Of a DNA stretch of 64,000 nucleotides, positions 1-64,000 are shown one piece after another. The notes beneath the pieces were generated by a model. It made no database searches. It was not told the origin of the DNA and worked only from the letters and a program-made list of their open reading frames with translations. Made by a program: the position numbers and the translations under genes. Location of the stretch: positions 161,165 through 225,164 of the forward strand of contig DATGIB010000001.1 of assembly GCA_035307485.1 (NCBI GenBank), given 5' to 3'. The stretch is from Candidatus Sulfotelmatobacter sp. GTDB taxonomy: Bacteria; Acidobacteriota; Terriglobia; Terriglobales; Acidobacteriaceae. Numbering within the stretch: the first letter of the stretch is position 1; each line of letters begins with the position of its first letter.

Positions 1-1
1 C

Positions 2-196
2 CGTTCCGCAATTTTCTACCATTCGCCGGAGCAAAAGGCCGAGGCAGAATCATCGAAGCAGGCTCTCGAGCAAGCCCATCGCTACTCGAAGCCTATCGTT
101 ACGCAGATCGTCCCCGCCGTCGAGTTCTACCCCGCGGAAGACTATCACCAGCAGTATCTGGAAAAGCGTGGCCTGGCCACCTGCCACATTAAGTAG
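2..196 (+). CDS. msrA: peptide-methionine (S)-S-oxide reductase MsrA, C-terminal fragment (5' end outside window)
   Basis: Frame starting at nt 2 reads RSAIFYHSPEQK...VEFYPAEDYHQQYLEKRGLATCHIK*, the conserved MsrA C-terminus. Stop TAG at 194-196. Absent from the ORF track because there is no in-window start. Confidence 0.8.
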   Translation, partial: RSAIFYHSPEQKAEAESSKQALEQAHRYSKPIVTQIVPAVEFYPAEDYHQQYLEKRGLATCHIK

Positions 197-629
197 CCGT
201 CGGTTCCGCCGGCACGTTCGGTCGGAAGAACATCAGCAGTACGAACCCTCCGACGTAGAACAGCAGGCTCTGCTGCAGGCTGGAGCCTCGTAAACGAAGC
301 AGCAATCCGAAGATCGCGAGCGCATCGCACAGGGCATACGTGGCGATGTGCCCGGTCTTCCATTGACTCAGCGTCAACTCTTCTTCGCTCGAGCTACTGA
401 GGCTGGCAGTCGCTGGTAAAACCAGGGTCCGGCGGACCACGAAGATCGTTCCCACGATCCCCACCGCGAGGCTGCTCAAAATGTAGCTCAGGGTCTGGTC
501 AATTCTCGTCGCTCGGGGCGCGATCATCTCCCCCACAACAACGTAAAGGAGAATACTGGCCAGAAGGGCCCACTGAACCGCACGCAAAGTTTTCGAGGCG
601 CGCGACATTCTGCGCCCATTTTCCCGCAT
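189..629 (-). CDS. hypothetical integral membrane protein (about 4 TM segments)
   Basis: 146-aa ORF with alternating hydrophobic stretches (LLASILLYVVVG, LAVGIVGTIFVV, ALCDALAIFGLLL, FVLLMFF). No recognisable motif. Confidence 0.45.
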   Translation of the reverse strand: MRENGRRMSRASKTLRAVQWALLASILLYVVVGEMIAPRATRIDQTLSYILSSLAVGIVGTIFVVRRTLVLPATASLSSSSEEELTLSQWKTGHIATYALCDALAIFGLLLRLRGSSLQQSLLFYVGGFVLLMFFRPNVPAEPTAT

Positions 630-709
630 TTGCAGGGCAAAGAATGTAAATTTTCATTGCATTCCCGGCCGATGTCCAATCTTTAGTAACCTGCGATGGA
701 TGCTGGAAT

Positions 710-2089
710 TCAGTGGCCGTGACCGCTCGCCCCTTCCGGACGCAGCCGCAGAAATACCTGAAAAGAGACCGGTTGATCTCCATACGCCGCATCCAACACC
801 GACGGTTTCGAATAACAGGTAATATCGCCGCCGATTCCCAGCCTCCACCGCCGTTCGCGCACCACATCGCGCTCTCCCCCAAAGGTGTATGCGCCGATCC
901 GGTACGCAGGATGCACCGCCGCTTGCGGAAACAGTTCGTCTTTGTCGACGAGCTCGAGCCGCGAAAAGACATAATTCCGGTCGCGAAAATTTAGAGTCGA
1001 CTCCGCCAGGTAGCTGTTCAGATTCTCATTCGTGGCTATTTTGTGGACCCGTCCCCAGATCAGCGTCGTCGCCCAATTGCCACGCTCGATCGGACGGTTG
1101 TATTCGATCGACGCCGATTGCCGCCACTGGCTTCCCGGCTCCAGCGCCTCGGGGTGTTCCAATCGTCCGATCGAGTATTCCGCCGTCCAATTTCGAGTGG
1201 GAGCGACCAGCGCTCTTCCCGACCACGAATCCAGCGCCGCCAGTTGAATGCTCCAGCGCTGCTCATTCGGTTCGCGCCCGTTGAACGCGGATGCCTCCAG
1301 CTTCACCCGGTCGAGGATGAAACCGGTCGTCACGACACCGAAACTGGTGTGCGTCGAATCCTGCAAGTGATGCGCCAGGGGTGCCATCGGAAGTTCCGAC
1401 GCCGACGCCCGGTGCAGATACGTCGTTGGTCCCAGTGCGGGCTCGGCCGATGGCCCTCCGTAAAGCTCCCACGTAACTTTTTCTGTCAGCGGCAGCGTGT
1501 ACAGTGCGGCCAGTTCTGCAAACACGTTGTGCGGATGCTGATGATCGATCAGCGGCTCGCCATGATACGTCTCCCCCGTTTGAAACAACTCGGGAAACCC
1601 GGGATGCGGCGAGGTCAACGATTCGGCGGAAAACATCTGCCGGAAAAGAATGGTTCCAGCCCCCAGCTTGTGCTGCTCCATTAACATGCCCCAGTTCACC
1701 GACTCCGCTTTCCCTGCCCCGCGCGGACCGCCTTGCTGGTTGTAGTCAATGAAAATCGATCCGTGCGCCATCACCTCCCAACCGCCTCGCATCCACATCC
1801 ATTCCTTCAGCGGAACCGACGCAGGCTGCCAGCTCGTGCCCGACGAGGCATGAGGCGATGGTAGAAACGAAACGCCCTCACCCATCTGCATGTTGCCCAT
1901 CTGCATGTCGCCCATCGAGGGCTGCATCTCATCCCCAGAGTGGTGCGCGTCTGCCGGCGGTTTTTGCGATCCGGCATCTTCCTGGGCAAACATTCGCCCT
2001 ACCCACAGAAGCACTAAAAGAAAAAGAAGGACCGTCGCGATTTTCACCAGAACCTCATCCGCCGCAAAGCAGCGCAGACCACCGTGCAA
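710..2089 (-). CDS. secreted beta-barrel-like protein with N-terminal Met/His-rich motif (possible metal-related outer-membrane protein)
   Basis: 459-aa ORF. Signal-like N-terminus (IATVLLFLLVLLWVGRMFAQ), then HHSGDEMQPSMGDMQMGNMQMGEG. The rest is rich in alternating aromatic/polar strands. Confidence 0.55.
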   Translation of the reverse strand: MHGGLRCFAADEVLVKIATVLLFLLVLLWVGRMFAQEDAGSQKPPADAHHSGDEMQPSMGDMQMGNMQMGEGVSFLPSPHASSGTSWQPASVPLKEWMWMRGGWEVMAHGSIFIDYNQQGGPRGAGKAESVNWGMLMEQHKLGAGTILFRQMFSAESLTSPHPGFPELFQTGETYHGEPLIDHQHPHNVFAELAALYTLPLTEKVTWELYGGPSAEPALGPTTYLHRASASELPMAPLAHHLQDSTHTSFGVVTTGFILDRVKLEASAFNGREPNEQRWSIQLAALDSWSGRALVAPTRNWTAEYSIGRLEHPEALEPGSQWRQSASIEYNRPIERGNWATTLIWGRVHKIATNENLNSYLAESTLNFRDRNYVFSRLELVDKDELFPQAAVHPAYRIGAYTFGGERDVVRERRWRLGIGGDITCYSKPSVLDAAYGDQPVSFQVFLRLRPEGASGHGH

Positions 2090-2161
2090 CCGGCGGTATC
2101 CAAAAATAGGGCTTCTAGCGCCCGAAGGGACGCAGCATCACAATGTCGGAGGTGACGAAAA

Positions 2162-2491
2162 TCAGATTCGAAGAGGTACTAATCCTGGCGGGCCAATCGA
2201 GGAGGAAATCAAACGCGGAACCATGACAATCAATTTCGATGGAAAATCAAGACCGGAGGTACCCTCGCCGCAACTCACCACTCCCGCCCGCACCGAAAAT
2301 GCCGCGCTCGGATGTGCCACGTCGTGGCTGGTTGCGCAACACTCGTGATTCGCCGGAACTGGCGCAGATGGTGCCTGATCGTGGCACCTCGCCGGATGCG
2401 CCGGCTCCGTGACCACAAATCCGCGCGCGAATGGAGTCGCGGCTCCCCACGCCAGCAGCAGCAGAACGCAAACTTGCGCGCCACGGTTCAT
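2162..2491 (-). CDS. small secreted His/Cys-rich hypothetical protein
   Basis: 109-aa ORF with signal peptide MNRGAQVCVLLLLAWGAATPFARG and an ARCHD...PANHECCATSHDVAH segment. Lies directly upstream of the Met-rich barrel gene. The C-terminal half looks low-complexity, so the extent is uncertain. Confidence 0.35.
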   Translation of the reverse strand: MNRGAQVCVLLLLAWGAATPFARGFVVTEPAHPARCHDQAPSAPVPANHECCATSHDVAHPSAAFSVRAGVVSCGEGTSGLDFPSKLIVMVPRLISSSIGPPGLVPLRI

Positions 2492-2494
2492 TCG

Positions 2495-2938
2495 CTAAGT
2501 TCCCGTAATCTTGATCCGGATCTCTTCCGGCAGCCTTTGCCGGATCTCCTCCGGTAAACGGTCGTGCACGCGCCGCGCGCCTTCTTTCGCCGCGTCGAGC
2601 ACCGTTACTGGCGCCGGCGTAGCCACCGCCACTCCCAGCCAGATCAGCGCCGAAGATGCGAAGCCGGCCAGCGCCGCGATCTCCAGCCAGAACGCATGTC
2701 TGGGCCCAAAATGCCGGATCACCCCGAATGCCAGCAGGAAAACCCCCGCTGAAACCGACGCCAGGGCAATCAGGCCCACGTCAATCATGCGATGGATTTT
2801 TTGCCGGTCGCGGCACCGCGCGCACGCCGCAAGGTGGCTTTCATAGTCCTCGCGCATCTCCGGCGCCAACCCGGAGATGTCGTATCTCCAGCCCGCCAGA
2901 ATCTTTCCGACTATCGGGTCGATGCACTGCTGACTCAT
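2495..2938 (-). CDS. zf-HC2 (anti-sigma-like) membrane protein
   Basis: H-x3-C-x2-C motif (HLAACARC) in the N-terminal third, followed by 3 hydrophobic helices. The C-terminus has a duplicated LPEEIR(Q/I) peptide. Confidence 0.55.
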   Translation of the reverse strand: MSQQCIDPIVGKILAGWRYDISGLAPEMREDYESHLAACARCRDRQKIHRMIDVGLIALASVSAGVFLLAFGVIRHFGPRHAFWLEIAALAGFASSALIWLGVAVATPAPVTVLDAAKEGARRVHDRLPEEIRQRLPEEIRIKITGT

Positions 2939-2958
2939 GAATTTGAGGCGACGTCTGA

Positions 2959-3771
2959 CTACACGCGGATAGGCTGCAGGGGTTCGCTTTGTGATGCCAG
3001 AAGCAGGCGGTTCTGAAACAAGTTACCCCGAGCTGCAAGCGCCCTTTCTGCCCCTCTCCGCGCTATTTCCGGGTGATTGTTCTGATCAGAAAGATGCGCT
3101 AGCACCACAAACGTTGCATGATTATCATAATCGTTGGTGAAAAAATCGGCGAGCGCCTCGTTCGACAGGTGCCCCACCCGGCTCATCACCCGCTGCTTCA
3201 CCGACCACGGATACGGCCCTCCACGCAGCATTTCCAGGTCATGGTTCGATTCCATCACCAGCACGTCGCAACCGCGTAAATGGTCACGCACACTCACCGG
3301 CAGGTAACCCAGATCCGTCGCGATTCCTACCTTGATGCCTTCGGCGCGGAAGGTAAAGCCCACCGGGTCCGCCGCATCATGCGGAATCGTAAATGGCTGC
3401 ACCGCGATATCGCCGACCTGGAAGCTGCACCCGGCCTCGAACGGCTCGAGTTTCTCCACCTTCGGCCGCTCTCCGCTCTGGTTTCGGATCGCCCGCGCCC
3501 ACACCTGGTATGTAGCACCCGTCATGAATACCGGGATCTTCAGCTTCTTGGCCAGCGTTGCCAGCCCGTACACATGATCAGAGTGCTCGTGCGTAATCAG
3601 GATCGCGGAAAGCGAGCGAGGATCTTCTCCCAGCAGCTTCATCCGCTTGAATGTCTCGCGCCCCGAGATGCCCGCATCAACCAGGATCCTCGTGCGCGCG
3701 CTCGACACCAGCGCGCAATTGCCGCGGCTTCCCGAAGCTAGCATGGAGACACTCACACCCATTGCTCGCAA
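2959..3771 (-). CDS. MBL-fold metallo-hydrolase
   Basis: LASGSRGNC near the N-terminus and the THEHSDH (HxHxDH) metallo-beta-lactamase motif. 270 aa. Confidence 0.85.
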   Translation of the reverse strand: MRAMGVSVSMLASGSRGNCALVSSARTRILVDAGISGRETFKRMKLLGEDPRSLSAILITHEHSDHVYGLATLAKKLKIPVFMTGATYQVWARAIRNQSGERPKVEKLEPFEAGCSFQVGDIAVQPFTIPHDAADPVGFTFRAEGIKVGIATDLGYLPVSVRDHLRGCDVLVMESNHDLEMLRGGPYPWSVKQRVMSRVGHLSNEALADFFTNDYDNHATFVVLAHLSDQNNHPEIARRGAERALAARGNLFQNRLLLASQSEPLQPIRV

Positions 3772-3904
3772 GGATACGCGTGCTCGCTGTGGAATCGATA
3801 GTAACTTTCTGGTTAGCCGATACCCACGTGTAACGTCCGGCGTTCAGCTTCCGGCACCCGGCCCGAATTGAATCGCAAGCCGGGCGCCGGAAGCCTGTAG
3901 CCGT

Positions 3905-5008
3905 TTACTTCAACCCAACTCCGTAGAAATACGTGTAGCTCTGGTTCTGTTGCACCGGCAGCGCGGTCTGGAAACTCGAGAAGATCACCGCGTTCCCCTC
4001 GAACGACACATAGACATCCTGCTGCGAATTCGCGCTCGCGCTGCGGAACGTGAACATCCCGTACAGCGGGTCCGGCAGCGTGCTTGCGGTTCCGTCGTAG
4101 ATGTATGGCGTATCGGCAATTGCCGTCAGCGTGCCCGACGCCATCGTCTGATTCTGGCTGTCGGTAATGGTCACCGCGCCATTCCCGCCGATCACCACCG
4201 TCGCCTTGCCCTCGCCCGCCGTACCGCTTTCGAAGTTGTTCGCTCCCATCTGTGCGTTCACCTTCGTGTAGTAGATCGCCGTGTAGGTCCCGGCCTTCGA
4301 CGCGTCAAAGTCCTTCGACGCAGCCTTGGGTTCACTCAAGATCGTCCCGTTGCCCGTGTCCACCGCAAAAAAGCCATTCTGGGTTCCGAAAACGTATGAT
4401 TGCCCGCCGCCGCTTTCATCAATGACAAAGAAGTTCCCCGAAGCGTCCTCCACGACGCTCGATGCCGGAAAGTTTCCGCTGTTAAACATGCTCTGCTGCT
4501 CGATCACCCCGAACGGCCAGTATCCGGCATGCTGCACATTGCCCTGCGCGTCCACGGTTATGGTTCCAATATCGATGCCGCCAGTCGTCGTGCGCATCTG
4601 GACGTAGTTGAAGTTTTTCCCGGCAAACGTGTTGATGTTGGCAGGAGCGCTCTCGATCGCCGTGATCAGCGCGGCCGTGTCCCGGTTTGGCCCCGCGTTT
4701 GCCGCTTCCACCATCAGCACAGTTCCCGGCACTTCATATCCGGCGAGAAGGTTCCCGTCTGGATCGCTGATGGCATATGTCCCGTCCGCGTTCACCGTGT
4801 ACGGCACCGTGCCGCTCTCCCCGTTCGTGTAGTTCTTGTATGTAATCGTCTGCGCTGTGGAGTCGATAGAGATAGTAAGAAAATCTCCCACCGATGCGGT
4901 GCCGTTATAAGCGCGCACCGTGTTCGCCGGCGCGCCCAGCTTCGACGCCCCATCGCAACTCACCAGGAAACAGGCAATCCCCAACAACACCAATCTCGCA
5001 GTCTTCAT
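3905..5008 (-). CDS. hypothetical lipoprotein
   Basis: Lipobox MKTARLVLLGIACFLVSC. The 367-aa mature part is Gly/Thr/Asn-rich and beta-rich. Confidence 0.6.
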   Translation of the reverse strand: MKTARLVLLGIACFLVSCDGASKLGAPANTVRAYNGTASVGDFLTISIDSTAQTITYKNYTNGESGTVPYTVNADGTYAISDPDGNLLAGYEVPGTVLMVEAANAGPNRDTAALITAIESAPANINTFAGKNFNYVQMRTTTGGIDIGTITVDAQGNVQHAGYWPFGVIEQQSMFNSGNFPASSVVEDASGNFFVIDESGGGQSYVFGTQNGFFAVDTGNGTILSEPKAASKDFDASKAGTYTAIYYTKVNAQMGANNFESGTAGEGKATVVIGGNGAVTITDSQNQTMASGTLTAIADTPYIYDGTASTLPDPLYGMFTFRSASANSQQDVYVSFEGNAVIFSSFQTALPVQQNQSYTYFYGVGLK

Positions 5009-5118
5009 CAGAGAAACCCTCCCTGAGAGACAGCAATCGGCGGCGCCCGGGAAAGCTTGATGGTTCCGTGGCGCTGGCGCTTACCGTGGTAATTGGAGAT
5101 TAGGAGGGGCTCAGGAAA

Positions 5119-5225
5119 AAGTTTCAAGGTCGCAAAGTTTCAGGTTCCAGGGTCGCAAGGTTTCACGGTGTCTGCCCCTGCAGTCTCCGGAGCGAAGCCT
5201 TGAAACTTTAAAACCTTGAAACCTT
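5119..5225. repeat. cluster of direct and inverted GTTTCA/TGAAAC-containing repeats in an intergenic region
   Basis: AAGTTTCAAGG (5119-5129) is the exact reverse complement of CCTTGAAACTT (5198-5208). AAGGTTTCA (5157-5165) is the reverse complement of TGAAACCTT (5217-5225). GGTCGCAA[A/G]GTTTCA occurs twice in direct orientation (5128-5143, 5150-5165). Confidence 0.7.
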
Positions 5226-5230
5226 CCTTC

Positions 5231-5620
5231 TCACTTTCCCGCCCGCAGGTCATCGACAACGCGGCGCATCACCGCGCCACCATACGCTCCGGCAATCCCA
5301 GGCAGGAACGCCAGAAACGATCCGTAAATCTGCGCCCGCGTGGGCTTCACGGTGAGAACGAGATAGGCGACTAACTCGGTGAGCGGAACAAAAGCCCCGA
5401 CGGCGACGACCCAGCGCCACGGCCAGCGCGCCCGCAGCAGCCCGAGCAACATGCACGATGCCAGGACCAGCAATGCAGTAAACAGCAGATCGTCGATCGC
5501 AACATCCGCAATCCCGGTTCCAATGCCGCAGGCGGCAGCCAGGCAGTAGGGCCAAATGTCACTTCGCGTTGCATCCTGACCGCTCATCGGAGAAGGCGCG
5601 ACCTGCTGAGATGCGTTCAT
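5231..5620 (-). CDS. hypothetical membrane protein
   Basis: Start trimmed to MNASQQ (cat at 5618-5620) because the longer ORF would overlap hbd. Four hydrophobic segments. Confidence 0.45.
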   Translation of the reverse strand: MNASQQVAPSPMSGQDATRSDIWPYCLAAACGIGTGIADVAIDDLLFTALLVLASCMLLGLLRARWPWRWVVAVGAFVPLTELVAYLVLTVKPTRAQIYGSFLAFLPGIAGAYGGAVMRRVVDDLRAGK

Positions 5621-5657
5621 CCCACATTCAACATCGACAATCAGCGAACGGAAATCA

Positions 5658-6506
5658 TCAATACGTATAAAACCCTCGACCGCTCTTCCGCCCCAGCCAC
5701 CCCGCATCCACCATCTTGATCAGCAACGGGCATGGCCGATACTTGGGGTCTCCCAAACCCGAATGCAGCACGCGCATGATGTCGAGGCACACATCGAGCC
5801 CGATAAAATCCGCCAGGGTCAGCGGCCCCATGGGATGCGCCATCCCGAGCTTGAACACTTCATCCACCGCCTCCGGCGTTGCTACGCCTTCCATCACCGC
5901 GTACATTGCCTCGTTCAGGAGCGGCATTAACACGCGATTGGACACGAATCCGGGAGCGTCGTTCACCTCCACCGGCGTTTTTTCCAGCTTCACCGACAGG
6001 TCGCGCACCGCCGCAAACGTCTCATCCGAAGTCGCCAGCCCGCGAATCACCTCCACCAGTTTCATCACCGGCACGGGATTGAAGAAGTGCATGCCAATCA
6101 CTTTTTCCGGCCGCTTCGTCAACGCGGCAATTTTCGTGATCGAGATTGAGGACGTATTCGAAGCCAGAATGACCTCGGGGCGTGTGATCCGGTCGAGATC
6201 GCGAAAAATCTCTCCCTTGATCTCAAACTTTTCGGTCGCCGCCTCAATCACGAAGTCGCACTCGGCCAACTTCGCCCGGTCCGTCACCGGCTGGATGCGC
6301 GCCACCGCCGACGATTTATCTGCGGCGGTGATCTTGTTCTTTCCAACCTCGCGCTCCAGATTCTTGTCGATCGTCTGCAGCGCCCGATCCAGGAAACGCT
6401 GCTCCACGTCGCACAGCACGACATTCATTCCTGACCGCGCGAACACATGCGCGATCCCATTCCCCATCGTCCCGGCGCCGATTACTCCCACACGCTGAAT
6501 CTGCAT
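5658..6506 (-). CDS. hbd: 3-hydroxybutyryl-CoA dehydrogenase
   Basis: [23 protein letters not shown] Rossmann N-terminus. The 3-hydroxyacyl-CoA dehydrogenase body ([23 protein letters not shown]) and C-terminus ([11 protein letters not shown]) are both present. Confidence 0.9.
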
Positions 6507-7184
6507 AAGCTCCCCTGCCCAGAAAACGTCCGAGTCTAACATCCGCGCTCGCTACACCGATGCCGAAGAGCGGCCCTTCAGGGTCACGTTCCGGCGCCCC
6601 CACGGAACCGGGCTTCAGCCACGAGGGGCATTTCCCGAACCCGCCGCCACCCTGACTAAAAACGCCCCGCGGTCCGTCCGTGTGGATCAAAACTGCGCTC
6701 GATTTCCACAGGAAAAATCTCAACTCGTGTGACGCACAACCTTTACTGAGAATTCCAGAAAGCGAAAATAGAGGGTGCGCTCAAAAACCGCCATCCCGGG
6801 AGCGTCTTGGCAAATAACCATGAAGAGCCTTTCCCTAAATCGTCGCGATCTACCGATAACCTGCATGGGGAGGCAAAAATGTAAACGCAAATCCTTTGTT
6901 CTCAATACCTTGGCTACAACTTATTTAAATGCAATACTTTGCAAGGATTCATGCCGGGCGAAATCCGCCAACTCCTGGTTCATCAATACTTTGCGCGAAT
7001 CGATGATGAAAAAAAATTTCGTGCAGACGCGCCGAAGTCAAAACCCCTTCCGTATGTGTGCCAGGAACGGGGCCGCAAAGCTCGCGCTTCGACTGCCCTC
7101 GACGCTTGCAGAGATGGCGTCCCTACGAGGTGTAGACTGAATTCAGCCCTAATCTCATTCATTCGCTTCGAAAGGAACTCTCCC

Positions 7185-8777
7185 ATGGCAACGCTTGAAG
7201 CCCCCGTCCGGCCGCGTTCCGGACAGCACACCGGCCCGTTCGTCAACGAACCATTCTTCGACTTCCGCAATGAAGAAAATGCGCGCCGCATGCGCGCCGC
7301 AATCTCGAAAGTGCGCGCGCAACTCGGCCGCGAGTATGACCTCATCATCGGCGGCAAGCGCGTCAGGACCTCGGACAAGATCAAGTCACTCAATCCTGCC
7401 AAGCCGTCGGAGATCGTCGGCGTCCACCAGAAAGCGGGCAAAGAGCACGTCGAGCCCGCGATGAACGCCGCGCTGAAGGCCTTTGAATCCTGGAGCCGCA
7501 CCTCGGTCGAAGAACGCGCTGGCCTGGTGTTCCGCGCAGCCGACCTCATGCGCCAGCGCAAGATGGAATACATGGCGTGGCTCGTCTTCGAAGTCTCGAA
7601 GAATTGGGGCGAAGCCGACGCCGACATTTCCGAAACCATCGATTTCTGCGAGTTCTACGCGCGCGAGGCCCTGCGGCTCTCGAAAGCGCAAACACCGGTG
7701 CAGTTGCCCGGCGAGCGCGACACCCTGCGCTACATTCCGTTGGGCGTGGGCGCCGTCATTCCGCCGTGGAATTTCCCCTGCGCCATCATGGCCGGCATGA
7801 CGCTGGCCTCGATCGTCAGCGGCAACACCGTGATCCTCAAGCCTTCGAGCGACTCACCCACTATTGCCGCCCTGTTTGTCGAGCTTCTCGAAGAGTGTGG
7901 CATGCCTGAAGGTGTGGTGAATTTCTGTCCCGGCTCAGGCGCCACCTTCGGTGACGCCATCGTCGCCCATCCCAAGACTCGCTACATCGCCTTCACTGGA
8001 TCCCGCGAGGTCGGATTGCACATCAACAAATCCGCCGCGGAACAAGGCCCCGGGCAGATCTGGATCAAGCGCACCATCCTCGAGATGGGCGGCAAGGACG
8101 CCATCATCGTCGACGCCGACTCTGACATCGATTCCGCCGTGGAAGGCGTTGCCGCTTCCGCTTTCGGATTCCAGGGACAGAAGTGCTCGGCCTGTTCTCG
8201 CGCGATTGTTGACGAGCGCATCTACGACAAATTCCTCGAGCAGTTGAAGGCACGCGTCGAAAGAATCCATGTAGGCGATCCCGCCGAGAACGCCAACATG
8301 GGCGCTGTCATCAACGAAGGCTCGATAAAAACCATCCTGGGATACATTGAGCAGGGCAAAAAGGATGGACGCCTCATTACCGGCGGCGAGCGCGCCAGCG
8401 AAGCCGGCGAAGGCTATTTCCTCCGTCCCACGGTGATCGCCGATATTCCCCCCAGGTCGAAACTCGAGCAGGAAGAAATCTTCGGACCGGTGCTGGCCGT
8501 GATCAAGGCCCGCGGCTTCGATCATGCCCTCGAGATCGCCAATGACACGGAATTTGGTTTGACCGGCGCCGTCTATACGAAGTCGCGCGACAAGATCGAG
8601 CGGGCTATCCAGGAGTTCCACGTCGGTAACTTGTACATCAATCGCAAGTGCACCGGCGCAATGGTCGGCGCGCATCCTTTCGGCGGCTTCAACATGTCGG
8701 GCACGGATTCGAAGGGCGGCGGACCGGATTACCTGTATCTGTTCACGCAGGCCAAGTCGATCGGCGAGAAGGTCTAA
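7185..8777 (+). CDS. pruA: L-glutamate gamma-semialdehyde (1-pyrroline-5-carboxylate) dehydrogenase
   Basis: ALDH-family motifs LEMGGKDAIIV and FGFQGQKCSACSR. Overall RocA/PruA-like length from ATG 7185 (MATLEAPV). The 612-aa track ORF starting at 6939 is an upstream over-extension. Confidence 0.88.
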   Translation: MATLEAPVRPRSGQHTGPFVNEPFFDFRNEENARRMRAAISKVRAQLGREYDLIIGGKRVRTSDKIKSLNPAKPSEIVGVHQKAGKEHVEPAMNAALKAFESWSRTSVEERAGLVFRAADLMRQRKMEYMAWLVFEVSKNWGEADADISETIDFCEFYAREALRLSKAQTPVQLPGERDTLRYIPLGVGAVIPPWNFPCAIMAGMTLASIVSGNTVILKPSSDSPTIAALFVELLEECGMPEGVVNFCPGSGATFGDAIVAHPKTRYIAFTGSREVGLHINKSAAEQGPGQIWIKRTILEMGGKDAIIVDADSDIDSAVEGVAASAFGFQGQKCSACSRAIVDERIYDKFLEQLKARVERIHVGDPAENANMGAVINEGSIKTILGYIEQGKKDGRLITGGERASEAGEGYFLRPTVIADIPPRSKLEQEEIFGPVLAVIKARGFDHALEIANDTEFGLTGAVYTKSRDKIERAIQEFHVGNLYINRKCTGAMVGAHPFGGFNMSGTDSKGGGPDYLYLFTQAKSIGEKV

Positions 8778-8913
8778 AGAACGAGTCGCGGCGCGGACGC
8801 GTTCGTCCGCGGCTGATTTGGAAGGGCGCGGCTTTGAGCCGCGCCGTTCGGCATTACACAAAGTTTGACGGGGCTTGAGCCGCTGAGGGAATCTGGCCAC
8901 CACAACCACAGCA

Positions 8914-10026
8914 ATGGGCATCGCTGCCGCGGCTTCTCTTCTGGTCGCTGCGATGGCTTTTCCGCTGGCCGCCCCCGAAAACCTGAATCCTCTTCTCGAA
9001 CCGCTCCTCAAGAAATACGACCTGCCCGCGCTCGCCGGATCGATCGTGACCAGCAACGGCCTCGTCGCCGCCGGCGCCGTTGGAGTGCGCAAGTACGGGA
9101 CCGATACCCCCGTCACCCTCAACGACGAATTTCATCTCGGCTCCGACACCAAGGCGATGACCGCGACTCTTCTCGCCATGCTGGTTGAGGAGGGTAAGCT
9201 CTCATGGGACACAACGCTGGAACAAGTCTTCCCTGAGCTAGCGCCGACCATGAACCCTGCGTATCGAAAGGTCACGATCGAGCAGATGCTCGCCCACCGT
9301 GCCGGGTTCACCGAAGACAGTTGGCCCAAGGGCATGACTTTTGCAGAGGTTCACACCATTCCGGGTACACCACGCGAACAACGCGCGGCCTACGTCGCGA
9401 TGGTGCTCCGCGAGGTTCCGGCCTACACGCCGGGCAGCCAGTTCCTTTATTCGAATCGAAGCTACGCGGTCGGTGGTGTGATCGCAGAAAAAATCGCGAA
9501 TGATTCGTGGGAAAATCTGATGCAGAAGCGGATCTTCGATCCGCTCGGCATGCGAACCTGCGGGTTCGGCGCCATGGGTACTGCCGGCAAGATCGATCAG
9601 CCGTGGCAGCACAAGCTGCTGCTGACCTTTCACCGGCCGATCGAACCCGGCCCCAGAGCGGATAACCCTCCAGCGATCGGCCCAGCGGGAACGGTGCACT
9701 GCTCGATCGTGGATTGGGGAAAGTTCGTGACCGCGCACCTGCGCGGCGAGAAGGGCGAGCCCGGCATCCTGAAGCCAGAAACATTCAAGCGGCTGCACAC
9801 GGCACCCTACGGAGACTACGGATTCGGCTGGGTGCCCGCCGACCGTCCCTGGGCCGGCGGCCGCGCGCTCAATCACAACGGGAGCAACACACAGAACTAT
9901 GCCATCGTGTGGATGGCGCCCTTTAAAGATTTCGCCGTGCTCGTCGCTACCAACCAGGGCGATACGTTCGATGCTTGCGATGCGACGGCGTGGGCGCTGA
10001 TCCAGCACTTCACGCAGAGCAAGTGA
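8914..10026 (+). CDS. serine hydrolase, beta-lactamase (class C-like) family
   Basis: Signal-like N-terminus. S-x-x-K motif in HLGSDTKAMT, and YSN (Y-x-N) in FLYSNRSY. Confidence 0.8.
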   Translation: MGIAAAASLLVAAMAFPLAAPENLNPLLEPLLKKYDLPALAGSIVTSNGLVAAGAVGVRKYGTDTPVTLNDEFHLGSDTKAMTATLLAMLVEEGKLSWDTTLEQVFPELAPTMNPAYRKVTIEQMLAHRAGFTEDSWPKGMTFAEVHTIPGTPREQRAAYVAMVLREVPAYTPGSQFLYSNRSYAVGGVIAEKIANDSWENLMQKRIFDPLGMRTCGFGAMGTAGKIDQPWQHKLLLTFHRPIEPGPRADNPPAIGPAGTVHCSIVDWGKFVTAHLRGEKGEPGILKPETFKRLHTAPYGDYGFGWVPADRPWAGGRALNHNGSNTQNYAIVWMAPFKDFAVLVATNQGDTFDACDATAWALIQHFTQSK

Positions 10027-10032
10027 CTCGGT

Positions 10033-11073
10033 CTATTTCGGCGTGGGTGGCGCGGCCGCAGGATTGCGCTCCACAAACCCACGCTGGTGCCAATAAGGAT
10101 AGATCGGCGCCACATCGCTGGCGAGATCGAGCTTCTTGACCTGCTCGGCGGTCAAGTTCCATTCAGCCGCACCGAGATTCTGCCGCAGCTGCTCTTCATG
10201 GCGGGCGCCCATGATCACAGACGATATCGTCGGGCGCTGCAGTAGCCAGTTCAAAGCGATCTGCGGGACGCTCTTCCCCGTCTCTTTTGCGACCTCATCG
10301 AGCGCATCGACGACCTTGAACAAGTATTCGTCGGCAGCCTGCGGGCCCATGTCGGCCGTCTTGTGCAGGCGGCTTTCTTTCGGAAGCGGCTGGCCGCGGC
10401 GGATTTTCCCCGTGAGACGCCCCCAGCCGAGAGGGCTCCAGACCAGCGCTCCCACGCCCTGATCCACCCCCAGCGGCATGAGTTCCCATTCGTACTCGCG
10501 CCCGATCAGCGAGTAGTAGACCTGGTGCGCGACGTAACGTGGCCAGCCGTAACGGTCGGCGACGTCGAGCGACTTCATGAGGTGCCATCCGGAAAAATTC
10601 GAGCAGGCGATGTAGCGCACCTTGCCGCTCGTCACCAGGGTGTTGAAGGTGCTCATCACTTCGTCGATCGGCGTAAGGGCATCGAATCCGTGCAGATGGT
10701 AGATGTCGATGTAGTCGGTGCCGAGCCGGCGCAGGCTGTCTTCGCAGGCTCGAATCATGCGGTAGCGGGAGGATCCGGCATCGTTTGGGCCAGTACCGAA
10801 GCGGAAAGTAGTCTTGGTGGAAATGAGAATCTGGTCACGTCTGCCGGCAATGGCTTTTCCCAGAATGCTCTCGGACAGACCATTGGAATAAATGTCGGCG
10901 GTATCGAATAGATTGACGCCCGCTTCGAGGCAGATGTCGACGAGGCGCGTGGCTTCGGCGACATCGCTCGAGCCCCAGGCTTTGAAGAATTCGTTTCCTC
11001 CACCAAATGTTCCCGTGCCGAAACTGAGGGCAGGGACTTTCAATCCCGAACGGCCCAGCTGTCGATATTCCAT
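10033..11073 (-). CDS. aldo/keto reductase
   Basis: MEYRQLGRSGLKVPALSFGTGTFGG, DTADIYSNG and YIDIYHLHGFD are typical AKR motifs. Confidence 0.9.
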   Translation of the reverse strand: MEYRQLGRSGLKVPALSFGTGTFGGGNEFFKAWGSSDVAEATRLVDICLEAGVNLFDTADIYSNGLSESILGKAIAGRRDQILISTKTTFRFGTGPNDAGSSRYRMIRACEDSLRRLGTDYIDIYHLHGFDALTPIDEVMSTFNTLVTSGKVRYIACSNFSGWHLMKSLDVADRYGWPRYVAHQVYYSLIGREYEWELMPLGVDQGVGALVWSPLGWGRLTGKIRRGQPLPKESRLHKTADMGPQAADEYLFKVVDALDEVAKETGKSVPQIALNWLLQRPTISSVIMGARHEEQLRQNLGAAEWNLTAEQVKKLDLASDVAPIYPYWHQRGFVERNPAAAPPTPK

Positions 11074-11191
11074 AGGCGATAGATGAGATTGTGCGCGGGA
11101 AGATTCTGGAGATTGATGACATCGGGAAAGACGGACTCCGGAGCAGACAAGAAGGCCGCCCTTTTGAGGCGGCCGTTGATCTTGATAACGA

Positions 11192-11866
11192 CTACTGCGC
11201 TACGCTCGCCGGGGCTTGCGGTTGCGTACCGGCTGCGGTTGCGGCAGCTGCTTCGTTGAGGATGCGGTGGTGAATCGTGAACAGCGCCAGCTCAAGACGG
11301 TCCGACACACCGATCTTGTCATAAACGTTGCGGAGGTAATTCTTGATGACCTGTTCGGTGGTGCCGAGTTGGGTGGCGATTTCCTTGTTTTTATAGCCCT
11401 GCACGATGAGCGCCACGATCCGTAGTTCCTTCGCGGTGAGGCGATCGCGGACGCGCAATCCGACCATATCGTTCTCAGTCAGTTCGCTGGGGACGGCGAC
11501 GTCCTGTACCCAGGATTCGCCGCGAGCGACTTTGCGGACGCAATCGACAAGGGCGGCGCTGGTCACATTGCGATAGACGACACCATGGGCGCCGTTGGAC
11601 ATGTGGCGCTGAGCGCTCTCGCCAGTATCGGCGAGGACGATGACTCGGGTTTTGGCCTTGTTGGCGGCGGTGACTATGGCAGCAAAGTCACCGTGGAATC
11701 CAGCGGCCACGACCAGCACTGCCGCGCGGAATTTATCGATCGCCATGAACATCTGTTCCGGCGTTTGTGCCTGGGCAACGATACGCATCTCGTCTTCCAC
11801 TGCCAGTACTTTCGCAATACCCGCCCGGAAGATAGCCTGGTTATCGGCCAGAATCAGTTTGAGCAT
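11192..11866 (-). CDS. LuxR/NarL-family regulator with a degenerate (aspartate-less) receiver domain
   Basis: C-terminal LuxR HTH (LTAKELRIVALIVQGYKNKEIATQLGTTEQVIKNYLRNVYDKIGV). The N-terminal receiver fold carries DN instead of DD, VLVVAAGF where the phospho-Asp should be, A for the conserved T/S, and R for the conserved K. Confidence 0.85.
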   Translation of the reverse strand: MLKLILADNQAIFRAGIAKVLAVEDEMRIVAQAQTPEQMFMAIDKFRAAVLVVAAGFHGDFAAIVTAANKAKTRVIVLADTGESAQRHMSNGAHGVVYRNVTSAALVDCVRKVARGESWVQDVAVPSELTENDMVGLRVRDRLTAKELRIVALIVQGYKNKEIATQLGTTEQVIKNYLRNVYDKIGVSDRLELALFTIHHRILNEAAAATAAGTQPQAPASVAQ

Positions 11867-11886
11867 GTGTCAGCTCCAAAAAAAGT

Positions 11887-12297
11887 CTAGGAGTTCCGAA
11901 CGAACTCGTAAGAGTCGATCACGCACGCGACGCCGCGTCCTTCACCACCAGATCCAGTTTCGTCGGCGCGCACAACGCGGCCCTTACATTGAATGGTCAC
12001 GTTTTCCGGCCCGCCGGTCATCTCGGGCGGCAACGTGATCTCAAATTCAACGGGGGATCCAATTTCGAGGGACGCATCAGCACGGATGTAAACACCGGCC
12101 GCGCTGAGATTTCCCGTCATACCATTGGCATCGGTTTCGCCCTTGTGAATCTTGATCGGCAATTCCAGCGGAAATCTTTTTCCTGTCCGCGCTTCTTCGC
12201 CCACGGGGCCTCCTCTAGGCTGGCCTGATCTCTCGTTAGCGAATGAGGTCAACGACGTCAAACCAAGCTCCTGGCGGGCCAAAGCCCGTTTTTCCAC
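11887..12297 (-). CDS. PilZ domain protein
   Basis: RTGKR (RxxxR) followed about 25 aa later by NLSAAG (D/NxSxxG), the two c-di-GMP-binding PilZ motifs. Ends 20 nt upstream of the LuxR gene on the same strand. Confidence 0.7.
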   Translation of the reverse strand: MEKRALARQELGLTSLTSFANERSGQPRGGPVGEEARTGKRFPLELPIKIHKGETDANGMTGNLSAAGVYIRADASLEIGSPVEFEITLPPEMTGGPENVTIQCKGRVVRADETGSGGEGRGVACVIDSYEFVRNS

Positions 12298-12769
12298 TCA
12301 GGGAGCGGTTATATCACGAAAGTCCCTCCGGTAAAAGCCTGAGAACCCGCTAGTTACCGGTAGCAACTAGATTCCCCCCCGGTGTCGCAAGGGGAGGAAA
12401 GCCTGATAAATCTGCCTGCCGGCGGGGGTGTTTTAGTGGCTGGAGGTCGAAATGTCCCTGTGTGGCGGGACGTGTTTCACGTTGATATTCCGAGAAATTC
12501 TCGGTTCGTAAAGGTTCGTAACGGAAGAACGCAGGCGGAAGCAGCCTGCTGGAATTCCGAACTCACGGTAGAGCGAATTCGCCTCCAACCTCCCGGCAAG
12601 AGCATCCAAGGATTCACCGGGTGGTCTCTTGGGCACTCCCATACGCACAGATGAAATCTTGACGTGCGTTCTGAGTGTTCGGCGTAGGAGCGGCGCGTCG
12701 GTTTACGTGTTAGGTTGATGGAGAAATGCTCGTCCGACGGCTCAGCCGTCGTATGAAAGGTGCGTTCGC

Positions 12770-14299
12770 ATGAGACGTCAAATGAGCACGGTTCGGCATT
12801 TTTCCAATGTTGTCGCAATCTTCGCGTCGCTAATGATCGCGTTATCTGTCTCCCTTTGCGGCCAAACTCAACCATCGTCCTCGGCCAAACCGAGCACGTC
12901 GACAGCGGGAACGCAGACTGGAAATGCAGCCGCGCCGCAAAAGCCTCCCACGCCCACCCCGGAAGCGAACGCACCAGGCGTGCTCGTACAACTGAATACC
13001 GCGCTCGAAAGTCTTGCCCAGAAGGTGTCTCCGGCCGTGGTCCAGATCCTGGTGACGGGGTACGGCCAACTTCACGAGGAAGATCGCTCGCAGACGGCTT
13101 TGATCGTTCGCCAGCACGCAGTCGGGTCCGGGGTTATCGTCGATGCCTCCGGGTACGTCATAACCAACGCCCATGTGGTCGAAGGCGCGCAGAGGATTCA
13201 AATTGCCTTGCCTCTGTCCGGGGATTCGGGCGTGCAGGTCCCGGTCGGGAAGCGGCGGATTTTCGAGGCCAAGCTGGTGGGACAGCATAAAGAGACCGAT
13301 CTGGCACTGCTCAAGATTGACGAGGGCGGCCTTCCGACATTGTCCCTCGCCACACAGCAACGTCCACAGGTTGGGGAGTTGGTATTTGCCATCGGCAGCC
13401 CTGAAGGATTGCAGAACTCACTGACCATGGGCGTGGTGAGCGCGGTGGCGCGCCAGGCAAACCCGGATAAGCCCCTCACTTATATTCAAACGGACGCTCC
13501 AATCAATCCCGGCAACAGCGGAGGACCGCTGGTCGACATGAACGGGAATGTAATTGGTATCAACACGTTTATCCTCTCGCAAGGCGGGGGCAGCGAAGGA
13601 TTGGGTTTTGCGATCCCGGCGCGAGTCGTGGATTTCGTATATCGCAGCCTGCGCGCCCACGGACATGTGCATCGCGTGGAGATTGGAGCGGTGTCGCAGG
13701 AAATTACGCCGACTTTGGCGGACGCGCTGCACCTGGCGCGGCACTGGGGCGTGATCGTCGCCGACGTGAACCCGGAGGGTCCGGCGGCTGCCGCCGGCCT
13801 GCAAGTGCAGGACATCATCCTTAGCGCGGACGACCGGCGTATCGAGACACTGCCCTCTCTCTCGGCGGCGCTGTACCTGCATCGGATCGATCAGGTAGTG
13901 AAACTTGAAATCTTGCGTGGGACCGAACGCAAGACAATTTTCATTCCGGCGATTGAGCATCGCGACCACATGGATGAACTGCTTGACCAGATCGACTCGT
14001 CCAACAGCCTGGTTCCACGCCTGGGGATTCTGGCGATTGATTTAACGGACGATCTGCGTTCGCGGTTGGGAGCGCTACGAATTCCCTCGGGCGCTATCGT
14101 GGTTGGACGAGCGGCAGACTTGATTCTGCCGGATACTGGTCTGCAAGCCGGAGACATTGTGCACCAGCTGAATTCTCAGCCGATCGAATCGGTGAGCGCG
14201 TTGCGCACAGCAACGGCCGCTCTGAAGGCCGGCGATCCTGTAGCCTTGCAAGTCGAGCGGGACGGTGGATTGATGTATGTAAGCTTTGAAATCGAGTAA
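12770..14299 (+). CDS. HtrA/DegP-family periplasmic serine endoprotease with two PDZ domains
   Basis: Catalytic triad context NAHVV, DLALLK, GNSGGPLV. Two C-terminal PDZ-like repeats. Signal peptide present. Confidence 0.9.
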   Translation: MRRQMSTVRHFSNVVAIFASLMIALSVSLCGQTQPSSSAKPSTSTAGTQTGNAAAPQKPPTPTPEANAPGVLVQLNTALESLAQKVSPAVVQILVTGYGQLHEEDRSQTALIVRQHAVGSGVIVDASGYVITNAHVVEGAQRIQIALPLSGDSGVQVPVGKRRIFEAKLVGQHKETDLALLKIDEGGLPTLSLATQQRPQVGELVFAIGSPEGLQNSLTMGVVSAVARQANPDKPLTYIQTDAPINPGNSGGPLVDMNGNVIGINTFILSQGGGSEGLGFAIPARVVDFVYRSLRAHGHVHRVEIGAVSQEITPTLADALHLARHWGVIVADVNPEGPAAAAGLQVQDIILSADDRRIETLPSLSAALYLHRIDQVVKLEILRGTERKTIFIPAIEHRDHMDELLDQIDSSNSLVPRLGILAIDLTDDLRSRLGALRIPSGAIVVGRAADLILPDTGLQAGDIVHQLNSQPIESVSALRTATAALKAGDPVALQVERDGGLMYVSFEIE

Positions 14300-14305
14300 C
14301 GCAGA

Positions 14306-16231
14306 CTAGCTTCCCGATCTGGCTGCCGCGGCTTTTGGAGTCGCAGTCTGAAGCAGCGTTCCTAAACCTGCGCTCAGGACACCCACTACCTGCAAGTCGG
14401 TACTTGTGAAGGCGTCGGCGGCGGTGCGATAGAGCGCTAAAACGGCCACCACTCCGTCCTCACCTGCCACAGGTACGGCAAGAGCCGATCGTAGCGTCGT
14501 AATTTTTTTCGGATCGTTTAAATAACCGGGCTCGACTGACGGATTTCCATTCAAGATCGGCTTGTTATTCTGCGCCACCCAACCCGACAGTCCTTCACCT
14601 AACGGGATCCTGAGAGACATGAGCAAATCCGAGTTCTCGCCGTTGACGAACTCAGGAGCCAGAACGCCATTGTTCAGGCGATAAAGTGCGAGGGCAGAGT
14701 TCGGAACTAAACGCTTCAGGCGCACGGACACAAGCGCTCCCAAGTCTTCGGGCGACAAGGAAGTGACGTGCGCGACTCCGGCAATTTCAGCAGCCAGCCG
14801 GGCTGCCAATGCGAGCGAACCCATGTCGTTAGTGGCGCGGGAGATGGGGCTCTGAGGCTCGGGAGCTTCGGCAAATCCGGCGTCAGGGGCAAGGCCGCGT
14901 TCAATCTTCAAATCGGTAGACAGTTTCGGGGGTGCCTGCATGGGCTGCTCGCGAGCCAATTTTTCCAGCTCGAGAAAGCGCCGCTGCAGCACGGCAACGA
15001 TGCGCGGGTCGAAGCTCTTGCCCGAATCCATGGCGACCTTCGCCATAGCTTCTTCCAGCGGAAGGGCTTTACGGTACTGGCGATCAGAAGCTAACGCGTC
15101 GAGACAATCGACGGCGGCGAGGATGCGGGCTCCAATCGGAATTTCCTCTCCGGAAAGGCCGTTGGGATAACCGCTGCCATCCCATTTCTCGTGGTGCGCC
15201 CTCACGATCGGGACCACAGGGTAGGGAAAATTCACCTGCTCGAGAATCTCGGCTCCGACAACCGGATGAATCTTCATCTTCTCGAATTCATCCGGCGTCA
15301 GTTTGCCCGGCTTAGAGATAATGTGTTCGGGAACGGCCAACTTTCCAATGTCGTGCAAGACGGAAGCGGCTTTCAAAGCTTCCGTTTCGTCTTCGCTCAG
15401 GCCGAGATCTTTGGCCAGCTCGACGGCGTAGACGCGAACGCGCTGCAGGTGCTCGCCCGTCGTTTGATCTTTGGCTTCGATTGCCAGGGCCAGCGCTTCA
15501 ATGGTGCGAAGGTGAAGACTTGATACCTGTTCGGCGTGCCGTTTTTCCGTTTCAAGCTTTCCGAGATAGAGGCGATACGAGCGATAGAGAAGATAGATTG
15601 GCGGAAGAATCAGAAGCGATGACTGCCAGCCAACGTGGGCATTCAGGAGATGAACGAGTCCGGCAGCGGCCGCGCCGACCATGTAATAAGGGAGCGACCA
15701 GAGATAGCTGTCGTTCCACACTTTGAGAACAGGTTTCTCTTCGGTCAGCCCGATGATGGTCGACATGGCCAGGGTGTTGCAGCCGAAGTGAGTGACAGCG
15801 GCGGCCAGCAGTGCGAGCGGGCCGGCGGCGTGCAAGAGATATACGACGACCAGGCGGTAGGCGCCGAAGGCCATCGCACTGGAAATAGTGACTTGCGACA
15901 GATTGAAAATCAGCTGAACGGGCTTGGGCCGGCGGGCCGGCCTCCAATAGAGCTGCGTCAGAGTGCTGGCGAGGCCGATCACGAGGGTCTCGGGCAGGCT
16001 CAGTTCAAGAATGCCCAGCAAGGTAAAAAGAAAGTTGACGGAGAGCGTTCCTTCGATGCCGGGCAGGCTGGCTTTCAGCGGTGCCACCAGCAGCGCAGCC
16101 AGCAGATAACAGACGAACTTGACCGGGTCGCTAGATTGCCAGTGTGGCAAAGACAACGCAAAGCACGCGCCGGCGGCCAACGCGGACAAGGCGACAAAGC
16201 ACCACGAACCGATGGAACGACCCCACGACAT
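14306..16231 (-). CDS. membrane-anchored HD-GYP phosphodiesterase with C-terminal GAF-like domain
   Basis: N-terminal multi-TM region, then HDIGKLAVPEHI and HHEKWDGSGYPNGL (HD-GYP). The C-terminal ~150 aa are GAF-like (GEGLSGWVAQNNKP...). Confidence 0.85.
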   Translation of the reverse strand: MSWGRSIGSWCFVALSALAAGACFALSLPHWQSSDPVKFVCYLLAALLVAPLKASLPGIEGTLSVNFLFTLLGILELSLPETLVIGLASTLTQLYWRPARRPKPVQLIFNLSQVTISSAMAFGAYRLVVVYLLHAAGPLALLAAAVTHFGCNTLAMSTIIGLTEEKPVLKVWNDSYLWSLPYYMVGAAAAGLVHLLNAHVGWQSSLLILPPIYLLYRSYRLYLGKLETEKRHAEQVSSLHLRTIEALALAIEAKDQTTGEHLQRVRVYAVELAKDLGLSEDETEALKAASVLHDIGKLAVPEHIISKPGKLTPDEFEKMKIHPVVGAEILEQVNFPYPVVPIVRAHHEKWDGSGYPNGLSGEEIPIGARILAAVDCLDALASDRQYRKALPLEEAMAKVAMDSGKSFDPRIVAVLQRRFLELEKLAREQPMQAPPKLSTDLKIERGLAPDAGFAEAPEPQSPISRATNDMGSLALAARLAAEIAGVAHVTSLSPEDLGALVSVRLKRLVPNSALALYRLNNGVLAPEFVNGENSDLLMSLRIPLGEGLSGWVAQNNKPILNGNPSVEPGYLNDPKKITTLRSALAVPVAGEDGVVAVLALYRTAADAFTSTDLQVVGVLSAGLGTLLQTATPKAAAARSGS

Positions 16232-16556
16232 ATCGGAAGATGCTTAAATTTTCATCAATTTAGCGGGGTCTGTCTGTTGAAAATACATCTCTCCGATTAC
16301 CAAGGTTTTGCGACCAACTCTATTTGTTTCAAATGTTTACATCCTAGACAGAACAAATCCTGACCATCAGGTTGGCGGGACAGGATGTCCCATGTCCCGG
16401 TGGATGGGACAAAACGCCCGGAACACCCTGCCTCTGCGTCCCGCAACCCATTGAATACATTGAGGTAACGCCAACCGCTTTGGCGTATTACCTGCAGCAT
16501 TGAAGGCTACTTGGGGTGCGGTTGCGCCTGTGGGCGCTTATTTTTGTGGGGGAACG

Positions 16557-18266
16557 ATGAAGAAAGTTCTGATCGCTCTGATTCTTTGTGCGGCAACGCT
16601 GTCATTCGCGGCCGACACCACCAAGCTTTCGCCGGATATACAGAGCATGAAGTCCGCGAAGGCGCCCGTTCAGGTCGTCATCCAGTACCGGAGTGCGCCG
16701 AGTTTGCTAGATCTGAATCTGCTGGGAAGCCTGGGATCGATCCTGAATTCTTTGCCACTGGTAAATGGCATTGTGGCGCAGCTTCCGCTGGCGAATATCC
16801 TTTCGCTTTCGAATCAAAGCAATGTGAAGTACATCAGCCTGGACCGCACACTGTCGCCGAGCTTGAGCAACGCGGCGCCGGCCGTAAATGCTTTTGCGGC
16901 GTGGCAGAGTGGATATACGGGCGCGGGCGTCGGCGTGGCGCTTGTCGATAGCGGCGTCGCCAGCAATTCGGATCTGAATGGCGGCCTCTTGGGGCTTTCG
17001 CGCGTTGTATGGAACCAGAGCTTCGTCCCGGGAAATCCCAGCGCCACGGATCAATTCGGGCATGGAACTCACGTTGCGGGGTTGATTGCGGGGAACGGAG
17101 CCAATTCCACAGGGCCGAACTATACGAAGACTTTCGAGGGAATCGCTCCGAAGGCGAACATCATCAACCTGCGGGTTCTCGACCAGAATGGAGCGGGCAC
17201 CGATAGTGCGGTGATTGCGGCGATCAATACGGCGATCACGTTGAAGCCTCTGTTCAACATCCGCGTACTGAATCTGTCGCTGGGCCGGGCGATCTACGAA
17301 TCGTACACGCTCGATCCGCTGTGCCAGGCGGTGGAAGCGGCATGGAAGAACGGGATCGTGGTGGTGGTCGCGGCCGGAAACAATGGCCGTTATCAGCCGA
17401 CGGATGGTTACGCGACGATCACGGCGCCCGGCAACGATCCTTACGTGATTACGGTGGGTGCGATGAAGACGATGGGGACGCCCACACGCGTGGACGACCT
17501 GATCGCCAGCTACAGTTCCAAGGGACCAACCGTGATCGACGCGATCGCGAAACCCGATATCGTTGCTCCGGGAAATCTTCTGGTGTCGCTCGAAGCTCCG
17601 GGATCGACACTGTACAACGAATATCCCGGAAACCGCGTTCCCTATAACTTTTACGTGCAGGGAGGCAGCAACGCATCGTCGACGAACTACTTCACGCTTA
17701 GCGGGACGAGTATGGCTACAGGCGTGGTCAGCGGAGTCGTCGCCGATCTGCTGCAGAAGAGCCCGTCGCTCACTCCGGACCAGGTGAAGGCGCGGCTGAT
17801 GAAGACGGCGTGGAAGTCGTTCCCGGCGTTCAGCAGCACGACCGATCCGACGACCGGGATCACTTACACCGACCAGTACGACGTATTCACGATCGGCGCC
17901 GGGTACGTTGACGTAGAAGCCGCGATCACCAGTACAGACGTAGCCAAGGGCAGCGCGATGTCACCGGTCGCTACGTACAATTCGACGTCGGGCAACGTCT
18001 ACTTCAATGATTCTGCGAGCGCCGTTTGGAACACGTCGTCCGCTTGGTCGAATGCGGCAGTCTGGGGATCATCGCAGTTTGTGGTTGGTGCGCCGCCCTC
18101 GACGATCAATGGCAGCAACGCTCTGTGGGGAAGCAACGCCCTGTGGGGTTCCAATGCGCTGTGGGGCAGCAATGCCTTGTGGGGCTCGAACGCACTGTGG
18201 GGTAGCAATGCCCTGTGGGGAAGCAACGCTCTCTGGGGAAGCAGCGTTTCTCAAGGCGAGAAATAG
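16557..18266 (+). CDS. secreted S8 (subtilisin-like) serine peptidase with C-terminal GSNALW hexapeptide repeats
   Basis: Signal peptide MKKVLIALILCAATLSFA. Catalytic motifs VALVDSGV, HGTHVAG, SGTSMATGVVSG. Seven perfect GSNALW repeats at the C-terminus. Confidence 0.85.
   Translation: MKKVLIALILCAATLSFAADTTKLSPDIQSMKSAKAPVQVVIQYRSAPSLLDLNLLGSLGSILNSLPLVNGIVAQLPLANILSLSNQSNVKYISLDRTLSPSLSNAAPAVNAFAAWQSGYTGAGVGVALVDSGVASNSDLNGGLLGLSRVVWNQSFVPGNPSATDQFGHGTHVAGLIAGNGANSTGPNYTKTFEGIAPKANIINLRVLDQNGAGTDSAVIAAINTAITLKPLFNIRVLNLSLGRAIYESYTLDPLCQAVEAAWKNGIVVVVAAGNNGRYQPTDGYATITAPGNDPYVITVGAMKTMGTPTRVDDLIASYSSKGPTVIDAIAKPDIVAPGNLLVSLEAPGSTLYNEYPGNRVPYNFYVQGGSNASSTNYFTLSGTSMATGVVSGVVADLLQKSPSLTPDQVKARLMKTAWKSFPAFSSTTDPTTGITYTDQYDVFTIGAGYVDVEAAITSTDVAKGSAMSPVATYNSTSGNVYFNDSASAVWNTSSAWSNAAVWGSSQFVVGAPPSTINGSNALWGSNALWGSNALWGSNALWGSNALWGSNALWGSNALWGSSVSQGEK
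18111..18236 (+). repeat. 7 x 18-bp in-frame tandem repeat encoding GSNALW
   Basis: The units ggcagcaacgctctgtgg / ggaagcaacgccctgtgg / ggttccaatgcgctgtgg and so on differ almost only at synonymous positions, while the peptide is identical in all 7 units. Confidence 0.9.
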
Positions 18267-18283
18267 TCCGAATCAGGGGGGAG

Positions 18284-18315
18284 GCCGCAGTCGAGAGACT
18301 GCGGCTTTTTTCTTT
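18284..18315 (+). terminator. rho-independent terminator after the S8 peptidase gene
   Basis: GCCGCAGTC-GAGA-GACTGCGGC perfect 9-bp stem followed by TTTTTTCTTT. Confidence 0.75.
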
Positions 18316-18351
18316 GGCAGTCTCTCTCGCCGGGAATTCAACGATAAGCAA

Positions 18352-19083
18352 CTAGCGGGCCAGCGAGGTTCTGGCCAGTGCGGCGCGCAATTCGTCCGGC
18401 TTGAAACCGTAGGGGCCGGGATTGCTTTTGTAGACTACGCGTCCCGCGGGATCGATCAGATACATGCGCTCGGGCCAGGCCGTGTAGGCGCTCTCGGTGG
18501 AGTTGCCAAATTCGTCGACGACAGCGGGAATCTCAATTCCCAACTTGCGTACGCATGTGCCTGCCACCGCGGTCCGTTCGTCCTCGCTGCGCGGACTCGC
18601 GAACAAGACTTTGTCCTTGAGATTGCTTTCAGTCTGCCAGACATCGGTGGGATGCGCTTCTGTGATGTAGACGACGAGGAAAGAAACTCGACTTTCATAC
18701 TCGTGATAGAGCTTGTTGAGGGCAGGAACCTCCCGCCGGAACGGCGGTCAGGTATAACTTCCGAAGATGAGAACCGCCGGGCGGCCTTGGGCGGAAAAAG
18801 AGGAAAGCTGCACCGTGCCAGTCTTGTCCAATTTTTCCAAGGTGAAGTCGGGAGCATGATCTCCAATTTCGAGCTTTCCGGCGCGGGCGTGCCGCCACAG
18901 CGTGGAGAAGGGCAGCACGAAGAACGCGTAAGGCTCGGGAACCCGCGCCATCACTCGGCCAAACTGCTCGGGCGGACGGCGCATGATGCCATAAAGTCCC
19001 ATGCAGGCCACGACCCACAGCAGCGCAACGACACACAATCCCGTGAGAACTGCCTTGAGTGCTGATTTTTGCTTTGGGCTCAC
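18352..19083 (-). CDS. iodothyronine-deiodinase-like thioredoxin-fold selenoprotein (in-frame UGA = Sec at codon 112), N-terminal TM anchor
   Basis: Track ORFs 18748..19083 and 18352..18606 are in the same frame. The 141 nt between them has no stop. The only interruption is TGA at 18748-18750, in the context AVLIFGSYT-U-PPFRREV. Downstream YITEAHPTDVWQ and AWPERMYLIDPAGRVVYKSNPGPYGFKPDELRAAL parallel the vertebrate DIO core. Confidence 0.75.
18718..18747 (-). other. candidate bacterial SECIS region (two adjacent hairpins immediately 3' of the UGA)
   Basis: The mRNA reads UGA-CCGCCG-UUC-CGGCGG-GAGG-UUCCUGC-CCUC. That is a 6-bp stem directly after the UGA, then a 4-bp stem with a 7-nt loop. 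The fold was not computed. Confidence 0.4.
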
Positions 19084-19199
19084 CGAAACGTTTTCACCCC
19101 ACAGACAAGTGCCGCGATTATAGGGATGCGTAGGGGACGATCAATAACAGGAAAATAGTATTTGAGCTGTTGGCAAGTGCAGATCTTCGCTTGCCGAGA

Positions 19200-20996
19200 T
19201 CAGAACGCGCCGCCGCCACCGCCACCGAAGCCTCCGCCGGAGAAGCCGCCACCACCGCCAAAACCTCCACCGCCAAAACCGGACCCCGTGGAACTGGCGC
19301 GCGGCGCTGAAATGAAGACCTGGTGCATGTCGGTAGCCATGCTGTTCATCGAACTGGAGAAGAAAATCGGATTAAAAGCCGTGCCGGGATAGCCGCCAGG
19401 CCCTACGTACCAGGTTGGCGGGTCTTTCACGATTCCGGCGAAGGCCTGAGCCCAGTGATGCTCGACTCCGAGGGCCATAGCGTAGGCAAGATATTTTTCG
19501 AAGGTGGTCGGCGGCATGAGCTTGAGACGCTCACCGTCCACGCGGTTCATGAACTCCTGAAATCCAAGGACTGCTATGCGGACGCGGCTGCCTTTGAGAG
19601 TCTTGGCGGTCATGACACGCGCGAAGAGCCACCAGATCAGCGCGGCGGTGAGTGCGGAAGCGACGAGCAAGGGAGCGGAGCTGAAGAAATTCGCCCAGCC
19701 CAGGTATTGGAAGAGGCCAAATGGAATCAGAATCACGAAGACAGCGACAACGTTGTAGCCGTTGGCCGATTCGGGGTCGAGCAAGTAGATCCCCTTATTT
19801 TTGAGGGCGGCCATGATGTCCTGCCGGATGATGGGCACGGCGGTATAGAAGCGGTTTTTCAGGCTCGATAGGCGCGCCTCCTGCCCGCCGGCGAAGACGT
19901 TTTCGAGCATGACGCGTTCGTGCGGGACCAGGGTTTGATCCGTGAGAGCGGACAAAGGCTTGAGCAGATGGAATACGTAATCTTTGTGGGTAAAGAGGAG
20001 TCCTTTGTCCTCGGTTTCTTCGATCTTGATGTATCCGCGCACCGCAAGGTCGACCATAGTCGAGGTGATGTCGCGGGGATGAATCGTGTCGTCGAGGAGC
20101 GTCCCCGCCTCGGCAGGCGAGATACCGGGCGGCGGTTCGTACATAGGAGCTACGGACATGCCGGGATCGGGATCGCGGCCTTTGTACCACCAGAGGGTGA
20201 ACATCACCGCGAGCGTTACCAGGGGAAGGAACAGAACCGGGTTGCCGCCCACAAACCAGAAGAAACGGGTGATAGCGCCGGGCTCGCGGAGAATTCCTTT
20301 TGGAATGTAAACGTCGATGGTCAGCCCACCACGCATGGGGAGAGGATTATTCGTTTCGAAGTTCGCCTCCGGACCCACGATCTTGCTGCTGGCATCGCGC
20401 TCAGCAGATCCGTACACGCCGGTAAATGCCTGGGCACTCAGAGAGCCTGTCGCGGAATCGGGAAATCGAACAGCGGCCGTCGCGTGATCGATCGGCACAG
20501 GCCAGTCGTTGCCCGTGACGTTCCAGTAAAACTCATCGTGACTTTCGAAAAAGCGCATGCCATTGCGAACTTCGTAAGCGATCTCGACGGTCTTAGTGGT
20601 ATCCACAGCACCCGGAATGAAGATCTTCAGATTGCGCTCGCCGTGGGAGATCGAAGAATCGTATTTGAGATCGCCGCCCTCTCCGTCACTGACTCGCAGC
20701 ACATGGAGGTAGAGTTCGTAGTTCGTGCCATTGGGGCCGGGATACTCAATTGGAATCTGGCGGTAGATGCCATGCCACTCGCCGACAAAGGCGACTGAGA
20801 TGCGTTCGGTAACCACTGCGCTGCCGTCTTGCGCGATATCGATGCTGTCGTGGAAATCGGAGACGCGCCACGATTTCGCCGCCAGGGGCGCAGCCAAGAC
20901 AAGAATGACCGCAAGTAACTCGGGCAAGCGAAGCTTGCATCGTCGATTTGCGCGGTTCTTGGCGGGCAACGTCTCTACGGCGGAAGTGACGATCAT
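19200..20996 (-). CDS. DUF2207-family membrane protein with Gly-rich C-terminal tail
   Basis: Large N-terminal extracytoplasmic domain, several TM helices, and the tail [31 protein letters not shown]. Sits immediately downstream of lemA, the usual LemA-DUF2207 pairing. Confidence 0.75.
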
Positions 20997-21000
20997 GTTG

Positions 21001-21546
21001 CTAGAACTTCACTTGAACTGGCTCACGGTCCGCGTCTGTGGTTTCGAAGAACTGGCGCTGGGTGAAGCCGAACATTCCGGCAATGATATTGGTTGGGAAC
21101 GATTGAATTTTTGTATTGAGATCCCGAACCACCGCGTTGTAATAACGCCGGGAGTTCTGAATGGAATCCTCAGTCTGGCTAAGCGATCCCTGCAGCTGCG
21201 TGAACTCTTCGGAAGCTTTCAGCTGAGGATAGTTCTCGGCTACGGCGAATAGAGTCTTCAAAGCGCCCGTCAGCTGGTTCTCGGCAGCGGCCTTGTCGGC
21301 CGGAGTCGTGGCCTGCATCGCCTGCGAGCGGAACTTCGCAATATCCTCGAAGGTACCTTTTTCGTGGGCCGCGTACCCTTTGACGGTCTCAACCAGGTTG
21401 GGGATCAGGTCATGACGCCGCTTCAGTTGCACGTCAATATCGGACCATGCCGAGTCGCAACGGACCCGGAGCTGCACGAGCCCGTTGTACATGCCGATCA
21501 GGACGACGGCAATGATGACCAGAATGATCAGGACGGCGATGATCAT
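21001..21546 (-). CDS. lemA: LemA family protein
   Basis: N-terminal TM helix, then the conserved [43 protein letters not shown] LemA core. Confidence 0.9.
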
Positions 21547-21696
21547 GACGACCTCTCAGCTTTTGAGAAAATGAAATTGCGAAATTCAATGGGACGGTAG
21601 CACAGCGGAAGTCTTGGCGCAAACCGGATGACGGCGCAATTGATTATTTGCTAGAGAAAACGAGAAAGGTTGAAAGCAAATAGCGGAAAGCTCGAT

Positions 21697-22698
21697 TTAC
21701 GGCTGCGGCGCGAAGTAGCCTTTGCGGGCCCGGACCTGCAGATCTTTCTTCAGGGAGGAGATCTCGATGCTGCGGTAGCGGCCATCCGCGTCGAAGTCAG
21801 CGGGTTTGTAGGAGACGACGTATTGACTGCGCAGTTCGTCCTCGATCGCGGCAAAGGAGTGAGTAATATCCTTCATCTTGAATGGGAAGAAGGCTCGTCC
21901 GCCAGTGGCTTCAGCCATCTGCTCGAGAACGCGATCGCCGCGCATGACCAGGCCGCTGTCATCGGTTGAAATCGCATAAATGATGACTTCCGAGCGTTGT
22001 GCCATCTCGATGGCTTGGGCCTTCGTCATCTCGCTCTGATTATCTTCGCCATCGCTGACGATGATGATGGCTTTCCGCACCGGATGTTCCGGACGATCTT
22101 TCAGGAACTTTTCCTTGCAGGAGCGGTAGACAGCGTCATAGAGGGCGGTGCCGCCGCCATCGTGCAACTTGTGAACGCTCGCCGAAAGAAGTTGCACGTT
22201 GTCGGTAAAATCCTGCACCAACTGCATATGGCTGTTAAACCCCTCGACGAATGCCTTATCGAAGCCAACCCGCAGCGTGTGTTGCAGAAAAGAGGTGGCC
22301 GCGCCTTGCTCGAAATCGAAACGGCTATTGACCGATCCACTTACGTCGACAAGCAGCCCCAGGTGCAGGGGTAGATCAGTTTCGCGGCGGAAATTGACGA
22401 TGGCTTGCGGCGGTTTGTGATCGTCAAGAATTGTGAAATCCTTCTGCGTCAGGTCACGAACGAACTTACCGTGCTTGTCGGTAGCGATGAAGAGAACGTT
22501 AACTTCGTTCACCTGCGCACGGATCGTGAGCATCGCGTTTTGCGGGTCATTGGAGCCATCAGGCGTGGGGTTTCCGCTATCGAGCGCGCTGAGCGAGTTG
22601 GAATCCGAGGCAAACGAAGACTGGGCGGGCGCCTTGACCACCATGGCCAAAGCCGCCAACAGCACCAAACCGCTCAGCGTGAATCCCGTGTACTTCAT
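21697..22698 (-). CDS. von Willebrand factor type A (VWA) domain protein, secreted
   Basis: Signal peptide from MKYTGFTLSGLVLLAALA. MIDAS-like LLVDVSGS. The overall layout resembles the VWFA-related proteins common in Acidobacteria. Confidence 0.75.
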   Translation of the reverse strand: MKYTGFTLSGLVLLAALAMVVKAPAQSSFASDSNSLSALDSGNPTPDGSNDPQNAMLTIRAQVNEVNVLFIATDKHGKFVRDLTQKDFTILDDHKPPQAIVNFRRETDLPLHLGLLVDVSGSVNSRFDFEQGAATSFLQHTLRVGFDKAFVEGFNSHMQLVQDFTDNVQLLSASVHKLHDGGGTALYDAVYRSCKEKFLKDRPEHPVRKAIIIVSDGEDNQSEMTKAQAIEMAQRSEVIIYAISTDDSGLVMRGDRVLEQMAEATGGRAFFPFKMKDITHSFAAIEDELRSQYVVSYKPADFDADGRYRSIEISSLKKDLQVRARKGYFAPQP

Positions 22699-23028
22699 GC
22701 CTTGATATTCCAAAAATTTCACTGGCAGCCCGCTTTCCAAGCCCTTCTGCGCGACTTACCAATACCGCTAAGGTATTGGATGCACGCCAGATGCCGAAAT
22801 CTTCAGGCGCTCCGGGCCGTTGCATCCCATTGACTTTAGGACGCCTTTCGGCTGGGAGCCAAGTTACAAAAGGAGCACACGCACGGTCATGGCCAGCAAG
22901 TTGCAGATTCTACAGCTTGCGCGGTAAGGGATTGACCACCCGGCAGTGGCCCATCGTATTCGGGTTGCCGAACCTGGTGGTGATAAAACACCGCGTATTC
23001 CCTAAAATCTCATTCTGGGGGGGCGTTC

Positions 23029-23739
23029 ATGAAGAAATGGCTCTGCTGTGTTCTAACGGTTTTTATCGCAGCTGCGGCATTCGCTGTGGATGATGAGCGG
23101 GAGGAAGAGCGGGTTAAAGATGCAGGAACTGTGATGAAGGAGATCCTGAATATTCCCGACGACATTCCCCAGGACCTGCTGGATAAGGCGGAGTGCGTGA
23201 TCATCCTGCCTTCCGTGAAGAAGGGCGCGTTTGGAATCGGCGGAAGCTATGGACGCGGCGTGATGGTTTGCCGCGGTGGAGAGCACTACAAGGGAAAGTG
23301 GGGCGCACCGGCGTTGTATGCGCTCGAAGGTGTCAGCATCGGGTTCCAGTTGGGCGGACAGGCCACCGACTTCGTGTTGCTGGTGATGAATCCCAAGGGT
23401 GCAGAATCGCTGCTGTACAGCAAAGTAAAACTGGGCGCCGATGCATCGGCGGCTGCCGGTCCGAAGGGCCGCACTGCGGAGGGAGCGACCGACGTTGTGA
23501 TGAGCGCCGAAATCCTGTCTTACTCGCGGAGCAAGGGATTGTTTGCCGGCGTTTCGCTGGAAGGATCGACGCTGCGCTCTGATGGCAGCGCCAATGAGAA
23601 GCTTTACGGAAAAAAGTTGACCGCGAAGGAAATCATTCGCGAAAACAAGGTTGGCGTTCCTGCTTGCGCGCGTGAGCTCGTGTCGTTGCTCGATTCCAAG
23701 TCGCCGGTTAATAAATCGGACCCGAAGTCATTAGAGTAA
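23029..23739 (+). CDS. SYLF (Ysc84/DUF500) lipid-binding domain protein, secreted
   Basis: Signal peptide. Conserved segments AECVIILPSVKKGAFGIGGSYGRGV and ILSYSRSKGLFAGVSLEGS. Confidence 0.75.
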   Translation: MKKWLCCVLTVFIAAAAFAVDDEREEERVKDAGTVMKEILNIPDDIPQDLLDKAECVIILPSVKKGAFGIGGSYGRGVMVCRGGEHYKGKWGAPALYALEGVSIGFQLGGQATDFVLLVMNPKGAESLLYSKVKLGADASAAAGPKGRTAEGATDVVMSAEILSYSRSKGLFAGVSLEGSTLRSDGSANEKLYGKKLTAKEIIRENKVGVPACARELVSLLDSKSPVNKSDPKSLE

Positions 23740-23845
23740 AGCGCATCACTCCATTTGTTTCGTGCCCTTCGTGGTCTTTTTTGTTCATCGCGTCGCAAGA
23801 GAGATCAGGAACCGCGAAGGGCACGCAGGTCCACGAAAGACAGAT

Positions 23846-24430
23846 ATGGGACGTTCCGAAAAAATCCGGTGCGCGTGGGCTCGTGGCGACCTCTCCATCC
23901 TCTATCACGACCAGGAGTGGGGTGTGCCGGTGCATGATGACCGCACACTCTTTGAGTTTCTGATCCTGGAAGGAGCGCAGGCGGGGCTGAGCTGGAATAC
24001 GATTCTCAATAAGCGGGAGAATTACCGCAAAGCGTTCGAAGGCTTCCATCCGGAGCGGGTCGCAACATTTGACAAGCGCAAGATCCAGCTCCTGTTGCGC
24101 GATCCAGGCATCGTGCGCAATCGATTGAAAATTGTTTCCGCCGTCGAAAATGCGAAAGTGTTTCTGCGAATGCAGCAGGAGTATGGGAGCTTCGATTCGT
24201 TTATCTGGCAATTCGTCGGCGGATCAACCCGAGTGAATCATTGGAAATCCATGTCGCGGCTGCCTGCTCGAACCGCCGAGTCCGATGCGATGAGCAAGGA
24301 GCTCAAGCGTCAAGGATTCAACTTTGTGGGTTCAACGATTTGCTACGCCTTCATGCAGGCGGTCGGGATGGTCAACGATCACCTGACGGGCTGCTACCGC
24401 TACACGGAACTCGGCGGGAAGAAACGCTGA
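23846..24430 (+). CDS. tag: DNA-3-methyladenine glycosylase I
   Basis: RCAWA...YHDQEWGVPVHDDRTLFEFLILEGAQAGLSWNTIL is the canonical Tag signature. Start trimmed to ATG 23846. Confidence 0.9.
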   Translation: MGRSEKIRCAWARGDLSILYHDQEWGVPVHDDRTLFEFLILEGAQAGLSWNTILNKRENYRKAFEGFHPERVATFDKRKIQLLLRDPGIVRNRLKIVSAVENAKVFLRMQQEYGSFDSFIWQFVGGSTRVNHWKSMSRLPARTAESDAMSKELKRQGFNFVGSTICYAFMQAVGMVNDHLTGCYRYTELGGKKR

Positions 24431-24458
24431 GTGGCGATCATCTTCCGCCCTCATCTCG

Positions 24459-27212
24459 TCATCCGGTGTTGTGAAGTCCCGCCGCGATTCCATTGATCGT
24501 AGCACCGAGCGAGTATTCGAGATCCGCGCTGTGCTGGCCCTGCTGCTTCCGCCGCAATAATTCAACCTGAATCAGGCTCATGGGATCGACGTAAGGGTTG
24601 CGCAGCCGGATGGAGCGGGCCAGGACCCGATTGCGGGCGAGCAGTTCGCGCTGTCCGGTCACGCGTAATATCATGCGCCGGGAGCGAAGGAATTCTTCTT
24701 CCAGCATGGAGAACACGCGCTTTCCGAGCGCCGCGTCCTTGACCAGTTCGGAGTAGAGACGGGAAATGCCGAGGTCGGCTTTGGCCATACCCAGTTCCAC
24801 GTTGCGAACGAGGTCGGCGAAGATGGGAAAGCCACGCACAATTTGACGCAACAGCTGCTCATGTCCGGGTCCGCTCTTCGCGAATTTTTCGAGCGCGTAT
24901 CCGACGCCGAACCAAGCCGGGACCGCATGCCGGCTCTGCATCCACCCGAAGACCCATGGGATGGCACGCAGATCCTCGAGGCGCCTGCCCTTGGTGCGCC
25001 GCGAGGGACGAGAACCGATGCGGGCCGAGTCCAGTTCATTCACCGGTGTAGCCTGCTCGAAGTATTCGAGCACTTCGGGATTGTCGGCAATCTCCTTTCG
25101 GTAATAACCGTAGGCGTCCTGTGACATCTCTTCGATCGCTTCTTCCCACCGGGGGAGATGCCGCTGGTCGTCGGCTCCCGGCCGAGTCAAAACCTCGAAG
25201 CTGGCTGCGATCATCAATTCGAGGTTCCACTCGGCCAACACCGGGTCGGCATATTTCCAGTTGAGGACTTCTCCCTGCTCGGTGATGCGGATCTGTCCCG
25301 AAAAGCATCTTGGCGGCTGGGCCAAAATGGCAGAGTGCGTGGGACCTCCGCCGCGGCCGACAGTGCCGCCGCGACCGTGAAAGAGACGCAGCTTGACGCC
25401 GCACTCCTCGGCGCCGCGATGCAGTTCACGGTGCGCTTTGTAGAGCTCCCAGGTGCTGGTGAGCATGCCGCCATCTTTGTTGGAGTCCGAGTATCCCAAC
25501 ATGACTTCCTGCCAGCGGTCCCAGGAGTCCAGCAGGACACCGTATTCGGGCTCGGTCCACACGCGCCGCATGACGGCTGCCGCCGTTCGCAGCGAATCGA
25601 TGGATTCAAACAGTGGAACCGGCATCAGGCCGGGATCGCCCGCCGATGCCTTCATGGATACACCCGATGCTTTCGCAAGACTGATCAGCGAGAGAATGTC
25701 GGCGTCGGTTTCCGCGCCGCTGATGACGTAGCGACAGATCGAGTCCGGGGAATACGCGCGCTTGAGTTCGCTGATGACTCGCAAAGTGGCACGTAATTCT
25801 TCGACGTCCGCGGAGGCTGCGCTGCTGTTCAAGTCCGGCCCCAGCTCACGCACTGCCTGTGCATGTACGCGGGCATGCTGCCGGATATCAAGCGTGTAGA
25901 GACTGAAGCGAAAGGTGCGCACCTTTCTCAGAAGGAAATCGACATAACTGGTGGCAAGCTGGCGGCCATGATGGGAAATCAGGCTATCCCGTAACAACAC
26001 CAGGTCCGACTCGAATTCATCGGCGGAGGCGTAACCCTGGCCACGAGGAGAATCCTTAGCCTGCAGCAGCTTGTGAAACATGTATGAGAGGAAGCGGCGA
26101 TAGGTCTCCGAAGTGTTCCCGGGCCCCCATGCCAAATGGATGCTGGTAATGGTTTCTTCATACTGCTTCAGGCGTGACAGCAATATCTTCGACACGCCCA
26201 CCTGCCGGCGCGAGGAGCTGAGGCGGTCGCTCAGCAATTCCACGTCGTTGAGGTATTCCCGCAAAATCAAGTCGCGGCCCATCTGAAGAGCATCGCGGGT
26301 ACATTGCGGATTCACCATCGGGTTGCCGTCGCGATCTCCCCCAATCCACGACCCGAACTTTATGACCCCGGGCAGTGCGGACTGCTCTAAGTCGACGCCG
26401 TACACCTCGCGAATGGATTCGGCGATTTCGCGATAGATCCGGGGCAGGGCGTCGAAGACGGAGAGACGGAAATACCTCAGTCCCATTCGGATTTCGTCAT
26501 CGACGGTGGGCTTGGTCAAGCGGACTTCGTCGGTTTGCCAGAGCGATGTCACTTCGGCGCGAATGTTCGCTTCGCAGGTCTCCGCATCCTCGGCGGTAAG
26601 AGGGAGCCGATCCAGCCGCTCCAGTTGGCGAGCGATTCGGCGACGCTTCAGGAGAACCGTCTGGCGCGCAACTTCGGTGGGGTGAGCCGTGAATACCGGC
26701 ATGATCCAGATTTGCCGCAGCGCCTCAAGCGCCTGCTCAGCGGAGATGCCGGCCTCTTTCATCCGCAACAGCGTCCCGCGGAATGAGCCGGGGAGGGTGG
26801 GCGATTCGCGGTCCAGCTTCCCGGCGCGGCGGCGGCGTTTGCGATGGTTGGTTTCCGCAAGATTCGTCAGCTCGAAATAGATCGCGAAGGCCTTGGTTAC
26901 CTGGTACGAACGAGCGAGATCCATCCCGGAGACAATCTGCCGGGCCCGCAGGATTAATTCGCGATCGGACGACGAATCGCCGCGGGCGCTCTCGCGATAA
27001 CTAATGAGCAGCTTGCGCAGCTCTTCGACGGCTTCGAAGACCTCTTGCCCGGCCTGTTCTGCCAGGACCTGACCAAGCAAAGTACCGAGCGAGCGTACGT
27101 CGCGGCGCAGCGGATTGTCTTTGATCGCCTCATCGGAGGGCGCAGTCAGCTCCGCCAGACGGGCGGTCTGATCGTCGGCTTTCCAGAGCGGTTTGTGCGC
27201 AAGTTGGGGCAT
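24459..27212 (-). CDS. ppc: phosphoenolpyruvate carboxylase
   Basis: 917 aa. VFTAHPTEV, GYSDSNKDGG, FHGRGGTVGRGGGP and C-terminal ...AAGLHNTG are all PEPC hallmarks. Confidence 0.95.
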   Translation of the reverse strand: MPQLAHKPLWKADDQTARLAELTAPSDEAIKDNPLRRDVRSLGTLLGQVLAEQAGQEVFEAVEELRKLLISYRESARGDSSSDRELILRARQIVSGMDLARSYQVTKAFAIYFELTNLAETNHRKRRRRAGKLDRESPTLPGSFRGTLLRMKEAGISAEQALEALRQIWIMPVFTAHPTEVARQTVLLKRRRIARQLERLDRLPLTAEDAETCEANIRAEVTSLWQTDEVRLTKPTVDDEIRMGLRYFRLSVFDALPRIYREIAESIREVYGVDLEQSALPGVIKFGSWIGGDRDGNPMVNPQCTRDALQMGRDLILREYLNDVELLSDRLSSSRRQVGVSKILLSRLKQYEETITSIHLAWGPGNTSETYRRFLSYMFHKLLQAKDSPRGQGYASADEFESDLVLLRDSLISHHGRQLATSYVDFLLRKVRTFRFSLYTLDIRQHARVHAQAVRELGPDLNSSAASADVEELRATLRVISELKRAYSPDSICRYVISGAETDADILSLISLAKASGVSMKASAGDPGLMPVPLFESIDSLRTAAAVMRRVWTEPEYGVLLDSWDRWQEVMLGYSDSNKDGGMLTSTWELYKAHRELHRGAEECGVKLRLFHGRGGTVGRGGGPTHSAILAQPPRCFSGQIRITEQGEVLNWKYADPVLAEWNLELMIAASFEVLTRPGADDQRHLPRWEEAIEEMSQDAYGYYRKEIADNPEVLEYFEQATPVNELDSARIGSRPSRRTKGRRLEDLRAIPWVFGWMQSRHAVPAWFGVGYALEKFAKSGPGHEQLLRQIVRGFPIFADLVRNVELGMAKADLGISRLYSELVKDAALGKRVFSMLEEEFLRSRRMILRVTGQRELLARNRVLARSIRLRNPYVDPMSLIQVELLRRKQQGQHSADLEYSLGATINGIAAGLHNTG

Positions 27213-27322
27213 TCCGAGTCAGCGGCAGGAATAAGACAGAATAAACGACGCGGCGGCAGGCTGTGTTTGAAAAGAGGCGGATGCGTCGCTCGGTGGGCAG
27301 GAGGCTTGGCCGGGATCGCCTG

Positions 27323-28075
27323 CTACCGGGGAATTTCGAAGCGGTAGCCGATTCCGCGCAAGGTTTTCAGGTATTGCGGGTGACGGGGATCGGGCTCAAT
27401 CTTCTCGCGCAGCCGCCGGATATAAACGTCAATGGAACGCGGAGTGACGAACGGCGTTTCCTTCCAGACAGCGTCGAGAAGCTGATCGCGCGTCAAAACC
27501 CTGCCGCGATGTGTGGCCAGGTATTCGAGGAGCCTGAATTCCCGAACGGTGGTCAAGACGTTTCGGCCGCGGATCTGCACGGTCATGGAGGAGATGTCGA
27601 TCTCCAGCTCGCCAAGCCGAAGCACTTCGGTGACCGCCGGCCCTTTGCCTGTGCCTCGCAGTACGCTGCGCACGCGCGCGACCAGTTCCCGCGGACTGAA
27701 CGGCTTGGTGATGTAATCGTCCCCGCCGAGTTCCAGGCCCTTTACGCGATCTGCCTCGGAAACTTTCGCCGTCAGGAAAATGATCGGGGTCGCGGAAACC
27801 GCGGGACTTTGCCGGATATGACGGCACAGCTCAAACCCGTCGGCACCCGGCAACATGATGTCCAGCAGGATGAGCGCGGGCGTTTCGCGAACAGTCTGGG
27901 CCAGCACGGTAGCGCCACTCACAAACGTTTGGACCTCAAAACCGGCCGAGCGCAGGTTATGTGAGATTAGGCGGGCAATGTCCACATCGTCTTCGACGAC
28001 GAAAATCAGCGGCCGCACCGCGGCAGGGGCCGCAGGACCGTCGGAACGCTCGAATGATTCGGCTGGCAATTGCAT
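27323..28075 (-). CDS. OmpR/PhoB-family response regulator
   Basis: Receiver (FVVEDDVDIARL, ILLDIMLPGADG, KP) plus winged-helix output (VYIRRLREKIE...LKTLRGIGYRF). Start trimmed to MQLPAES (28075). Confidence 0.85.
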   Translation of the reverse strand: MQLPAESFERSDGPAAPAAVRPLIFVVEDDVDIARLISHNLRSAGFEVQTFVSGATVLAQTVRETPALILLDIMLPGADGFELCRHIRQSPAVSATPIIFLTAKVSEADRVKGLELGGDDYITKPFSPRELVARVRSVLRGTGKGPAVTEVLRLGELEIDISSMTVQIRGRNVLTTVREFRLLEYLATHRGRVLTRDQLLDAVWKETPFVTPRSIDVYIRRLREKIEPDPRHPQYLKTLRGIGYRFEIPR

Positions 28076-28240
28076 GTGATCCAAGGTTCCCCACCAGTCG
28101 CATCCATTCGAGGGGAAGAGTGAGACTTTAAAAGTATGTTGGTAATGTTGCGCGAATGTTTCCCTTCTGTTAACGATCGATGAATTTGCGAAGGAGGTGC
28201 TCGTCTTCGCAATGGCAGAGGGCACAAGGTGGCGGGTGAG

Positions 28241-28981
28241 CTAGTTGGCAGCTTTCTTTTTTGGGGCGTGACGCAAGCTGCGGCCTTCAATCAGGCTATA
28301 GAGTTCCTCTGCGAGATTGGTGGAATGGTCTCCGGCGCGCTCGAGAGCCTGGGCCATGAGTAAAATCTCAAACCCGGAAGTGTCTCCCTGGGGAACATTT
28401 TCAGCCAGATGCTCCTGAAACAATCCATGACAGATGCGGTCGATGTCTTTATCCATCTGCAGCACCTTTCGGGCACACTCCAGATCGAGGGTGGTGAACC
28501 CCTTGTACATCGTCTCAAGCATCTCGCAGAGCACGGCGGACATTTCGACGAGCCGACGGATATCGGAGGCGGGAATCCTGGTCGTCCTTGCCTGGACGCG
28601 CAATGCGACGCTCATCACGAGGTCGCCGATACGCTCCAAATCTGTTGTCGATTTCAGGGTAGAGAGCAATTGCCGCGCGCGAGCTTCATTGACGCGAGTG
28701 ATGGCGGCCGGCATGGCATCATCGATCTGCCGCTCGATGAGATCCAACTCTTTTTCGCAGTCCTTAATGGCAAGAAACGCCATACGGGATGATTGGGTCA
28801 GAAGATCGCGGACGTTGAAGGCGGCATCCCGCGCGATGAGGACTGCCTTCAGCGCGAGTCGGCTTAAGTCATGAGGAGCAACGGCCCGGCGCGTTCCTTG
28901 CGCTGCCTGGGCCGACTGACGCACTCCACTACCGAGGCTTCCTGCCTTATCGTTCGGCGTCGATGATGGGCGTTTGGGCAT
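28241..28981 (-). CDS. phoU: PhoU-family phosphate signalling protein
   Basis: Two PhoU repeats with E/DxxxD-type motifs (DLERIGDLV, ALERAGDHSTNLAE). The start at MPKRPSS is uncertain because it would overlap the longest form of the divergent DinB ORF. Confidence 0.7.
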   Translation of the reverse strand: MPKRPSSTPNDKAGSLGSGVRQSAQAAQGTRRAVAPHDLSRLALKAVLIARDAAFNVRDLLTQSSRMAFLAIKDCEKELDLIERQIDDAMPAAITRVNEARARQLLSTLKSTTDLERIGDLVMSVALRVQARTTRIPASDIRRLVEMSAVLCEMLETMYKGFTTLDLECARKVLQMDKDIDRICHGLFQEHLAENVPQGDTSGFEILLMAQALERAGDHSTNLAEELYSLIEGRSLRHAPKKKAAN

Positions 28982-29103
28982 TAGGAAACTTCTCAGGTTA
29001 TAGCGAAACCAGGCTGGTTGGCGAACTCGCAGTGTATCGCCGGAATGTGAAAGGATGGTTACAACCTGTTGCTTCCGCGCTTGAGGCTGACCGGGGGTTT
29101 CGT

Positions 29104-29571
29104 TTGAACCATTCTGAATATCTGCGCCGACAATTTGCTTACGATGTGTGGGCCAATCAAGCCGTGCTGGCAGCATTGGAGGAACAGGGCGCCGATAGCC
29201 GAAGCCTGGAGTTAATGGTTCACATCGTTGCTTCGGAGCAACTCTGGCTGGACCGCCTGATGCAACAGCCGCAAAGCACCGCGGTATGGCCAACGGCGGA
29301 CCTGCTCGAATGCCGGCTGCGAGCATCGCACATGGAAAGGTCATGGCGAGAGTACATGGACCGAACCACCGAGGACGATCTCGAAACCGTTATCCCATAC
29401 AAGAACAGCAAAGGCGAAACATGGACGAGCACGGTCCGCGATATTCTGAACCACGTTCTGATGCACTCGACCTATCACCGTGGCCAAATCGCCACCCATA
29501 TGCGCGAAAAAGGACAAATCCCAGCCTATACAGATTTCATTCACGCCATACGGCAAGGACTGGTGCGGTAG
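29104..29571 (+). CDS. DinB-family (damage-inducible, four-helix bundle) protein
   Basis: YDVWAN, HIVASEQLW and HSTYHRGQI motifs. The track ORF starts at 28963. A TTG at 29104 preceded by GGGGG gives a typical ~155-aa DinB and avoids overlap with phoU. Start uncertain. Confidence 0.7.
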   Translation: MNHSEYLRRQFAYDVWANQAVLAALEEQGADSRSLELMVHIVASEQLWLDRLMQQPQSTAVWPTADLLECRLRASHMERSWREYMDRTTEDDLETVIPYKNSKGETWTSTVRDILNHVLMHSTYHRGQIATHMREKGQIPAYTDFIHAIRQGLVR

Positions 29572-29634
29572 CGGATGGGGGATCGGGTCCGTTGCTCTTT
29601 GCCGACCATGGGGCCACGTCGTAATATTTCAGCA

Positions 29635-30675
29635 ATGAAAAAGTGGGTCGTATTCCTGGCTTTCCTGCTGTGCGGGGCGTTCCTGTTCGCAGCCGATCAA
29701 CCCAAAATTCCTCCCATGCCGGCTGCGGTCGCAAGCAACGCGGTCACCGCGCTCAAGGGCGGCCTTGAAGTCTATTCTTTGATGGGTATTGGCCCCAAAA
29801 AGACCTGGGATGACATCACCAACAAGGTCTATGTTTTCCATCTTTCCGGCGCGAAATGGACGGAGGGACGGCCGGTTCCGGGTGTGGCCGGGCGGCTCGG
29901 CGCATCGGCAATTGGGGTGAAAGGGCGGATATTCCTGCTGGGCGGGTACATGATCGACGGACAAGGAAATCAGTTTGTGGTGCCCGACGTAAATGCTTAC
30001 CTGCCAGAAGAGCGGAAGTGGTATCGCGCGGAAGATATGCCGATCGCCGTGGACAGCGCCGTGGTCGGGGTGAATCACGACCGGTATATCTATCTCGTAG
30101 GCGGAAGATCGAAGAACGGGCCCGTCAATAATGTCCAGGTGTACGACCTTGAGAGCAATAGCTGGAGCCAGGCGACTCCGTTTCCAGGCAGCCCAGTGTT
30201 TGGACACGCTGGTGGACTGGGAGATGACACCATCGTTTTTATCGACGGGGCAAAGAAAAATCCGGGTGCGGGCGCGCCATATGTAGCTTCGGATCAGTGT
30301 TGGGTCGGGCGGATTGATAAAAAAGATCCGAACAAGATCGAGTGGAGCAAAATCCCTCCGCATCCAGGCACAGCGAGATTTGGAATCATCGCGGGAGCCA
30401 GGGAGAAAGACCGGCACATGGTGTTTACAGGTGGAACCGCGGCCGTTCATGATTTCAAAGGCATGGATGCTGACGGGAAACCAGCGGAGTTTTCCGATAC
30501 GACGTTTTCGTTTGATGTGCACACCAACCGGTGGGAGCCAATTACGGATGACGCTAATGACCCTCGCAGCGACAGCCGGAGCATGGTGTCGACCCCGATT
30601 GGCATGCTGATCGTGGGCGGACTGGTGAAGAATACCGCGGTCACCGCGCGCGTAGTGCTGATCCCGAAGAGATGA
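29635..30675 (+). CDS. Kelch-repeat beta-propeller protein, secreted
   Basis: Signal peptide MKKWVVFLAFLLCGAFLFA. Repeated GG...Y.W... blade motifs (IFLLGGYM, IYLVGGRS, VYDLESNSWSQ). Confidence 0.7.
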   Translation: MKKWVVFLAFLLCGAFLFAADQPKIPPMPAAVASNAVTALKGGLEVYSLMGIGPKKTWDDITNKVYVFHLSGAKWTEGRPVPGVAGRLGASAIGVKGRIFLLGGYMIDGQGNQFVVPDVNAYLPEERKWYRAEDMPIAVDSAVVGVNHDRYIYLVGGRSKNGPVNNVQVYDLESNSWSQATPFPGSPVFGHAGGLGDDTIVFIDGAKKNPGAGAPYVASDQCWVGRIDKKDPNKIEWSKIPPHPGTARFGIIAGAREKDRHMVFTGGTAAVHDFKGMDADGKPAEFSDTTFSFDVHTNRWEPITDDANDPRSDSRSMVSTPIGMLIVGGLVKNTAVTARVVLIPKR

Positions 30676-30834
30676 GGTCGCCTCTGCCGGAATTCCAGGA
30701 ACGGGACGGTTCCCGGAATTGAACCATGCAGCATTGGCATCGCTCGGCTGATACCTTGGTGACCTCGGCGCTTGAAATGCATCGCGCTACCATCGTCTTC
30801 AGCAACAGCAGACGTCACACCTCCTAAGGATTGG

Positions 30835-30866
30835 GCGGATGGTTCTCGGAATCATCCGCTTTTTTT
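30835..30866 (+). terminator. rho-independent terminator-like hairpin
   Basis: GCGGATG-(11 nt)-CATCCGC followed by TTTTTTT, about 160 nt after the Kelch gene stop. Confidence 0.5.
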
Positions 30867-31111
30867 GCTTCCGGTCCGTGGTTGGCATAGCCCCGCTCAT
30901 GCGATAAAATTCCCAAAAGCTCGTTGGTTTTCCTGGGGACAGAGATACTCCGAAACGATTTGCGCTGGGGAAATGCCATGTTTCGACCTCGCTAATTTCG
31001 CCCGCTCCTTGACTCGCCTCCCGCGAGTTCCATTGTTCCGAAAGTGTTTTCTTTTGTCGCGTACTGAAATGCGTACGCTTGCGGACTTTCACCGCAGAAG
31101 GCGTGGTTTCG

Positions 31112-32527
31112 ATGAATACGGCTACACCAACGCTCGAGCCGCAGCGAACGATCTGGGCATCGCTGGTGGAAGCGGTGCGCGGTTCGCACCAGGACTACAC
31201 CGCAGGGAGCTTGAATCGCGCCATCCTGTTGCTTGCGGTACCGATGGTGCTCGAAATGGTTCTGGAATCCTTGTTCGCAGTGGTCGATGTGTTCTGGGTG
31301 GGGCGGCTCGGAGCTGACGCGGTGGCAACAGTGGGGCTCACCGAGTCGATGCTGAGCCTGGTTTTCGCCGTGGGGATGGGGTTGAGCTTGTCAACCACGG
31401 CGATGGTGGCGCGGCGCATTGGCGAGAAAGACCCCGAAGGTGCCGCTGTCTCTGCGGTGCAGGCGATTGCTCTGGGACTTCTGATTTCTGTAGCAGTTGG
31501 AGTTCCCTGCCTGATCTTCGCTCCGCAACTGTTGCGGCTGATGGGAGCCACACCGGCGATCGTCAGTGTCGGAAGCGGGTACACGCGGATCTGCCTTGGC
31601 GGCAGTTGCGCGGTGCTGTTGCTGTTCCTGAACAATGCGATCTTCCGTGGAGCCGGCGATGCCGCAATCGCCATGCGCTTGCTCTGGGTGTCGAACATCA
31701 TCAACCTGATTCTCGATCCATGCCTCATCTTTGGCTGGGGACCATTTCCCCGGCTCGGTGTCACGGGGGCGGCCTTGGCTACGTTTCTGGGACGCAGCAT
31801 CGGCGTGGGTTACCAGTTTTACTGCCTGCTGCGGGGCACCGAGCGGATTCGAATTCTGGCACGGCAGATCCGGATTCAAGGCGACGTGTTGTGGCGGCTG
31901 CTGCGCGTCTCATTCACTGGAATTCTGCAGTTCGCGATCGCCCACACGAGCTGGATCGGGCTGGTTCGCATTGTCAGTGTTTTCGGAGCGGCTGCGCTCG
32001 CGGGGTATACGATCGCGATTCGGATTGTCATCTTCGTCATCCTGCCATCGTGGGGGCTGAGCAATGCCGCCGCGACACTGGTAGGGCAGAACCTTGGCGC
32101 GGGCAAACCAGATCGTGCCGAAAAGGCGGTGTGGCGAACCGGGCTGTATAACTTGATCTTCCTCGGCTCTGTCGGAGTCTTCTTTATCCTGTTTGCCGAA
32201 CCCGTTGTGCGGCTGTTCACGAGAGATCGAGAGGTGGTGCCGCTCGGTGCTGCGTGCCTGCGAATCGTGAGCTACGGAAACTTGGGATACGCCTACTTCA
32301 TGGTGATGATGCAGGCGTTCAATGGGGCCGGGGATACCATCACTCCCACGATTGTGAATTTTTTCGGCTTCTGGCTACTCGAGATTCCCCTCGCCTATAT
32401 GCTGGCGATGCCGCTGCATCTGCGTTCGAATGGAGTCTTTTTCTCAATCGCGATCGCAGAGTCGGCCATGGCTGCTGCTAGCGCAATTCTGTTCCGGCAG
32501 GGGAAGTGGAAGAAGCAGAAAATCTAG
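31112..32527 (+). CDS. MATE-family efflux transporter
   Basis: 12-TM profile. N-terminal ILLLAVPMVLEMVLESLFAVVDVFWVGRLG is typical of MATE/NorM proteins. Confidence 0.9.
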   Translation: MNTATPTLEPQRTIWASLVEAVRGSHQDYTAGSLNRAILLLAVPMVLEMVLESLFAVVDVFWVGRLGADAVATVGLTESMLSLVFAVGMGLSLSTTAMVARRIGEKDPEGAAVSAVQAIALGLLISVAVGVPCLIFAPQLLRLMGATPAIVSVGSGYTRICLGGSCAVLLLFLNNAIFRGAGDAAIAMRLLWVSNIINLILDPCLIFGWGPFPRLGVTGAALATFLGRSIGVGYQFYCLLRGTERIRILARQIRIQGDVLWRLLRVSFTGILQFAIAHTSWIGLVRIVSVFGAAALAGYTIAIRIVIFVILPSWGLSNAAATLVGQNLGAGKPDRAEKAVWRTGLYNLIFLGSVGVFFILFAEPVVRLFTRDREVVPLGAACLRIVSYGNLGYAYFMVMMQAFNGAGDTITPTIVNFFGFWLLEIPLAYMLAMPLHLRSNGVFFSIAIAESAMAAASAILFRQGKWKKQKI

Positions 32528-32549
32528 AAACTTACCTGGCTGAAGAAAG

Positions 32550-32628
32550 TGGGGCGGGAGGTACGGTATCGAACCGTCATCTCCGGGATGGAGCCCCGGC
32601 GCATTGCCGAAGTTTATGCTACTCCCGC
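32550..32628 (-). tRNA. tRNA-like gene, anticodon position reads UCC (Gly) but with non-canonical features; possibly a pseudo-tRNA
   Basis: The reverse complement folds as GCGGGAG-TA-GCAT-AAACTTCGGCA-ATGC-G-CCGGG-GCTCCAT-CCCGG-AGAT-GACGG-TTCGATA-CCGT(A)C-CTCCCGC-C-CCA. Acceptor, D and anticodon stems are perfect and the T-loop is canonical. Positions 32/33 are G/C instead of Y/U, and the T stem has an extra nucleotide. Confidence 0.5.
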
Positions 32629-32703
32629 GGGTCGGAGAATCATGACGCCGCATAACGTTAGTGAAAGGGACGAATCCTGTCAATATGCAGGGCCGAGAGT
32701 GCG

Positions 32704-34875
32704 TCAGCGAGCGCGAGCAAGCACGAGCGTGACGTCATCGGGCTGTTCCTTATCGCCAATCCAATCATCAACGGCCTGCGTGACAAGCTGGCTGATCTGC
32801 GTCAAAGGCAGATCTCGATTGTCGCGGACGAGTTCGATGAGCCGCTGCTCGCCGAACTCTCCAAACTCGTTTTCCGGTTCCGTGACACCGTCGCTGTAGG
32901 CGACGAGGATTTCTCCGGGCAGCATGTCGATTGCGCCTTCCTCGTAAGACATCGCATCGAAGAGGCCAACGACGGTACCTCCGGCCTCGAGCCTGCGCAA
33001 GGTTCCGTCCCGGCTGATCACGATCGGCGGAAGGTGCCCGCCATTGCTGTAGGTCATCCGGTGGATACGGCCGTCATAGACTCCGAGGAACAGCGTCGCA
33101 TATTTTTCCGGTGGGGTGCTCTCGTAAAGCTGATGGTTCAGAAGGCTCAGCAGGGCAGAAGGAGAGACTTCAATGCCCTCCGGCCACGCAGCCATGATGC
33201 CATCGGACCCCGCGACTGCGCCCACAGCCACCGGCTCACGTAGTTGCGGCAAGCTCTCCACGCTATACGCCCGTACGGCAGAGTGGATGGTGGCCATAAG
33301 CAGTGCCGCGGAGATTCCCTTTCCACTGATGTCTCCCACAGCAAGGATCAATTTGTGTGAACTCGCAGCGACGAAGTCGTAGTAATCCCCGCTTACGGTG
33401 CGCGCGGGGCGACAGAATCCGTGCACTTCGAGCGATTCCAACTCTGAAACCTGCCGGGGGAATAACTGAGCCTGCACTTCCTGTGCGATGGCCAGTTCGT
33501 TCTCCATCCGCTGCTTCTCTTTTTGCTCCTGAATCAGCTTCTCGATGGAAGCGGTCATGGAGTTGAAGGAAAGCGCGAGCAGGGAGAGCTGATCGTGCGA
33601 TTTGACCGGTATGCGATGGCTGAAATCGGCACGGTCGACGTGCTGGGTAGCTTCGTAAAGTTGCGCCACCGCGGCGGTGACCGTCCGAGTCATGCGCGTG
33701 CCGATAATCAGTGCGATGAGTTCTATGATGCCGAAAAAGATTCCGATCACCAGCAGCGCATAGGCGACCAGGTGCACGAACTCGCCGAGTGCCGCGAACA
33801 GTTGCCCGTAGAGAACCGATGGCCGCGTTCTAACCGCCGCGCCGGCGGTATTTTCTTTTCCCGTGGCCCAATCCACTACGGAAAGCGGCGTCGCAAAGGT
33901 AATTTCGCGGTCGAAACCTCCGCTTGCAGGCGGGACAGAACCTACAGTAAACGAGGGATAGAGACGCTCCGTCGAGCCTTGCTTTCGTGACGCAACGACG
34001 ATTTCGTCCTTTTTCTGACCGGAACCCGTCACATCGGCGCTGCTGCTGCGATACCGCGCCCCGTCCTTGGCCTCGGGCTTTCTTTCCGCCCCCTCTGCAT
34101 TCAGAACGGTGATTTCGCCTAGATTCTCGGCGATCTTGCTAACCAATTCCTTATCGAATGGTTCGCTGGTGACGACCTTCAACTGAGTCGCATTCACATT
34201 CAGCGAGTCGACGACCCGGAGGTATAGCCCGCCCTGGTCGCGAACGATCTGGCGAAATGATTCCTGCGGGAAACCGGGAATGGTTAGCGAGCTTCCATTG
34301 ATCTGATCACACGGCATCAACGGCTTTTGCCCATACCATGCGCAAACCTGCCGGCGCGCCCATGACGGATCGCGCTTCCGCAAGCCCGCGAGCGACCCTG
34401 CGCTGGGTTTCTCCCCGCGTTCGATCTGAGCCGCGAGTTCATTGCTGAACGCGGCATTTACCGCTTCCAGGCTGCGCAGCTGGGAGTGAATTTCCGAAGT
34501 GACGACGAATACGGCAAACTGCCCCGCCAAACCATAAAGCGTGATCATCGCCATCGAAACGAGCAGGACGGCGGGAATCACTCCGATAAAAACGTAGGTG
34601 ACGATAAGACGGTTGCGCAGCCGCCATAGGAGTCTTCGCCGGGCCCAGCGAAAACCGAGGATGAAGAACAAGACGGCGGCCAGGAACGTGAGGTAGTCGA
34701 CCCATCCACCGAGGTGGTCTCCCCAGGTGGTAGCAAAGAGCCCAAGCAGCTTTTGCAGCACGAAAAGAAGCGCAGCCAGGCCGGTCAGGTAACACGCCAG
34801 ACGCGCCATGCGGCCCTCGGGCCAGAGCTCGGCCCGGATCAGCCAGCCGCGAATTTCACGATAAGACCATTGCAT
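32704..34875 (-). CDS. membrane sensor HAMP-domain PP2C (SpoIIE/RsbU-type) serine phosphatase
   Basis: N-terminal TM helices and an extracytoplasmic loop. A second TM segment plus HAMP (AVAQLYEATQHVDRADFSHRIPV...). The C-terminal PPM domain carries SGDYYDF, GDISGKG and AYSDGVTE. Confidence 0.85.
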   Translation of the reverse strand: MQWSYREIRGWLIRAELWPEGRMARLACYLTGLAALLFVLQKLLGLFATTWGDHLGGWVDYLTFLAAVLFFILGFRWARRRLLWRLRNRLIVTYVFIGVIPAVLLVSMAMITLYGLAGQFAVFVVTSEIHSQLRSLEAVNAAFSNELAAQIERGEKPSAGSLAGLRKRDPSWARRQVCAWYGQKPLMPCDQINGSSLTIPGFPQESFRQIVRDQGGLYLRVVDSLNVNATQLKVVTSEPFDKELVSKIAENLGEITVLNAEGAERKPEAKDGARYRSSSADVTGSGQKKDEIVVASRKQGSTERLYPSFTVGSVPPASGGFDREITFATPLSVVDWATGKENTAGAAVRTRPSVLYGQLFAALGEFVHLVAYALLVIGIFFGIIELIALIIGTRMTRTVTAAVAQLYEATQHVDRADFSHRIPVKSHDQLSLLALSFNSMTASIEKLIQEQKEKQRMENELAIAQEVQAQLFPRQVSELESLEVHGFCRPARTVSGDYYDFVAASSHKLILAVGDISGKGISAALLMATIHSAVRAYSVESLPQLREPVAVGAVAGSDGIMAAWPEGIEVSPSALLSLLNHQLYESTPPEKYATLFLGVYDGRIHRMTYSNGGHLPPIVISRDGTLRRLEAGGTVVGLFDAMSYEEGAIDMLPGEILVAYSDGVTEPENEFGEFGEQRLIELVRDNRDLPLTQISQLVTQAVDDWIGDKEQPDDVTLVLARAR

Positions 34876-34956
34876 GTCTATAGATTGGACGGCTCCGCGA
34901 AACTTTCGGATTATACCGCCACCTGTCGGAGGCTCTTATCCGGCATCGCAGCAAAG

Positions 34957-35157
34957 TCAGATTTCAGGATAGAGGTCGAAAAACGCTTCCAGGCTCGTAC
35001 GCAGCTGCTTTTCGATCTCTTCCTTGCTGCCTTCGAGCACGTGCATGGTGACGTGTGCTTCGCGTCCGTTTGCCAGTTTAATGAGAGCCTGACCCACCTC
35101 GGTCACTTCCTCCGAGGGCAGGAGCCTCATCCCATAAACCAAAGTCAAGTTCGCCAT
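34957..35157 (-). CDS. small hypothetical protein upstream of the PP2C phosphatase gene
   Basis: 66-aa ORF on the same strand, 81 nt upstream of the phosphatase start. No motif recognised. Confidence 0.3.
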   Translation of the reverse strand: MANLTLVYGMRLLPSEEVTEVGQALIKLANGREAHVTMHVLEGSKEEIEKQLRTSLEAFFDLYPEI

Positions 35158-35245
35158 ACCGAAATTCTACGCCGTCCATGCGAAGGGCGAGAACAGTACC
35201 CCCGCAAAATTTAGGATTCACACCATTCTCGTTTAAAATTCCGGC

Positions 35246-36016
35246 GTGTCCAGGATCGCGGTTTTCCATCTCGGTATCGTGCTTTGCCTCTCGGCTTTGA
35301 CGTTTCCGATCGAGGCGCAGGAGCAGCCCACCAACCCACCTTCCAATCAGCCGCAGGTGCAGGTCCACATGCTCAACGTGTGTACACCATCTGCCGAGGA
35401 GCAGAAGGAGATCGCATCGGCGCTCTCACGGATTCCCAAGCAACCGCTCTTCGGAACGGACTTCGAGGTATCGCGAGGCAAGTCAACGCTTACGGAAATG
35501 CCCGCCATTCTGCAGGCGGGCCAACCGGGCCACGTCGCCGGAGAACCGTCCGTCGCGAGTTATGTCCGCATTCGTCGCGAATACTCTGTGCAGGCCTTGT
35601 TTTCGAGCGTGCAATACTCGTTCAGCAACGATGGGCAGAACATGATCGAGACGATGGTTCTGCACGTGCGGGATCCGAAAGATTTGATCCAAGTCTCACT
35701 CGAAGACAGCGCATCCGCCGTTACAAGCCCCGAGGCGATGCTTTCGGCGAACACTCCGGTCAACCGCGTGCGGCTGGAGCGTTTCGGGAAGTCGTCGATC
35801 GCACTGGCCAGGTGCAATGCAGCCGAAGGAGGCACGCCGCCGGATCAGAGCGCTTACGAACCTCTATTCCGCAGTGCATCCGAGGTGCTCACGAACTATC
35901 GCAAGCTGCTAGGCGCCGCGAGCGTGGTACCGGAAGAACTGGCGAAGATCAACGGGGAGACGAAGAAGAAGGCAGTTTCAGCTACAAAGACAAAGCCGGC
36001 ACCAGTCAACAAATAA
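35246..36016 (+). CDS. secreted hypothetical protein
   Basis: Signal peptide (AVFHLGIVLCLSALTFPIEAQ). 256 aa with a Lys-rich C-terminus. Confidence 0.5.
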   Translation: MSRIAVFHLGIVLCLSALTFPIEAQEQPTNPPSNQPQVQVHMLNVCTPSAEEQKEIASALSRIPKQPLFGTDFEVSRGKSTLTEMPAILQAGQPGHVAGEPSVASYVRIRREYSVQALFSSVQYSFSNDGQNMIETMVLHVRDPKDLIQVSLEDSASAVTSPEAMLSANTPVNRVRLERFGKSSIALARCNAAEGGTPPDQSAYEPLFRSASEVLTNYRKLLGAASVVPEELAKINGETKKKAVSATKTKPAPVNK

Positions 36017-36117
36017 TGCGATGCCGCGGCATGTGTGTGGCGCAAGTGGTGCTGACGATTGGGGAGTTTGCATCGGAAGTCGTACACAGCCATCTAATCT
36101 GCTGCTGAAAAACATCT

Positions 36118-37050
36118 ATGAGCGAAACTCGAAACGTGGTCATTATCGGGTCCGGATGCTCCGGGCACACCGCCGCGTTGTATACAGCACGGGCCAACCT
36201 GAAACCGCTGGTCATCGAAGGCCATGAGCCGGGCGGACAACTATCGCTGACCACTTTGGTCGAGAACTTCCCGGGATTTCCCGAGGGCATCATGGGGCCG
36301 CAACTGGTGGAGAACATGCGGAAGCAGGCCGAACGCTTCGGGGCCGAGTACCGGATGGCGCATCTGACGAGCGCAGACCTCAGCCATCGGCCTTTCACGC
36401 TGCATCTGAGCCATCAGGTTGTTCACACGCAGACGCTGATCATCGCCAGCGGAGCCTCGGCGAGATGGCTGGGCCTACCGCATGAGCAGCAATTGATCGG
36501 GCACGGCGTTTCCAGCTGTGCGACCTGCGATGGTTTTTTCTTCTCCGGAAAGGAAATCGTCGTGGTAGGCGGCGGCGATTCGGCGATGGAAGAAGCACTG
36601 TTCCTCACCCGTTTCGCGACCAAAGTGACAATCATCCATCGGCGGGACTCCTTCCGCGCTTCGAAGATCATGCTGGAGCGAGCCCAAAAACACGAAAAAA
36701 TTCATTTCCTTCTGGATACGGTTGTCGAAGACGTGTTGGACTCCCAAAAGCAGGAGGTCACTGCGCTGAAGTTAAAGAATGTCAAGACGGGCAAAGAATG
36801 GGAATTCCCTACCAGTGCCCTGTTCCTGGGCATAGGCCACGAGCCAAATGCCAAGATGTTTGCCGGACAACTCGACACCGATGCCGATGGTTATTTGAAG
36901 ACGCATAATTACGTGTTCACCAAAGTGCACGGAGTGTATGCCTGCGGAGATGTGCAGGATCGTCGATACCGCCAGGCCATCACAGCCGCCGGCTCCGGCT
37001 GCATGGCAGCGATCGAGGTCGAGAAATTCCTGGAAGGACACGAAAAATAG
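36118..37050 (+). CDS. trxB: thioredoxin-disulfide reductase
   Basis: VVIIGSGCSGHTAALY (FAD), redox-active CATCDG, and VVGGGDSAMEEALFL (NADPH). Confidence 0.92.
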   Translation: MSETRNVVIIGSGCSGHTAALYTARANLKPLVIEGHEPGGQLSLTTLVENFPGFPEGIMGPQLVENMRKQAERFGAEYRMAHLTSADLSHRPFTLHLSHQVVHTQTLIIASGASARWLGLPHEQQLIGHGVSSCATCDGFFFSGKEIVVVGGGDSAMEEALFLTRFATKVTIIHRRDSFRASKIMLERAQKHEKIHFLLDTVVEDVLDSQKQEVTALKLKNVKTGKEWEFPTSALFLGIGHEPNAKMFAGQLDTDADGYLKTHNYVFTKVHGVYACGDVQDRRYRQAITAAGSGCMAAIEVEKFLEGHEK

Positions 37051-37253
37051 CCCGGTTGGCGATGGCCATCATCGAGGCCAGGCTGAAGTTGTTCGGTCGA
37101 TTTCAGGCGCAGTCAAAGTATGATTTTGCAGTAATTGCCGTCACATTTCGTGTCTTTTGACTGTGATAAAAAATTCTGTGATTCTTACTCGGGCGCCCGG
37201 CACTCATCCTCTATTCATACACGCCGCGTGCTTTCTCAAAGGGCAGGTGTTGC

Positions 37254-38180
37254 ATGCTCAGGACGTTCTTCGTCCGTCTATCTGAAAACCGTTCCTTGCG
37301 TAACTTCGCGGAACAATCCAGCGTCGGACGTCGCGTCTCCGGGCGCTTCGTGGCAGGAACGGCGATTGCCGATGCGGTTCGCGTAACGCAGGCAGTGAAC
37401 AGGGCGGGCATGAGTGTAAGCATCGATAACCTCGGAGAGAATGTCACAAATCCTGACGAGGCGAGGCAAAGCGCGGTCTTGTATGACCAGATCCTCGACG
37501 CGATCGCGGCGAATCATCTGAACGCCAACATCAGTCTCAAACTCACCCACATGGGGCTCGACGTCGATGAAACATTGGCTCGCAATATTGTGAGCGGCCT
37601 GGTTGCGAAGGCTGCGCAGATGAAACCTACTGGATTTGTGCGGGTGGACATGGAAGGGTCTCCGTACACGCAGCGAACACTCGATTTTGTTCGCGAATTG
37701 CATCGCATGCCGGGAAACGGCAATTGCGTCGGCACGGTGATCCAGTCCTATCTCAAGCGCTCCGAGAGTGACGTCGAGAAATTGCTTTCGGAGGGCATTC
37801 GCATACGCTTATGCAAAGGAGCTTATAAAGAGCCCGCCAGTATTGCGTTTGAAGAGAAGTCCGAGGTGGATGCCAACTATATCAAGCTTATGAAGATCCT
37901 GATGAAGAGCGGGATCTATCACGGCCTGGCGACGCATGACGAGCGCATCATCCGCGAAGCAAAAGCCTTCGCAACGCGGGAGAAGATCCCTCCGGATGCA
38001 TTCGAATTCCAGATGCTTTATGGAATTCGCCGTGATCTGCAGCAGAGCCTGGTTCGCGACGGATGGCGCATGCGCGTCTACATTCCGTTCGGGACGGAAT
38101 GGTATCCATATTTTATGCGCCGGCTGGGCGAGCGCCCTGCGAACGTCTTCTTTATTGTGCGCAACATGCTACGGTCATAG
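37254..38180 (+). CDS. proline dehydrogenase (monofunctional PutA-like)
   Basis: 308 aa. ISLKLTHMGLD, VRVDMEGS, LCKGAYKEP, ATHDERII and EFQMLYGIRRDLQ are typical of monofunctional PRODH. Confidence 0.85.
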   Translation: MLRTFFVRLSENRSLRNFAEQSSVGRRVSGRFVAGTAIADAVRVTQAVNRAGMSVSIDNLGENVTNPDEARQSAVLYDQILDAIAANHLNANISLKLTHMGLDVDETLARNIVSGLVAKAAQMKPTGFVRVDMEGSPYTQRTLDFVRELHRMPGNGNCVGTVIQSYLKRSESDVEKLLSEGIRIRLCKGAYKEPASIAFEEKSEVDANYIKLMKILMKSGIYHGLATHDERIIREAKAFATREKIPPDAFEFQMLYGIRRDLQQSLVRDGWRMRVYIPFGTEWYPYFMRRLGERPANVFFIVRNMLRS

Positions 38181-38250
38181 CCGCTGGTGCCATACGCGAT
38201 AGCACTTCCGGGCCAATTCTTCAGCCTGTATCCTCTGCTAGCATCGCGAT

Positions 38251-39102
38251 GTGCATTACACTGCCTCACTTGACCTGATTGAAACTTTCTCTCTGTTCGC
38301 GGGCCCGGATGTAGAGGACGAGGACATTGATCTTGTGCGCTCCGTGCTCGTTATCGCCCGGAGCGAATACCCGCATCTCGATATTGAAGCCTATTCTTCG
38401 CGGGTAGAAAGCATGGCGCGTCGCGTGGCGGCACTCGCGCCGGGTTCGGCGCCGCAGCAAGTCTTTCCCGTTTTGAACCGAGTCCTCTTCGAAGAAACCC
38501 ATCTACGCGGAAATCGCGAGGATTACTACGATCCGCGCAATTCGTTTCTGAACGACGTGCTCGATCGCGGACTCGGCATTCCGATCACACTGTCGATCGT
38601 GTATATGGAGGTTGCGCGTCGAGTGGGAGTGGAGCTATCCGGCGTCGGAATGCCGGGCCACTTCCTGTTGAAACATCACAGCGAAGGTTCAAAGGAAACG
38701 CTGATCGACTGCTTCAACCGCGGCGATGTGCTGAGCCGCCAGGATTGCCAGAACCGGTTGGACGAAATCTATTCCGGTGAGATGCGGCTGCGCCCGGAAT
38801 TCCTGCACCCGATCAGCCGCAGACAGATTCTCACCCGCGTACTCAACAACCTCAAAACGGTTTACCTTTCCACTCGCAACTTCCGTAAAGCGCTTCCGAT
38901 GGCAGACCTGATTCTCGTCCTCCATCCGCGTTCTCCGGAGGACTTGAAGCAGCGTGCGCTTCTTCGTTACAGCCTGGGAATGCAGCGGTTTGCCGCGGAA
39001 GATCTGGATGAATACCTGCAGGTCACTCCGGAGTCATCCGATGCCGAAGAGGTGCGCCAGATGTCACTCTCGATCCGGCGCATGCTGGCGTTGATGAATT
39101 AG
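38251..39102 (+). CDS. transglutaminase-like / SirB1-family protein with C-terminal TPR-like region
   Basis: FLNDVLDRGLGIPITLSIVYMEVARRVGVELSGVGMPGHFLLKH matches the SirB1 N-terminal (UPF0162) core. Confidence 0.7.
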   Translation: MHYTASLDLIETFSLFAGPDVEDEDIDLVRSVLVIARSEYPHLDIEAYSSRVESMARRVAALAPGSAPQQVFPVLNRVLFEETHLRGNREDYYDPRNSFLNDVLDRGLGIPITLSIVYMEVARRVGVELSGVGMPGHFLLKHHSEGSKETLIDCFNRGDVLSRQDCQNRLDEIYSGEMRLRPEFLHPISRRQILTRVLNNLKTVYLSTRNFRKALPMADLILVLHPRSPEDLKQRALLRYSLGMQRFAAEDLDEYLQVTPESSDAEEVRQMSLSIRRMLALMN

Positions 39103-39112
39103 GAGATGATTC

Positions 39113-39781
39113 TTATTCCTGTGGAGGGGTCTCTCCGCCTTCGGGGGGAGCAAGAGGAAGACGCGCAGCGCCACGCATCATCTCACGCTCTTGATCTGAA
39201 AACATTCCCTTGAAGCGCTCCGAATTGATGATCCGCTCGCGTTGATCGGGCGGCATAGCGCGCAGATCGCGAAGTGCGGTGATGACCTGACGTTGCCGAT
39301 CAGGGGGCAGCTGCCGCATTTGAGAAAAAATCTGACGCGCCTGCTGCTTTTGATCGGGAGTCAGGTGCTCCCAGGTTTCCATGCGATTCAGCATGCGCAG
39401 CTGCTGCTGCGGGGGCAGACTGGAGAAGTGCTGCAAACGCTGGCGAAGCAGCTGTTGCCGTTCCGGCGACAGCCGCTGGAATCCGGGATCGCTTTGCAGG
39501 GCGTGCTCCTGCTCGGAAGGTGGCAGATCTTTGTAGCGGCGTAACCAGTCCCCGGCATGACCTTGCTGTCGCGCCCGGCCCTGCTGGTTTTTGGCGGGAG
39601 GACGCGGAGGCTGATAGGCCGGCGCCTGGTGCCGTTGCGCTGGATGGAAGGTTCCGGCGCGCTGGGCGGCACACGGGATCACAATAGCCAGTGCCAGAGT
39701 CGCACCAGCGCACCATCCCCGAATGTGCTTACCCGGTTTCACCTTCCCGCCTTTCGTGTTTTCTCGAATGCTTTCGCCCAA
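39113..39781 (-). CDS. DUF3106-like periplasmic protein (repeated Q/R-rich helical motifs)
   Basis: Signal peptide. Repeats of the form LSPERQQLLRQRLQHF / LTPDQKQQARQIFSQM / MPPDQRERIINSERFK. Last gene of the sigma/anti-sigma operon. Confidence 0.6.
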   Translation of the reverse strand: MGESIRENTKGGKVKPGKHIRGWCAGATLALAIVIPCAAQRAGTFHPAQRHQAPAYQPPRPPAKNQQGRARQQGHAGDWLRRYKDLPPSEQEHALQSDPGFQRLSPERQQLLRQRLQHFSSLPPQQQLRMLNRMETWEHLTPDQKQQARQIFSQMRQLPPDRQRQVITALRDLRAMPPDQRERIINSERFKGMFSDQEREMMRGAARLPLAPPEGGETPPQE

Positions 39782-39788
39782 ATTTTTC

Positions 39789-40307
39789 TTACGGATTGGC
39801 CACTACATCCTGTTGGACATCGAGATCGTCGAGCAACTCGAAATCGGAATACAGGTCGTGATTTTTCTCGAGCGATTGCAGATCGCTTACCGCGCTGCCC
39901 GGCGGCTCAGGTTCAACAACCGCAGCTTCCTCACCGTGGTAGATGCCGCTTCCCCGCGTAAAGAGCAGCCCTACACCAATTCCCATCAGCACCGTCAGCG
40001 CGGCTGCCAGCACGGGACGACGGAACCAGTGCAGCCAGCCGGCTTGCGGCTTTGCCATTTCTTCCCGCAAGCGCGCCTGCAGCCGGACATCGAAGTACGG
40101 TGAAGGTTCCGGCGTCCGCCATTCGTCAAGCACCGACATTGTTGCGCGCATGCCGTTCAGCTGTTCGGCACAGGCCGCACAGCTTGCGAAATGCTGGTTT
40201 TCGTCTGCCGTCGGCTCACTGAACCCAGCGGCCACATCGGGCATCCGTTCGCGAATTTCCTCGCAATTCATAACTGCTTTCCCCTCAATTTCTCGCCCTT
40301 CGCTCAC
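39789..40307 (-). CDS. zf-HC2 anti-sigma factor
   Basis: HFASCAAC (H-x3-C-x2-C) near the N-terminus and a single TM helix (PVLAAALTVLMGIGVGLLF). Lies 14 nt downstream of the ECF sigma gene. Confidence 0.75.
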   Translation of the reverse strand: MSEGREIEGKAVMNCEEIRERMPDVAAGFSEPTADENQHFASCAACAEQLNGMRATMSVLDEWRTPEPSPYFDVRLQARLREEMAKPQAGWLHWFRRPVLAAALTVLMGIGVGLLFTRGSGIYHGEEAAVVEPEPPGSAVSDLQSLEKNHDLYSDFELLDDLDVQQDVVANP

Positions 40308-40321
40308 AAAGAAAGTGCTTC

Positions 40322-40954
40322 CTAAACGTATTCTTTTAACTGTTCCCGCAATGTTTCATAAGCCCGGAAGAGCAGAGATTTCGTAGCCGACTCGCTCTTC
40401 TTCAATACTTCGGCAATCTGCTTGTAATCCATCTGCTGATACTTGTGCATGGTCACGGCCAGCCGCTGCAACTCTGGTAAAGCTTCCACCTTGCGGCGAA
40501 TGGCCAGCAGTCGCTCGCGCTTCACCATTGCCTGTTCCGCCGTCAGACCAGCATCGGCAATCTCGATGGTCGACCCGGTTTCCTCATCCGGCTCGTCCAG
40601 ACTGACGGTTACTTCGGGCCGTTCGTGTCGCGTGTCGCGCGCATGATTGACGGCCAGATTCGTCGCGATGCGGTAAAGCCACGTCGTAAATTTCGCGCTC
40701 GCTTCATAGCTTTCGCGCGAGCGATAAACGCGCAGAAAAACTTCCTGCGCCAGATCTTCGGCCGCCGAGGCGTTTCGCGCCATGCGGTACATAAAGCTCA
40801 CCATCGGCCGCCGGTACTTCTCGACCAGGTAATCAAAAGCCGATGTGTCTCCGGCTTTCACCCGCAGCATGACCTGTGCATCCGACCCGGCTTCGCCAGC
40901 AGCCCCAGAGACCTCGAGAGCCGAAGAAGACTGCGGTGTCGTCGCCATCAGCAT
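40322..40954 (-). CDS. ECF-type RNA polymerase sigma-70 family factor
   Basis: Region 2 (AEDLAQEVFLRVYRSRESYEASAKFTTWLYRIATNLAVNHARD) and region 4 (LPELQRLAVTMHKYQQMDYKQIAEVLKKSESATKSLLFRAYETLREQL). The start is uncertain: the ORF is open to 41125, and I chose MLMATT at 40954. Confidence 0.85.
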   Translation of the reverse strand: MLMATTPQSSSALEVSGAAGEAGSDAQVMLRVKAGDTSAFDYLVEKYRRPMVSFMYRMARNASAAEDLAQEVFLRVYRSRESYEASAKFTTWLYRIATNLAVNHARDTRHERPEVTVSLDEPDEETGSTIEIADAGLTAEQAMVKRERLLAIRRKVEALPELQRLAVTMHKYQQMDYKQIAEVLKKSESATKSLLFRAYETLREQLKEYV

Positions 40955-41275
40955 GCCCCGGTCGAATGCGGCGGTGCTCACACCTATTTCAACCCCGGCA
41001 GGCGCCGAAAGTTGCGCCTCCAAGGGCCCCGAGGCGTCCGCAGAAGAGCTTTGGGATGAATGGTTTACGTGCACCCTCGCAGGCTTGGGGTCAGTTCCCA
41101 TCGGAAAGTCGCAGGGCGGCCGCAAATGGCTCAGGAAAATGGCACTCCGCCCTCGCAGCGTTAGGCTACCACGCTCTCTACCCCAGAGGCGATTCCCGGC
41201 GCCGGAATCTCGGGTAGAAGAGCAGCGCTCGCTTCAAGAAGCCACGACTTGAACAAGGCGCAAGATCGCGACGGC

Positions 41276-41467
41276 ATGACTGCCAACGACGAACTGATCA
41301 ATGACTTCCTTACCTACCTGCGAGCAGAACGCGGAGTCAGTGAGAACACGTTTGACGGCTATGCCCGCGATGCGCGCGGGTTTTCGGCGTGCCCCAATCG
41401 GAAGCTAAAACTCGAAAAGTCAGAGCAGCATGCTTCTATGGCGTCGGAAACGAAAATGCGAAACTGA
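41276..41467 (+). pseudogene. tyrosine recombinase XerD-like gene, truncated after about 37 codons
   Basis: MTANDELINDFLTYLRAERGVSENTFDGYARDARGF parallels the XerC/XerD N-terminal SAM-like domain. Similarity ends near 41385 and the frame stops at 41467. Confidence 0.55.
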
Positions 41468-41610
41468 CCGCGAGAGAAGTTCGGCAGATTCGACGGTTGT
41501 ACAGGCATGACGGAAACACTTGCCGGTCGTTGGCGGAAAAGTTTGGCGTTGGGCGGCAAACCATCCACGACGTGATCGAGCGCGTGATCTGGCGGGGTGG
41601 GGCGGTTTAG
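41389..41610 (+). CDS. small phage-type helix-turn-helix protein (possibly a gene fragment)
   Basis: NAKLTAREVRQIRRLYRHDGNTCRSLAEKFGVGRQTIHDVIERVIW resembles the NAKLT...IR..Y...S...LA..FGVS..TI..I....W module seen in phage HNH/HTH proteins. The true start is unclear. Confidence 0.4.
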   Translation: MPQSEAKTRKVRAACFYGVGNENAKLTAREVRQIRRLYRHDGNTCRSLAEKFGVGRQTIHDVIERVIWRGGAV

Positions 41611-41797
41611 AAAGTCGGTTATCCATGCCGCAGCTGCTCACACGATCGCCGGCTTGCTGCTCGAGATGGTTTTGTTAATCAGTCCTTACTGATTTGCGCT
41701 GCTTGCCGCCAAAGTGGCGAGGAGCGCTCTCCGAAAGATGCGAGAAAAATCTCGCGATTCGTACCCAAACCACCCCGAACCTGTGCATTAGATATGT

Positions 41798-42259
41798 GTG
41801 AACTCAGTTTACTATTCCGCCGCTTGGACTGAGTGCGCGTGTTTCCTGACCTGCGAGGATCGCCACAGCACAGTGGCTGACGCTGCTGCTTGCATTCGCC
41901 GCGCCGGTGCCTACGTTGTCGCCGCAGAGGATGGGGTGATGCGGTCCTTGACTGCCCAGGAAGAGGAGGAGTTTCAGTCGGTTATGCATGGCCATCCCAA
42001 AGCTCTTGCACCGTCTCCAACTTCGAAACAGCCATCGGCGCTCAATCCGCGGCGCGAAGGGGAAACGCTGATCGAATTTGTATTTCGCGTTCTCCACGAC
42101 GACGGATTCGACCCGCAGGTAAAAAAGGCTCCCAGTGAAACGAGCGACTTTGAGGGGCGCATAAGAACACAATTAGAGCAAGCCTTCCGTAGCAAGGACA
42201 GTCAAAGCTCTGAAGCTGCCTGGAATTGTTCGGAGATCCAAGATGCTGCCCGAGCATAA
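41798..42259 (+). CDS. hypothetical protein (Cys-rich N-terminus)
   Basis: 153-aa ORF with a GTG start. Its 3' end overlaps the next gene by 17 nt. No motif recognised. Confidence 0.4.
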   Translation: MNSVYYSAAWTECACFLTCEDRHSTVADAAACIRRAGAYVVAAEDGVMRSLTAQEEEEFQSVMHGHPKALAPSPTSKQPSALNPRREGETLIEFVFRVLHDDGFDPQVKKAPSETSDFEGRIRTQLEQAFRSKDSQSSEAAWNCSEIQDAARA

Positions 42260-42878
42260 ACAGGGGACGTCAGGTGCCCGCCCTCGTGACCGCCGAATTG
42301 ACCTAGATAAGCGGAAATTCGTCGCTGAGATGTCATTGGAAGAGATGCGCCTACAGCTACTCACTTCGTCTGTGACGGGCCTGCCGAATCGACGGGCTTT
42401 CGAGGAAGCAGGGCCTGCTCCTTTCGTCGCCATTTCCGATTTGGACGGACTCAAAGCGCTCAATGGGTACGGGTATGCTGTTGGTGACGCCGTCCTCAGG
42501 GCCAAAGCCGACGCCCTTCATGACGCAGGTCTCGAAGCGTACCACGATAAAGGGGACGAATTTCTGTGCCGAGCCAATGACCCGGAGGATCTGCTAACGC
42601 GCCTCGAGCGTGCCAGGAGGATTCTCGCCAAACGGACGATACAGACGGAACAAGGCGATGAAACTGCAGTGCAGGTCTTCGGCGCCGATTTCTCCTATGG
42701 GATCGGTCATAACATGCGCGAGGCAGAACAGCGTCTTAGAAACCAGAAGGCCGAACGCGAGGCCCGAGGCGAGCTAGCCCGCGGCCGCCTCTGTCATATC
42801 TCCGTAAGAAAAACAGAACAATCCGAAGCAGTCCCAGCTGTTTGTCCTTCTCAAACGGTTACCTCCGTAACGGTCTAG
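42243..42878 (+). CDS. stand-alone minimal GGDEF-family nucleotide cyclase-like protein with KGDEF signature
   Basis: VTGLPNRRAFEE, ISDLDGLKALNGYGYAVGD (metal-binding D-x-D, IND-like), HDKGDEFLC in place of GG[DE]EF, FSYGIGH. No sensor domain and no RxxD I-site. Confidence 0.65.
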   Translation: MLPEHKQGTSGARPRDRRIDLDKRKFVAEMSLEEMRLQLLTSSVTGLPNRRAFEEAGPAPFVAISDLDGLKALNGYGYAVGDAVLRAKADALHDAGLEAYHDKGDEFLCRANDPEDLLTRLERARRILAKRTIQTEQGDETAVQVFGADFSYGIGHNMREAEQRLRNQKAEREARGELARGRLCHISVRKTEQSEAVPAVCPSQTVTSVTV

Positions 42879-42955
42879 TTGCGCGAAATGCGCCGTGCTG
42901 GGCCGCAGCCGGTGCAATAGTCCATTAGAAGTTTCTTAGAACGGAGAAGAAAACA

Positions 42956-44005
42956 ATGGGGTTCTTGCTCTCCTCCCTCGACAATCCACCGTCAACTCAG
43001 ACCCTGGAACCGCCAGTGTCCTCGATACGAGGCATTGGTGCATCTCCGAAATCTTCTCTGCTGGTCGAAGACGACAATGCTTTGTCAGATTTCTTGAAAA
43101 GATGTCTGAAGGCTGAAGGTTACTCCGTCCGGACTGCTTCAAGCGCGGAAGAAGGCCTTCGATTGTATCGTGACTTTAGACCGTTCAACGTGGTGCTCAT
43201 CAATTACTGTGTGCCGCATAGAGAGGGGCAAATCATAGATCCCTTAGCGCCACAAGAAAACGGCGTCGAACTTGCGAGGGCAATCCGCAACATCGATTCC
43301 ACCCAGGCAATCCTTTTTGCTGCCTTCGCATTTAGCAACCCCGCCGAAGTGCCACGTCCAACTGCAGTAATGGACATACCTCTGCTCCTCGATTGCACTG
43401 CCTCTCGCATAAGGGGCCTGTTAGAGAGGGTCGAGATTGACTTAGCTATCAAGTCTCTGACTCCAGCAGATCTGTTACGGTTACGCACGATAGCCGCGCT
43501 ACTAGTTCGGGGCATCGGGCGTGCCGCACGGGGCCGAGATTGGCAAGACTTGTTGAACGAAGCCCAGTGCCGGACGCTCATTGGGGCCGGTGACACTCAG
43601 AACGGCAGACACTGGAACAGGAAGGTGTCGTTTGTGATGCACCTAGCGGGCGCGATGAAAAGCATCGCAAACCTTTGGAAACGGCAGTTTCGCGAGAAGG
43701 AGACCTATCTGATTTCGGAGCTCGTTACTTGCGATCAGGAAGGAGAAGAAAGCTCGCCAGTGGACAATCTGCCCTCAGATTCCGTGCCAGCAGATCGCCG
43801 CCTCATTGAGGAAGGCACCGCGGCCGAAGCGTTTGCCTTGTTCAACAGCGATGAGACCGAGGCACTCGTTTTGAGACGCATCACTGATGGATTAGGGAAG
43901 AACGAAATCAAACGAGCTTGTGGTCTGAATGAGAAGCAGTATGCGGCAACAATAAGACGACTCAGACACAAACTGCTCACTCAGAGAACTAAGGGGAGCC
44001 AATAA
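42956..44005 (+). CDS. pseudo-receiver domain fused to ECF-sigma-like regions 2 and 4
   Basis: Receiver-like SLLVEDDNALSDFLKRCLKAEGYSV...FNVVLINYCVP (Asn where the phospho-Asp should be). Then DWQDLLNEAQCRTL...FVMHLAGAMKSIANLWKRQ (sigma region-2-like) and ETEALVLRRITDGLGKNEIKRACGLNEKQYAATIRRLRHKL (region-4-like HTH). Confidence 0.55.
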   Translation: MGFLLSSLDNPPSTQTLEPPVSSIRGIGASPKSSLLVEDDNALSDFLKRCLKAEGYSVRTASSAEEGLRLYRDFRPFNVVLINYCVPHREGQIIDPLAPQENGVELARAIRNIDSTQAILFAAFAFSNPAEVPRPTAVMDIPLLLDCTASRIRGLLERVEIDLAIKSLTPADLLRLRTIAALLVRGIGRAARGRDWQDLLNEAQCRTLIGAGDTQNGRHWNRKVSFVMHLAGAMKSIANLWKRQFREKETYLISELVTCDQEGEESSPVDNLPSDSVPADRRLIEEGTAAEAFALFNSDETEALVLRRITDGLGKNEIKRACGLNEKQYAATIRRLRHKLLTQRTKGSQ

Positions 44006-44391
44006 TGGCACGCCACAGAACCAGCCAGGACGACTTAGAGACAGTCATAAATTACTTGTCCGATTCATTGTTGGAATCTGACAGCGCCTTATCCGCAGAA
44101 ACCAGGGACCTGGGGCTCGATCCAGAGCAGGAAGGTGAACGGACACGTGACGTTTTGCGTGGTGCTTGTCAGGCTCTGGAATTCGCGAACAGGAGGCTGT
44201 GCATCCTTGGGCATGCCGTCGATTCAAACTGGGAGTACAGGCGAGGCGAGTATCACAATACGTGTGCGAACTGTGGTGCGGATGTCAGTTTTTCAGTCGT
44301 AACACACGCCTCAAAGGGTGCAGCCCTGCAAACGGGCTGTTCGGCGAGCAGGAGATACACAGCGACTGGACGGGGAGCATCTCGCGGCTAG
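44005..44391 (+). CDS. hypothetical protein with possible zinc-ribbon (CILGH...CANC)
   Basis: 128-aa ORF. Its ATG overlaps the previous stop (TAATG), implying translational coupling. Confidence 0.45.
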   Translation: MARHRTSQDDLETVINYLSDSLLESDSALSAETRDLGLDPEQEGERTRDVLRGACQALEFANRRLCILGHAVDSNWEYRRGEYHNTCANCGADVSFSVVTHASKGAALQTGCSASRRYTATGRGASRG

Positions 44392-44417
44392 AGCCGGCAT
44401 GAAATTCTAAAGACGGT

Positions 44418-44831
44418 GTGAAAATGTCATCCACGCCAGAGTGGAACAATCAACAAACCAACAAGTACTCGAAGAAGTTTTTCTCAATAAGACGTGCTAT
44501 GGTTTACGCGGCCGCCGGGCGGTCGCTTCCCGGGGCAGATGAAGGACTGACTGAGGAGGGGCTACCAATGTGGAAGAGCTATCACGAATCCCAGCCGGGG
44601 GTGATTCGTTCGACTGGGAAACCCGCAATTTTGAGATTTTGGGAAGCTGCCGACGGCAGTGGCATGTGGCTTCAATCCAACTGTTGGGGGAAATTAGGGA
44701 CAAGTAACTGGACTTTGGGAGGAGTGGACTACGTGAAAGAACAGGGTGGAGTGGAAGTAGAACCCGGATTTTGGGCCCTTGACGAGCCAGTAACTGCGTT
44801 CATCAAGTTCTCAGACATGAGACGCAACTAA
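44418..44831 (+). CDS. hypothetical protein
   Basis: 137-aa Trp-rich ORF. Co-directional, 26 nt after the previous gene. Confidence 0.4.
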   Translation: MKMSSTPEWNNQQTNKYSKKFFSIRRAMVYAAAGRSLPGADEGLTEEGLPMWKSYHESQPGVIRSTGKPAILRFWEAADGSGMWLQSNCWGKLGTSNWTLGGVDYVKEQGGVEVEPGFWALDEPVTAFIKFSDMRRN

Positions 44832-44908
44832 AGAACCGTAGGCATCGAATACTCGTAGCGACAATGGACTTCTGAAACAGCAAAGAGTGGCAGGAATTAT
44901 CCGGCCTG

Positions 44909-45772
44909 TTGACGACGGCATATCTCCCAGGTCCTACCGTCGGCGGCCAGTACCTCAACCTGCTGAGCGTTCGCACGCCCGATGGCAAAATCGCGCTTGC
45001 GGCTGCCGTCTTTGACGATATATATCCGGGCAGCAACTTTATCGAAATAACAGACGAGATGTTGCGGGCGAAGCTAAGAAACATCAAAGGACAGTCCCAT
45101 AACGTTTCCGGAACCGGTGACTTTCCTGTCTTCTACTACGAATATTTAATGTGTACGGCTGACTTCAAAGTCTTCTCGAAGACTGGGAAACTTCCAGCTG
45201 TGACCGAAAGAGAACGTCCTGAAAGAGACCGCTTAGCCGATGAGATCATGAAACTTCTGATCAAGCGCCAAACCAGCCTCGCCGACGGGGTCGATACACT
45301 CACCACGATGATGATCAACGTCCTCAAAGACATGTACGAAGGCACAAGGGCGAACGAGTTCAACCTGCTTTGTTCTGATTTCTACGAACAGGTGAGGAGG
45401 TTCTCGGAATCGATGAAGAGTGATCGCTTTTGTCTCATTCCCATAAAGGGTTTCGTGGAAGATACGAAGCACGTACTGAGGAAGCGTGATCGAGTTAGTG
45501 GGCTTCATTTCGGAGTGAAACACTTCTGGCATCGTATCGGGCAAGCCCTTGGTCAGGGCGGTGCGCCTCCCGAACGGGTCCGCCCTTTATCCATTGAAAT
45601 AGGCGAGCTTCTGAAGAGGCGCCCGATCTGCCCCCGCGACGCTTTTAATGGGCTCAACACGGTGATGCTCACCGCCATCGAAGCCACACACGGTCGCGAA
45701 AAAGCGGACCAGTTCGACATGTTTGTCGCTCGTCTCTGCGAAGAGGCAAGCAGGTTGTCGGGGGGTAAGTAG
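44909..45772 (+). CDS. hypothetical protein with an internal ~56-aa duplication
   Basis: TTG start. EIMKLLIKRQTSLADGVDTLTTMMINVLKDMYEGTRANEFNLLCSDFYEQVRRFSE aligns without gaps to EIGELLKRRPICPRDAFNGLNTVMLTAIEATHGREKADQFDMFVARLCEEASRLSG (14/56 identical by hand count). Confidence 0.45.
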   Translation: MTTAYLPGPTVGGQYLNLLSVRTPDGKIALAAAVFDDIYPGSNFIEITDEMLRAKLRNIKGQSHNVSGTGDFPVFYYEYLMCTADFKVFSKTGKLPAVTERERPERDRLADEIMKLLIKRQTSLADGVDTLTTMMINVLKDMYEGTRANEFNLLCSDFYEQVRRFSESMKSDRFCLIPIKGFVEDTKHVLRKRDRVSGLHFGVKHFWHRIGQALGQGGAPPERVRPLSIEIGELLKRRPICPRDAFNGLNTVMLTAIEATHGREKADQFDMFVARLCEEASRLSGGK

Positions 45773-45792
45773 TCTGGGAGCGCGAGTACGTC

Positions 45793-47262
45793 ATGGTGCG
45801 GATGGACGCATGGAAGCTTGGGGCCCATGAAGTCGTTTACCACGAATATACGCATTCGATCCTTCATCGAAATTTTCACTGGATCCCGGTCTGGCTCGAT
45901 GAAGGGATCGCGGACTTCTATGGCTTTTCTCGCTTCGAAGCCAACAGGATTCTTGTCGGGGCGCCCCCAGAGCGGTATCGAATGGTCTCAGGGCAAGTCC
46001 TGATCCCGATCGACACGCTTATATCCGTGGATCGCAGTTCTCCTTATTACCGCGACTGGGATAAGGTTTACCGATTCTATGGGGAATCGTGGGGACTGGT
46101 ACATTTTCTGATGTTCGACCCGGGTATGGGTCAGGGAAAGAAACTGAATGAATATTTGGCTCGGCTGCAACAGGGAGACGAATCGAAGAAAGCTTTCCAG
46201 CAGGTATTTGGTGATTTCAAGACAATCGAATCGCAGTTAGATCTCTACCTTTCTCGGTTTACTTTCCGGGCCGGAGTGTTGCCGAATCCCCCGCAATTTG
46301 ATGAGAAGAGTTTTTCCGAACGGACTCTGACGATGGCGGAAACAAATGCTGAACTGGCCGGCTTCCATCTATGGACGCATGAGACAGAAGGAGCCCGCCG
46401 GCTTGCCGAAGAAGCGCTAAAAACAGATCCGAAGCTTGGCTTCGCCCATGAGGTGATGGGTTTCATCGAGTTCGGAGAAGGTAAAGATGCGGAAGCTCTC
46501 AACGACTTCACTCAGGCGTCGAGCCTCGCCCCGGATCTTCCGCTCTCCTTGTTCGCAAAGACGATGATGTCGCCGATCGCGACGTCGAGCGACCCGACCG
46601 ACGAAAATTCGTTGCACGATGCCCTGATGAAAGTGGTGACCCTGAATCCTCAGTTCGCTCCCGCTTACATACAACTGGCGAAGCTGGCTTTGCGGAGGGG
46701 CGATCCACAAACAGCCTTCGCTGTTTCGAGGAAGGCGGAGCAATTGGAACCCACGCGGGCCGGGTATCACGTTCTGAGTGGACAGATTCTTCGGCGGCTT
46801 GGAAAGGAAAAAGAAGCGGCAACGTTCGCCCATTTTGTTGCGGACCGCTGGCCGGGGGCGGATCACAACGAGGCGGTGGAGCTCTGGAATGCTGTTCCAG
46901 CAGACCAGAGGCCGCAAAGCGATCCACTGTCTGACGCGGTCTCCAACGATACTATCAGCATGGATGGCCATATTGCGGCTGTTAAGTGCGGCGACAAAGA
47001 GGTACAGCCCGATGTGACTCTTGCGCACGAAGGAAAACTCTTCGTCTTCCACCTGAAGCAACCTTTCGGTGCCGGCTTCTCAGATACGCTCTGGTACGGT
47101 GAAGATCATTTCAGCCTGTGCCACCATCTGCAGGGAATGAGAGCAGTGATTCGATACAAAGCCCCAACCGATCCTGCGTACTCTGGAGATGTCTCAGAGA
47201 TCGAGATTCGAGATGAACTCACTCCGCCCCCGACCAGATCGGCAGTGACGGATGTGCAGTAG
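45793..47262 (+). CDS. HExxH (gluzincin/DUF1570-like) metallopeptidase domain plus TPR-like repeats and a C-terminal beta-rich domain; apparently lacks an N-terminal signal/pro-region
   Basis: VYHEYTHSIL (HExxH) with downstream WLDEGIADFY. The mid-region is TPR-like (AEEALKTDPKLGFAHEVMG..., NPQFAPAYIQLAKLALRRGDPQTA). The ORF begins only 16 aa before the HExxH. Confidence 0.6.
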   Translation: MVRMDAWKLGAHEVVYHEYTHSILHRNFHWIPVWLDEGIADFYGFSRFEANRILVGAPPERYRMVSGQVLIPIDTLISVDRSSPYYRDWDKVYRFYGESWGLVHFLMFDPGMGQGKKLNEYLARLQQGDESKKAFQQVFGDFKTIESQLDLYLSRFTFRAGVLPNPPQFDEKSFSERTLTMAETNAELAGFHLWTHETEGARRLAEEALKTDPKLGFAHEVMGFIEFGEGKDAEALNDFTQASSLAPDLPLSLFAKTMMSPIATSSDPTDENSLHDALMKVVTLNPQFAPAYIQLAKLALRRGDPQTAFAVSRKAEQLEPTRAGYHVLSGQILRRLGKEKEAATFAHFVADRWPGADHNEAVELWNAVPADQRPQSDPLSDAVSNDTISMDGHIAAVKCGDKEVQPDVTLAHEGKLFVFHLKQPFGAGFSDTLWYGEDHFSLCHHLQGMRAVIRYKAPTDPAYSGDVSEIEIRDELTPPPTRSAVTDVQ

Positions 47263-47641
47263 CCCGCGCGTTGCTGCCTCGACAAGAGTGGCATTTAAGG
47301 AAGAGTCGGAATCTCGTCCGGCCGGGAAAATATTGGGACGGATCCGCACCGCCGGGCATTCTGTGCCTGGCAACGTGCGCCGGATCAGTCGCGCCAAGAG
47401 CACCAAACGCCGCTGCGGCGGCCCGCAAAGCTCGATCGACGACTTGTGGGCAAACGAAACATCACGCGAAGGGCCACTGCCGATCATGTTACGAAGCTAC
47501 AGCGAAAATTCGAAAGCGTAAGGCGGCATATGCGGCCGCCCACCGAATTCCGGCCCCCGCAAAAGTAGAATCAATTCTTGCGGCCATCTGGACCAGCCGC
47601 CCTACGCGTTTGGACTTTGTGTTGCTTGCTATTGAAACCGC

Positions 47642-47791
47642 CGCTTAAGAAGTTGGGCTTCGATTCGCAAAGGCGCCGGGCTTCACGCGTTTCGGCGATC
47701 AAATGCATCGGCGCTCGATTCTCCCGGGGTCCCTCTTTCGGTGCGAAAGGATCGGCTGGGGCATGTCGATATCGCAATGACCATGAATTAA
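47642..47791 (+). pseudogene. tyrosine-recombinase (phage integrase family) C-terminal remnant
   Basis: A frame not in the ORF track reads ...GLHAFRRSNASALDSPGVPLSVRKDRLGHVDIAMTMN*. It resembles H..R.....L...GV.L..I...LGH..I.MT..Y but stops just before the catalytic Tyr. No upstream catalytic domain is present. Confidence 0.4.
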
Positions 47792-47913
47792 GCCAAGCAG
47801 CGTCGGCAGATCGACGATTCGGCGGCGGATCGAATCGGGGGCAGTTTTTGCGCCGAGTTTGCCTGCTGATGAAGCATCGTGTTAGAAATAAAGAAGTTCG
47901 TCACTGAATGCAA

Positions 47914-47988
47914 GGGCGCTTAACTCAGCGGTAGAGTGCCATCTTCACACGGTGGAAGTCATAGGTTCGAATCCTATAGCGCCCACCA
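47914..47988 (+). tRNA. tRNA-Val (anticodon CAC), CCA encoded
   Basis: GGGCGCT-TA-ACTC-AGCGGTA-GAGT-G-CCATC-TTCACAC-GGTGG-AAGTC-ATAGG-TTCGAAT-CCTAT-AGCGCCC-A-CCA. Canonical cloverleaf. Confidence 0.95.
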
Positions 47989-48243
47989 TCTTCTCGATAC
48001 CTTACGAATCGCTATCGGATCATACTCCTTATTTTCAATAGTTTAAGGACGTGTGGTCCGCCCGGCGATCCGATAGCGAACACGTCTTCCAGCACTCTGC
48101 TAAGGAGCACCATTTCGCATCCAGAGACCGAACCGATTGTTCTCGCCAACTGAGCTTTCGCTGCCAGAAGTCAGTAAATAGAGGGCGACATTTGAGCACC
48201 TATTCCGGTTCGGGGATCTTGCCAGGTATCGCAGCGCAGTCGC

Positions 48244-48864
48244 TTACAGTGATTTGGAGCGCTTCGCTGCGGACCCACTTCGCCAGCCTCCAAGTTCTAG
48301 CGCCACGAACATACATCCTTCTCGCAATTCATCGGCAGCATTACGGTTTGCCATTGCGCGAGCCACCACCATTCCTCCGACACACAGAGCGGCTATAGCC
48401 TGCGCTCTAACCCGTCGATGACGACGATCGGCCATCGTACTGCGTTCCAAGACATCCACCATTGCATTGAACACAGTTTCAAAGGCCGCTTTTGCCCTTT
48501 CGCCGCTGCGAGAGACGTCAGTCGGCAATGCGACCATCGGACAAGAGTTTTCTACGTCTTCGAAATGCTGGCGGGAAAGGTAGGCTCGGACCACCTGAGG
48601 CCCGACATCACTTGAAGACAGGTCCACCTCGATGCCTTCCCAGCAGTTCTTCCATTCTGGATCCGTGAAGAAACAACCTAAAACCTCCGCGTATAGATCG
48701 CTCTTGCTCTTAAAGTAGCTATAGAAACCTCCACGCGTAAGGCCCGCGCCGGACATGATCTGATCGAGAGTGACACGCTCGAAGCCGTGCAAGTTGAAGA
48801 GCCCGCGTGCGCTGTGAATGATCTTTCTTCTAACTTCAGCGCTATGGCCAGCCGGATAAGGCAT
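48244..48864 (-). CDS. TetR/AcrR-family transcriptional regulator
   Basis: N-terminal HTH RKIIHSARGLFNLHGFERVTLDQIMSGAGLTRGGFYSYFKSKSDLY. Confidence 0.9.
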   Translation of the reverse strand: MPYPAGHSAEVRRKIIHSARGLFNLHGFERVTLDQIMSGAGLTRGGFYSYFKSKSDLYAEVLGCFFTDPEWKNCWEGIEVDLSSSDVGPQVVRAYLSRQHFEDVENSCPMVALPTDVSRSGERAKAAFETVFNAMVDVLERSTMADRRHRRVRAQAIAALCVGGMVVARAMANRNAADELREGCMFVALELGGWRSGSAAKRSKSL

Positions 48865-48996
48865 AAAGCCTCCTGTGTGCGATACACCGAACTATTCATG
48901 TGGCGCTCGTGGCGCGTCAAGCAAAACATGTTCTTGAACATATTTTAGATACATGTTCAGATGCACCGGGAATTAGGTCTGTTTCAGGAGCGCACA

Positions 48997-49545
48997 ATGG
49001 TAAGGATGGAAAACGATTCTTGGCCCGGGGTTTCTACGCGCCGGCAGGTTTTTACTGGAATTGGGGTTGGTGTCTGCGGATTGCTCGCAGGCTTAAGGGT
49101 CTTCGGGCAGCCCGCAATGCAGGCCATGGAGAAAATCCCGAGCGCCGCAGCAAACCAGAAACGGACCTCGATTCACGAGGAAATCGACTTAAAGGCCACC
49201 CCAAAGCGAATCTATGAATTGCTTGTCGATTCAAAAGGGTTCGCTGCGCTGACAGGTGCGCCTGCCATGATCGATTCAAGCCCTGGAGGCGCATTTTCGA
49301 TGTTTGGCGGTCTCATTGTCGGGCGAAATATAGAAATGATCCCGGACCAGAGAGTCGTGCAGGCTTGGCGTCCCACTCATTGGGACGCTGGCGTCTACTC
49401 GATTGTCAAATTTGAACTGAGACCGAACGGCCCTTCAACGACTGTTGTTCTGGACCATACAGGCTTCCCGGAAGGCGAGTTTGATCATCTGGAGTTCGGA
49501 TGGCACAGCCACTATTGGGAACCACTCACAAAGTATTTCGCCTAG
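48997..49545 (+). CDS. SRPBCC (AHSA1/START-like) protein with twin-arginine signal
   Basis: STRRQVFTGIGVGVCGLLAG Tat-type signal and an AHSA1-like body (IYELLVDSKGFAALTG...WRPTHWDAGVYSIVKFEL). GGAG lies 6 nt upstream of ATG 48997. Confidence 0.75.
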   Translation: MVRMENDSWPGVSTRRQVFTGIGVGVCGLLAGLRVFGQPAMQAMEKIPSAAANQKRTSIHEEIDLKATPKRIYELLVDSKGFAALTGAPAMIDSSPGGAFSMFGGLIVGRNIEMIPDQRVVQAWRPTHWDAGVYSIVKFELRPNGPSTTVVLDHTGFPEGEFDHLEFGWHSHYWEPLTKYFA

Positions 49546-49690
49546 TCTCCTGGTGGCCTCCTGTGCCTGGTAGTCAGCACTGGTGGTCCGCAAACCTCGA
49601 TCATCGGTGACATCCTTGTTGGGCGATTGTGGTTTCATATCCCTGCTGCACACGGATGCGCAATCCGGACTTCCGGCGAAAGAGGAACAG

Positions 49691-50041
49691 ATGATTTCAG
49701 GCGCGCATGTAGTTCTTTACAGCAAAGACGCCGAGGCGGACCGCGCCTTTCTTCGCGACGTCCTGGCGTTAAAGTTCGTGGACGCGGGGCACGGCTGGCT
49801 CATTTTTGCCTTGCCCCCGGCCGAGATCGCTGTCCACCCCGCTGACCAGATCGGAACCCAGGAACTCTATTTCATGTGCGACGACTTAAAGGCCGAGATG
49901 GATTCCCTGGCACAACGGGGAGTTAACTGCTCCAATATTCACGAGGCGCGGTGGGGTTCCATCACCAGCATCCCGCTTCCCGGCGGAGGCAGTGTCGGTC
50001 TCTATCAGCCGAAACACCCCACAGCGTTAGGCTTGAAGTGA
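49691..50041 (+). CDS. VOC (glyoxalase/bleomycin-resistance) family protein
   Basis: 116 aa from ATG 49691, which is preceded by AGAGGA. MISGAHVVLYSKDAEADRAFLRDVL...HPADQ...ELYFMCDD is a typical single VOC module. Confidence 0.75.
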   Translation: MISGAHVVLYSKDAEADRAFLRDVLALKFVDAGHGWLIFALPPAEIAVHPADQIGTQELYFMCDDLKAEMDSLAQRGVNCSNIHEARWGSITSIPLPGGGSVGLYQPKHPTALGLK

Positions 50042-50113
50042 AATGCCTTTCCACTGAATCATCCGCTAGGGAAACGCTACAAAAATCCGATCACTCGGGC
50101 GAGTCCGCCTCAA

Positions 50114-50503
50114 TTGACAAAAGCTGCCGGTGATTCTCGCGTGGGAGGAAAATTTCTCTGGTGCATGAGAACGCAGGATGGGCAGGAGGGCTGGAATGCT
50201 GGTGAATACCACGAGATTGTTCTGCACGAGAAGATCGTTTTCTTCATATACTTTTCCGACCCGCAGCGAAACAAGGTTGGGGTTGCAGAATACGGAGTTA
50301 AACATGAGGCCATAGACGATGCGGAGAACGTGGTTATTTTTGAGGATTTTGGAAACGGCCAGACTAAACTCACGTTTATTGGAAATGAAACCATGGAGAA
50401 CGCAAAAACAGCGGGTAAGCAGAGTGCTGGAATGAGCAACCCGATAAAGTTGCCGCAGTTGTTGCGGGGCTTGCGCAGGCGAAATAAGAAGCTGCAGCTT
50501 TGA
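50114..50503 (+). pseudogene. SRPBCC/AHSA1-family gene remnant lacking its N-terminal third
   Basis: Begins at RVGGKFLWCMRTQDGQEGWNAGEYHEIVLHEKIVF, which normally lies ~50 aa into AHSA1-like proteins. The upstream in-frame sequence runs straight into the VOC gene stop. The C-terminus is also atypical. Confidence 0.45.
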
Positions 50504-50542
50504 TTCGCGACACTCGACCGTGGAGAAAGAGTGGAGAAAGAA

Positions 50543-51103
50543 ATGAAAAGAATATCGTTTCTCGCTATCGTCCTGCTAGCATTCGCACTTCCCGCTCATG
50601 CCCAGGACGCGATGAAGAAGGATACAGCCGTCAAACCTGCCGATCCGGAATTGAAAGTCGTGCTCGATTCCTGGAATGAGATTGGCCACAAGCTGACGGT
50701 GATGGCCGAAGATTTTCCCGAGGACAAATATGACTTCAAGCCGACACCGGCGCAGCGCAGTTTCGCAGAGCAATTGCTGCATGCCGCAGGCTCAATGTAT
50801 TACTTCACCAATCCTGTAATGGGTCAGAAGCCTCCCGCGGCAGAAGACCCGAAGCGCGACCAGTACAAAACAAAGGCCGATATCGTCGCATTCGTAAAGA
50901 AATCCGTTGCCGATGGAGCCGCTGCCATTCAGTCAAAGGGCGAGAAAGGCCTGATGCAGACGGTCGTATACGGTGATCAGAAGGCGCGCGTTCTCGACAT
51001 CGCATACGGCCTTATCGAACATAGCGGTGAACACTACGGCCAGCTCGTTGTGTACTACCGCCTCGCAGGTCTTGTGCCGCCGGAGTCGCGGCCCAAGAAG
51101 TAA
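50543..51103 (+). CDS. DinB-family protein, secreted
   Basis: Signal peptide MKRISFLAIVLLAFALPAHA. DinB motifs FAEQLLHAAG and LIEHSGEHYGQLVVYYR. Confidence 0.8.
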   Translation: MKRISFLAIVLLAFALPAHAQDAMKKDTAVKPADPELKVVLDSWNEIGHKLTVMAEDFPEDKYDFKPTPAQRSFAEQLLHAAGSMYYFTNPVMGQKPPAAEDPKRDQYKTKADIVAFVKKSVADGAAAIQSKGEKGLMQTVVYGDQKARVLDIAYGLIEHSGEHYGQLVVYYRLAGLVPPESRPKK

Positions 51104-51120
51104 AGCTCAAGAGACCAGTT

Positions 51121-51172
51121 CCCCGTCCTTATCGCGCGCCATTTGCGCGAATGGGCGGGGATTTTGTTTTTT
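51121..51172 (+). terminator. rho-independent terminator after dinB-like gene
   Basis: CCCCGTCC...TCGCGC-GCCATTT-GCGCGA...GGGCGGGG extended hairpin followed by ATTTTGTTTTTT. Confidence 0.65.
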
Positions 51173-51798
51173 GGGACCCTTAGTATTCAATGTGCCGCTC
51201 GGCATATGGATATCTCTGCTTTGGTTCCGCTGCAAGATTTTGGCATCGGTCCGCCGCGCAGCCCGCCAGCAGCGGTTCGTTGAGCGTCAAACAGAGCACT
51301 TCCCAGCGCGAGCGTAGCCAGAAACACGCCTGTGATGCGGCGGAGGTCACCATCGCACTGAAAGTGTGGATGTGATAACAAGCATCGGGTCATGTGATCT
51401 CAAACAACAGGGAGCAGGCGTCTCAACCGTCTCCTTCTCACGAGTCAAAATGCGGGGCGCCGATCAAGCAAAGCCTTCAATCCTTGAACGTAAGCAAGAC
51501 GATAGAGCGATTTGTCTCGCGTATGCGTGCCTCGGCCTCGGTAGGATCCGCTATATTTTCTTTACAAAGTCGTGTGATTTCAGTCACAGGGCGCTGTGAT
51601 CAGCAGCCCGGCGCATTTTAGATCAATCTCGATACCATCCACCCATCTGGAACGCGACTAGAGGGTACTAACCTCAACAGGGCCCACTTTAGGAGTGCAT
51701 TGCATGCGCTTCTGAAGTTCCACACTCGTGCCCGTCGCGAACCACCAAGAGCTTACATAGGAGCAGCATCAGATATGCCGCAACGAACTGATGGCACC

Positions 51799-53199
51799 AT
51801 GAAGAGGATCGCCCTTTTGTTACCGACAATTGTTGGAACCTTTTGCGTACTGTTCTTCGCCGCGGTGTATCCGCCCCAAGCTGAGGCGGTTCCAAGCTAT
51901 GCGCGGCAGACGGGGTTGCCGTGCAGTGGCTGCCACTACACTCCTCCGGAATTGAATCCGGCGGGGCGCAGATTCAAACTGACTGGCTACGTCGATCGCG
52001 GAGACGACACCAAGACTGTAAAAGCTGACGACGGCAAGAAGCGCGCCGCCCTCGATCTGCTCGCGTCACTGCCCTTGTCCGTCATGGTGGAGACTTCCTT
52101 CACCTCGCTCAAGACTGCGCAGCCGCAAACCCAGAATGGCAATTTCGAGTTTCCTCAGGATTTTTCGTTGTTCCTTTCGGGCGCATGGACGAGCAAAGTG
52201 GGCAGTTTTCTGCAAGTGACGTACGACACCCAGGACGACCACTTCACCAGCGACAACACGGATATCCGGTTCGCGGACAAGACGAAGCTGGGGGGCAAGG
52301 AACTGGTTTACGGCATCGATCTTAATAACAATCCCACCGTGGAGGATCTTTGGAACAGCACTCCGGCTTGGGGCTACCCGTGGATTGCAAGCGACAACGC
52401 TCCTACCCCCAACGCTAGTCCTTTCATCAACGGTGGCTTGGCCCAGGACGTAGCGGGACTCGGCGTATTTGGGATGTGGAACAACCATCTCTACCTTGAC
52501 GCTGCCATCTATCGCTCAGAACACGTGGGCGGACCGCAGCCGAACCCCGGGGTGGGCGCGGGCTTCAATATCCGCGGCGTCGCTCCGTACTGGCGCCTGG
52601 CGTGGCAGGAGTTAACAGGAAAGACGCAGTATGAAATCGGAACCTATGGCATGCACCTGCGTTCGACCCCCAATGAAATCACCGATCCCACCGGAGCCAG
52701 CATTCCTACGGATTCGTACACGGACTGGGCAATCGACACCCAAATCGACCGCACCATCGTCAGAACGGACGTGCTTTCATTCCGGGCTACGTACATCCGG
52801 GAAAACAATGATCTGCTGAGCCTGCTGTTTCAGAACGGGCCATTGAGTCCGACTCCGCTGGTGTCGCAAGGTTCACACCATTTGAACACCGTCATGGCCA
52901 ATGCCGAATATCACATCGGCAACAAGTACACGGGAACGGCCGGCTGGTTCAATACGACCGGCACATCCGATCTCAACTTTTATCCCTCGGGGACGGCGGT
53001 GACCGGTAATTTCAATGGCGACCCGCACAGTACTGGATACATTCTGAACCTGTCCTACTGGCCGTGGCAGAACCTGCAACTCGCGGCGCAATACACCGGC
53101 TATACGCGCTTCAATGGCGCTGCGATGAACTACGACGGGTTAGGCCGCAATGCAAGCTCAAACAATACGTTCTATCTGGACGCCAGGATCTTTTTCTAA
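51799..53199 (+). CDS. Cyc2/Cyt572-like fused monohaem cytochrome c - outer-membrane beta-barrel (porin-cytochrome)
   Basis: Signal peptide MKRIALLLPTIVGTFCVLFFAAVYPPQAEA. A single CxxCH (YARQTGLPCSGCHYTPPELNP) within ~15 aa of the mature N-terminus. About 420 aa of alternating beta-strand-like sequence, ending FYLDARIFF (terminal Phe beta-signal). Confidence 0.6.
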   Translation: MKRIALLLPTIVGTFCVLFFAAVYPPQAEAVPSYARQTGLPCSGCHYTPPELNPAGRRFKLTGYVDRGDDTKTVKADDGKKRAALDLLASLPLSVMVETSFTSLKTAQPQTQNGNFEFPQDFSLFLSGAWTSKVGSFLQVTYDTQDDHFTSDNTDIRFADKTKLGGKELVYGIDLNNNPTVEDLWNSTPAWGYPWIASDNAPTPNASPFINGGLAQDVAGLGVFGMWNNHLYLDAAIYRSEHVGGPQPNPGVGAGFNIRGVAPYWRLAWQELTGKTQYEIGTYGMHLRSTPNEITDPTGASIPTDSYTDWAIDTQIDRTIVRTDVLSFRATYIRENNDLLSLLFQNGPLSPTPLVSQGSHHLNTVMANAEYHIGNKYTGTAGWFNTTGTSDLNFYPSGTAVTGNFNGDPHSTGYILNLSYWPWQNLQLAAQYTGYTRFNGAAMNYDGLGRNASSNNTFYLDARIFF

Positions 53200-53267
53200 A
53201 GTTAGGTTTCGTTTGTCCTGACAGCAAGCCAACCTTGGTTTGAAACGATTTCAAGGAGAAGAGAACA

Positions 53268-53861
53268 ATGAAAAGCAAGTTCGCAACCAAGACATTCGCT
53301 GTCGTCGCGCTGATCGGTGGACTGTGCGCGGCGGCCTGGGCAGGTGATATCGAGGGCAGAGTCACTGGGATGAAAGGAAAGTCGGTTGTGTACGTTGACA
53401 CGATCGCGGGAAAGACATTCCCGGCACCCAAAGATCATCCGGTTATCGATCAGAAAGGATTGATGTTCAATCCGCACATTGTCGTCGTGCAACAAGGTAC
53501 GACAGTGGATTTCCTGAATAGCGACAACGTCGCCCACAACGTTTTCTGGACGGCGGTGGGCAGCGACAAAAAAGCTGGACACAATCTCGGCACGTGGCCG
53601 AAGGGCGAGAAGCGTTCCTTCACTTTCGATAAGCCAGGGGCAGTGCCACTACTCTGCAACGTTCATCCCGAAATGGCAGGCTACCTGATCGTCAGTCCGA
53701 CGCCATATTTCGCCGAAAGCGACGACAGCGGCAACTACAAGATCAAAGACGTCCCCGACGGCAGCTACTCCCTGGTGGTGTGGCATGAAGGCGCGAAGAG
53801 TCAGTCGAAGGCAATCACGGTTGCCGGCGGTGGCAAGGCTGATTTCACGCTAACAAAGTAA
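53268..53861 (+). CDS. periplasmic type-1 copper (cupredoxin) protein with amicyanin-like ligand spacing, embedded in a CarboxypepD_reg-like beta-sandwich
   Basis: Signal peptide. FNPHIVVVQQGTTVDFLNSDNVAHNV (His ligand) and LLCNVHPEM (C-x2-H-x2-M). The flanking GDIEGRVTG...VVYVD and DDSGNYKIKDVPDGSYSLVVWHEG resemble carboxypeptidase-regulatory-like strands. Confidence 0.7.
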   Translation: MKSKFATKTFAVVALIGGLCAAAWAGDIEGRVTGMKGKSVVYVDTIAGKTFPAPKDHPVIDQKGLMFNPHIVVVQQGTTVDFLNSDNVAHNVFWTAVGSDKKAGHNLGTWPKGEKRSFTFDKPGAVPLLCNVHPEMAGYLIVSPTPYFAESDDSGNYKIKDVPDGSYSLVVWHEGAKSQSKAITVAGGGKADFTLTK

Positions 53862-53971
53862 TCCCTGTTGCCGGGTAGCGGGCGAGGGAGCGGCACGCTT
53901 GGGGCGCCGCTCCCTGGTTCGTAAGGCGCTTTCCGAATGACGTTCAGAGGTACGGCTTTCAGGCAGCCACC

Positions 53972-55927
53972 ATGCTGAAGCGATTCAAAAACAAAAAGGT
54001 TGATGGGGATTGGCTACACACAAACTTTCCCTGCATGATGGCATGCCCGGCCCACACGAATGCCGGTCGCTACGTCGGCCTGATTGCCGAAGGACGTTTT
54101 GAAGAAGCCTACCGGCTGGCGCGCGATCCAAATCCTCTGGCCAGCATCTGCGGAAGAGTTTGTGCGCATCCTTGCGAGACCGCCTGCCGTCGTGGCGAAA
54201 TCGATAAGCCGATCTCGATCCGCGCCCTGAAGAGATTTCTCACCGAGCAATACGGCCCCGAATCGAAGCGACCGATCAACGTCAATGAAGGACGCGGCCA
54301 AAAGAAAATCCCTTTCAAGATCGCAGTGGTTGGAGGAGGTCCGGTTGGGCTTTCGGCAGCCCATGACTTGGCCTTAGCGGGCTATGCTGTCACGATTTTC
54401 GAAGCGGCGCCTGTTGCTGGCGGAATGTTGTACCTCGGAATTCCGGAATACAGACTGCCTCGTGATGTTGTCGAAGCACAGGTTCGCGAAATTCTCGAGA
54501 CGGGCGACATCACGCTAAAGCTGAATCACGCAGCCGGACGTGACTTCACAATATCCGAACTTCGGCAGCAGGGATTCGATGCCGTGCTCATCGCGGTAGG
54601 CGCCCACCGCAGCCGCGATCTCAGCATCCCCGGTGTCGATCTTGATGGTGTGCACAAGGGCATCGACTTCCTGCTTAACGTCAACCTTGGTTACAAGTTC
54701 ACGATCGGAAAGAAAGTGATCGTGATTGGTGGCGGAAACGTCGCCATGGACGTTGCCCGATCCGCGGCCCGTGAAGTCGTGCGCCAGCATGCCGGCGGCG
54801 TCGAGGACGTCGAACCCTCCGCTGAAAATGTCTCAGCGGTTGCGACCAAAGAGATGGTCGACATCTCGCTCTCCGCGCTGCGCATGGGCGCACGCGAAGT
54901 GAACCTCGTTTGCCTGGAGCGCCGCAACGAAATGCCAGCCGCTCTGGAGGAAATCGAGGAGGCCGAAGAAGAAGGCATCGTCATTCATCCCGGATTCGGA
55001 CCGAAGCGAGTCATCGGAAAGGACGGAAAGGTTACAGCTCTCGAAACGCTCAAAACGAAATGGGTTTTTGATGAGAATCGTCGCTTCAATCCGGCGTTCT
55101 ATGAGAACAGCGAGACCCAGATCGAGTGCGACACCATCATCATGGCGGTTGGCCAGGCGCCGCGCCTCGACTTCTTGACCCCCGAAGACAAAGTAGATAT
55201 TTCCCCTCGTGGACTGATTGCGGTCAATCCACAGACGCTAATGACCTCGGCGCCCGGCATCTTTGCCGGCGGCGACTGTGTGTTTGGGCCCCGCTTGATT
55301 ATCGATAGTGTTGGCGACGGCAAACGCGCAGCCGTAGGGATTGACGAGTACTTGCGCGGTGGCAAGCATCCGGAACCGGTCATCGAAGTCGAACTACTCG
55401 AACGACACTCCCTGCCACTCGGGTACCTCGATCTCAACCGTCAACCGGTTCCGATGCTGCCTCTTGAACGCCGCACCGGCGTGACGGAAGTGGAAGTTGG
55501 CTACGATGCCGCGTCGGCAATGGCCGAAGCGCAACGTTGCCTTCATTGCTGGGTCAACACCATCTTTGAGGGAACTCCGGAAGATGGCAGCTCGTGCATC
55601 CTCTGCGGTGGATGTGTGGATGTTTGTCCGGAGAAGTGCCTGGAACTCGTTTCGCTCGATCGCATCTCGTTTGAAACAGACACGATTCAGCACATCCGCG
55701 ACAACCAGGAATGCTTCGGCGTCGAGTTCGACGAAGTGAAACCGGACGAACTCGGGATGGTAACGGGTGCGGCTATGTTGAAAGATGAGACTCGGTGCAT
55801 TCGATGTGGTCTCTGCGCGATGCGCTGTCCGGTGAGCACCATCACGATGGAATCGTACAACCTTCTCCCTGCGGAGCCGACTGGTTTGATCTCGATCGCA
55901 GCGATCGGGGCAGGCTTGCAGAAGTAA
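53972..55927 (+). CDS. GltD-like NAD(P)H-dependent flavin/FeS oxidoreductase with C-terminal 2x[4Fe-4S] ferredoxin domain (cytoplasmic)
   Basis: N-terminal Cys clusters (CMMACPAHTN, CGRVCAHPCETACRRG). Two dinucleotide folds (VVGGGPVGLSAAHDLA, VIGGGNVAMDVARSA). C-terminal CILCGGCVDVCP and CIRCGLCAMRCP. No signal peptide or TM segment. Confidence 0.85.
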   Translation: MLKRFKNKKVDGDWLHTNFPCMMACPAHTNAGRYVGLIAEGRFEEAYRLARDPNPLASICGRVCAHPCETACRRGEIDKPISIRALKRFLTEQYGPESKRPINVNEGRGQKKIPFKIAVVGGGPVGLSAAHDLALAGYAVTIFEAAPVAGGMLYLGIPEYRLPRDVVEAQVREILETGDITLKLNHAAGRDFTISELRQQGFDAVLIAVGAHRSRDLSIPGVDLDGVHKGIDFLLNVNLGYKFTIGKKVIVIGGGNVAMDVARSAAREVVRQHAGGVEDVEPSAENVSAVATKEMVDISLSALRMGAREVNLVCLERRNEMPAALEEIEEAEEEGIVIHPGFGPKRVIGKDGKVTALETLKTKWVFDENRRFNPAFYENSETQIECDTIIMAVGQAPRLDFLTPEDKVDISPRGLIAVNPQTLMTSAPGIFAGGDCVFGPRLIIDSVGDGKRAAVGIDEYLRGGKHPEPVIEVELLERHSLPLGYLDLNRQPVPMLPLERRTGVTEVEVGYDAASAMAEAQRCLHCWVNTIFEGTPEDGSSCILCGGCVDVCPEKCLELVSLDRISFETDTIQHIRDNQECFGVEFDEVKPDELGMVTGAAMLKDETRCIRCGLCAMRCPVSTITMESYNLLPAEPTGLISIAAIGAGLQK

Positions 55928-55938
55928 TAAGAGAAACT

Positions 55939-56430
55939 ATGGCGGAAGAAAAAAAAGGTACTTTAAGCGACGAGTTAAATCGGCGGCAGTTTTTCACCAA
56001 ACTTGGTTTGGGGTCTTTGAGCATTGCTGCGGTTGGCACCGCGGCCTTCTCCTATCAGTATCTCGAGCCGAACGTATTGTATGAGCCTTCGCCAATCGTG
56101 AATGCGGGAAAGCCGGATCGCTATCCTCTCGACTCCGTCACTCTCGATCTCAACAACGGAATCTACATCATTCACTCTTCGGAAGGGTATTTCTCCCTAA
56201 GCGCAGTTTGTACTCACCTGGGCTGCTTGACGGCGTGGAAGCAGGAACTGGGCATCATCGCCTGTCCCTGCCACGGCAGCAAATTCGAGACGAGCGGGAA
56301 AAAGATCGAAGGACCGGCGCCCAAGCCGCTTCCGTGGAAGCGCGTCTGGATTAACGACGACGGTGATCTCCTCGTTGATCGTTCAACAGACGTTCCGGCT
56401 CTGGCACGCGATTCATTTGTGAGGGTCTGA
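55939..56430 (+). CDS. Rieske [2Fe-2S] subunit with Tat signal
   Basis: [19 protein letters not shown] Tat signal/anchor. CTHLGC and CPCHGS cluster-binding boxes. ATG 55939 lies 11 nt after the previous stop. Confidence 0.9.
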
Positions 56431-56431
56431 T

Positions 56432-57220
56432 ATGGCAAAAACTGTAGACCAATATTTCGATGACCTTCAGCAGACTCGGGTGTGGCGCTCAATCTTCCGC
56501 AGCGGCACCGGATCGAGCACCCTGAAGCGCGCGCTGGCCATTCAGCAGAACGTTTTCTTGCACCTGTTCTCGACCAAGGTCCGCGTACGCATGTTGAGCT
56601 TCAGCGCGACCTGGTATCTCGGCACTTTGACGCTCGGCACGTTTCTGATCCTCGTCACAACTGGAATTCCCCTGATGCTTTACTACCATCCTTCCGTGCC
56701 GCAGGCCTATGCGGATACCAAAGACCTGCAGTTTGTGGTCTCGTCCGGTATGTTCCTCCGCAATCTGCACCGCTGGTCCGCACACGCAATGGTCTTCCTG
56801 GTCTTCGCGCACATGTTCAAAGTCTTCTACCGTGGAGCCTACCGCACACCGCGTGAATTCAACTGGGTCATCGGGGTCGTTCTCCTTCTTATTACGCTGT
56901 TGCTCAGCTATACGGGATACCTGCTCCCGTGGGATCAGCTGGCGTATTGGGCGATCACGGTCGGATCGAACATCGCCTCCGCAGTTCCCCTCATCGGCGA
57001 CAAGATTCACTTCCTCCTCCTGGGTGGACACGCGGTAAACGCGAATGCTCTGCTTCGCTTCTACGTTCTGCACTGCATGATCCTGCCACTTACCGCGATG
57101 TTTTTCGTCGCAATTCACTTCTGGCGAATCCGCAAAGACGGCGGCCTCTATAACCACGACTGCGAGCCGGCAGCGGTTCGCTACAGGAATGGCGGCCCCG
57201 CCCCAAAGGAGACGAATTAG
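56432..57220 (+). CDS. cytochrome b, N-terminal (b6-like) subunit
   Basis: Four-helix core with haem His pairs ([20 protein letters not shown] and [23 protein letters not shown]). Starts 1 nt after the Rieske stop. Confidence 0.9.
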
Positions 57221-57222
57221 CC

Positions 57223-57930
57223 ATGGCTGACCCGAAAGATTTCATCGCTGGCGTCGATTCGAATGCGAAGAAGTCTCCCCGGCGCATCGTCTTTATCACG
57301 CGCCGCACGTCGGCCCATGTCAAAGCCGCCACGGAAGAGCAAATTCAGACGTTTCCCGAAGTGCTGTTCCGCGCTGCTGTCGCCGTTATGACTCTGGCGA
57401 TCGTACTCGTCTGGATCGCGCTTCTATTCAACGCGCCACTCGAAGGACTTGCGGATCCATCACACACTCCGAATCCCGCTAAGGCCCCGTGGTACTTCCT
57501 CGGATTGCAGGAGATGTTGCACTACTTCCCGCCGGTCGTGGCGGGTGTTCTCGTCCCGGGATTGGTAGTAATGGCGCTGATCGTCATTCCGTACTTCAAG
57601 GTGAATATCGAGGCTGAGGGACTGTTTCTGAGAGATCGCAAGCGGCGGCTGCGGATCTTCTACCTCTTCGCGAGCGGACTCTCGCTTTTCCTGTTGATCT
57701 TCAGGGTTTACGCGGCGCTGGGCCCAACCTTGATCATGGCTGGCCTCATGCTGTTTGCAGCGCAGAGTTCGCCACAGTCGACCTCGAGACCCCAGCGCTA
57801 CCTCGCAGCACGGCCTCTCTCTTACTGGGTGATGACCTGGTTCTTATTCGAGCTGGTGGTGCTCACCGCCATTGGCACTTTCTTCCGCGGACCGGGCTGG
57901 TCTTGGGTCTGGCCGTGGCAGGGTTCATAA
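57223..57930 (+). CDS. cytochrome b C-terminal / subunit-IV-like membrane subunit
   Basis: PNPAKAPWYFLGLQEMLHYFP (the PEWYFL-type motif of cyt b C-terminal / PetD) followed by TM helices. Starts 2 nt after the previous stop. Confidence 0.8.
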   Translation: MADPKDFIAGVDSNAKKSPRRIVFITRRTSAHVKAATEEQIQTFPEVLFRAAVAVMTLAIVLVWIALLFNAPLEGLADPSHTPNPAKAPWYFLGLQEMLHYFPPVVAGVLVPGLVVMALIVIPYFKVNIEAEGLFLRDRKRRLRIFYLFASGLSLFLLIFRVYAALGPTLIMAGLMLFAAQSSPQSTSRPQRYLAARPLSYWVMTWFLFELVVLTAIGTFFRGPGWSWVWPWQGS

Positions 57931-57946
57931 CGAGGATGCGGCGATC

Positions 57947-60034
57947 ATGAAAGAAAAACTTGCGTCGCTCTGGCAGAAGTTATTCGGAGACAGCGTTCGG
58001 GCCTTCGGCGTGGTCAGCGTGATTTTCTTGGTATCGACGGCCATTGCACCGGCCAAGAACTTCTTCAGCGAGTGGCGCGATTATCAGCGCGGTTACTTGA
58101 AAACGATTCGCAACCGCAGCGACGCCAACACCCTGCAGCGGCATTTTAGCGGCGGTATCCAGCAAGTCTGGCTGCCGGAACTCGGCGTGGTTGACCGCTG
58201 CACCAGCTGCCACGTGGGACTCAAAGAAGCCAGCCTGAGCGATATCCCCACGCAGCCGTATCGCAAGCACCCGGCAATTCCACACAATCTCGATCAATTT
58301 GGCTGCACCACGTGCCATCGTGGCCAAGGTGCAGCGACTACGGTCTCCGACGCGCATAGCAGTACGCTCGCCTGGGAGCAGCCGCTCCTACCCGCCAGGT
58401 ACATCGAGTCTTCCTGCGGGCAATGTCATCGCGGACAACTCCCCGGAACCCCTCAGCTCAATGAAGGACGGGCATTGCTGGCGCGGGAAGGCTGCCTGCA
58501 CTGCCATACGGTGAAGTTGCCCGATGGCAGCACGCTGAAGGCAACTGACGATCCTCCGTCCCTGTCGCACATCGCCGACAAAACGTCGCGCGAGTGGATC
58601 TTTGCCTGGCTCAAAGACCCGCAGGCCTACGCGTCGACCTCAACAATGCCGAATTTCAAGTTGAGCGACGATGATGCGCGCGACGTCTCCGCATTCCTGA
58701 TCGCCAATAGCACACCTCTTGCGGGAGACACAGCAACGGTTTCCGCCAAGTCGTCATCCGATCCCGCGGCTGGAGCGAGTTTGTATGGGGAGTCGTTCTG
58801 CGCCTCGTGTCACGCGGTTCAAAACGCTGCGGGCAACATGGTAGGCGGCGACGTGGGACCGGAGTTGACCCGTGTCGGAACCAAAGTAAAGCCAGAGTGG
58901 CTGCAGGCTTGGTTGCGGAATCCGCGAGTCTACCATCCGGAAACCGGCATGCCGCACTACCGGTTTAACGATGCTCAAATAGCAACGCTTGCGGGATTTC
59001 TTCAGAGCAAAGCCGACTCTGATTTTCTCGCCAGCGTTCACCTCGATGCGGCAACTCCTGAGCAGATCGCGCACGGCAAGCGTCTCGTCTCTGATTTTGG
59101 CTGCGCATCCTGCCATGAGATCGCAGGGATCAAGAAGCCCGAGAACTTCGCTCCCGAGCTAAGCCGCATCGGCAGCAAACCTGTCACGCAACTCATCTTC
59201 CTGCCCGGCATGCCGCAGACCTTGCCCGATTACATCGCGGGGAAGATCAAGAATCCGCGCGCATTCTCTCCGGGCCTGAAGATGCCGCAATACACCTTTG
59301 CGTCGCAGCAGATCGATGCACTCACCACTGCTTTACTATCACTGAATGAGCGTTCGTATTCGCTGCCACTATCCCTGCAAGTCCCGGGCAGGGTAGAAAC
59401 GGATTATCAGCCCGCCGGAAAAGCGGGAAAACTGATGACAGATCTGGCCTGTTTCAGTTGCCATCGCATCAACGGGCACGGCGGAGACATGGCGCCGGAC
59501 CTCACGTCGGAAGGCAGCTCAGTTCAGCGCGAATGGTTGGTGCAGTTTTTCAAAAACCCTGGGACGCTCCGTCCGGCTCTCATCCGTCGTATGCCTCGGT
59601 TCAATTTCACTGACAGCGAAGCCAACGAACTCACCGATTACATTATGACGGTTTATCAGAGCCCAAAAGTCGACCGCGACTCGATGCCGCTCGGAGGGTA
59701 CCCACAAGGACAGATCGAGCTCGGCAAACAGCTCTTCTACGGAAAATATTCGTGTCAGGGCTGCCATATCGTAGATACGAAAACCGACAAAGGCTACATC
59801 GGGCCGACATTGACACATGTCGGATCCCGGCTGACAGCAGCATGGATTTATCAGTGGATGAAGAATCCGCAATCCTTGCGTTCTGGAACCGCCGAGCCAA
59901 ATCGGTCCATGAGCGACGAAGATGCAGGTGCGCTCACCGCGTTTCTGATGTCGCAAAAAGGGGGAGAGAAATTCTCCGGCGGAGCAAAGGCCGCAAAAAC
60001 GGGCTTGCATATTCAGGAGGTCGCAAAACGATGA
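57947..60034 (+). CDS. membrane-anchored octahaem c-type cytochrome (3 closely spaced haems + 5 class-I-like cytochrome c modules)
   Basis: N-terminal TM helix (AFGVVSVIFLVSTAIAPA). Eight CxxCH motifs: CTSCH, CTTCH, CGQCH, CLHCH, CASCH, CASCH, CFSCH, CQGCH. The last five are each followed by GP.L...G...W...WL.NP...MP.F-type segments. Confidence 0.85.
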   Translation: MKEKLASLWQKLFGDSVRAFGVVSVIFLVSTAIAPAKNFFSEWRDYQRGYLKTIRNRSDANTLQRHFSGGIQQVWLPELGVVDRCTSCHVGLKEASLSDIPTQPYRKHPAIPHNLDQFGCTTCHRGQGAATTVSDAHSSTLAWEQPLLPARYIESSCGQCHRGQLPGTPQLNEGRALLAREGCLHCHTVKLPDGSTLKATDDPPSLSHIADKTSREWIFAWLKDPQAYASTSTMPNFKLSDDDARDVSAFLIANSTPLAGDTATVSAKSSSDPAAGASLYGESFCASCHAVQNAAGNMVGGDVGPELTRVGTKVKPEWLQAWLRNPRVYHPETGMPHYRFNDAQIATLAGFLQSKADSDFLASVHLDAATPEQIAHGKRLVSDFGCASCHEIAGIKKPENFAPELSRIGSKPVTQLIFLPGMPQTLPDYIAGKIKNPRAFSPGLKMPQYTFASQQIDALTTALLSLNERSYSLPLSLQVPGRVETDYQPAGKAGKLMTDLACFSCHRINGHGGDMAPDLTSEGSSVQREWLVQFFKNPGTLRPALIRRMPRFNFTDSEANELTDYIMTVYQSPKVDRDSMPLGGYPQGQIELGKQLFYGKYSCQGCHIVDTKTDKGYIGPTLTHVGSRLTAAWIYQWMKNPQSLRSGTAEPNRSMSDEDAGALTAFLMSQKGGEKFSGGAKAAKTGLHIQEVAKR

Positions 60035-60765
60035 GATTCTATATCGCCCTCCCTCTGGGATTTGTTCTGCTCGGAATTTCATGCTCACGCAAGGCGGCAC
60101 CGACACCTACCCTCAAACCGACGGGTGTGGGCGCAGCGATTGTGGAATCGAGCGGCGGAAAACAGCTCGCTCAAACCGGAGCTCCTCTCCTGCAGCCAGT
60201 GGTCGTACAGGTCAACGACGAGCGGGGAAGCGCAGTGGAACGCGCACTGGTTGAGTTCTCTGCGGCGCCGGGGGTGATTCTTGACCCGCCGAGTGCACTT
60301 ACTGACTCTAGCGGCCAGGCAACGACCAATGTTTCTCTCGGTGGAATGGCGGGACGGTATCAGATCACGGCGTCGACCTTCGACAAATCCCGCAAGAAGG
60401 TTGAACTCAAGCTGGAGGAAATCGCTCTCGGATATCAGCAAACGCTCGGCCGTCATCTGAACGATCAATACTGCGACCGCTGCCACAATTCCGAATCTAC
60501 AGCCCAACGTGTCTCGAACTATGACAACCTGGAAGTGAAGCCGCATCCGTTCAGTGAAGGCGAGACTCTGAATAAGATGACCGACGCCGATTTGACAGCC
60601 ATCATCACCAATGGCGGCCCTGCTCTGCAGAAATCCGCATTGATGCCAGCTTGGGGAAACACGCTCGGCAAGTCAGACATTCAGGCTTTGATCGCGTACA
60701 TCCGCGCTGTTTCCGATCCTGCCCCCAGAGATGCGGGGCCGCTTTATTCGCCGACGCCTCATTAG
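60031..60765 (+). CDS. lipoprotein with bacterial Ig-like (Big_1-type) domain and C-terminal monohaem cytochrome c
   Basis: Lipobox LLGISC. Big-like segment (PVVVQVNDERGSAVERALVEFSA...DSSGQATTNVSLG). CDRCH haem site and a distal Met in LMPAWG. ATGA overlap with the octahaem gene. Confidence 0.7.
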   Translation: MRFYIALPLGFVLLGISCSRKAAPTPTLKPTGVGAAIVESSGGKQLAQTGAPLLQPVVVQVNDERGSAVERALVEFSAAPGVILDPPSALTDSSGQATTNVSLGGMAGRYQITASTFDKSRKKVELKLEEIALGYQQTLGRHLNDQYCDRCHNSESTAQRVSNYDNLEVKPHPFSEGETLNKMTDADLTAIITNGGPALQKSALMPAWGNTLGKSDIQALIAYIRAVSDPAPRDAGPLYSPTPH

Positions 60766-60968
60766 ACGATTCGACGTTGCTCACTCGAACCACCAGTTAC
60801 GCATACAAGAGATCACTGTCCCGGAAAAGCGTTCGTTGGTGCTTTTCAAGTGATGAGTGAGCCGTGATCCATTTGTGATCCGTCAGCACTGCTTACCACG
60901 TCCACTGCTTTCACGGTGCCCGCCGTGCGACGCTATGTTGTTGAAACTACGTGTACCCCAAAATTCGC

Positions 60969-60983
60969 CCTATAGCGCCCACC
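60969..60983 (+). repeat. direct repeat of the tRNA-Val 3' end (attR-like / tRNA 3' fragment)
   Basis: CCTATAGCGCCCACC is identical to 47973-47987. Confidence 0.6.
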
Positions 60984-61864
60984 GTCTTTTCAACAGCTTA
61001 GCTTTACTGGGCTCGGCTTCGCGTGATTGCAATCACCGTTTACTGATGCGCCACTGGGCAGGGCCCGCGGAATATGCCAGAATTTTGTGTATGACACCGT
61101 CCAGCCTCCCCATCCCCCACGAGCAACGCAAGATCGAGCAACTGCTCCTTCAGTTGGCTAAGAAGCAGCCTATTTCCGCAAAACCCGCACCGATTGCGTT
61201 GGGAAAATCCGCAACCGGGACAGAACATCCTCGCGTTTTCTTCTCGACATAGAAGTCACGGCTCGCGCCCCGCGATTCACTTCCCTATTTGCTACAAGTT
61301 TTGTCGCGACTGAGTCCGGCGCCTCGCACGTGGTCGGGATGGACTAATCGGTTGCCCATTCTCTTGGCCAATCGTAGTGTGATCGCGCGGCGCTTTGGCC
61401 AGAAATTTCCTCACGCACTGATAGCCGGTCCAATATCTTCCGTTCGGCGAAGTACCTTGCGCCAACTGCGCGATGAGTTGAGGGCTCTTGAAGTCTTCGA
61501 TCCGATTCACGATTTAGCCAGCCCCGCAAAATCAGGCAGATGACATCTACCCGGCAGTCGTGGGAGCCTGAACATTTGAGGACCAGGCAATCAGGTCCGC
61601 ATCTGGCCTTACCACAGTTGGGTCGCAGGTCGCACCCCAGGCTCAGTTTCCTCCGATGCGAAGCTAGACCGTTTCACGTATTCCATAGCTGGTGCAGAGC
61701 GTTTACGCTCAGTTTCTGGCGGTTCTTTTTACCGTGGAGCCTCGGAGACCTCGTCCGTTCTGGAGTGACTGCACACGGCGGCCCTTGCCGGGCCTTTGCA
61801 GTTTGACCGGCCTTGGAAGCCGTCCCTGGTGTCCGAGGCCACCACGTAGCAATGGGGGATTGCG

Positions 61865-62017
61865 ATGATTCGGAAATTGAAGTCCGGGCAATATCGGCTA
61901 TATTCACGCAAGAAAGATCCGAAGACGGGCAGAAGACGGAATTTGGGCACATTTCGCACTCGAAAGTCCGCCGAGTCACACGAGCGAGCGGTGCAATATT
62001 TCAAGCGTCACGCCTAA
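61865..62017 (+). CDS. small (50 aa) highly basic hypothetical protein, below the ORF-track threshold
   Basis: MIRKLKSGQYRLYSRKKDPKTGRRRNLGTFRTRKSAESHERAVQYFKRHA*. GGGGGA lies 7 nt upstream of the ATG and a T-run follows the stop. From memory it resembles a conserved KLKSG.YRLYSRK...RRNLGTF small-protein family (unverified). Confidence 0.4.
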   Translation: MIRKLKSGQYRLYSRKKDPKTGRRRNLGTFRTRKSAESHERAVQYFKRHA

Positions 62018-62156
62018 TTTTTTCTCCTGGAAAGCTCCGATCGTGCGAGCCATGCGTCCATTGACGCGAGGTTCTTAACAACACTGATGGCGGATTAGCG
62101 GCCTACTGACCTCACAGTATTGTTTCGCCGTTGTCCGTTCAACTATTTTTGGCGCA

Positions 62157-63062
62157 GTGGACGTTGGCGGAATCAAGCGGGCTGTTGCGCGCACTTACAG
62201 CGATATAATTCGGCATCACACTCTCCAAACGTCAGCAGCACTGGCGTATTACCTCGTCCTCTCGATCTTTCCCGGGCTCATTCTTCTGTCAGCGATATTA
62301 GGCCTATTCCCGTTCCCAAATTCATTCGCTCAGGTGCTGTTTTACATGGGGCGCATTCTTCCCCCGGACGCAGTAGGAGTGGTGTATTCGGTTCTGGGAG
62401 ATGTGCTCAAGTCACATCACGGAACATGGTTGTCGGTAGGAATGCTGGGAACGATCTGGGTCACATCTACGGCATTTGACGCGATGATTGAGGCTCTGAA
62501 CATCGCTTACGATGCGACCGACGATCGCCCGTTTTGGAAGAGCCGGGTTCTCGCAATCGCCCTAGCCATCTGCATGGGAGGATTACTCTTTGCTGCACTG
62601 GCCGTGATGATGGTAGGTCCGCGTTTTGGAGCCTGGCTGGCCATTCATCTAAAGGTATCGATGGGCTTTGCCGCAGCCTGGCCGATTCTGCATTGGACTC
62701 TTGGTATCGGGCTCACCATACTGGCGGTCGAAATCATCTATTTTTTCGCTCCCCGCGTAAAACAGCGGTTTCTCGCAACGCTTCCGGGTGCAATTCTTTT
62801 TGTCGCAGTTTGGGTTGGCCTTTCATTTCTGCTGGGAGTGTACTTTCGCCATTTCGCGTCCTACAGCCGAACCTATGGCGCCCTCGGAGGCATGATCGCC
62901 TTCATGACATGGCTCTACTGGACGTCATTCGTTTTGCTATTGGGAGCGGAACTCAATTCCGAACTGGCTAAGTCAAGCGCGAAGGGCAGCCTGCTGCCAA
63001 AAGAGGATTTCGGCCCGGATCGCGATTCGACCGAGTCCTCCGACAAAGACCGCGCCGCCTGA
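62157..63062 (+). CDS. YihY/BrkB-family (ribonuclease BN-like) membrane protein
   Basis: HHTLQTSAALAYYLVLSIFPGLILL, WVTSTAFDAMIEALNIAYD and YGALGGMIAFMTWLYWTSFVLLLGAELN are typical YihY motifs. Confidence 0.85.
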   Translation: MDVGGIKRAVARTYSDIIRHHTLQTSAALAYYLVLSIFPGLILLSAILGLFPFPNSFAQVLFYMGRILPPDAVGVVYSVLGDVLKSHHGTWLSVGMLGTIWVTSTAFDAMIEALNIAYDATDDRPFWKSRVLAIALAICMGGLLFAALAVMMVGPRFGAWLAIHLKVSMGFAAAWPILHWTLGIGLTILAVEIIYFFAPRVKQRFLATLPGAILFVAVWVGLSFLLGVYFRHFASYSRTYGALGGMIAFMTWLYWTSFVLLLGAELNSELAKSSAKGSLLPKEDFGPDRDSTESSDKDRAA

Positions 63063-63074
63063 GGGGTACGACAT

Positions 63075-64000
63075 TCAAAATCGCGTGTGATACCGCCCGT
63101 CGACGGAGATACCGCCGAGCTGGTCGCGAGCCATGCTCACGGACCACCGCTTGTTGAACTGGTACTCCCCCTGCACAATCTCGCTTCCAGGTTGAGATAC
63201 ATCCGTCGAGAAAGAAAAGAGCAAACTTTTCGTGACTCTTTGCTGGATTGCCACTCGCGCGGATGGGTTCTGATTGTTGCCGCCAATCATGGGGTCGATC
63301 TGCAGGCTCGAAATTCCGGCGAGCTTTTGCACGCTTCCGCTGACCTGACTGAGCGCCTGAGAGGCGATCATGGAATCGGTGCTCTGGCTGGCAGCATTGG
63401 ATTCTTGGGTGGTTTTGCCACGAGCGATCAGGTTGATGATATCCGCCGTCGCTAGCGGCGGGTCGGAAACGTACGACGTAGTAAGTTTGTCCAATGGCCC
63501 GCGAACCCCGAGCGTGAGGTTGTACTGATTCACAATCGTGGTTACTGAAACGTTCAAAACAGGGTGAGTTTCGTTTGGATTGTCGAAGGTGATGACACCC
63601 CTTTCCAGTTGATAGCGGACATTCCGATAGAACAGTTCGCCGGAGGTGAGATTCGTTCGTCCCGTAATGACAGGGTCCGCGGCGGTACCTCCCACTTGCA
63701 ACGCCGCCTGGCCCGCAATGCTGATCTGAGAACTGTTGGCACTGAGGCTTTCTCTAGTCTGCACAGCAATCCCAAGCTTTACCGTATCAGCGAATCCGGG
63801 CTGGGATGGGGTCGCGGTTCCATTTGTAAATTGATCGGAGAACTTTGCCAGATCGAAATCAGGAGTAAACGACAGGCTGGCGATCGTAATTCGCCCTCCA
63901 ATTTTCGAACTTTGAGCGTCTCCTGTAAAGGTAAGATCCGTGTCGAGCGATGAGCGCAATCCCTCGGGATACCGCAAGCGAATTCCCTTCCCTTGCAGCG
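63075..64000 (-). CDS. tamB: translocation and assembly module protein TamB (DUF490 C-terminal domain), 5' end outside window
   Basis: C-terminal ...LQIDPMIGGNNQNPSARVAIQQRVTKSLLFSFSTDVSQPGSEIVQGEYQFNKRWSVSMARDQLGGISVDGRYHTRF is the DUF490/TamB tail. The reading frame stays open to the window edge. Confidence 0.8.
   Translation of the reverse strand, partial: LQGKGIRLRYPEGLRSSLDTDLTFTGDAQSSKIGGRITIASLSFTPDFDLAKFSDQFTNGTATPSQPGFADTVKLGIAVQTRESLSANSSQISIAGQAALQVGGTAADPVITGRTNLTSGELFYRNVRYQLERGVITFDNPNETHPVLNVSVTTIVNQYNLTLGVRGPLDKLTTSYVSDPPLATADIINLIARGKTTQESNAASQSTDSMIASQALSQVSGSVQKLAGISSLQIDPMIGGNNQNPSARVAIQQRVTKSLLFSFSTDVSQPGSEIVQGEYQFNKRWSVSMARDQLGGISVDGRYHTRF

Follow-up and report, generated by a model that had tools for sequence, protein, structure and literature searches.

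The 64-kb window, by which we mean the whole stretch of DNA analysed, probably carries on its reverse strand the gene of a functional, membrane-anchored PF00837 enzyme of a soil acidobacterium in which UGA112 is recoded to selenocysteine (Sec); we put the probability of this reading at about 0.88. The frame runs from the GTG at 19083 to the TAG at 18352-18354 as 243 codons, and its sole interruption is the TGA at 18748-18750, codon 112. The initial annotation had placed the ORFs 18748..19083 and 18352..18606 (-) in one frame, and this was confirmed: the 141 nt between them are free of stops, and the peptide strings that it quoted are exact. The features of the gene are as follows.

18352..19083 (-): complete CDS of the deiodinase-like selenoprotein, 243 codons including Sec112; start GTG, stop TAG.
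18748..18750 (-): predicted Sec codon UGA, residue 112, in the motif FGSYT-U-PPF; aligned with Dio3 Sec170.
18994..19050 (-): N-terminal hydrophobic membrane anchor, residues 12-30, from hydropathy.
18370..18876 (-): deiodinase-type thioredoxin-fold catalytic domain, residues 70-238, from Pfam, the Dio3/Dio2 alignment and Foldseek.
18553..18555 (-): codon of Cys177, which is Cys in 146/146 Sec-type genes; candidate resolving cysteine.
19117..19144 (-): sigma-70-like promoter TTGATC-16 nt-TATAAT, 34 nt upstream of the GTG; a pattern match only.
19094..19100 (-): Shine-Dalgarno-like run GGGGTGA, read from the sequence; a pattern match only.

The promoter consensus scan gave 10/12 matches at this site (1 site found vs 0.2 expected). 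Synteny around the gene is partial, extending to 20-30 of 80 loci, and offers no clue to function. A scan of the window for other UGA-interrupted genes, that is, other selenoproteins, found none; the candidate at 35215-37050 proved to be two adjacent genes.

The joined translation matches the Pfam model T4_deiodinase (PF00837) with 120.8 bits (cutoff 27; E=7.5e-35), residues 70-238 falling on model positions 72-235 of 237, in agreement with the family assigned initially. When the PDB was searched with phmmer, the best matches were mouse Dio3 (4TR3, E=2e-24) and mouse Dio2 (9H48, E=2e-22), and other thioredoxin-fold proteins had E values of at least 1.5e-5. For structural comparison, an AF2 model was made of the natural Cys ortholog P0038, standing in for the window protein (pLDDT 94.5). 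Foldseek ranked Dio2 (9h48) and Dio3 (4tr3) first and second for this model, with TM scores of 0.82 and 0.80, and the next neighbours were the membrane-anchored ResA and DsbE. The proposed N-terminal anchor was also borne out: its 19 residues average 2.53 on the Kyte-Doolittle scale, and an anchor is present in 27/27 full-length homologs examined; residues 2-33 of the P0038 model form one long helix. The full-length homologs have the length of the window protein and likewise U at residue 112. The NCBIfam model NF038285 'deiodinase_rel' was matched by the C-terminal 165 residues at model positions 177-341 of 347, with 192.1 bits against a curated cutoff of 250 bits. Its N-terminal ~176 positions have no counterpart here, and the T-U-P-P-F clade is therefore not an equivalog of NF038285.

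The UGA lies exactly where the initial annotation had placed it, at the deiodinase Sec position, and aligns with Sec170 of mouse Dio3 (Cys in the crystallised mutant). A comparison of this codon among orthologues had also been proposed; TGA was found at codon 112 in 79/80 species-representative genomes and in 76/76 metagenome contigs with a locatable motif, giving 155/156 Sec-type relatives in total, and always within ...FGSYT-U-PPFRREVPA.... Rare Cys forms, which make up three Cys lineages (L082, L164-166, L167 and L168), have TGC at the same codon, and there are also more distant Cys-type homologs (P0093-P0117). Among 146 genes, the entropies at codon positions 1/2/3 were 0.72/0.52/1.53 upstream of the UGA and 0.53/0.39/1.34 downstream, indicating that the gene halves on both sides are under purifying selection.

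These comparisons bear on whether the locus is a decaying pseudogene or contains a sequencing-error TGA, for example a nonsense mutation in a former Cys-type deiodinase-like gene. It is annotated as two fragments, as the initial annotation had expected of gene callers (in the public annotation of the locus, on Logan contig L081, it is two 84-aa ORFs), and a distant relative from Bryobacterales, L083, which was fetched for the covariation analysis and excluded as frameshifted, has two frameshifts around the active site. The same TGA nevertheless recurs in 155 of 156 independent assemblies, both halves are under selection with third-position variation dominant on either side of the UGA, and Cys stands in its place in the rare homologs; for these reasons we judge that the gene is not a pseudogene and give the pseudogene reading a negligible probability. 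No other stop or frameshift interrupts the gene, the relatives are intact rather than decaying, and the UGA is followed by an RNA structure conserved at synonymous sites.

The initial annotation had pointed to the region 3' of the UGA for a conserved stem-loop, and one was found, present in 150 sequences. In the lines and text below, hairpin positions are counted from the U of the UGA.

18720..18737 (-): bacterial SECIS-like hairpin, +14 to +31, from the RNAalifold consensus and pair conservation.
18727..18731 (-): hairpin loop A20 G21 G22 U23 U24.

The hairpin begins 11 nt past the UGA, and its upper stem consists of C16-G28, G17-U27, G18-C26 and G19-C25. The two lower pairs are either G14-C30/G15-C29 or, with C29 bulged, G14-C31/G15-C30; this register is ambiguous, the unbulged form being more stable here (-10.4 vs -6.9 kcal/mol) whereas the covarying sequences fit the bulged form only. 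RNAalifold returned the same hairpin as an independent consensus. Among the 81 closest sequences there was no covariation (259/500 shuffles were as good), and a more divergent set was therefore needed. Over the 150 sequences, pairing was kept in 99.3% of cells and 0/500 shuffles were as good, with 10 cells changed on both sides, of which 9 may come from a single event. Hardly any change is seen at the synonymous sites +15, +18 and +21, whereas +6, +9 and +24 are free to vary. In all three Cys lineages the hairpin is degraded, with 3-5 of 6 pairs left, and at the hairpin sites the synonymous codons found in the Cys forms are ones that Sec forms seldom or never have there. Taken together, these patterns indicate that the SECIS of this clade is a compact, highly constrained hairpin and that the constraint is gone in the Cys forms.

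The published bSECIS criteria (PMC13188914) are an apical loop of 3-9 nt, an upper stem of 4-16 bp, G at the first two loop positions, a UGA-to-loop distance of 16-37 nt and an MFE of -7.5 kcal/mol or lower. The hairpin falls within these limits throughout, with an energy of -10.4 to -11.1 kcal/mol, a UGA-to-loop spacing of 16 nt, a loop of 3-5 nt (A-GGU-U) and a stem of 6-7 bp. It resembles the E. coli fdhF-type SECIS and the bSECIS consensus (PMC13188914) in being an in-ORF hairpin just 3' of the UGA, with an 11-nt start and a GGU apical loop, but is shorter than the full fdhF element and has no 5'-side bulged U; it may have the 3'-side bulge at C29, which a single covarying subgroup supports. 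Single-sequence folding of the 77 nt after the UGA showed no significant gain over shuffles (z=-1.05). A competing hairpin that directly abuts the UGA dominates the MFE structure; it was discarded, since among 79 sequences one of its pairs is broken in 29 and another in 59. Scanned against Rfam at the gathering threshold and more permissively, the locus gave nothing relevant, the two weak matches being noise; Rfam holds no bacterial SECIS model.

The UGA might be read as a standard amino acid, by an opal suppressor or allo-tRNA, by near-cognate Trp or Cys read-through, or through genome-wide reassignment. Acidobacteria have unusual allo-tRNAs proposed as missense or nonsense suppressors (PMC5389517), and the Sec machinery is absent from the window: none of selA, selB, selD and tRNA-Sec occurs within its 64 kb, tRNA scans of the window and 60 related loci gave no tRNA-Sec, and motif searches for SelD (GxGCK) and SelB/EF-type GTPases had no match in the window or any related locus. 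However, of 32 other long ORFs in the window, 11 end in TGA, among them the neighbouring gene and that of a PEP carboxylase matching its model to the last residue, so that reassignment of UGA is excluded and a general suppressor would be costly. The UGA also falls exactly on the catalytic Sec/Cys position of the family, the bSECIS-compliant hairpin is maintained in UGA-containing genes only, and an ortholog in Occallatibacter riparius DSM 25168, a cultured, Sec-utilising acidobacterium, is catalogued among "known selenoproteins" (Data S1 of PMC12013277). A non-Sec reading is consequently regarded as very unlikely. The Sec trait is present in Acidobacteria; a literature search on Sulfotelmatobacter with selenocysteine returned nothing.

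Normal termination at the UGA would give a 111-residue membrane peptide and a separate C-terminal fragment, or the hairpin could act as a translational pause or attenuator. Two ORFs can indeed be drawn, and Sec insertion is generally inefficient, so that some truncated product is expected. The first start codon past the UGA is, however, the TTG at 18606, 48 codons on, so that a separate fragment would lose the invariant YIxEAHPxDxW segment. In addition, the fold of the P0038 model is a single domain that spans the UGA position, and the codons directly behind the UGA are among the most conserved of the protein. Termination as the normal outcome therefore appears even less probable than a non-Sec reading. 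On the evidence of the codon, the hairpin and the relatives, the locus is almost certainly one intact gene whose in-frame UGA encodes Sec. With the UGA in the ribosomal A site, the G+C-rich hairpin, with its 4-pair upper stem, 2 lower pairs and A-GGU-U loop, would recruit SelB.GTP.Sec-tRNASec, and Sec would be inserted in place of termination.

The resulting Sec112 is expected at the N-terminus of helix alpha1 in a thioredoxin/peroxiredoxin-like fold, beside the deiodinase-specific insertion and adjoining a conserved network of Ser109, Thr111, Tyr139, Glu142, His144 and Trp149. In the 146 genes, S109, T111, U112, Y139, E142, H144 and W149 are invariant; they represent the catalytic Sec motif T-U-P-[PS]-F and the Ser/Thr/Tyr/Glu/His/Trp relay residues of the animal deiodinases, and the catalytic domain includes the loop-D edge motif Y139-I-T-E142-A-H144-P-T-D-V-W149. 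By contrast, the thyronine-binding and turnover residues of Dio3 (His219, Phe258, Arg275 and the distal Cys239) are not conserved in these genes. His219, Phe258 and Arg275 align with P164, P204 and P222, prolines that are kept in 144-146 of 146 genes. The counterpart of Cys239 is Ile; a different Cys, the invariant Cys177, is not aligned with it and lies ~9 residues before that Ile. The likeness to the animal enzymes claimed in the initial annotation thus holds for the core, the Sec codon and the anchor and does not extend to thyronine binding: as the alignments are read, the catalytic and proton-relay residues are kept and the hormone-binding residues lost. Since conserved prolines take the place of the thyronine-clamping residues of Dio3, we do not expect thyroid hormones to be the substrates.

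Deiodinase-like chemistry appears to be the most likely activity, though at slightly less than even odds. The selenolate would attack an electrophilic atom of the substrate, plausibly the halogen of a phenolic compound, while the relay residues would protonate the leaving carbanion; the invariant Cys177, together with an external thiol reductant, would then resolve the Se-X or selenenyl intermediate. A less favoured reading, which we nevertheless take seriously, is that the selenoprotein is a selenol peroxidase or a ResA/TlpA/DsbE-type extracytoplasmic thiol-disulfide oxidoreductase and not a dehalogenase. Such a role would fit the loss of the thyronine-binding residues, the position of ResA and DsbE behind Dio2/Dio3 in the structure ranking, and the charge distribution, which weakly prefers the N-in/C-out topology of ResA/DsbE. 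The Pfam models AhpC-TSA (48.4 bits) and Redoxin (37.2 bits) were also matched above their cutoffs; the AhpC-TSA match reflects the shared clan fold. The peroxidatic motif of peroxiredoxins is PxxxTxxC. This motif is absent from the window protein, in which Thr111 adjoins U112 and the first Pro on the N-terminal side is 10 residues off, and the CxxC active-site motif of ResA/TlpA/DsbE is absent as well, the motif being U-P-P-F. The ResA/TlpA/DsbE NCBIfam models scored 12-38 bits, far under their cutoffs of 123-359. Moreover, the deiodinase-specific insertion and the relay Tyr/Glu/His/Trp, which are tied to deiodination in Dio2/Dio3, are invariant here, whereas ResA and the peroxiredoxins lack them. 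A generic redox function was suggested by the original authors of the bacterial family (PMC1088965), and in the searchable literature a bacterial member with characterised activity was not found.

Bacterial selenoproteins of the deiodinase-like family have been on record since 2005 (PMC1088965), and the gene is not novel in kind, since the family has been catalogued since then and an acidobacterial ortholog since 2025. With that ortholog already listed as a known selenoprotein, the gene is also less novel than the initial annotation implied. The latter's description of such proteins as rare is rejected because relatives are encoded in at least 595 species-level genomes and at least 589 metagenome contigs. 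In soil Acidobacteriota the family is common, and its members nearly always have Sec, not Cys.

The O. riparius protein, from another species of the same phylum, shows 53% identity over 227 residues (E=3e-89) and has the same length class and N-terminal anchor. It shares the identical FGSYT-U-PPFRREVPALNKL segment and the motifs YIxEAHPTDVWQ and AYTxWPDRxYLID; the window protein is its ortholog and not identical in sequence, and both are known from sequence alone. The marine (Sargasso Sea/GOS) deiodinase-like selenoproteins, represented by MBO99264.1 (PMC1088965; PMC9312934; PMC13188914), share PF00837, an equivalent Sec and a bacterial SECIS directly past the UGA, but MBO99264.1 is 26% identical over 148 residues only. 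From the Sec onward the marine form reads U-S-E-C, called 'UxxC' in reviews, whereas the window clade has U-P-P-F as in the animal enzymes. In MBO99264.1 the EAHPxDxWQ edge motif is also missing in the form given here, and a long C-terminal extension is present instead of the N-terminal anchor. In the active-site motif and the relay residues, the window clade is nearer to the animal deiodinases than the marine bacterial reference is. With vertebrate Dio2 and Dio3 (9H48, 4TR3) the window clade has in common the single N-terminal membrane anchor, G-S-x-T-U-P-P-F and the Ser/Thr/Tyr/Glu/His/Trp of the proposed proton relay and the loop-D edges at ~30% identity, while the SECIS of the window gene, being of the bacterial type, is placed within the coding sequence instead of the 3' UTR.

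In annotation, the consequence is that a real gene is entered as two fragments or a hypothetical protein, or is given a spurious Trp. Some 50 database entries listed as 'proteins' are C-terminal fragments beginning just past the UGA, and many JGI calls have W at the Sec position, where the underlying codon, checked in L169, is TGA. The same error is repeated across hundreds of acidobacterial genomes and metagenome contigs. We tentatively suggest, as a rather unlikely possibility, that the T-U-P-P-F clade is a selenium-dependent reductive dehalogenase of natural halogenated phenolics in soil and peat. If this were true, the clade would be the functional equivalent, in prokaryotes, of the animal deiodinases, whose chemistry may even have evolved from it, and it would have a very widespread and so far overlooked part in the cycling of iodine and organohalogens in soil.

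On the minus strand, positions 19083 to 18352 form one reading frame of 243 codons followed by a TAG stop, and the sole break in this frame is a TGA at 18748-18750 (-), codon 112. The two ORFs joined in the initial annotation share the frame, no stop occurs in the 141 nt separating them, and the peptides quoted there match our translation exactly. With Cys substituted for the UGA, Pfam PF00837 (T4_deiodinase) matched residues 70-238; its 120.8 bits exceed the gathering score of 27, in agreement with the deiodinase family proposed earlier. AhpC-TSA and Redoxin gave weaker, overlapping matches, which reflect the shared fold, and NCBIfam NF038285 ('deiodinase_rel') aligned over the C-terminal half of the model only, below cutoff (192 bits versus 250).

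When all PDB sequences were searched, the catalytic domains of mouse Dio3 (4TR3, E=2e-24) and Dio2 (9H48, E=2e-22) were the top two matches, and the next thioredoxin-fold protein appeared at 1.5e-5. The structure of P0038, a natural Cys-form ortholog 52% identical to the window protein, was modelled (mean pLDDT 94.5, pTM 0.89); the model consists of a single long helix at the N-terminus and, after it, the catalytic domain. In a Foldseek search of the PDB, this model matched Dio2 and Dio3 best (target-normalised TM 0.82 and 0.80), with membrane-anchored ResA/DsbE oxidoreductases ranking after them.

Next to be considered is whether the UGA is a codon or a lesion. Relatives were found in at least 595 genomes (one per species); the best 80 came almost entirely from Acidobacteriota (Terriglobia, Ca. 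Sulfotelmatobacter), and codon 112 was TGA in 79 of them and CGA in one. A metagenome scan led by a Cys-form query gave at least 589 contigs; among the best 80, the motif could be located in 76, and every one of these had TGA. Among protein homologs, a minority carried Cys. In the 146 genes with enough upstream sequence, the nucleotide entropy at codon positions 1/2/3 was 0.72/0.52/1.53 bits in the part before the UGA and 0.53/0.39/1.34 bits in the part after it, a pattern that marks purifying selection on each half of the gene. Because the TGA recurs in relatives and both halves are so constrained, a pseudogene or a sequencing error was excluded, and the decay among relatives that the initial annotation had named as evidence against its reading was not what we found.

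Several individual loci deviated. CGA (Arg; L010:2998-3000) and GGA (Gly; L170, gene 501-1085) replaced TGA in two loci with an otherwise intact hairpin, and represent either recent first-position mutations inactivating the enzyme or base-call errors. A more distant relative from a Bryobacterales MAG (GCA_026928105.1, JAIXLM010000052.1; L083:5650-6420) kept the TGA with two frame changes around the active site, being either a true pseudogene or the product of indel errors where the hairpin makes the sequence G+C-rich. MAGs labelled Verrucomicrobiia and Polyangiales (L009 and L020) contain copies with about 80% identity to the acidobacterial gene, probably owing to mis-binning and less likely to recent transfer.

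The UGA might also be read by a suppressor tRNA, since Acidobacteria carry allo-tRNAs for which such a role has been proposed (PMC5389517). However, 11 of the 32 long ORFs in the window end with TGA, including the immediate upstream gene and a PEP carboxylase matching its model through the last position; thus, reassignment of UGA was ruled out, and general suppression would come at a cost. The economical reading is a mechanism that acts locally, at the catalytic Sec/Cys position, and depends on the hairpin. Elsewhere, an apparent two-part ORF joined by TGA at 35215..37050 (+) was rejected as a selenoprotein candidate, being simply two adjacent genes; the second begins MSETRNVVIIGSGCSGHTAALY and resembles a thioredoxin-reductase-type flavoprotein.

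A conserved stem-loop 3' of the UGA, on which the initial annotation had made its reading depend, was found. Folded alone, the window sequence after the UGA was uninformative (z=-1.05), and its MFE hairpin abutting the UGA was rejected as not conserved among relatives. In 81 aligned sequences (positions counted from the U of the UGA), the wobble positions of two Pro codons, +6 and +9, varied freely; those of Arg-Arg-Glu, +15, +18, and +21, were G in 80-81 of 81, and +27 and +30 were almost exclusively C or T. RNAalifold independently placed a hairpin at +14..+19 / +25..+30. No covariation was observed in this close set. In a divergent set of 150 sequences, G15->C was matched by C30->G in nine, which may be a single event, and G17:Y27 was changed to A:U in one. 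A bulged register (+15:+30, +14:+31, C29 bulged) gave 99.3% paired cells in the 150 sequences, ten with changes on both sides; none of 500 shuffles was as good, and slid controls gave 43-79%. The unbulged register gave 97.2%, not above shuffles. On the window sequence, the unbulged register had the lower energy, at -10.4 kcal/mol versus -6.9 for the bulged one, and reached -11.1 when A20 and U24 were paired to close a GGU loop. The four-pair upper stem and loop are firm; for the two lower pairs, either register may apply, as covariation fits the bulged form and window energy favours the unbulged one.

Bacterial SECIS elements are described as having a loop of 3-9 nt on a stem of 4-16 bp, a G within the first two loop positions, and a UGA-to-loop distance of 16-37 nt with MFE <= -7.5 kcal/mol (PMC13188914); the hairpin agrees with all four, with a spacing of 16 nt. 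In Cys forms of three independent lineages, the peptide PPFRRE/Q is unchanged and only 3-5 of the 6 pairs are kept. Synonymous codons such as CGC (Arg) and CCG (Pro) are used there, which the 150 Sec forms seldom or never have at the corresponding sites. The nucleotide constraint therefore goes with the UGA and not with the peptide.

With regard to decoding machinery, tRNA-Val was the only tRNA in the 64-kb window, no selD or selB motif was recognisable there, and no Sec machinery was found in the flanks of related loci. The Sec-decoding trait has been recorded for Acidobacteria (PMC1794560), and a published list of Sec-utilising genomes includes Occallatibacter riparius DSM 25168 and gives it three selenoproteins, among them the ortholog of the window protein (PMC12013277); these records lend indirect support to Sec machinery.

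Residues 12-30 form a hydrophobic anchor present in all 27 full-length homologs examined and correspond to the single long helix of the P0038 model, bearing out the N-terminal anchor proposed initially. Its flanking charges (3.7 versus 2.2 Lys+Arg) would, by the positive-inside rule, weakly favour an N-in/C-out topology with the catalytic domain outside the cytoplasm. Using the Dio3 residue roles of PMC11592359, Ser167, Thr169, Sec170, Tyr197, Glu200, His202, and Trp207 correspond to S109, T111, U112, Y139, E142, H144, and W149, respectively, all invariant in the 146 genes, so that the UGA lies at the deiodinase Sec position as first claimed. In contrast, His219, Phe258, and the substrate clamp Arg275 of Dio3 are replaced by conserved prolines (P164, P204, and P222) in this clade, and the distal Cys239 by Ile; a different cysteine, Cys177, is invariant. 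We propose a deiodinase-like chemistry, in which the selenolate of Sec112 would attack the substrate, protonation would be assisted by a relay, and resolution would proceed via Cys177 and an external reductant. The substrate is presumably other than thyronine; a halogenated phenolic compound is our preferred, if tentative, guess, and a peroxide or a disulfide appears somewhat less probable.

The window is acidobacterial, as indicated by its G+C content (57%), a match to an Acidobacteria-specific VWA family, and the fact that, among the matches listed, every one of the nearest relatives belongs to Terriglobia. The features around the gene are as follows.

34 nt upstream of the GTG start: sigma-70-like promoter TTGATC-16-TATAAT (sequence match)
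21001..21546 (-): LemA, directly upstream on the same strand
19200..20996 (-): DUF2207, paired with LemA (19200..21546 lying directly upstream of the deiodinase-like gene)
16500..18266 (+): S8/subtilisin-like protease ORF, converging on the deiodinase-like gene

These neighbours and an HD-domain protein recur in only 20-30 of the 80 related loci, and no pathway can be read from them. The DUF2207 protein has a Gly/Phe-rich C-terminal tail, and the protease ORF carries near its C-terminus the peptide repeat GSNALW x7, the product of an 18-nt tandem repeat in 7.2 copies (18114..18243 (+)). The 85-nt gap between the protease and deiodinase-like genes contains an intrinsic-terminator-like hairpin at 18289..18306 (+), whose T-run serves the plus-strand gene; the minus strand has no U-run after it.

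As predicted in the initial annotation, gene callers split the gene: the public call for L081, a Logan contig of the same locus, consists of two unrelated 84-residue ORFs, with the T4_deiodinase tag on the C-terminal one only. Among the proteins returned by the search, about 50 were fragments, roughly 135 residues long and beginning just past the UGA position; about 45 'full-length' homologs had W at that position and one had G. DNA checks showed that the W of P0001 is a TGA translated under an alternative code and the G of P0048 a genuine GGA. JGI calls on short contigs (P0001-P0045) read the UGA as Trp in this way (TGA confirmed in L169); the resulting entries are full-length, carry the name 'peroxiredoxin', and show a spurious W where the catalytic residue should be. 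Two database proteins, P0074 and P0049, are out of frame as they cross the UGA region (...LRQLHLTTLPAGGS...); both are artefacts, arising from a frameshifted assembly or gene call.

A 2005 study of the Sargasso Sea reported bacterial deiodinase-like selenoproteins with a bacterial SECIS, noted both Sec and Cys forms, and put forward a generic redox role (PMC1088965); they also appear in 2022 and 2026 reviews (PMC9312934; PMC13188914). The reviews' reference, MBO99264.1, is 26% identical to the window protein and has its own motif, U-S-E-C, whereas the O. riparius protein, catalogued as a known selenoprotein (PMC12013277), is 53% identical and shares the architecture and the U-P-P-F motif. We found no experimental characterisation of any bacterial member in the literature searched, consistent with the initial description as functionally uncharacterised; "rare" did not hold, given the numbers of genomes and contigs with relatives. 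The initial reading was essentially right and the finding is real: the window protein is a further member of an already catalogued selenoprotein clade in a common family, and the value of the finding lies in the correction of annotation and a well-supported description of the SECIS.

Follow-up and report, generated by a model that had tools for sequence, protein, structure and literature searches.

Cyc2 is a widely used marker gene for microbial iron oxidation, and in acidic soils and peat Terriglobia rank among the most abundant bacteria. The locus described here lies in a 64-kb window (the whole stretch of DNA that was analysed) and contains a cyc2-like gene in what the first-pass annotation had taken for an acidobacterial background. 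This raises the question whether the gene indeed encodes a Cyc2 protein and, if so, in which direction electrons are conducted through it. The features of the locus are listed in Table 1. The acidobacterial background was borne out by a genome scan with a profile from a 9-sequence alignment, of which the best 80 species genomes were examined. All of these belong to the Terriglobia/Acidobacteriaceae except for one record labelled Verrucomicrobiia. The nearest relative among them is 91% identical, and no reference iron oxidisers were found in this set. The rest of the window looks heterotrophic, and neither carbon-fixation genes nor terminal oxidase genes were found in the 64-kb window or in the operon described below. 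An Rfam scan returned a tRNA and nothing else.

Table 1. Features of the cyc2 locus, with positions in the 64-kb window.
Feature	Position	Strand	Basis or remark
Perfect palindrome TGTGATTTCAGTCACA, putative operator of CRP/FNR-family type	51573..51588	.	211 nt upstream of the cyc2 ATG
ORF holding the cyc2-like gene	51700-53199	+	Open reading frame
cyc2-like gene: fused monohaem cytochrome c and 16-strand outer-membrane porin (predicted), 466 aa	51799..53199	+	Sequence, homology, predicted fold
Predicted signal peptide, residues 1-30, cleavage AEA/VPS	51799..51888	+	Read from sequence
Cyc2 signature: AVPSYARQT (residues 30-38), CSGCH (42-46), PEL (50-52)	51886..51954	+	Motif definition from PMC8406198
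β-barrel, residues 93-465, 16 long strands, ending in ARIFF β-signal	52075..53193	+	AlphaFold2 secondary structure
Secreted type-1 copper protein: amicyanin/plastocyanin-like cupredoxin with C-terminal CarboxypepD_reg Ig-like domain	53268..53861	+	Domain searches
Cytoplasmic NfnB/GltD-like NAD(P)-binding FAD flavoprotein, 4Fe-4S domain at each end	53972..55927	+	Pfam Fer4_20, Pyr_redox_2 and Fer4
Rieske 2Fe-2S subunit, RRQFF twin-arginine motif, CTHLGC...CPCH	55939..56430	+	Domain searches and motifs
Cytochrome b6-type subunit	56432..57220	+	Pfam Cytochrome_B, 4e-44
Subunit IV, C-terminal part of cytochrome b	57223..57930	+	Pfam Cytochrom_B_C
Membrane-anchored octahaem cytochrome c, 8 CxxCH	57947..60034	+	Domain searches, CxxCH count
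Probable lipoprotein, Big_1 Ig-like domain and one cytochrome c domain	60031..60765	+	Domain searches

Translation from the ATG at 51799, the equivalent of the Met used by homologues, yields MKRIALLLPTIVGTFCVLFFAAVYPPQAEA/VPSYARQTGLPCSGCHYTPPELNPAGRRFKLTGY...YLDARIFF, a protein of 466 aa. The slash marks the predicted cleavage site, and an A-x-A/(V/I/L)PS junction is common to nearly all cluster representatives. Together, the translation and the shared junction confirm the earlier reading of a cleavable signal peptide followed by a mature chain that starts with VPSYARQTGLPCSGCHYTPPELNPAGRRFKLTGY. That reading had also placed one CxxCH near the mature N-terminus, and this is indeed the sole CxxCH of the protein, i.e., CSGCH at residues 42–46, or 12–16 of the mature chain. 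The one remaining Cys is located inside the signal peptide. A single CxxCH occurs at the same position in all 120 close relatives, in 111 of the 113 cluster representatives with 365 aa or more and in 119 of 119 diverse profile hits; among relatives of at least 365 aa, a single CXXCH is kept in 350 out of 352. Because of this near-invariant position across relatives, the motif in the window protein is not a chance occurrence. The protein ends in ...ARIFF and nearly all relatives likewise have an aromatic last residue (F, W or Y), in agreement with the terminal YLDARIFF β-signal noted before.

The intervening stretch of approximately 420 residues, which had been described as β-barrel-like, was modelled with AlphaFold2 (144 sequences; mean pLDDT 90.2, pTM 0.86). 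The model has 16 long strands over residues 93–465, and closure of the barrel is predicted. The best PDB matches in Foldseek are the 16-strand porins OmpT/OmpU, chitoporin, OprO and Omp32 (probability 1.0). One of these is OprO 4RJW, the template that has been named for Cyc2 (PMC8406198).

Cyc2 proteins are defined by a signal peptide, one CXXCH, a length of at least 365 aa and a 16-strand porin (Keffer et al., 2021; PMC8406198; for the family see also McAllister et al., 2020). Moreover, they have the motif AXPXFAR[Q/K][T/Y] before the haem site, which is described as unique to Cyc2, and PXL after it (PMC8406198). With its 466 aa the window protein is longer than the lower bound, and its haem region, AVPSYARQT-GLP-CSGCH-YTP-PEL, is in register with the published signature. 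AVPSYARQT, three residues ahead of the Cys, agrees with the first motif at eight of nine specified positions. The exception is a Tyr in place of Phe, so the literal PXFAR pattern is not matched. This Tyr variant is found in 114 of 120 close relatives, with the strict Phe in 5 of them; in the wider family the strict Phe is present in 66 of 113 cluster representatives and 90 of 119 diverse profile hits. The exchange is treated here as a conservative variant specific to the Terriglobia clade. The PXL motif is present as PEL (CH-YTP-PEL), with a spacer of three residues here as well as in most of the protein's family.

Homology searches point in the same direction. The validated Cyc2(PV-1) has the haem peptide QTGAACLSCHFQTFPALNAFGR, and the window protein matches a Mariprofundus ferrooxydans Cyc2 with exactly this peptide (protein P0488) in BLASTP with an E-value of 3e-15. 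When the family profile was aligned to Zetaproteobacterial Cyc2 using hhalign, a probability of 99.8% was obtained over 373 columns including the barrel (E 1e-27). Full-length identity to Burkholderiales and Acidiphilium homologues is 30–37%, which is above the published cross-cluster values of 15–23% (Fig. S7). By its sequence, the window protein clearly falls outside Cyc2 Cluster 1, because the pairwise alignment is confined to the N-terminal part. Searches of Pfam, NCBIfam and PDB sequences with the protein and the family profile gave no useful match; the single hit, a multihaem cytochrome aligned to the signal peptide and haem site, is at chance level. A fold other than a barrel, or another outer-membrane protein family in which the CxxCH is not conserved, was looked for and not found. 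Motif, BLASTP, hhalign and fold thus uphold the earlier call of a Cyc2-type fused cytochrome-porin. Taken together, they make it very probable that the gene product belongs to the Cyc2 family and is exported by Sec to the outer membrane, with a monohaem cytochrome c of about 60 residues (its haem being predicted) fused to a 16-strand porin. Its function may be Fe(III) reduction instead of Fe(II) oxidation.

Since surveys have already flagged cyc2 in metagenome-assembled genomes (MAGs) of Acidobacteriota, the gene alone is ordinary, and its context is more interesting. From cyc2 to the lipoprotein gene, the intergenic gaps are 68, 110, 11, 1, 2, 16 and −4 nt. The type-1 copper site of the cupredoxin is complete (His90, Cys130, His133 and Met136). 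The flavoprotein matches NCBIfam PRK12771 at 9e-136, with NfnA/NfnI and GltD-type modules as best PDB relatives, while the cytochrome b6-type subunit has its best PDB matches, at about 1e-45, in cytochrome b6 of b6f complexes. A lipobox-like LLGISC can be read in the sequence of the probable lipoprotein.

The Rieske/cytochrome b set adjoins cyc2 in 66 of the 80 best-matching acidobacterial species genomes. The usual set consists of the cupredoxin, the NfnB-like NAD(P) flavoprotein, Rieske, b6, subunit IV, the octahaem cytochrome c and the lipoprotein cytochrome c, and the cupredoxin adjoins cyc2 in about 60 loci. The 66 loci are divided into those with cyc2 as the first (42) or the last gene (16), those without the flavoprotein (2) and those with a different, compact Rieske-cytochrome b/c complex (6). 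The genes flanking the operon are not conserved between loci. In a sister clade (46–48% identity), the gene order is cyc2, cytochrome c, NfnB-like, Rieske, cytochrome b, cytochrome c. All carriers of the operon found so far are MAGs.

Regulatory signals were searched for as well. The palindrome TGTGATTTCAGTCACA is the only perfect match to TGTGA-N6-TCACA in the 64-kb window, and the operator consensus over the loci is TGTGA(T/C)-N4-(A/G)TCACA. In cyc2-first loci, a site with at most one mismatch is present within 800 nt upstream of cyc2 in 44 out of 50. In cyc2-last loci it is found upstream of the first gene, encoding the cupredoxin, in 13 of 13, and upstream of cyc2 in none of the 13. The background density of operator-like sites is 0.11 per kb. 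The putative operator tracks the first gene of the operon, not cyc2. No cognate regulator gene was found among the window ORFs scanned. Because σ54 activators adjoin several of the loci, σ54 promoters were looked for; matches are at chance level, with none upstream of cyc2. Scans for σ70 promoters and terminators around cyc2 also remained at chance level.

By their gene order and operator sites, cyc2, the cupredoxin and the predicted quinol-oxidising complex make up one conserved, co-regulated operon in soil Acidobacteria. No earlier descriptions of it in Acidobacteria were found in literature, and the acidobacterial genome papers covered treat the complex as a plain complex III or pass it over. 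The operon suggests an unstudied route for electron exchange with extracellular iron. Synteny and the shared putative operator show Cyc2 as the predicted outer-membrane end of the encoded electron path. The other parts are the periplasmic type-1 copper protein, the lipoprotein cytochrome c and the octahaem cytochrome c, and the path is completed by a b6f-like Rieske/cytochrome b complex with the cytoplasmic NfnB-like NAD(P) flavoprotein.

The direction that is tentatively favoured over Fe(II) oxidation, at somewhat less than an even chance, runs from quinol to Fe(III). The Rieske/b complex would oxidise menaquinol, and the high-potential electron would pass from Rieske via the c haems and the cupredoxin to the Cyc2 haem, which would reduce soluble or complexed Fe(III) entering the pore. 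In acidic soils, Fe(III) is a strong electron acceptor. The low-potential electron would return to the quinone pool or reach NAD(P)+ via the flavoprotein, a route that has been proposed for the analogous complexes of anammox bacteria. Electron flow along the chain can probably be reversed. Flow in the outward direction agrees with the presence of a quinol oxidase-type complex in an operon without a terminal oxidase. For Rieske/b complexes of anammox bacteria that have the same NAD(P) module, it has been argued that the high-potential electron is driven outward, where a favourable acceptor receives it (PMC12954380). In At. ferrooxidans under anaerobic conditions, bc1 and rusticyanin have been proposed to supply electrons to Cyc2 as the terminal Fe(III) reductase (PMC8790237). 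Moreover, the Fe(III) reducer Acidiphilium cryptum JF-5 has a homologue, and this homologue and the heterotrophic appearance of the window both count for outward flow. Fe(III) reduction occurs in isolates of Acidobacteriaceae (PMC8790237), no complete mtr/omc operons are present in those acidobacterial genomes that have been investigated (PMC5900883), and Acidobacteriia are the dominant group in the gene pool for Fe(III) reduction in acidic tropical soils (PMC7980381). Against outward flow, all biochemically tested Cyc2 proteins, i.e., At. ferrooxidans Cyc2, Leptospirillum Cyt572 and PV-1 Cyc2, have been assayed as Fe(II) oxidases (PMC8406198, PMC7029218), and no cultured Fe(III)-reducing acidobacterium is among the carriers of the operon found so far. 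In addition, a heterotroph would have no obvious need for NAD(P)H from quinol, and NAD(P)H formation by the anammox Rieske/b complexes is itself a proposed mechanism (PMC12954380). A more specific and rather unlikely version holds that Cyc2 of the abundant Terriglobia of acid soil and peat is a terminal ferric reductase, not an iron oxidase, in a self-contained, CRP/FNR-regulated, quinol-bifurcating Fe(III) respiration. Of the electrons from menaquinol, one would then reach dissolved Fe(III) via the octahaem protein, the cupredoxin and the pore of Cyc2, and the other would be passed on by the NfnB-like subunit to NAD(P)+, which would explain iron reduction in Acidobacteriaceae without complete mtr/omc operons.

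Fe(II) oxidation is a serious, though doubtful, alternative. Fe2+ in the pore would be oxidised by the Cyc2 haem, with electrons passing to the cupredoxin and c haems; a terminal oxidase with its genes elsewhere would receive most of them, and some would be driven backwards via Rieske/b into quinone and NAD(P)+, repeating the ‘uphill’ Cyc2-rusticyanin-bc1 branch of At. ferrooxidans and providing a lithoheterotroph with extra energy. Every member of the family that has been characterised biochemically oxidises Fe(II) (PMC8406198, PMC7029218), and the list of parts parallels Cyc2, rusticyanin, petI bc1 and NAD-linked SdrA (PMC10654088, PMC8790237). Some acidobacterial paralogues occur in an FeOB-like pair of a small cytochrome c and cyc2, and Acidobacteriota MAGs are scored as iron oxidisers in FeGenie-based surveys (PMC13594681). 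However, no report of cultured Fe(II)-oxidising Terriglobia was found in the literature covered, the operon and the window lack oxidase and carbon-fixation genes, and cyc2 of known iron oxidisers clusters with cyc1/cox, not with complex III. Furthermore, with the high-potential branch as donor, the NfnB-like module would have to consume NAD(P)H or else depend on a large proton-motive force.

As the present evidence concerns architecture and not substrate, the conduit could also exchange electrons with small soluble redox species other than iron, such as Mn, Cu or a low-molecular-weight quinone or humic shuttle. Quinone-like organic matter is plentiful in peat and acid soils, and the electrode oxidiser Tenderia electrophaga has a Cyc2. 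This reading is nevertheless improbable, as a non-iron substrate has been shown for no family member and the modelled Cyc2 pore is very narrow, which suits ions such as Fe2+ (PMC8406198). Lastly, the resemblance of the barrel to general porins in Foldseek, together with the lack of any matching Pfam or NCBIfam model, would fit an ordinary diffusion porin with an incidental CxxCH and without a redox role. This explanation is effectively refuted by the CxxCH and its flanking motif, which are essentially invariant in about 350 sequences, and by the position of the gene among redox-protein genes with which it is co-regulated in dozens of species.

If the Cyc2 of Terriglobia is tied to a quinol-oxidising complex and acts as Fe(III) reductase, marker-based surveys would misread Terriglobia genomes as those of iron oxidisers, and iron reduction in Acidobacteriaceae, for which there has been no mechanism so far, would gain one. 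The operon is also a second, non-anammox setting for testing bifurcation of quinol electrons to NAD(P)+ by Rieske/b complexes with a NAD(P) flavoprotein. Besides, the Tyr-variant clade may be missing from the 2021 reference tree, because sequences for that tree were filtered by the literal PXFAR pattern, which the Tyr variant does not pass.

Among known systems, Cyc2(PV-1) and the other Cluster 1 Cyc2 proteins of neutrophilic iron oxidisers share with the window protein the signal peptide, the A-x-P-x-(F/Y)-A-R-Q-T...CxxCH...PxL motif, the one N-terminal haem and a 16-strand porin of about 400 residues, with profile-profile homology through haem domain and barrel. However, pairwise similarity to Cyc2(PV-1) is detectable at residues 25–139 only (32% identity), and the Phe of its signature is a Tyr here. 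The spacer between CxxCH and PxL has three residues compared to four in Zetaproteobacterial Cyc2, the C-terminus is aromatic whereas theirs is mostly M or L, and the gene neighbours are unlike those of Cyc2(PV-1) and Cluster 1. Leptospirillum Cyt572 is described in literature as a monohaem outer-membrane cytochrome of the Cyc2 family; in a sequence-network study it derives from a dense cluster with Acidobacteria and Nitrospira homologues (PMC10654088).

The iron pathway of At. ferrooxidans (Cyc2, rusticyanin, CycA1, petI bc1 and SdrA) is similar in its kinds of parts, i.e., Cyc2, a cupredoxin, c cytochromes, Rieske/b and a NAD-linked protein, and its chain is thought to be bidirectional (PMC10654088, PMC8790237). 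In that species the genes are distributed over distinct rus and pet operons and there is an aa3 oxidase, whereas the window has a single operon without an oxidase and its complex is b6f-like, with a split cytochrome b and an octahaem protein. The neighbouring cupredoxin was considered as a rusticyanin and rejected: its best matches are amicyanin, plastocyanin and NirK-fused cupredoxin domains, and no rusticyanin model or structure was matched. In contrast to rusticyanin, it is amicyanin/plastocyanin-like with an extra Ig-like domain.

By domain content, the window cluster resembles Kustd1480-85 and Kuste4569-74 of Kuenenia stuttgartiensis, in which Rieske, b6, subunit IV, a multihaem cytochrome c and a NAD(P) flavoprotein form one cluster; the same anammox-type set, with a GltD/NfnB-like flavoprotein, is present in the window. 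For such Kuenenia complexes, quinol bifurcation to NAD(P)+ and a high-potential P-side acceptor has been proposed (PMC12954380). The P-side partner differs, being an HAO-like enzyme inside the anammoxosome in Kuenenia and the cupredoxin with outer-membrane Cyc2 here. In MtrCAB, PioAB and MtoAB, electrons likewise cross the outer membrane via a haem protein housed in a barrel. In these systems the barrel has 26 strands, the decahaem protein is a polypeptide of its own, and solid minerals are within reach, whereas the window Cyc2, because it is a single chain with one haem and only 16 barrel strands, can probably act on dissolved species alone (PMC8406198).

The Cyc2-family porin-cytochrome of the window is coupled, both genetically and regulatorily, to a cupredoxin and a b6f-like complex with an NAD(P) module. 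The gene, cyc2, is followed on the same strand by seven others (successive gaps of 68, 110, 11, 1, 2, 16 and -4 nt), and this operon context is more interesting than the gene itself. On its own cyc2 is of a known kind, since acidobacterial homologues have already been reported: those of Acidobacteriota MAGs were flagged in FeGenie-based surveys (PMC13594681), and a network study assigns acidobacterial homologues to the cluster giving rise to Cyt572 (PMC10654088). The literature searched yielded no account of the operon, of the variation in its gene order or of its operator. The Sulfotelmatobacter genome paper lists only a "quinol-cytochrome-c reductase" and describes genes for iron metabolism as absent.

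Features of the window and of selected cyc2 loci (L-numbers) in other genomes; positions are those of the window unless a locus is named
Feature	Position	Description
Long ORFs without Pfam match	710-2089(-), 3905-5008(-), 18007-19065(+), 44909-45772(+)	287-459 aa; some may not be real genes
tRNA-Val(CAC)	47914-47988	only RNA gene detected within the window
Intergenic stretch 5' of cyc2	51104-51798	unusually long, 695 nt; no Rfam match, no convincing sigma-70 or sigma-54 promoter in a consensus scan
Operator	51573-51588	perfect TGTGATTTCAGTCACA, 211 nt 5' of cyc2; sole perfect match within the window
ORF containing cyc2	51700-53199(+)	single ORF
cyc2 (operon gene 1)	51799-53199(+)	from internal ATG 51799; 466 aa
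PSYARQT	51886-51912	motif within cyc2
Gene 2		secreted type-1 copper cupredoxin; complete His/Cys/His/Met site; Ig-like tail
b6f-like complex with NAD(P) flavoprotein and octahaem cytochrome	53972-60765	
Gene 3		NfnB/GltD-like NAD(P) FAD/FeS flavoprotein, no signal peptide
Gene 4		Tat-type Rieske protein
Gene 5		cytochrome b6
Gene 6		subunit IV
Gene 7		octahaem cytochrome c
Gene 8		Big_1 and monohaem lipoprotein
L070	9902-16062	cyc2, Rieske, cytochrome b-cytochrome c domain fusion, GMC oxidoreductase, gluconate 2-dehydrogenase subunit 3
L076	9447-11401	no Rieske/cytochrome b set nearby; 122-aa monohaem cytochrome c before cyc2
L087	7890-10186	Acidiphilium cryptum JF-5 plasmid pACRY03
L088	8001-9281	Caballeronia sp. 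SBC1 plasmid pSBC1_3

Re-reading the ORF gave exactly the coordinates and protein sequence of the first-pass annotation, and the start Met is shared with homologues. The product consists of a typical signal peptide, MKRIALLLPTIVGTFCVLFFAAVYPPQAEA, followed by the mature VPSYARQTGLPCSGCHYTPPELNPAGRRFKLTGY...YLDARIFF. The traits behind the earlier Cyc2/Cyt572-like call, i.e., a signal peptide with a single CxxCH near the mature N-terminus and the terminal YLDARIFF, were all borne out, the sole CxxCH occupying residues 42-46, 12 residues into the mature chain. Sequence searches of Pfam, NCBIfam and the PDB gave no match. The family comprises more than 5800 matches in a 90%-clustered collection; of the 50%-identity clusters, 2579 match with E <= 1e-3 and 390 of these reach 1e-30. 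Each of the 111 full-length representatives (400 aa or longer) has exactly one CxxCH, placed directly behind the signal peptide. Their consensus is A↓VPSFARQTG(M/L)xCxxCH(T)xFPELTxFGRxFKLNGY (arrow, end of the signal peptide), and most family representatives have an aromatic C-terminal residue. The first-pass annotation had further proposed a beta-barrel behind the haem and left the strand count to AlphaFold. The AlphaFold2 model (144-sequence alignment; mean pLDDT 90.2, pTM 0.86) agrees, predicting a small helical haem region and then 16 long strands, and Foldseek matched it with probability 1.0 to 16-strand porins, including OprO (4RJW), the reported template for Cyc2; the PDB holds no Cyc2 structure.

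Cyc2 proteins have been defined as 16-strand porins of at least 365 aa with a signal peptide and a single CXXCH, bearing the motif AXPXFAR[Q/K][T/Y], called unique to Cyc2, and PXL behind the haem site (Keffer et al., 2021; PMC8406198). The window protein (AVPSYARQT-GLP-CSGCH-YTP-PEL) has every element, but Tyr replaces Phe. As Tyr occurs in 114 of 120 close relatives and Phe in five, with Phe predominating in the wider family, the change is clade-specific. Because PSYARQT fails the literal PXFAR[Q/K][T/Y] filter behind the 2021 reference tree, that tree may have been built without the Tyr-variant acidobacterial clade. Zetaproteobacterial Cyc2 proteins were retrieved using mass-spectrometry peptides of Cyc2(PV-1), the biochemically validated Mariprofundus ferrooxydans protein (PMC8406198 Table S1), the exact haem peptide of which, QTGAACLSCHFQTFPALNAFGR, was found in the M. 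ferrooxydans Cyc2 P0488. The window protein matches P0488 by BLASTP (E 3e-15, residues 25-139), and the profile of the cyc2 family matches a 44-sequence Zetaproteobacterial Cyc2 profile with 99.8% probability (E 1e-27; 373 columns including the barrel). Together with the motif, these matches support the Cyc2-type identity first called by architecture.

Gene order was compared by tblastn in the best 80 acidobacterial species genomes, all metagenome-assembled (nearest 91% identical). These species representatives belong to Terriglobia/Acidobacteriaceae (Ca. Sulfotelmatobacter, Terracidiphilus or Granulicella), apart from one labelled Verrucomicrobiia (58% identity), which may reflect a binning error or transfer. 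The full order with cyc2 first occurs at 42 loci, the same seven genes with cyc2 last at 16, and the cyc2-first order without the flavoprotein at two. At six loci another, compact set of Rieske and cytochrome b/c fusion stands behind cyc2, and three have cyc2 and cupredoxin alone; at eight the Rieske/cytochrome b set was not found nearby, and three are undecidable on short contigs. The genes flanking the operon vary at every locus.

A sister clade (46-48% identity) carries cyc2, an unknown gene, a small cytochrome c, an NfnB-like flavoprotein, Rieske, a fused (unsplit, 434-aa) cytochrome b and a cytochrome c of ~400 aa, as seen in three metagenome contigs (L091, L093, L094). The second gene (160-180 aa) has a faint BamE match at one of these and none at two, and sigma-54 two-component regulators lie upstream at two of the three. 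Proteobacterial homologues instead show the classical pair of cyc2 and a dihaem cyc1-like gene. On the plasmid of Acidiphilium, an Fe(III)-reducing acidophile, the homologue (PAFAAQT variant) adjoins a c-type cytochrome; a match with the same statistics lies on plasmid CP084173.1, deposited as Acidithiobacillus ferrooxidans, and points to transfer or to mislabelling of the record. In Caballeronia, the CDS annotated 'cytochrome C', flanked by a HiPIP gene and a c-type cytochrome, opens with VSFPELT, 3' of the haem motif, and the tblastn match begins 72 nt before it; its start was probably mis-called, cutting off the CXXCH.

A palindrome, TGTGA(T/C)-N4-(A/G)TCACA, is conserved in the promoter regions of the window and loci L002-L086, and precedes the first operon gene in either gene order. 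With at most one mismatch, it lies within 800 nt upstream of cyc2 at 44 of 50 cyc2-first loci; where cyc2 is last, it stands upstream of the cupredoxin gene in 13 of 13 cases and upstream of cyc2 in none of the 13 (background, 0.11 per kb). The operator thus tracks the first gene rather than cyc2, which argues that cyc2 is regulated together with its operon, by a putative CRP/FNR-type factor. It also precedes most other acidobacterial cyc2 arrangements, at about -150 to -340 at compact-complex loci and about -670 to -800 at most complex-less loci, and was not found at sister-clade or proteobacterial cyc2 loci.

Concerning the direction of electron flow, we infer, tentatively, an outward route: the b6f-like complex would oxidise quinol and the electrons would leave via Cyc2 to Fe(III). 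This is favoured because the operon holds a quinol-oxidising complex and no oxidase. Analogous anammox complexes have been argued to bifurcate quinol electrons between NAD(P)+ and a favourable P-side acceptor (PMC12954380), a mechanism that requires the high-potential branch to be a sink. For anaerobic At. ferrooxidans, the proposed Fe(III) reductase is a Cyc2 that receives its electrons from bc1 and rusticyanin (PMC8790237). Isolates of the Acidobacteriaceae are able to reduce Fe(III) (PMC8790237), and complete mtr/omc operons are missing from the acidobacterial genomes examined (PMC5900883). Against outward flow counts that all Cyc2 proteins assayed oxidise Fe(II) (PMC8406198, PMC7029218), and Fe(II) oxidation, somewhat less favoured, is a possibility of real weight. 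That the Cyc2 conduit serves another soluble substrate seems unlikely, and a cyc2 product without any redox role would be very surprising.

Elsewhere the window codes for functions usual in heterotrophs, namely proteases, PEP carboxylase and dehydrogenases for aldehydes, proline and 3-hydroxyacyl-CoA. The b6f-like Rieske/cytochrome b set, combined with an octahaem cytochrome c and an NfnB/GltD-like NAD(P) flavoprotein, has an unusual composition. It is that of both complexes with an NAD(P) oxidoreductase in the anammox bacterium Kuenenia, and occurs here in a soil heterotroph.

Follow-up and report, generated by a model that had tools for sequence, protein, structure and literature searches.

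Why should the gene of a cytoplasmic, NAD(P)(H)-binding flavoprotein be placed immediately before the genes of a Rieske/cytochrome b complex? The question is raised by a locus of Candidatus Sulfotelmatobacter, a soil acidobacterium represented by a MAG, contained in a window (the whole stretch of DNA analyzed) of 64,000 nt.

Organization of the Gene Cluster

The flavoprotein, Rieske, cytochrome b, subunit IV and octahaem cytochrome c genes follow each other in this order with gaps of 11, 1, 2, and 16 nt (Table 1). The flavoprotein stop codon (TAA, 55925-55927) is followed by an 11-nt spacer to the Rieske ATG (TAAGAGAAACT); the Rieske gene extends from ATG 55939 to TGA 56428-56430, that of cytochrome b from ATG 56432 to TAG 57218-57220, and that of the subunit IV-like protein from ATG 57223 to 57930. 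These coordinates agree with the spacing described in the first-pass annotation (11 nt between the flavoprotein and Rieske genes, 1-2 nt to the split cytochrome b genes). That annotation also proposed to look for a promoter and terminator between the first two genes; a scan of this intergenic sequence detected neither a promoter-like nor a terminator-like site, and none was found between the genes of the tightly spaced unit.

Table 1. Position of the cluster genes and of the spacer hairpin in the window, with the basis of each assignment.
Feature	Coordinates	Strand	Basis
Cyc2-type fused cytochrome-porin candidate	51799..53199	+	Signal peptide, CxxCH, Cyc2-like motif
Type-1 copper protein (cupredoxin), periplasmic	53268..53861	+	Pfam Copper-bind and CarboxypepD_reg
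GC-rich hairpin, cupredoxin/flavoprotein spacer	53878..53922	+	10-bp stem
NfnB/GltD-type NAD(P)(H)-binding FAD protein, cytoplasmic	53972..55927	+	Pfam, NCBIfam, AF2 fold
Rieske [2Fe-2S] protein, Tat signal and membrane anchor	55939..56430	+	Pfam Rieske, PDB sequence matches
Cytochrome b6-type four-helix cytochrome b	56432..57220	+	Alignment to spinach b6
Subunit IV-like protein, enlarged	57223..57930	+	Pfam Cytochrom_B_C, Qo motif APWY
Octahaem cytochrome c, membrane-anchored	57947..60034	+	8 CxxCH, Pfam, N-terminal hydrophobic helix
Big_1 domain and monohaem cytochrome c protein	60031..60765	+	Pfam Big_1, Cytochrome_CBB3

The flavoprotein gene, initially described as the first of the module, is unlikely to be the one that opens the operon. 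The cupredoxin gene ends 110 nt upstream, this spacer measures only 4-36 nt in 17 related loci, and a cupredoxin gene precedes the flavoprotein gene in 54 of 84 loci (median gap 72 nt), suggesting that the unit extends upstream to the cupredoxin. The hairpin in the spacer (GGGAGCGGC.../...GCCGCUCCC) lacks a U tract and was not called as a terminator by the scan, and the whole spacer folds no better than shuffled sequences (z = -0.86). The cupredoxin has a signal peptide, the ligand pattern H90...C131-x2-H134-x2-M137 and a CarboxypepD_reg-like C-terminal domain; its NCBIfam matches to amicyanin and plastocyanin are weak.

The Cyc2-type candidate comprises 466 aa from ATG 51799 (the mechanical ORF begins at TTG 51700). 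It carries a signal peptide and one CxxCH, and its sequence AVPSYARQTGLPCSGCHYTPPEL fits the Cyc2 consensus AXPXFAR[Q/K][T/Y]...CXXCH...PXL (Keffer 2021) except for a change of F to Y. No match was found in Pfam or NCBIfam, and its AF2 model contains 16 beta strands at low confidence (pLDDT 45). A same-strand ORF with the Cyc2 motif occurs at 55 of the 84 loci (null count 0), and such a gene was not found in the more distant loci or in Kuenenia.

Downstream, the octahaem cytochrome c begins with a multihaem region and continues with class-I cytochrome c domains (Pfam Cytochrom_C x5, CBB3, c7/c3; partial NCBIfam match to ExtS). The ATG of the Big_1/monohaem gene overlaps the octahaem stop codon (ATGA), and the closer clade keeps this gene 3' of the octahaem one.

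Conservation of Gene Order Across Genomes

A test of synteny, also suggested at the outset, evidenced strong conservation of gene order: the flavoprotein gene is directly followed by a Rieske or cytochrome b gene in 80 of the 84 related loci (median gap 10.5 nt), with gaps of <=150 nt in 77 of these 80. The carriers span Acidobacteriota and about a dozen other phyla, including Terriglobia, Blastocatellia, Thermoanaerobaculia, Geothrix campi, Ignavibacteriales, Verrucomicrobia, Calditrichaceae, Chloroflexota, and Myxococcales. Linkage is kept in rearranged orders, as in Chloroflexota (flavoprotein-cytb-SUIV-Rieske) and Kuenenia (Rieske-flavoprotein-cytb). The subunit identities to the window proteins co-vary across loci (r about 0.97), as would also be expected from shared phylogeny alone.

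The Flavoprotein

The 651-aa protein contains Fer4_20 (residues 19-93) and Pyr_redox_2 (115-449) domains and two C-terminal 4Fe-4S ferredoxin motifs (541-625), and neither a transmembrane segment nor a signal peptide was predicted, which corroborates the cytoplasmic GltD-like layout with an added 2x[4Fe-4S] ferredoxin domain recognized earlier. Of the two GxGxxG folds initially described, the dinucleotide-binding pair is present but the second motif reads GGGNVA (GxGxxA). Four Cys clusters are conserved: C25, C64, C68, and C72, C523 and C526, and, in the ferredoxin region, C542, C545, C548, and C552 as well as C609, C612, C615, and C619 are invariant in 24 homologs, while 90% or more of these also have C21 and C556.

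The AF2 model (pLDDT 82) gave as best Foldseek matches the NfnB-like modules of Nfn-ABC, StnABC, and NfnI (E = 1e-36 to 3e-48; target-normalized TM about 0.77 for NfnB), and PDB sequence matches to the NfnB/Nfn-ABC/Stn-ABC/GltD group had E = 1e-91 to 1e-51. These proteins likewise combine an FAD and NADPH Rossmann pair with two [4Fe-4S] clusters. Unlike NfnB and GltD, the window protein carries the C-terminal ferredoxin domain, lacks an NfnA or GltB partner gene (no GltB, NfnA or FDH partner gene occurs anywhere in the 64-kb window), and belongs to a type that is always co-encoded with Rieske and cytochrome b. Among NCBIfam models, PRK12771 “NAD(P)-binding protein” matches it best, and its scores fall under the cut-offs for GltD families; in public annotations it appears as “glutamate synthase beta subunit-like,” “formate dehydrogenase beta subunit” or “FAD-dependent oxidoreductase.”

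The Rieske/Cytochrome b Core

The Rieske start at ATG 55939 is backed by homolog lengths of about 160-170 aa and by the twin-arginine motif NRRQFF. The best PDB sequence matches of this protein, 9rk4 and 9rk3, are the two solved Kuenenia Rieske proteins, and the Ser of its box II (CPCHGSKF) is kept in 76/76 homologs.

Cytochrome b aligns to spinach b6 over residues 61-237, preceded by an N-terminal extension of roughly 27 residues. The four His ligands (H113, H127, H214, and H229) are retained, and Tyr62 occupies the position of b6 Cys35, so that the haem cN cysteine is missing. His44 aligns with Kuenenia His43, is invariant in 25 aligned linked cytochrome b sequences and is kept in 79/79 scanned linked genes; it is absent from spinach b6, its specificity having been gauged against b6 and bc1 sequences of the PDB only. 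The subunit IV-like protein (235 aa, 4-5 hydrophobic segments) contains KAPWYFLGLQE, which aligns with the PEWY region of mitochondrial cytochrome b; the APWY motif is present in 74/75 loci. The strict conservation of the Qo motif and of the Rieske protein implies that Qo chemistry is needed.

Relationship to Known Complexes

In Kuenenia stuttgartiensis the R/b-3 (Kuste4569-4574) and R/b-2 (Kustd1480-1485) systems have been described (Kartal 2013; de Almeida 2016; Hauser 2025, PMC12954380). By sequence, the window module is homologous to the Kuste4569-74 complex, whose equivalent among our loci (L083) matches it subunit by subunit: identity is 35% over 634 aa for the flavoprotein, 49% for cytochrome b, 38% for Rieske, and 30% for subunit IV. 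The anammox systems share the subunit set of the window: besides a Tat-Rieske, a split b6-type cytochrome b and an enlarged subunit IV, they have a multihaem cytochrome c anchored in the membrane and, in the cytoplasm, an FAD protein that binds NAD(P) and contains four Cys clusters. The Kuenenia subunits, including the flavoprotein homolog, co-migrate, and the N-terminal His of its cytochrome b, shared with the window, has been proposed from an AlphaFold3 prediction to bind an additional haem b (PMC12954380). Like Kustd1480, the potential of which was measured at +335 mV (PMC12954380), the window Rieske protein has the box II Ser and a Phe at the Tyr position. Conversely, the haem cN Cys of Kuenenia (WCMGG) is replaced by Tyr62, gene order differs, and the hexahaem and HAO-like octahaem cytochromes of Kuenenia contrast with an octahaem with class-I domains. 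The window flavoprotein is 70 aa longer than its counterpart, with insertions at 270-305 and about 560-600 that are modeled at low confidence, and the Arg beside the first ferredoxin cluster (CGRC) is Gly. The upstream cupredoxin and Cyc2-type genes set the window apart from the anammox clusters, and its host, a peat-soil heterotroph, has no anammoxosome.

The first-pass annotation had cited the anammox complexes as the precedent; the homology is real, but the precedent is wider. Subfamily G (Dibrova 2013, 2017)/the APWY clade (Kao and Hunte 2014) shares the short cytochrome b, separate subunit IV, APWY Qo motif and broad, patchy taxonomic spread; large Fe-S proteins that bind NAD(P) were reported to co-occur with it, and a mid to high Rieske potential was predicted. 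In these papers a short cytochrome b correlates with a CxGG haem cN motif, whereas the window protein is short yet lacks this Cys, and the flavoprotein gene was placed within the operon “in some planctomycetes,” compared with about a dozen phyla here.

The b6f complex of cyanobacteria and chloroplasts also has a split cytochrome b6/subunit IV core with four His (best PDB match, E = 7e-45). It differs in having the haem cN Cys, cytochrome f and PEWY in place of APWY, whereas the window subunit IV is enlarged and its cytochrome b N-terminally extended. The nearest NCBIfam models are those of Geobacter ExtOPQS (Cbc6-type; ext “selenite/tellurite reduction” cluster): cytochrome b is closest to ExtP (253 bits against a cut-off of 290), subunit IV to ExtQ, and the octahaem protein, in its N-terminal part, to ExtS. 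The scores remain under the equivalog cut-offs. The Geobacter cluster, like that of the window, adjoins outer-membrane electron-conduit genes. As for the cytoplasmic partner, FNR, an NADP-linked N-side flavoprotein, was reported to co-purify with b6f, according to the passage of PMC5600118 that cites Zhang 2001; this partner is a plant-type FNR, while the window flavoprotein is NfnB-type, contains Fe-S clusters and is operon-encoded.

Proposed Complex and Direction of Electron Flow

On balance, the products of the genes at 53972-60034 probably form a single membrane complex, of the kind proposed for anammox R/b-2 and R/b-3. Gene linkage and homology suggest that the flavoprotein associates with the Rieske/cytochrome b complex, which supports the link of the quinone pool or cytochrome b to pyridine nucleotides put forward in the first-pass annotation. 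The core would consist of a menaquinol-oxidizing Rieske protein, the four-helix cytochrome b and the enlarged subunit IV with its APWY Qo motif; the anchored octahaem cytochrome c would be the periplasmic-side outlet, and the NfnB/GltD-like protein would dock on the cytoplasmic face. As the flavoprotein is cytoplasmic, the Rieske protein Tat-exported and the octahaem protein N-terminally anchored, any redox link must pass via cytochrome b. Electrons may move from the low- to the high-potential haem b, then to an additional haem b that, by homology with the Kuenenia AF3 model, could be held by both His44 of the cytochrome b dimer, and from there through the two C-terminal ferredoxin-type [4Fe-4S] clusters and the two N-terminal clusters to FAD and NAD(P)+.

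The most likely working direction, though at somewhat less than even odds, is quinol-based bifurcation. One menaquinol electron would flow downhill via the high-potential Rieske center to the octahaem cytochrome and onward to the cupredoxin, a terminal oxidase or the outer-membrane Cyc2-type cytochrome, driving the second uphill via the b haems to reduce NAD(P)+. Terriglobia use menaquinone, and the invariant potential-raising Ser of Rieske box II, a signature as in Kustd1480, supports this direction, as does the need for Qo chemistry seen in the strict conservation of the Qo motif and Rieske protein. Against it, P-side to N-side transfer opposes the membrane potential, making NAD(P)+ reduction only marginally feasible, and Terriglobia, which are heterotrophs, are expected to have complex I, so that the need for a quinol to NAD(P)+ route is questionable. 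The missing Cys anchor of haem cN, which is part of the pathway drawn for Kuenenia, and the Gly that replaces the CGRC Arg also weigh against the proposed complex.

The same complex could run in reverse, with the flavoprotein as an input module through which electrons of NAD(P)H reach the b haems from the cytoplasm; the electron would complete N-side quinone reduction (Mitchell's external donor “d”) or, with Rieske-derived electrons, reduce the Qo quinone, yielding a membrane-anchored NAD(P)H dehydrogenase that supplies the quinone pool or periplasmic cytochromes. This reading is rather unlikely, with several points in its favor: Dibrova et al. see subfamily-G complexes as kin of b-haem-anchored dehydrogenases, NfnB and GltD modules normally accept electrons from NADPH, electron transfer from NAD(P)H to cytochrome c releases much free energy, the membrane potential helps N-side to P-side flow, and a heterotrophic host produces NAD(P)H. 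However, the anammox authors judged it wasteful beside proton-pumping NADH dehydrogenases, and it explains neither why the high-potential signature of Rieske should be invariant in an organism that uses menaquinone nor, if only N-side chemistry mattered, why the Rieske protein and Qo motif are strictly retained.

It is quite improbable that the flavoprotein is a soluble NADPH:ferredoxin-type (NfnB/GltD/SudA-like) or sulfide-dehydrogenase-type enzyme that just shares a transcript with an ordinary quinol:cytochrome c oxidoreductase. It folds like soluble enzymes, lacks a membrane segment and bears public annotations that point the same way, but the linkage persists in >10 phyla and through rearranged gene orders, no soluble partner gene lies nearby, its scores are below the GltD-family cut-offs, the N-terminal extension specific to this cytochrome b family contains an invariant His at the cytoplasmic face, and the Kuenenia homolog co-migrates with its complex. 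An “uphill” Fe(II)-oxidation pathway, in which the Cyc2-type porin-cytochrome and cupredoxin admit electrons and a reversed Rieske/cytochrome b reduces NAD(P)+, has very little likelihood despite the frequent linkage of both genes and a layout resembling Acidithiobacillus Cyc2-rusticyanin-CycA-bc1, because Rieske to b haem transfer is impossible without quinone chemistry and the electrons of Rieske and the low-potential haem b converge on the Qo quinone, so that by Q-cycle reasoning a reversed complex would consume NAD(P)H, besides which Cyc2 is missing from the distant loci and Kuenenia and iron oxidation is not established for Terriglobia.

Concluding Remarks

The gene module of the window is a variant of a kind that is already known, although biochemically unproven, since the co-occurrence of such flavoproteins with this cytochrome b subfamily was noted earlier (Kartal 2013; Dibrova 2013, 2017). 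Its layout has so far been studied in anammox bacteria; here it is found conserved across many phyla, often beside the gene of a Cyc2-type outer-membrane cytochrome.

Organization of the Gene Cluster

The first-pass annotation had described a 651-aa GltD-like gene followed, after a gap of 11 nt, by a Rieske gene and split cytochrome b genes, and this layout was accurate, both the ORFs and the Pfam matches being in agreement with it (see the table below). Downstream (3') of the flavoprotein gene, the Pfam domains Rieske, Cytochrome_B, Cytochrom_B_C and several cytochrome c domains were detected. The Rieske protein contains a twin-arginine motif, and the 695-aa cytochrome has the attributes of a membrane-anchored multihaem protein, with eight CxxCH motifs and one N-terminal helix. 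A promoter or terminator between the flavoprotein and Rieske genes, which would speak against their proposed coupling, was sought by means of a consensus scan, and no such sites were found there. Terminator-like matches located within coding regions (18 seen vs 11.8 expected) were taken as noise.

Features of the NAD(P)-linked Rieske/cytochrome b gene cluster, in window coordinates
Feature	Position	Strand	Remarks
Cyc2-type candidate ORF, 466 aa	51799-53199	+	signal peptide, single CXXCH
Cupredoxin with CarboxypepD_reg-like beta-sandwich domain	53268-53861	+	signal peptide, His/Cys/His/Met type-1 copper pattern
GC-rich hairpin, 10-bp stem	53878-53922	+	in cupredoxin-flavoprotein spacer; U tract absent; fold energy ordinary (z = -0.86)
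GltD-like flavoprotein, 651 aa	53972-55927	+	stop TAA; 11 nt to next gene
Rieske protein, 163 aa	55939-56430	+	1 nt to next gene
b6-type cytochrome b, 262 aa	56432-57220	+	2 nt to next gene
Subunit IV-like protein, 235 aa	57223-57930	+	16 nt to next gene
c-type cytochrome (octahaem), 695 aa	57947-60034	+	ATGA overlap with next gene
Big_1 + cytochrome c protein	60031-60765	+	last of the listed run

Conservation of the Module

One genome per GTDB species was scanned with an alignment of eight flavoprotein sequences, yielding 80 loci (42-95% identity); the set was widened with two loci retrieved by exact-protein look-up and one Kuenenia locus, and counts are given over 84 loci. Neighbour genes were located by extracting ORFs and by running tblastn with the proteins of the window. 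In 80/84 loci a Rieske or cytochrome b gene comes immediately after that of the flavoprotein, with a gap of at most 150 nt in 77 and a median of 10.5 nt, so that the adjacency seen in the single sequence is conserved among relatives. As for the four exceptions, three stop at a contig edge and the fourth has just 1.1 kb of downstream DNA.

On the Acidobacteriota side the loci belong to Terriglobia, Bryobacterales, Blastocatellia, Thermoanaerobaculia and Geothrix campi strain SG10; the others were found in Ignavibacteriales, Eisenbacteria, Zixibacteria, Binatota, Verrucomicrobia, Calditrichaceae, Bacteroidota, Kryptoniota, Myxococcales, Chloroflexota and an actinomycete MAG, a few of these taxon assignments being possibly affected by MAG binning errors. 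Measured against the window, the identities of the four partner proteins rise and fall together with the flavoprotein identity (r about 0.97), which is compatible with inheritance as a unit, a pattern that phylogeny alone would equally give.

The order of the genes varies while the genes stay together, the Kuenenia arrangement being Rieske-flavoprotein-cytochrome b. In two Chloroflexota loci and the actinomycete locus (L055, L079 and L081) the flavoprotein gene is directly followed by that of cytochrome b; the order in L055 and L081 is flavoprotein, cytochrome b, subunit IV and Rieske, and in L079, where the contig stops ~0.9 kb past the flavoprotein gene, Rieske and subunit IV were not found. 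In an Ignavibacteriales locus (L045, about 12348-14153) gaps of ~400 nt (Rieske/cytochrome b) and ~680 nt (cytochrome b/subunit IV) occur where 1-4 nt are seen elsewhere, which could represent inserted ORFs or assembly problems.

Two core architectures can be distinguished, one with cytochrome b split from subunit IV (the window clade, Geothrix and Kuenenia) and the other with a fused cytochrome b of 420-460 aa. The fused form is present in L052-L054, L056, L058-L065, L068, L069, L073-L078 and L080, in some cases with 7 residues inserted past helix B, and with the N-terminal His retained. Loci L060, L063, L068, L074-L076 and L078, from Acidobacteriaceae and Terracidiphilus MAGs, constitute a second, divergent module clade (46-47% identity) with fused cytochrome b, a Cyc2-motif gene upstream and no cupredoxin gene; therefore, some Terriglobia may carry two paralogous NAD(P)-linked complexes.

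Identity of the Flavoprotein

The flavoprotein is identical to HLV85506.1, annotated as "FAD-dependent oxidoreductase" of a Candidatus Sulfotelmatobacter sp. MAG (Acidobacteriota, Terriglobia); the 90% identity cluster of this protein comprises 1,485 member sequences. Pfam assigns Fer4_20 (residues 19-93), Pyr_redox_2 (115-449) and two ferredoxin-type 4Fe-4S motifs (541-625), and no hydrophobic (membrane) segment was detected in the protein. The two GxGxxG folds attributed to it by the first-pass annotation need a partial correction, as the first stands and the second dinucleotide-binding motif reads GxGxxA. Across 24 homologues (38-57% identity) the residues C25, C64, C68 and C72, the pair C523 and C526, and the groups C542, C545, C548, C552 and C609, C612, C615, C619 are all kept, the share for C21 and C556 being at least 90%, a set sufficient for four clusters, like in the anammox models. 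Encoded in the same cluster as the Rieske and cytochrome b subunits, predicted on the cytoplasmic side and equipped with several Fe-S Cys clusters, the protein has the traits of a flavoprotein of the anammox R/b type.

The AF2 model of the flavoprotein is good (pLDDT 82, pTM 0.81). The top Foldseek matches were NfnB-like modules, namely those of the electron-bifurcating complexes Nfn-ABC (9bov), StnABC (8oh5) and NfnABC (9n5u), followed by NfnB (5jca), GltD and dihydropyrimidine dehydrogenase, and the PDB sequence search returned the same order; an NfnB fold is evidenced by target-normalised TM values of 0.77-0.78 to 5jca and 5jfc. The nearest NCBIfam model is PRK12771 ("NAD(P)-binding protein"), and the GltD models score below their cut-offs (gltD_gamma_fam, 241 bits vs 483; GOGAT_sm_gam, 210 vs 448). 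The 64-kb window contains no gene for GltB, NfnA or the catalytic subunit of formate dehydrogenase; the protein shares its fold with NfnB but an NfnA-like gene is absent from both the cluster and the window. GltD, NfnB and FDH-beta were ruled out as its true identity because the partner genes are absent, the scores fall under the cut-offs and the linkage to cytochrome b is invariant. Close relatives bear public names such as "glutamate synthase beta subunit-like oxidoreductase" and "formate dehydrogenase (NADP+) beta subunit", which, given the invariant Rieske/cytochrome b context, are probably misleading, and present annotations conceal that context.

Residues 635-651 (55880-55927) form a hydrophobic C-terminal tail, TGLISIAAIGAGLQK, predicted to be helical with low confidence and conserved in close relatives only; this tail could act as a membrane or cytochrome b contact.

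Comparison with Anammox and Cytochrome b6f Complexes

NAD(P)-linked Rieske/cytochrome b systems are already known as a kind, biochemically unproven and still hypothetical. Genes for NAD(P)-binding Fe-S proteins are reported inside bc operons in some planctomycetes (Dibrova et al., PMC5600118). An "APWY clade" of cytochrome b, no member of which had been characterised then, has been defined, with mid- to high-potential Rieske partners predicted for it (Kao and Hunte, 2014, PMC4122944). The cytochrome b of the window is placed in this APWY clade (subfamily G) solely on its motif and on the gene context published for such proteins.

In a sequence search of the PDB, the Rieske protein of the window matched 9rk4 (E = 5e-23) and 9rk3 (8e-19) best, ahead of every b6f Rieske, and both are Kuenenia Rieske proteins (Hauser et al., 2025, PMC12954380). 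The Kuenenia sp. locus L083, retrieved with the 9rk4 sequence, encodes a Rieske protein (172 aa), an NAD(P) oxidoreductase (581 aa), cytochrome b (256 aa) and subunit IV (240 aa) as well as a hexahaem protein (363 aa) and an HAO-like protein (584 aa), the layout of Kuste4569-74. Identity between the window and L083 proteins amounts to 35% over 634 aa for the flavoprotein, 49% for cytochrome b, 38% for Rieske and 30% for subunit IV. The anammox R/b subunits co-migrate, co-migration being known for Kuenenia only; their Rieske potentials are +303 and +335 mV, and their subunit IV has five helices (PMC12954380). In the window, subunit IV has 235 aa vs about 160 in b6f, and a crude hydropathy scan gave four clear segments in it and five in the Kuenenia protein.

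By alignment, the haem ligands of cytochrome b are kept, H113, H127, H214 and H229 corresponding to b6 H86, H100, H187 and H202. In the anammox complexes, AlphaFold3 places an additional haem b between two cytochrome b monomers, with His43 (Kuste4571) or His62 (Kustd1481) as ligand, en route to four Fe-S clusters and FAD (PMC12954380). His44 of the window protein (NVFLHLF) aligns with Kuenenia His43 (NVWLHLH), the proposed inter-monomer haem b ligand, and an equivalent residue is present in 79/79 linked cytochromes b, within an N-terminal extension missing from spinach b6. At the haem cN position, Tyr62 is found in the window where b6 has Cys35, and, among the 76 loci with this position read, the CxGG Cys occurs in Kuenenia only; to judge from these alignments, haem cN would be dispensable for the NAD(P)-linked Rieske/cytochrome b family. 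The Qo motif is APWY in 74/75 loci; L055 has AAWY. Box II of the Rieske protein reads CPCHGS in 76/76, and the next Tyr position is Phe in 69 of them, like in Kustd1480.

The window differs from the anammox R/b complexes in lacking the haem cN Cys present in Kuenenia, in its periplasmic cytochrome, which is an octahaem protein with class-I domains, the HAO-like protein being absent, and in the two low-confidence insertions and hydrophobic C-terminal tail of its flavoprotein. Compared with canonical cytochrome b6f, it has APWY instead of PEWY, no Cys35 equivalent and an octahaem cytochrome c in place of cytochrome f. The Arg located by the first ferredoxin cluster in Kuenenia (L083 residue 511, CGRC) is Gly in the window and in most homologues and is therefore no family feature. 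The closest NCBIfam models for the membrane and periplasmic components are Geobacter ExtP (cytochrome b) and ExtQ (subunit IV), covering 56432-57930, and ExtS (part of the octahaem protein, 57947-58990), from the "selenite/tellurite reduction" ext operon, with scores just under the cut-offs. In Geobacter, too, these ext genes lie next to those of an outer-membrane conduit.

Cupredoxin and Cyc2-Type Genes Upstream

The flavoprotein gene had been taken as the first gene of the Rieske/cytochrome b module, which is probably wrong: a cupredoxin gene lies directly upstream of it in 54 loci, and the spacer between them, 110 nt long in the window, measures only 4-36 nt in 17 related loci, so that the flavoprotein gene is probably an internal one. 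The hairpin found in the window spacer was rejected as a terminator on account of its unremarkable folding energy and missing U tract, and may have a role in processing or stability.

Still further upstream, an ORF without Pfam or NCBIfam matches opens with a signal peptide, after which comes AVPSYARQTGLPCSGCHYTPPEL. Members of the Cyc2 family of iron oxidases are characterised by a signal peptide, a single CXXCH and a 16-strand porin, with CXXCH preceded by the motif AXPXFAR[Q/K][T/Y] and followed, some 4 residues on, by PXL (Keffer et al., 2021, PMC8406198). The window ORF is a candidate for this family: it has the signal peptide, the single CXXCH and a length above the minimum of 365 aa, and its sequence AVPSYARQT...CSGCHYTPPEL fits the motifs save for F replaced by Y. 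Its AF2 model displays about 16 beta strands, but the mean pLDDT is just 45, too poor for a fold search. A motif scan of all loci detected a same-strand Cyc2-motif ORF of about 400-625 aa in 55/84, located either immediately before the cupredoxin gene or shortly past the last cytochrome gene, and gave no match in reversed or shuffled translations. The exact FAR[K/Q]Y form is present in Geothrix, Eisenbacteria, Thermoanaerobaculia, Myxococcales and the second Acidobacteriaceae clade, and the variant FSRQY in many Terriglobia.

Possible Electron Flow

The first-pass annotation proposed a physical complex linking the quinone pool or cytochrome b to pyridine nucleotides, an interpretation that is supported to the extent that sequence analysis allows. 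Given the predicted topology, with the flavoprotein in the cytoplasm and the Rieske and cytochrome c proteins on the periplasmic side, only the b haems could join the two in a redox sense; therefore, a single complex is the best explanation and a reasonably probable one. In such a complex electrons would travel between NAD(P)(H), FAD, four Fe-S clusters, possibly the His44-ligated haem b, and the two b haems.

Regarding the direction of flow, the lineage of the window uses menaquinone, and the evidence leans somewhat to quinol bifurcation because the sequence signature of a high-potential (above +300 mV) Rieske centre, with the box II Ser, is invariant in this menaquinone lineage and the Qo elements are strictly conserved. 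According to the Kartal/Hauser scheme, one electron of the quinol would reach a high-potential acceptor and the other would reduce NAD(P)+. The opposite direction, with NAD(P)H as electron donor, would be thermodynamically easy and, set beside the conserved Rieske and Qo features, is given a smaller, though appreciable, chance. A plain reversal, that is an "uphill" route from iron oxidation to NAD(P)+, is unlikely because the Rieske electron and the b-haem electron would both converge on quinone at the Qo site.

The linkage with Cyc2-type and cupredoxin genes points to contact of the high-potential branch with iron or humics outside the cell, or with an oxidase. A more far-reaching reading, which as a whole we consider rather unlikely, is that the nine-gene unit represents a complete envelope-spanning redox pathway with bifurcated menaquinol oxidation, its named products being the Cyc2-type porin-cytochrome, cupredoxin, NAD(P)-flavoprotein, Rieske, cytochrome b, subunit IV, octahaem cytochrome c and Big_1 cytochrome c. 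If this whole scheme held, the high-potential electron would pass through the octahaem protein, cupredoxin and Cyc2 to extracellular Fe(III)/humics, or through an oxidase to O2, and the low-potential electron would cross a fifth b haem between the two cytochromes b and yield NAD(P)H at the membrane.

Implications

The reduction of NAD(P)+ by quinol-based bifurcation in complexes of this type is so far a proposal, debated almost exclusively with regard to anammox bacteria, organisms that, to our knowledge, are not available in pure culture. In the available literature no account was found of operon-level conservation over about a dozen phyla, of the invariance of the His residue, of haem cN being generally missing from non-anammox members, or of the Cyc2/cupredoxin upstream context and its connection between iron and NAD(P)(H); studies on Caldithrix, Nitrospina, Cyc2 phylogeny, Antarctic iron and extracellular electron transfer in cable bacteria contain nothing on the module outside anammox.

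The module, together with the His proposed to ligate an additional haem b, is abundant among Acidobacteriota of soil and peat, and at least one isolate, Geothrix campi SG10 (L047), carries it, which provides culturable organisms for testing the bifurcation hypothesis. The value of the locus thus resides in that a known kind of system is widespread, present in culturable bacteria and placed in a new context of Cyc2 and cupredoxin genes. The linkage of cupredoxin and Cyc2-type genes in over half of the loci suggests that extracellular iron redox chemistry is connected with the cellular NAD(P)(H) pool; if the envelope-spanning reading is true, soil Acidobacteriota would commonly possess an NAD(P)+ reductase that bifurcates electrons from quinol and is coupled to iron chemistry outside the cell.
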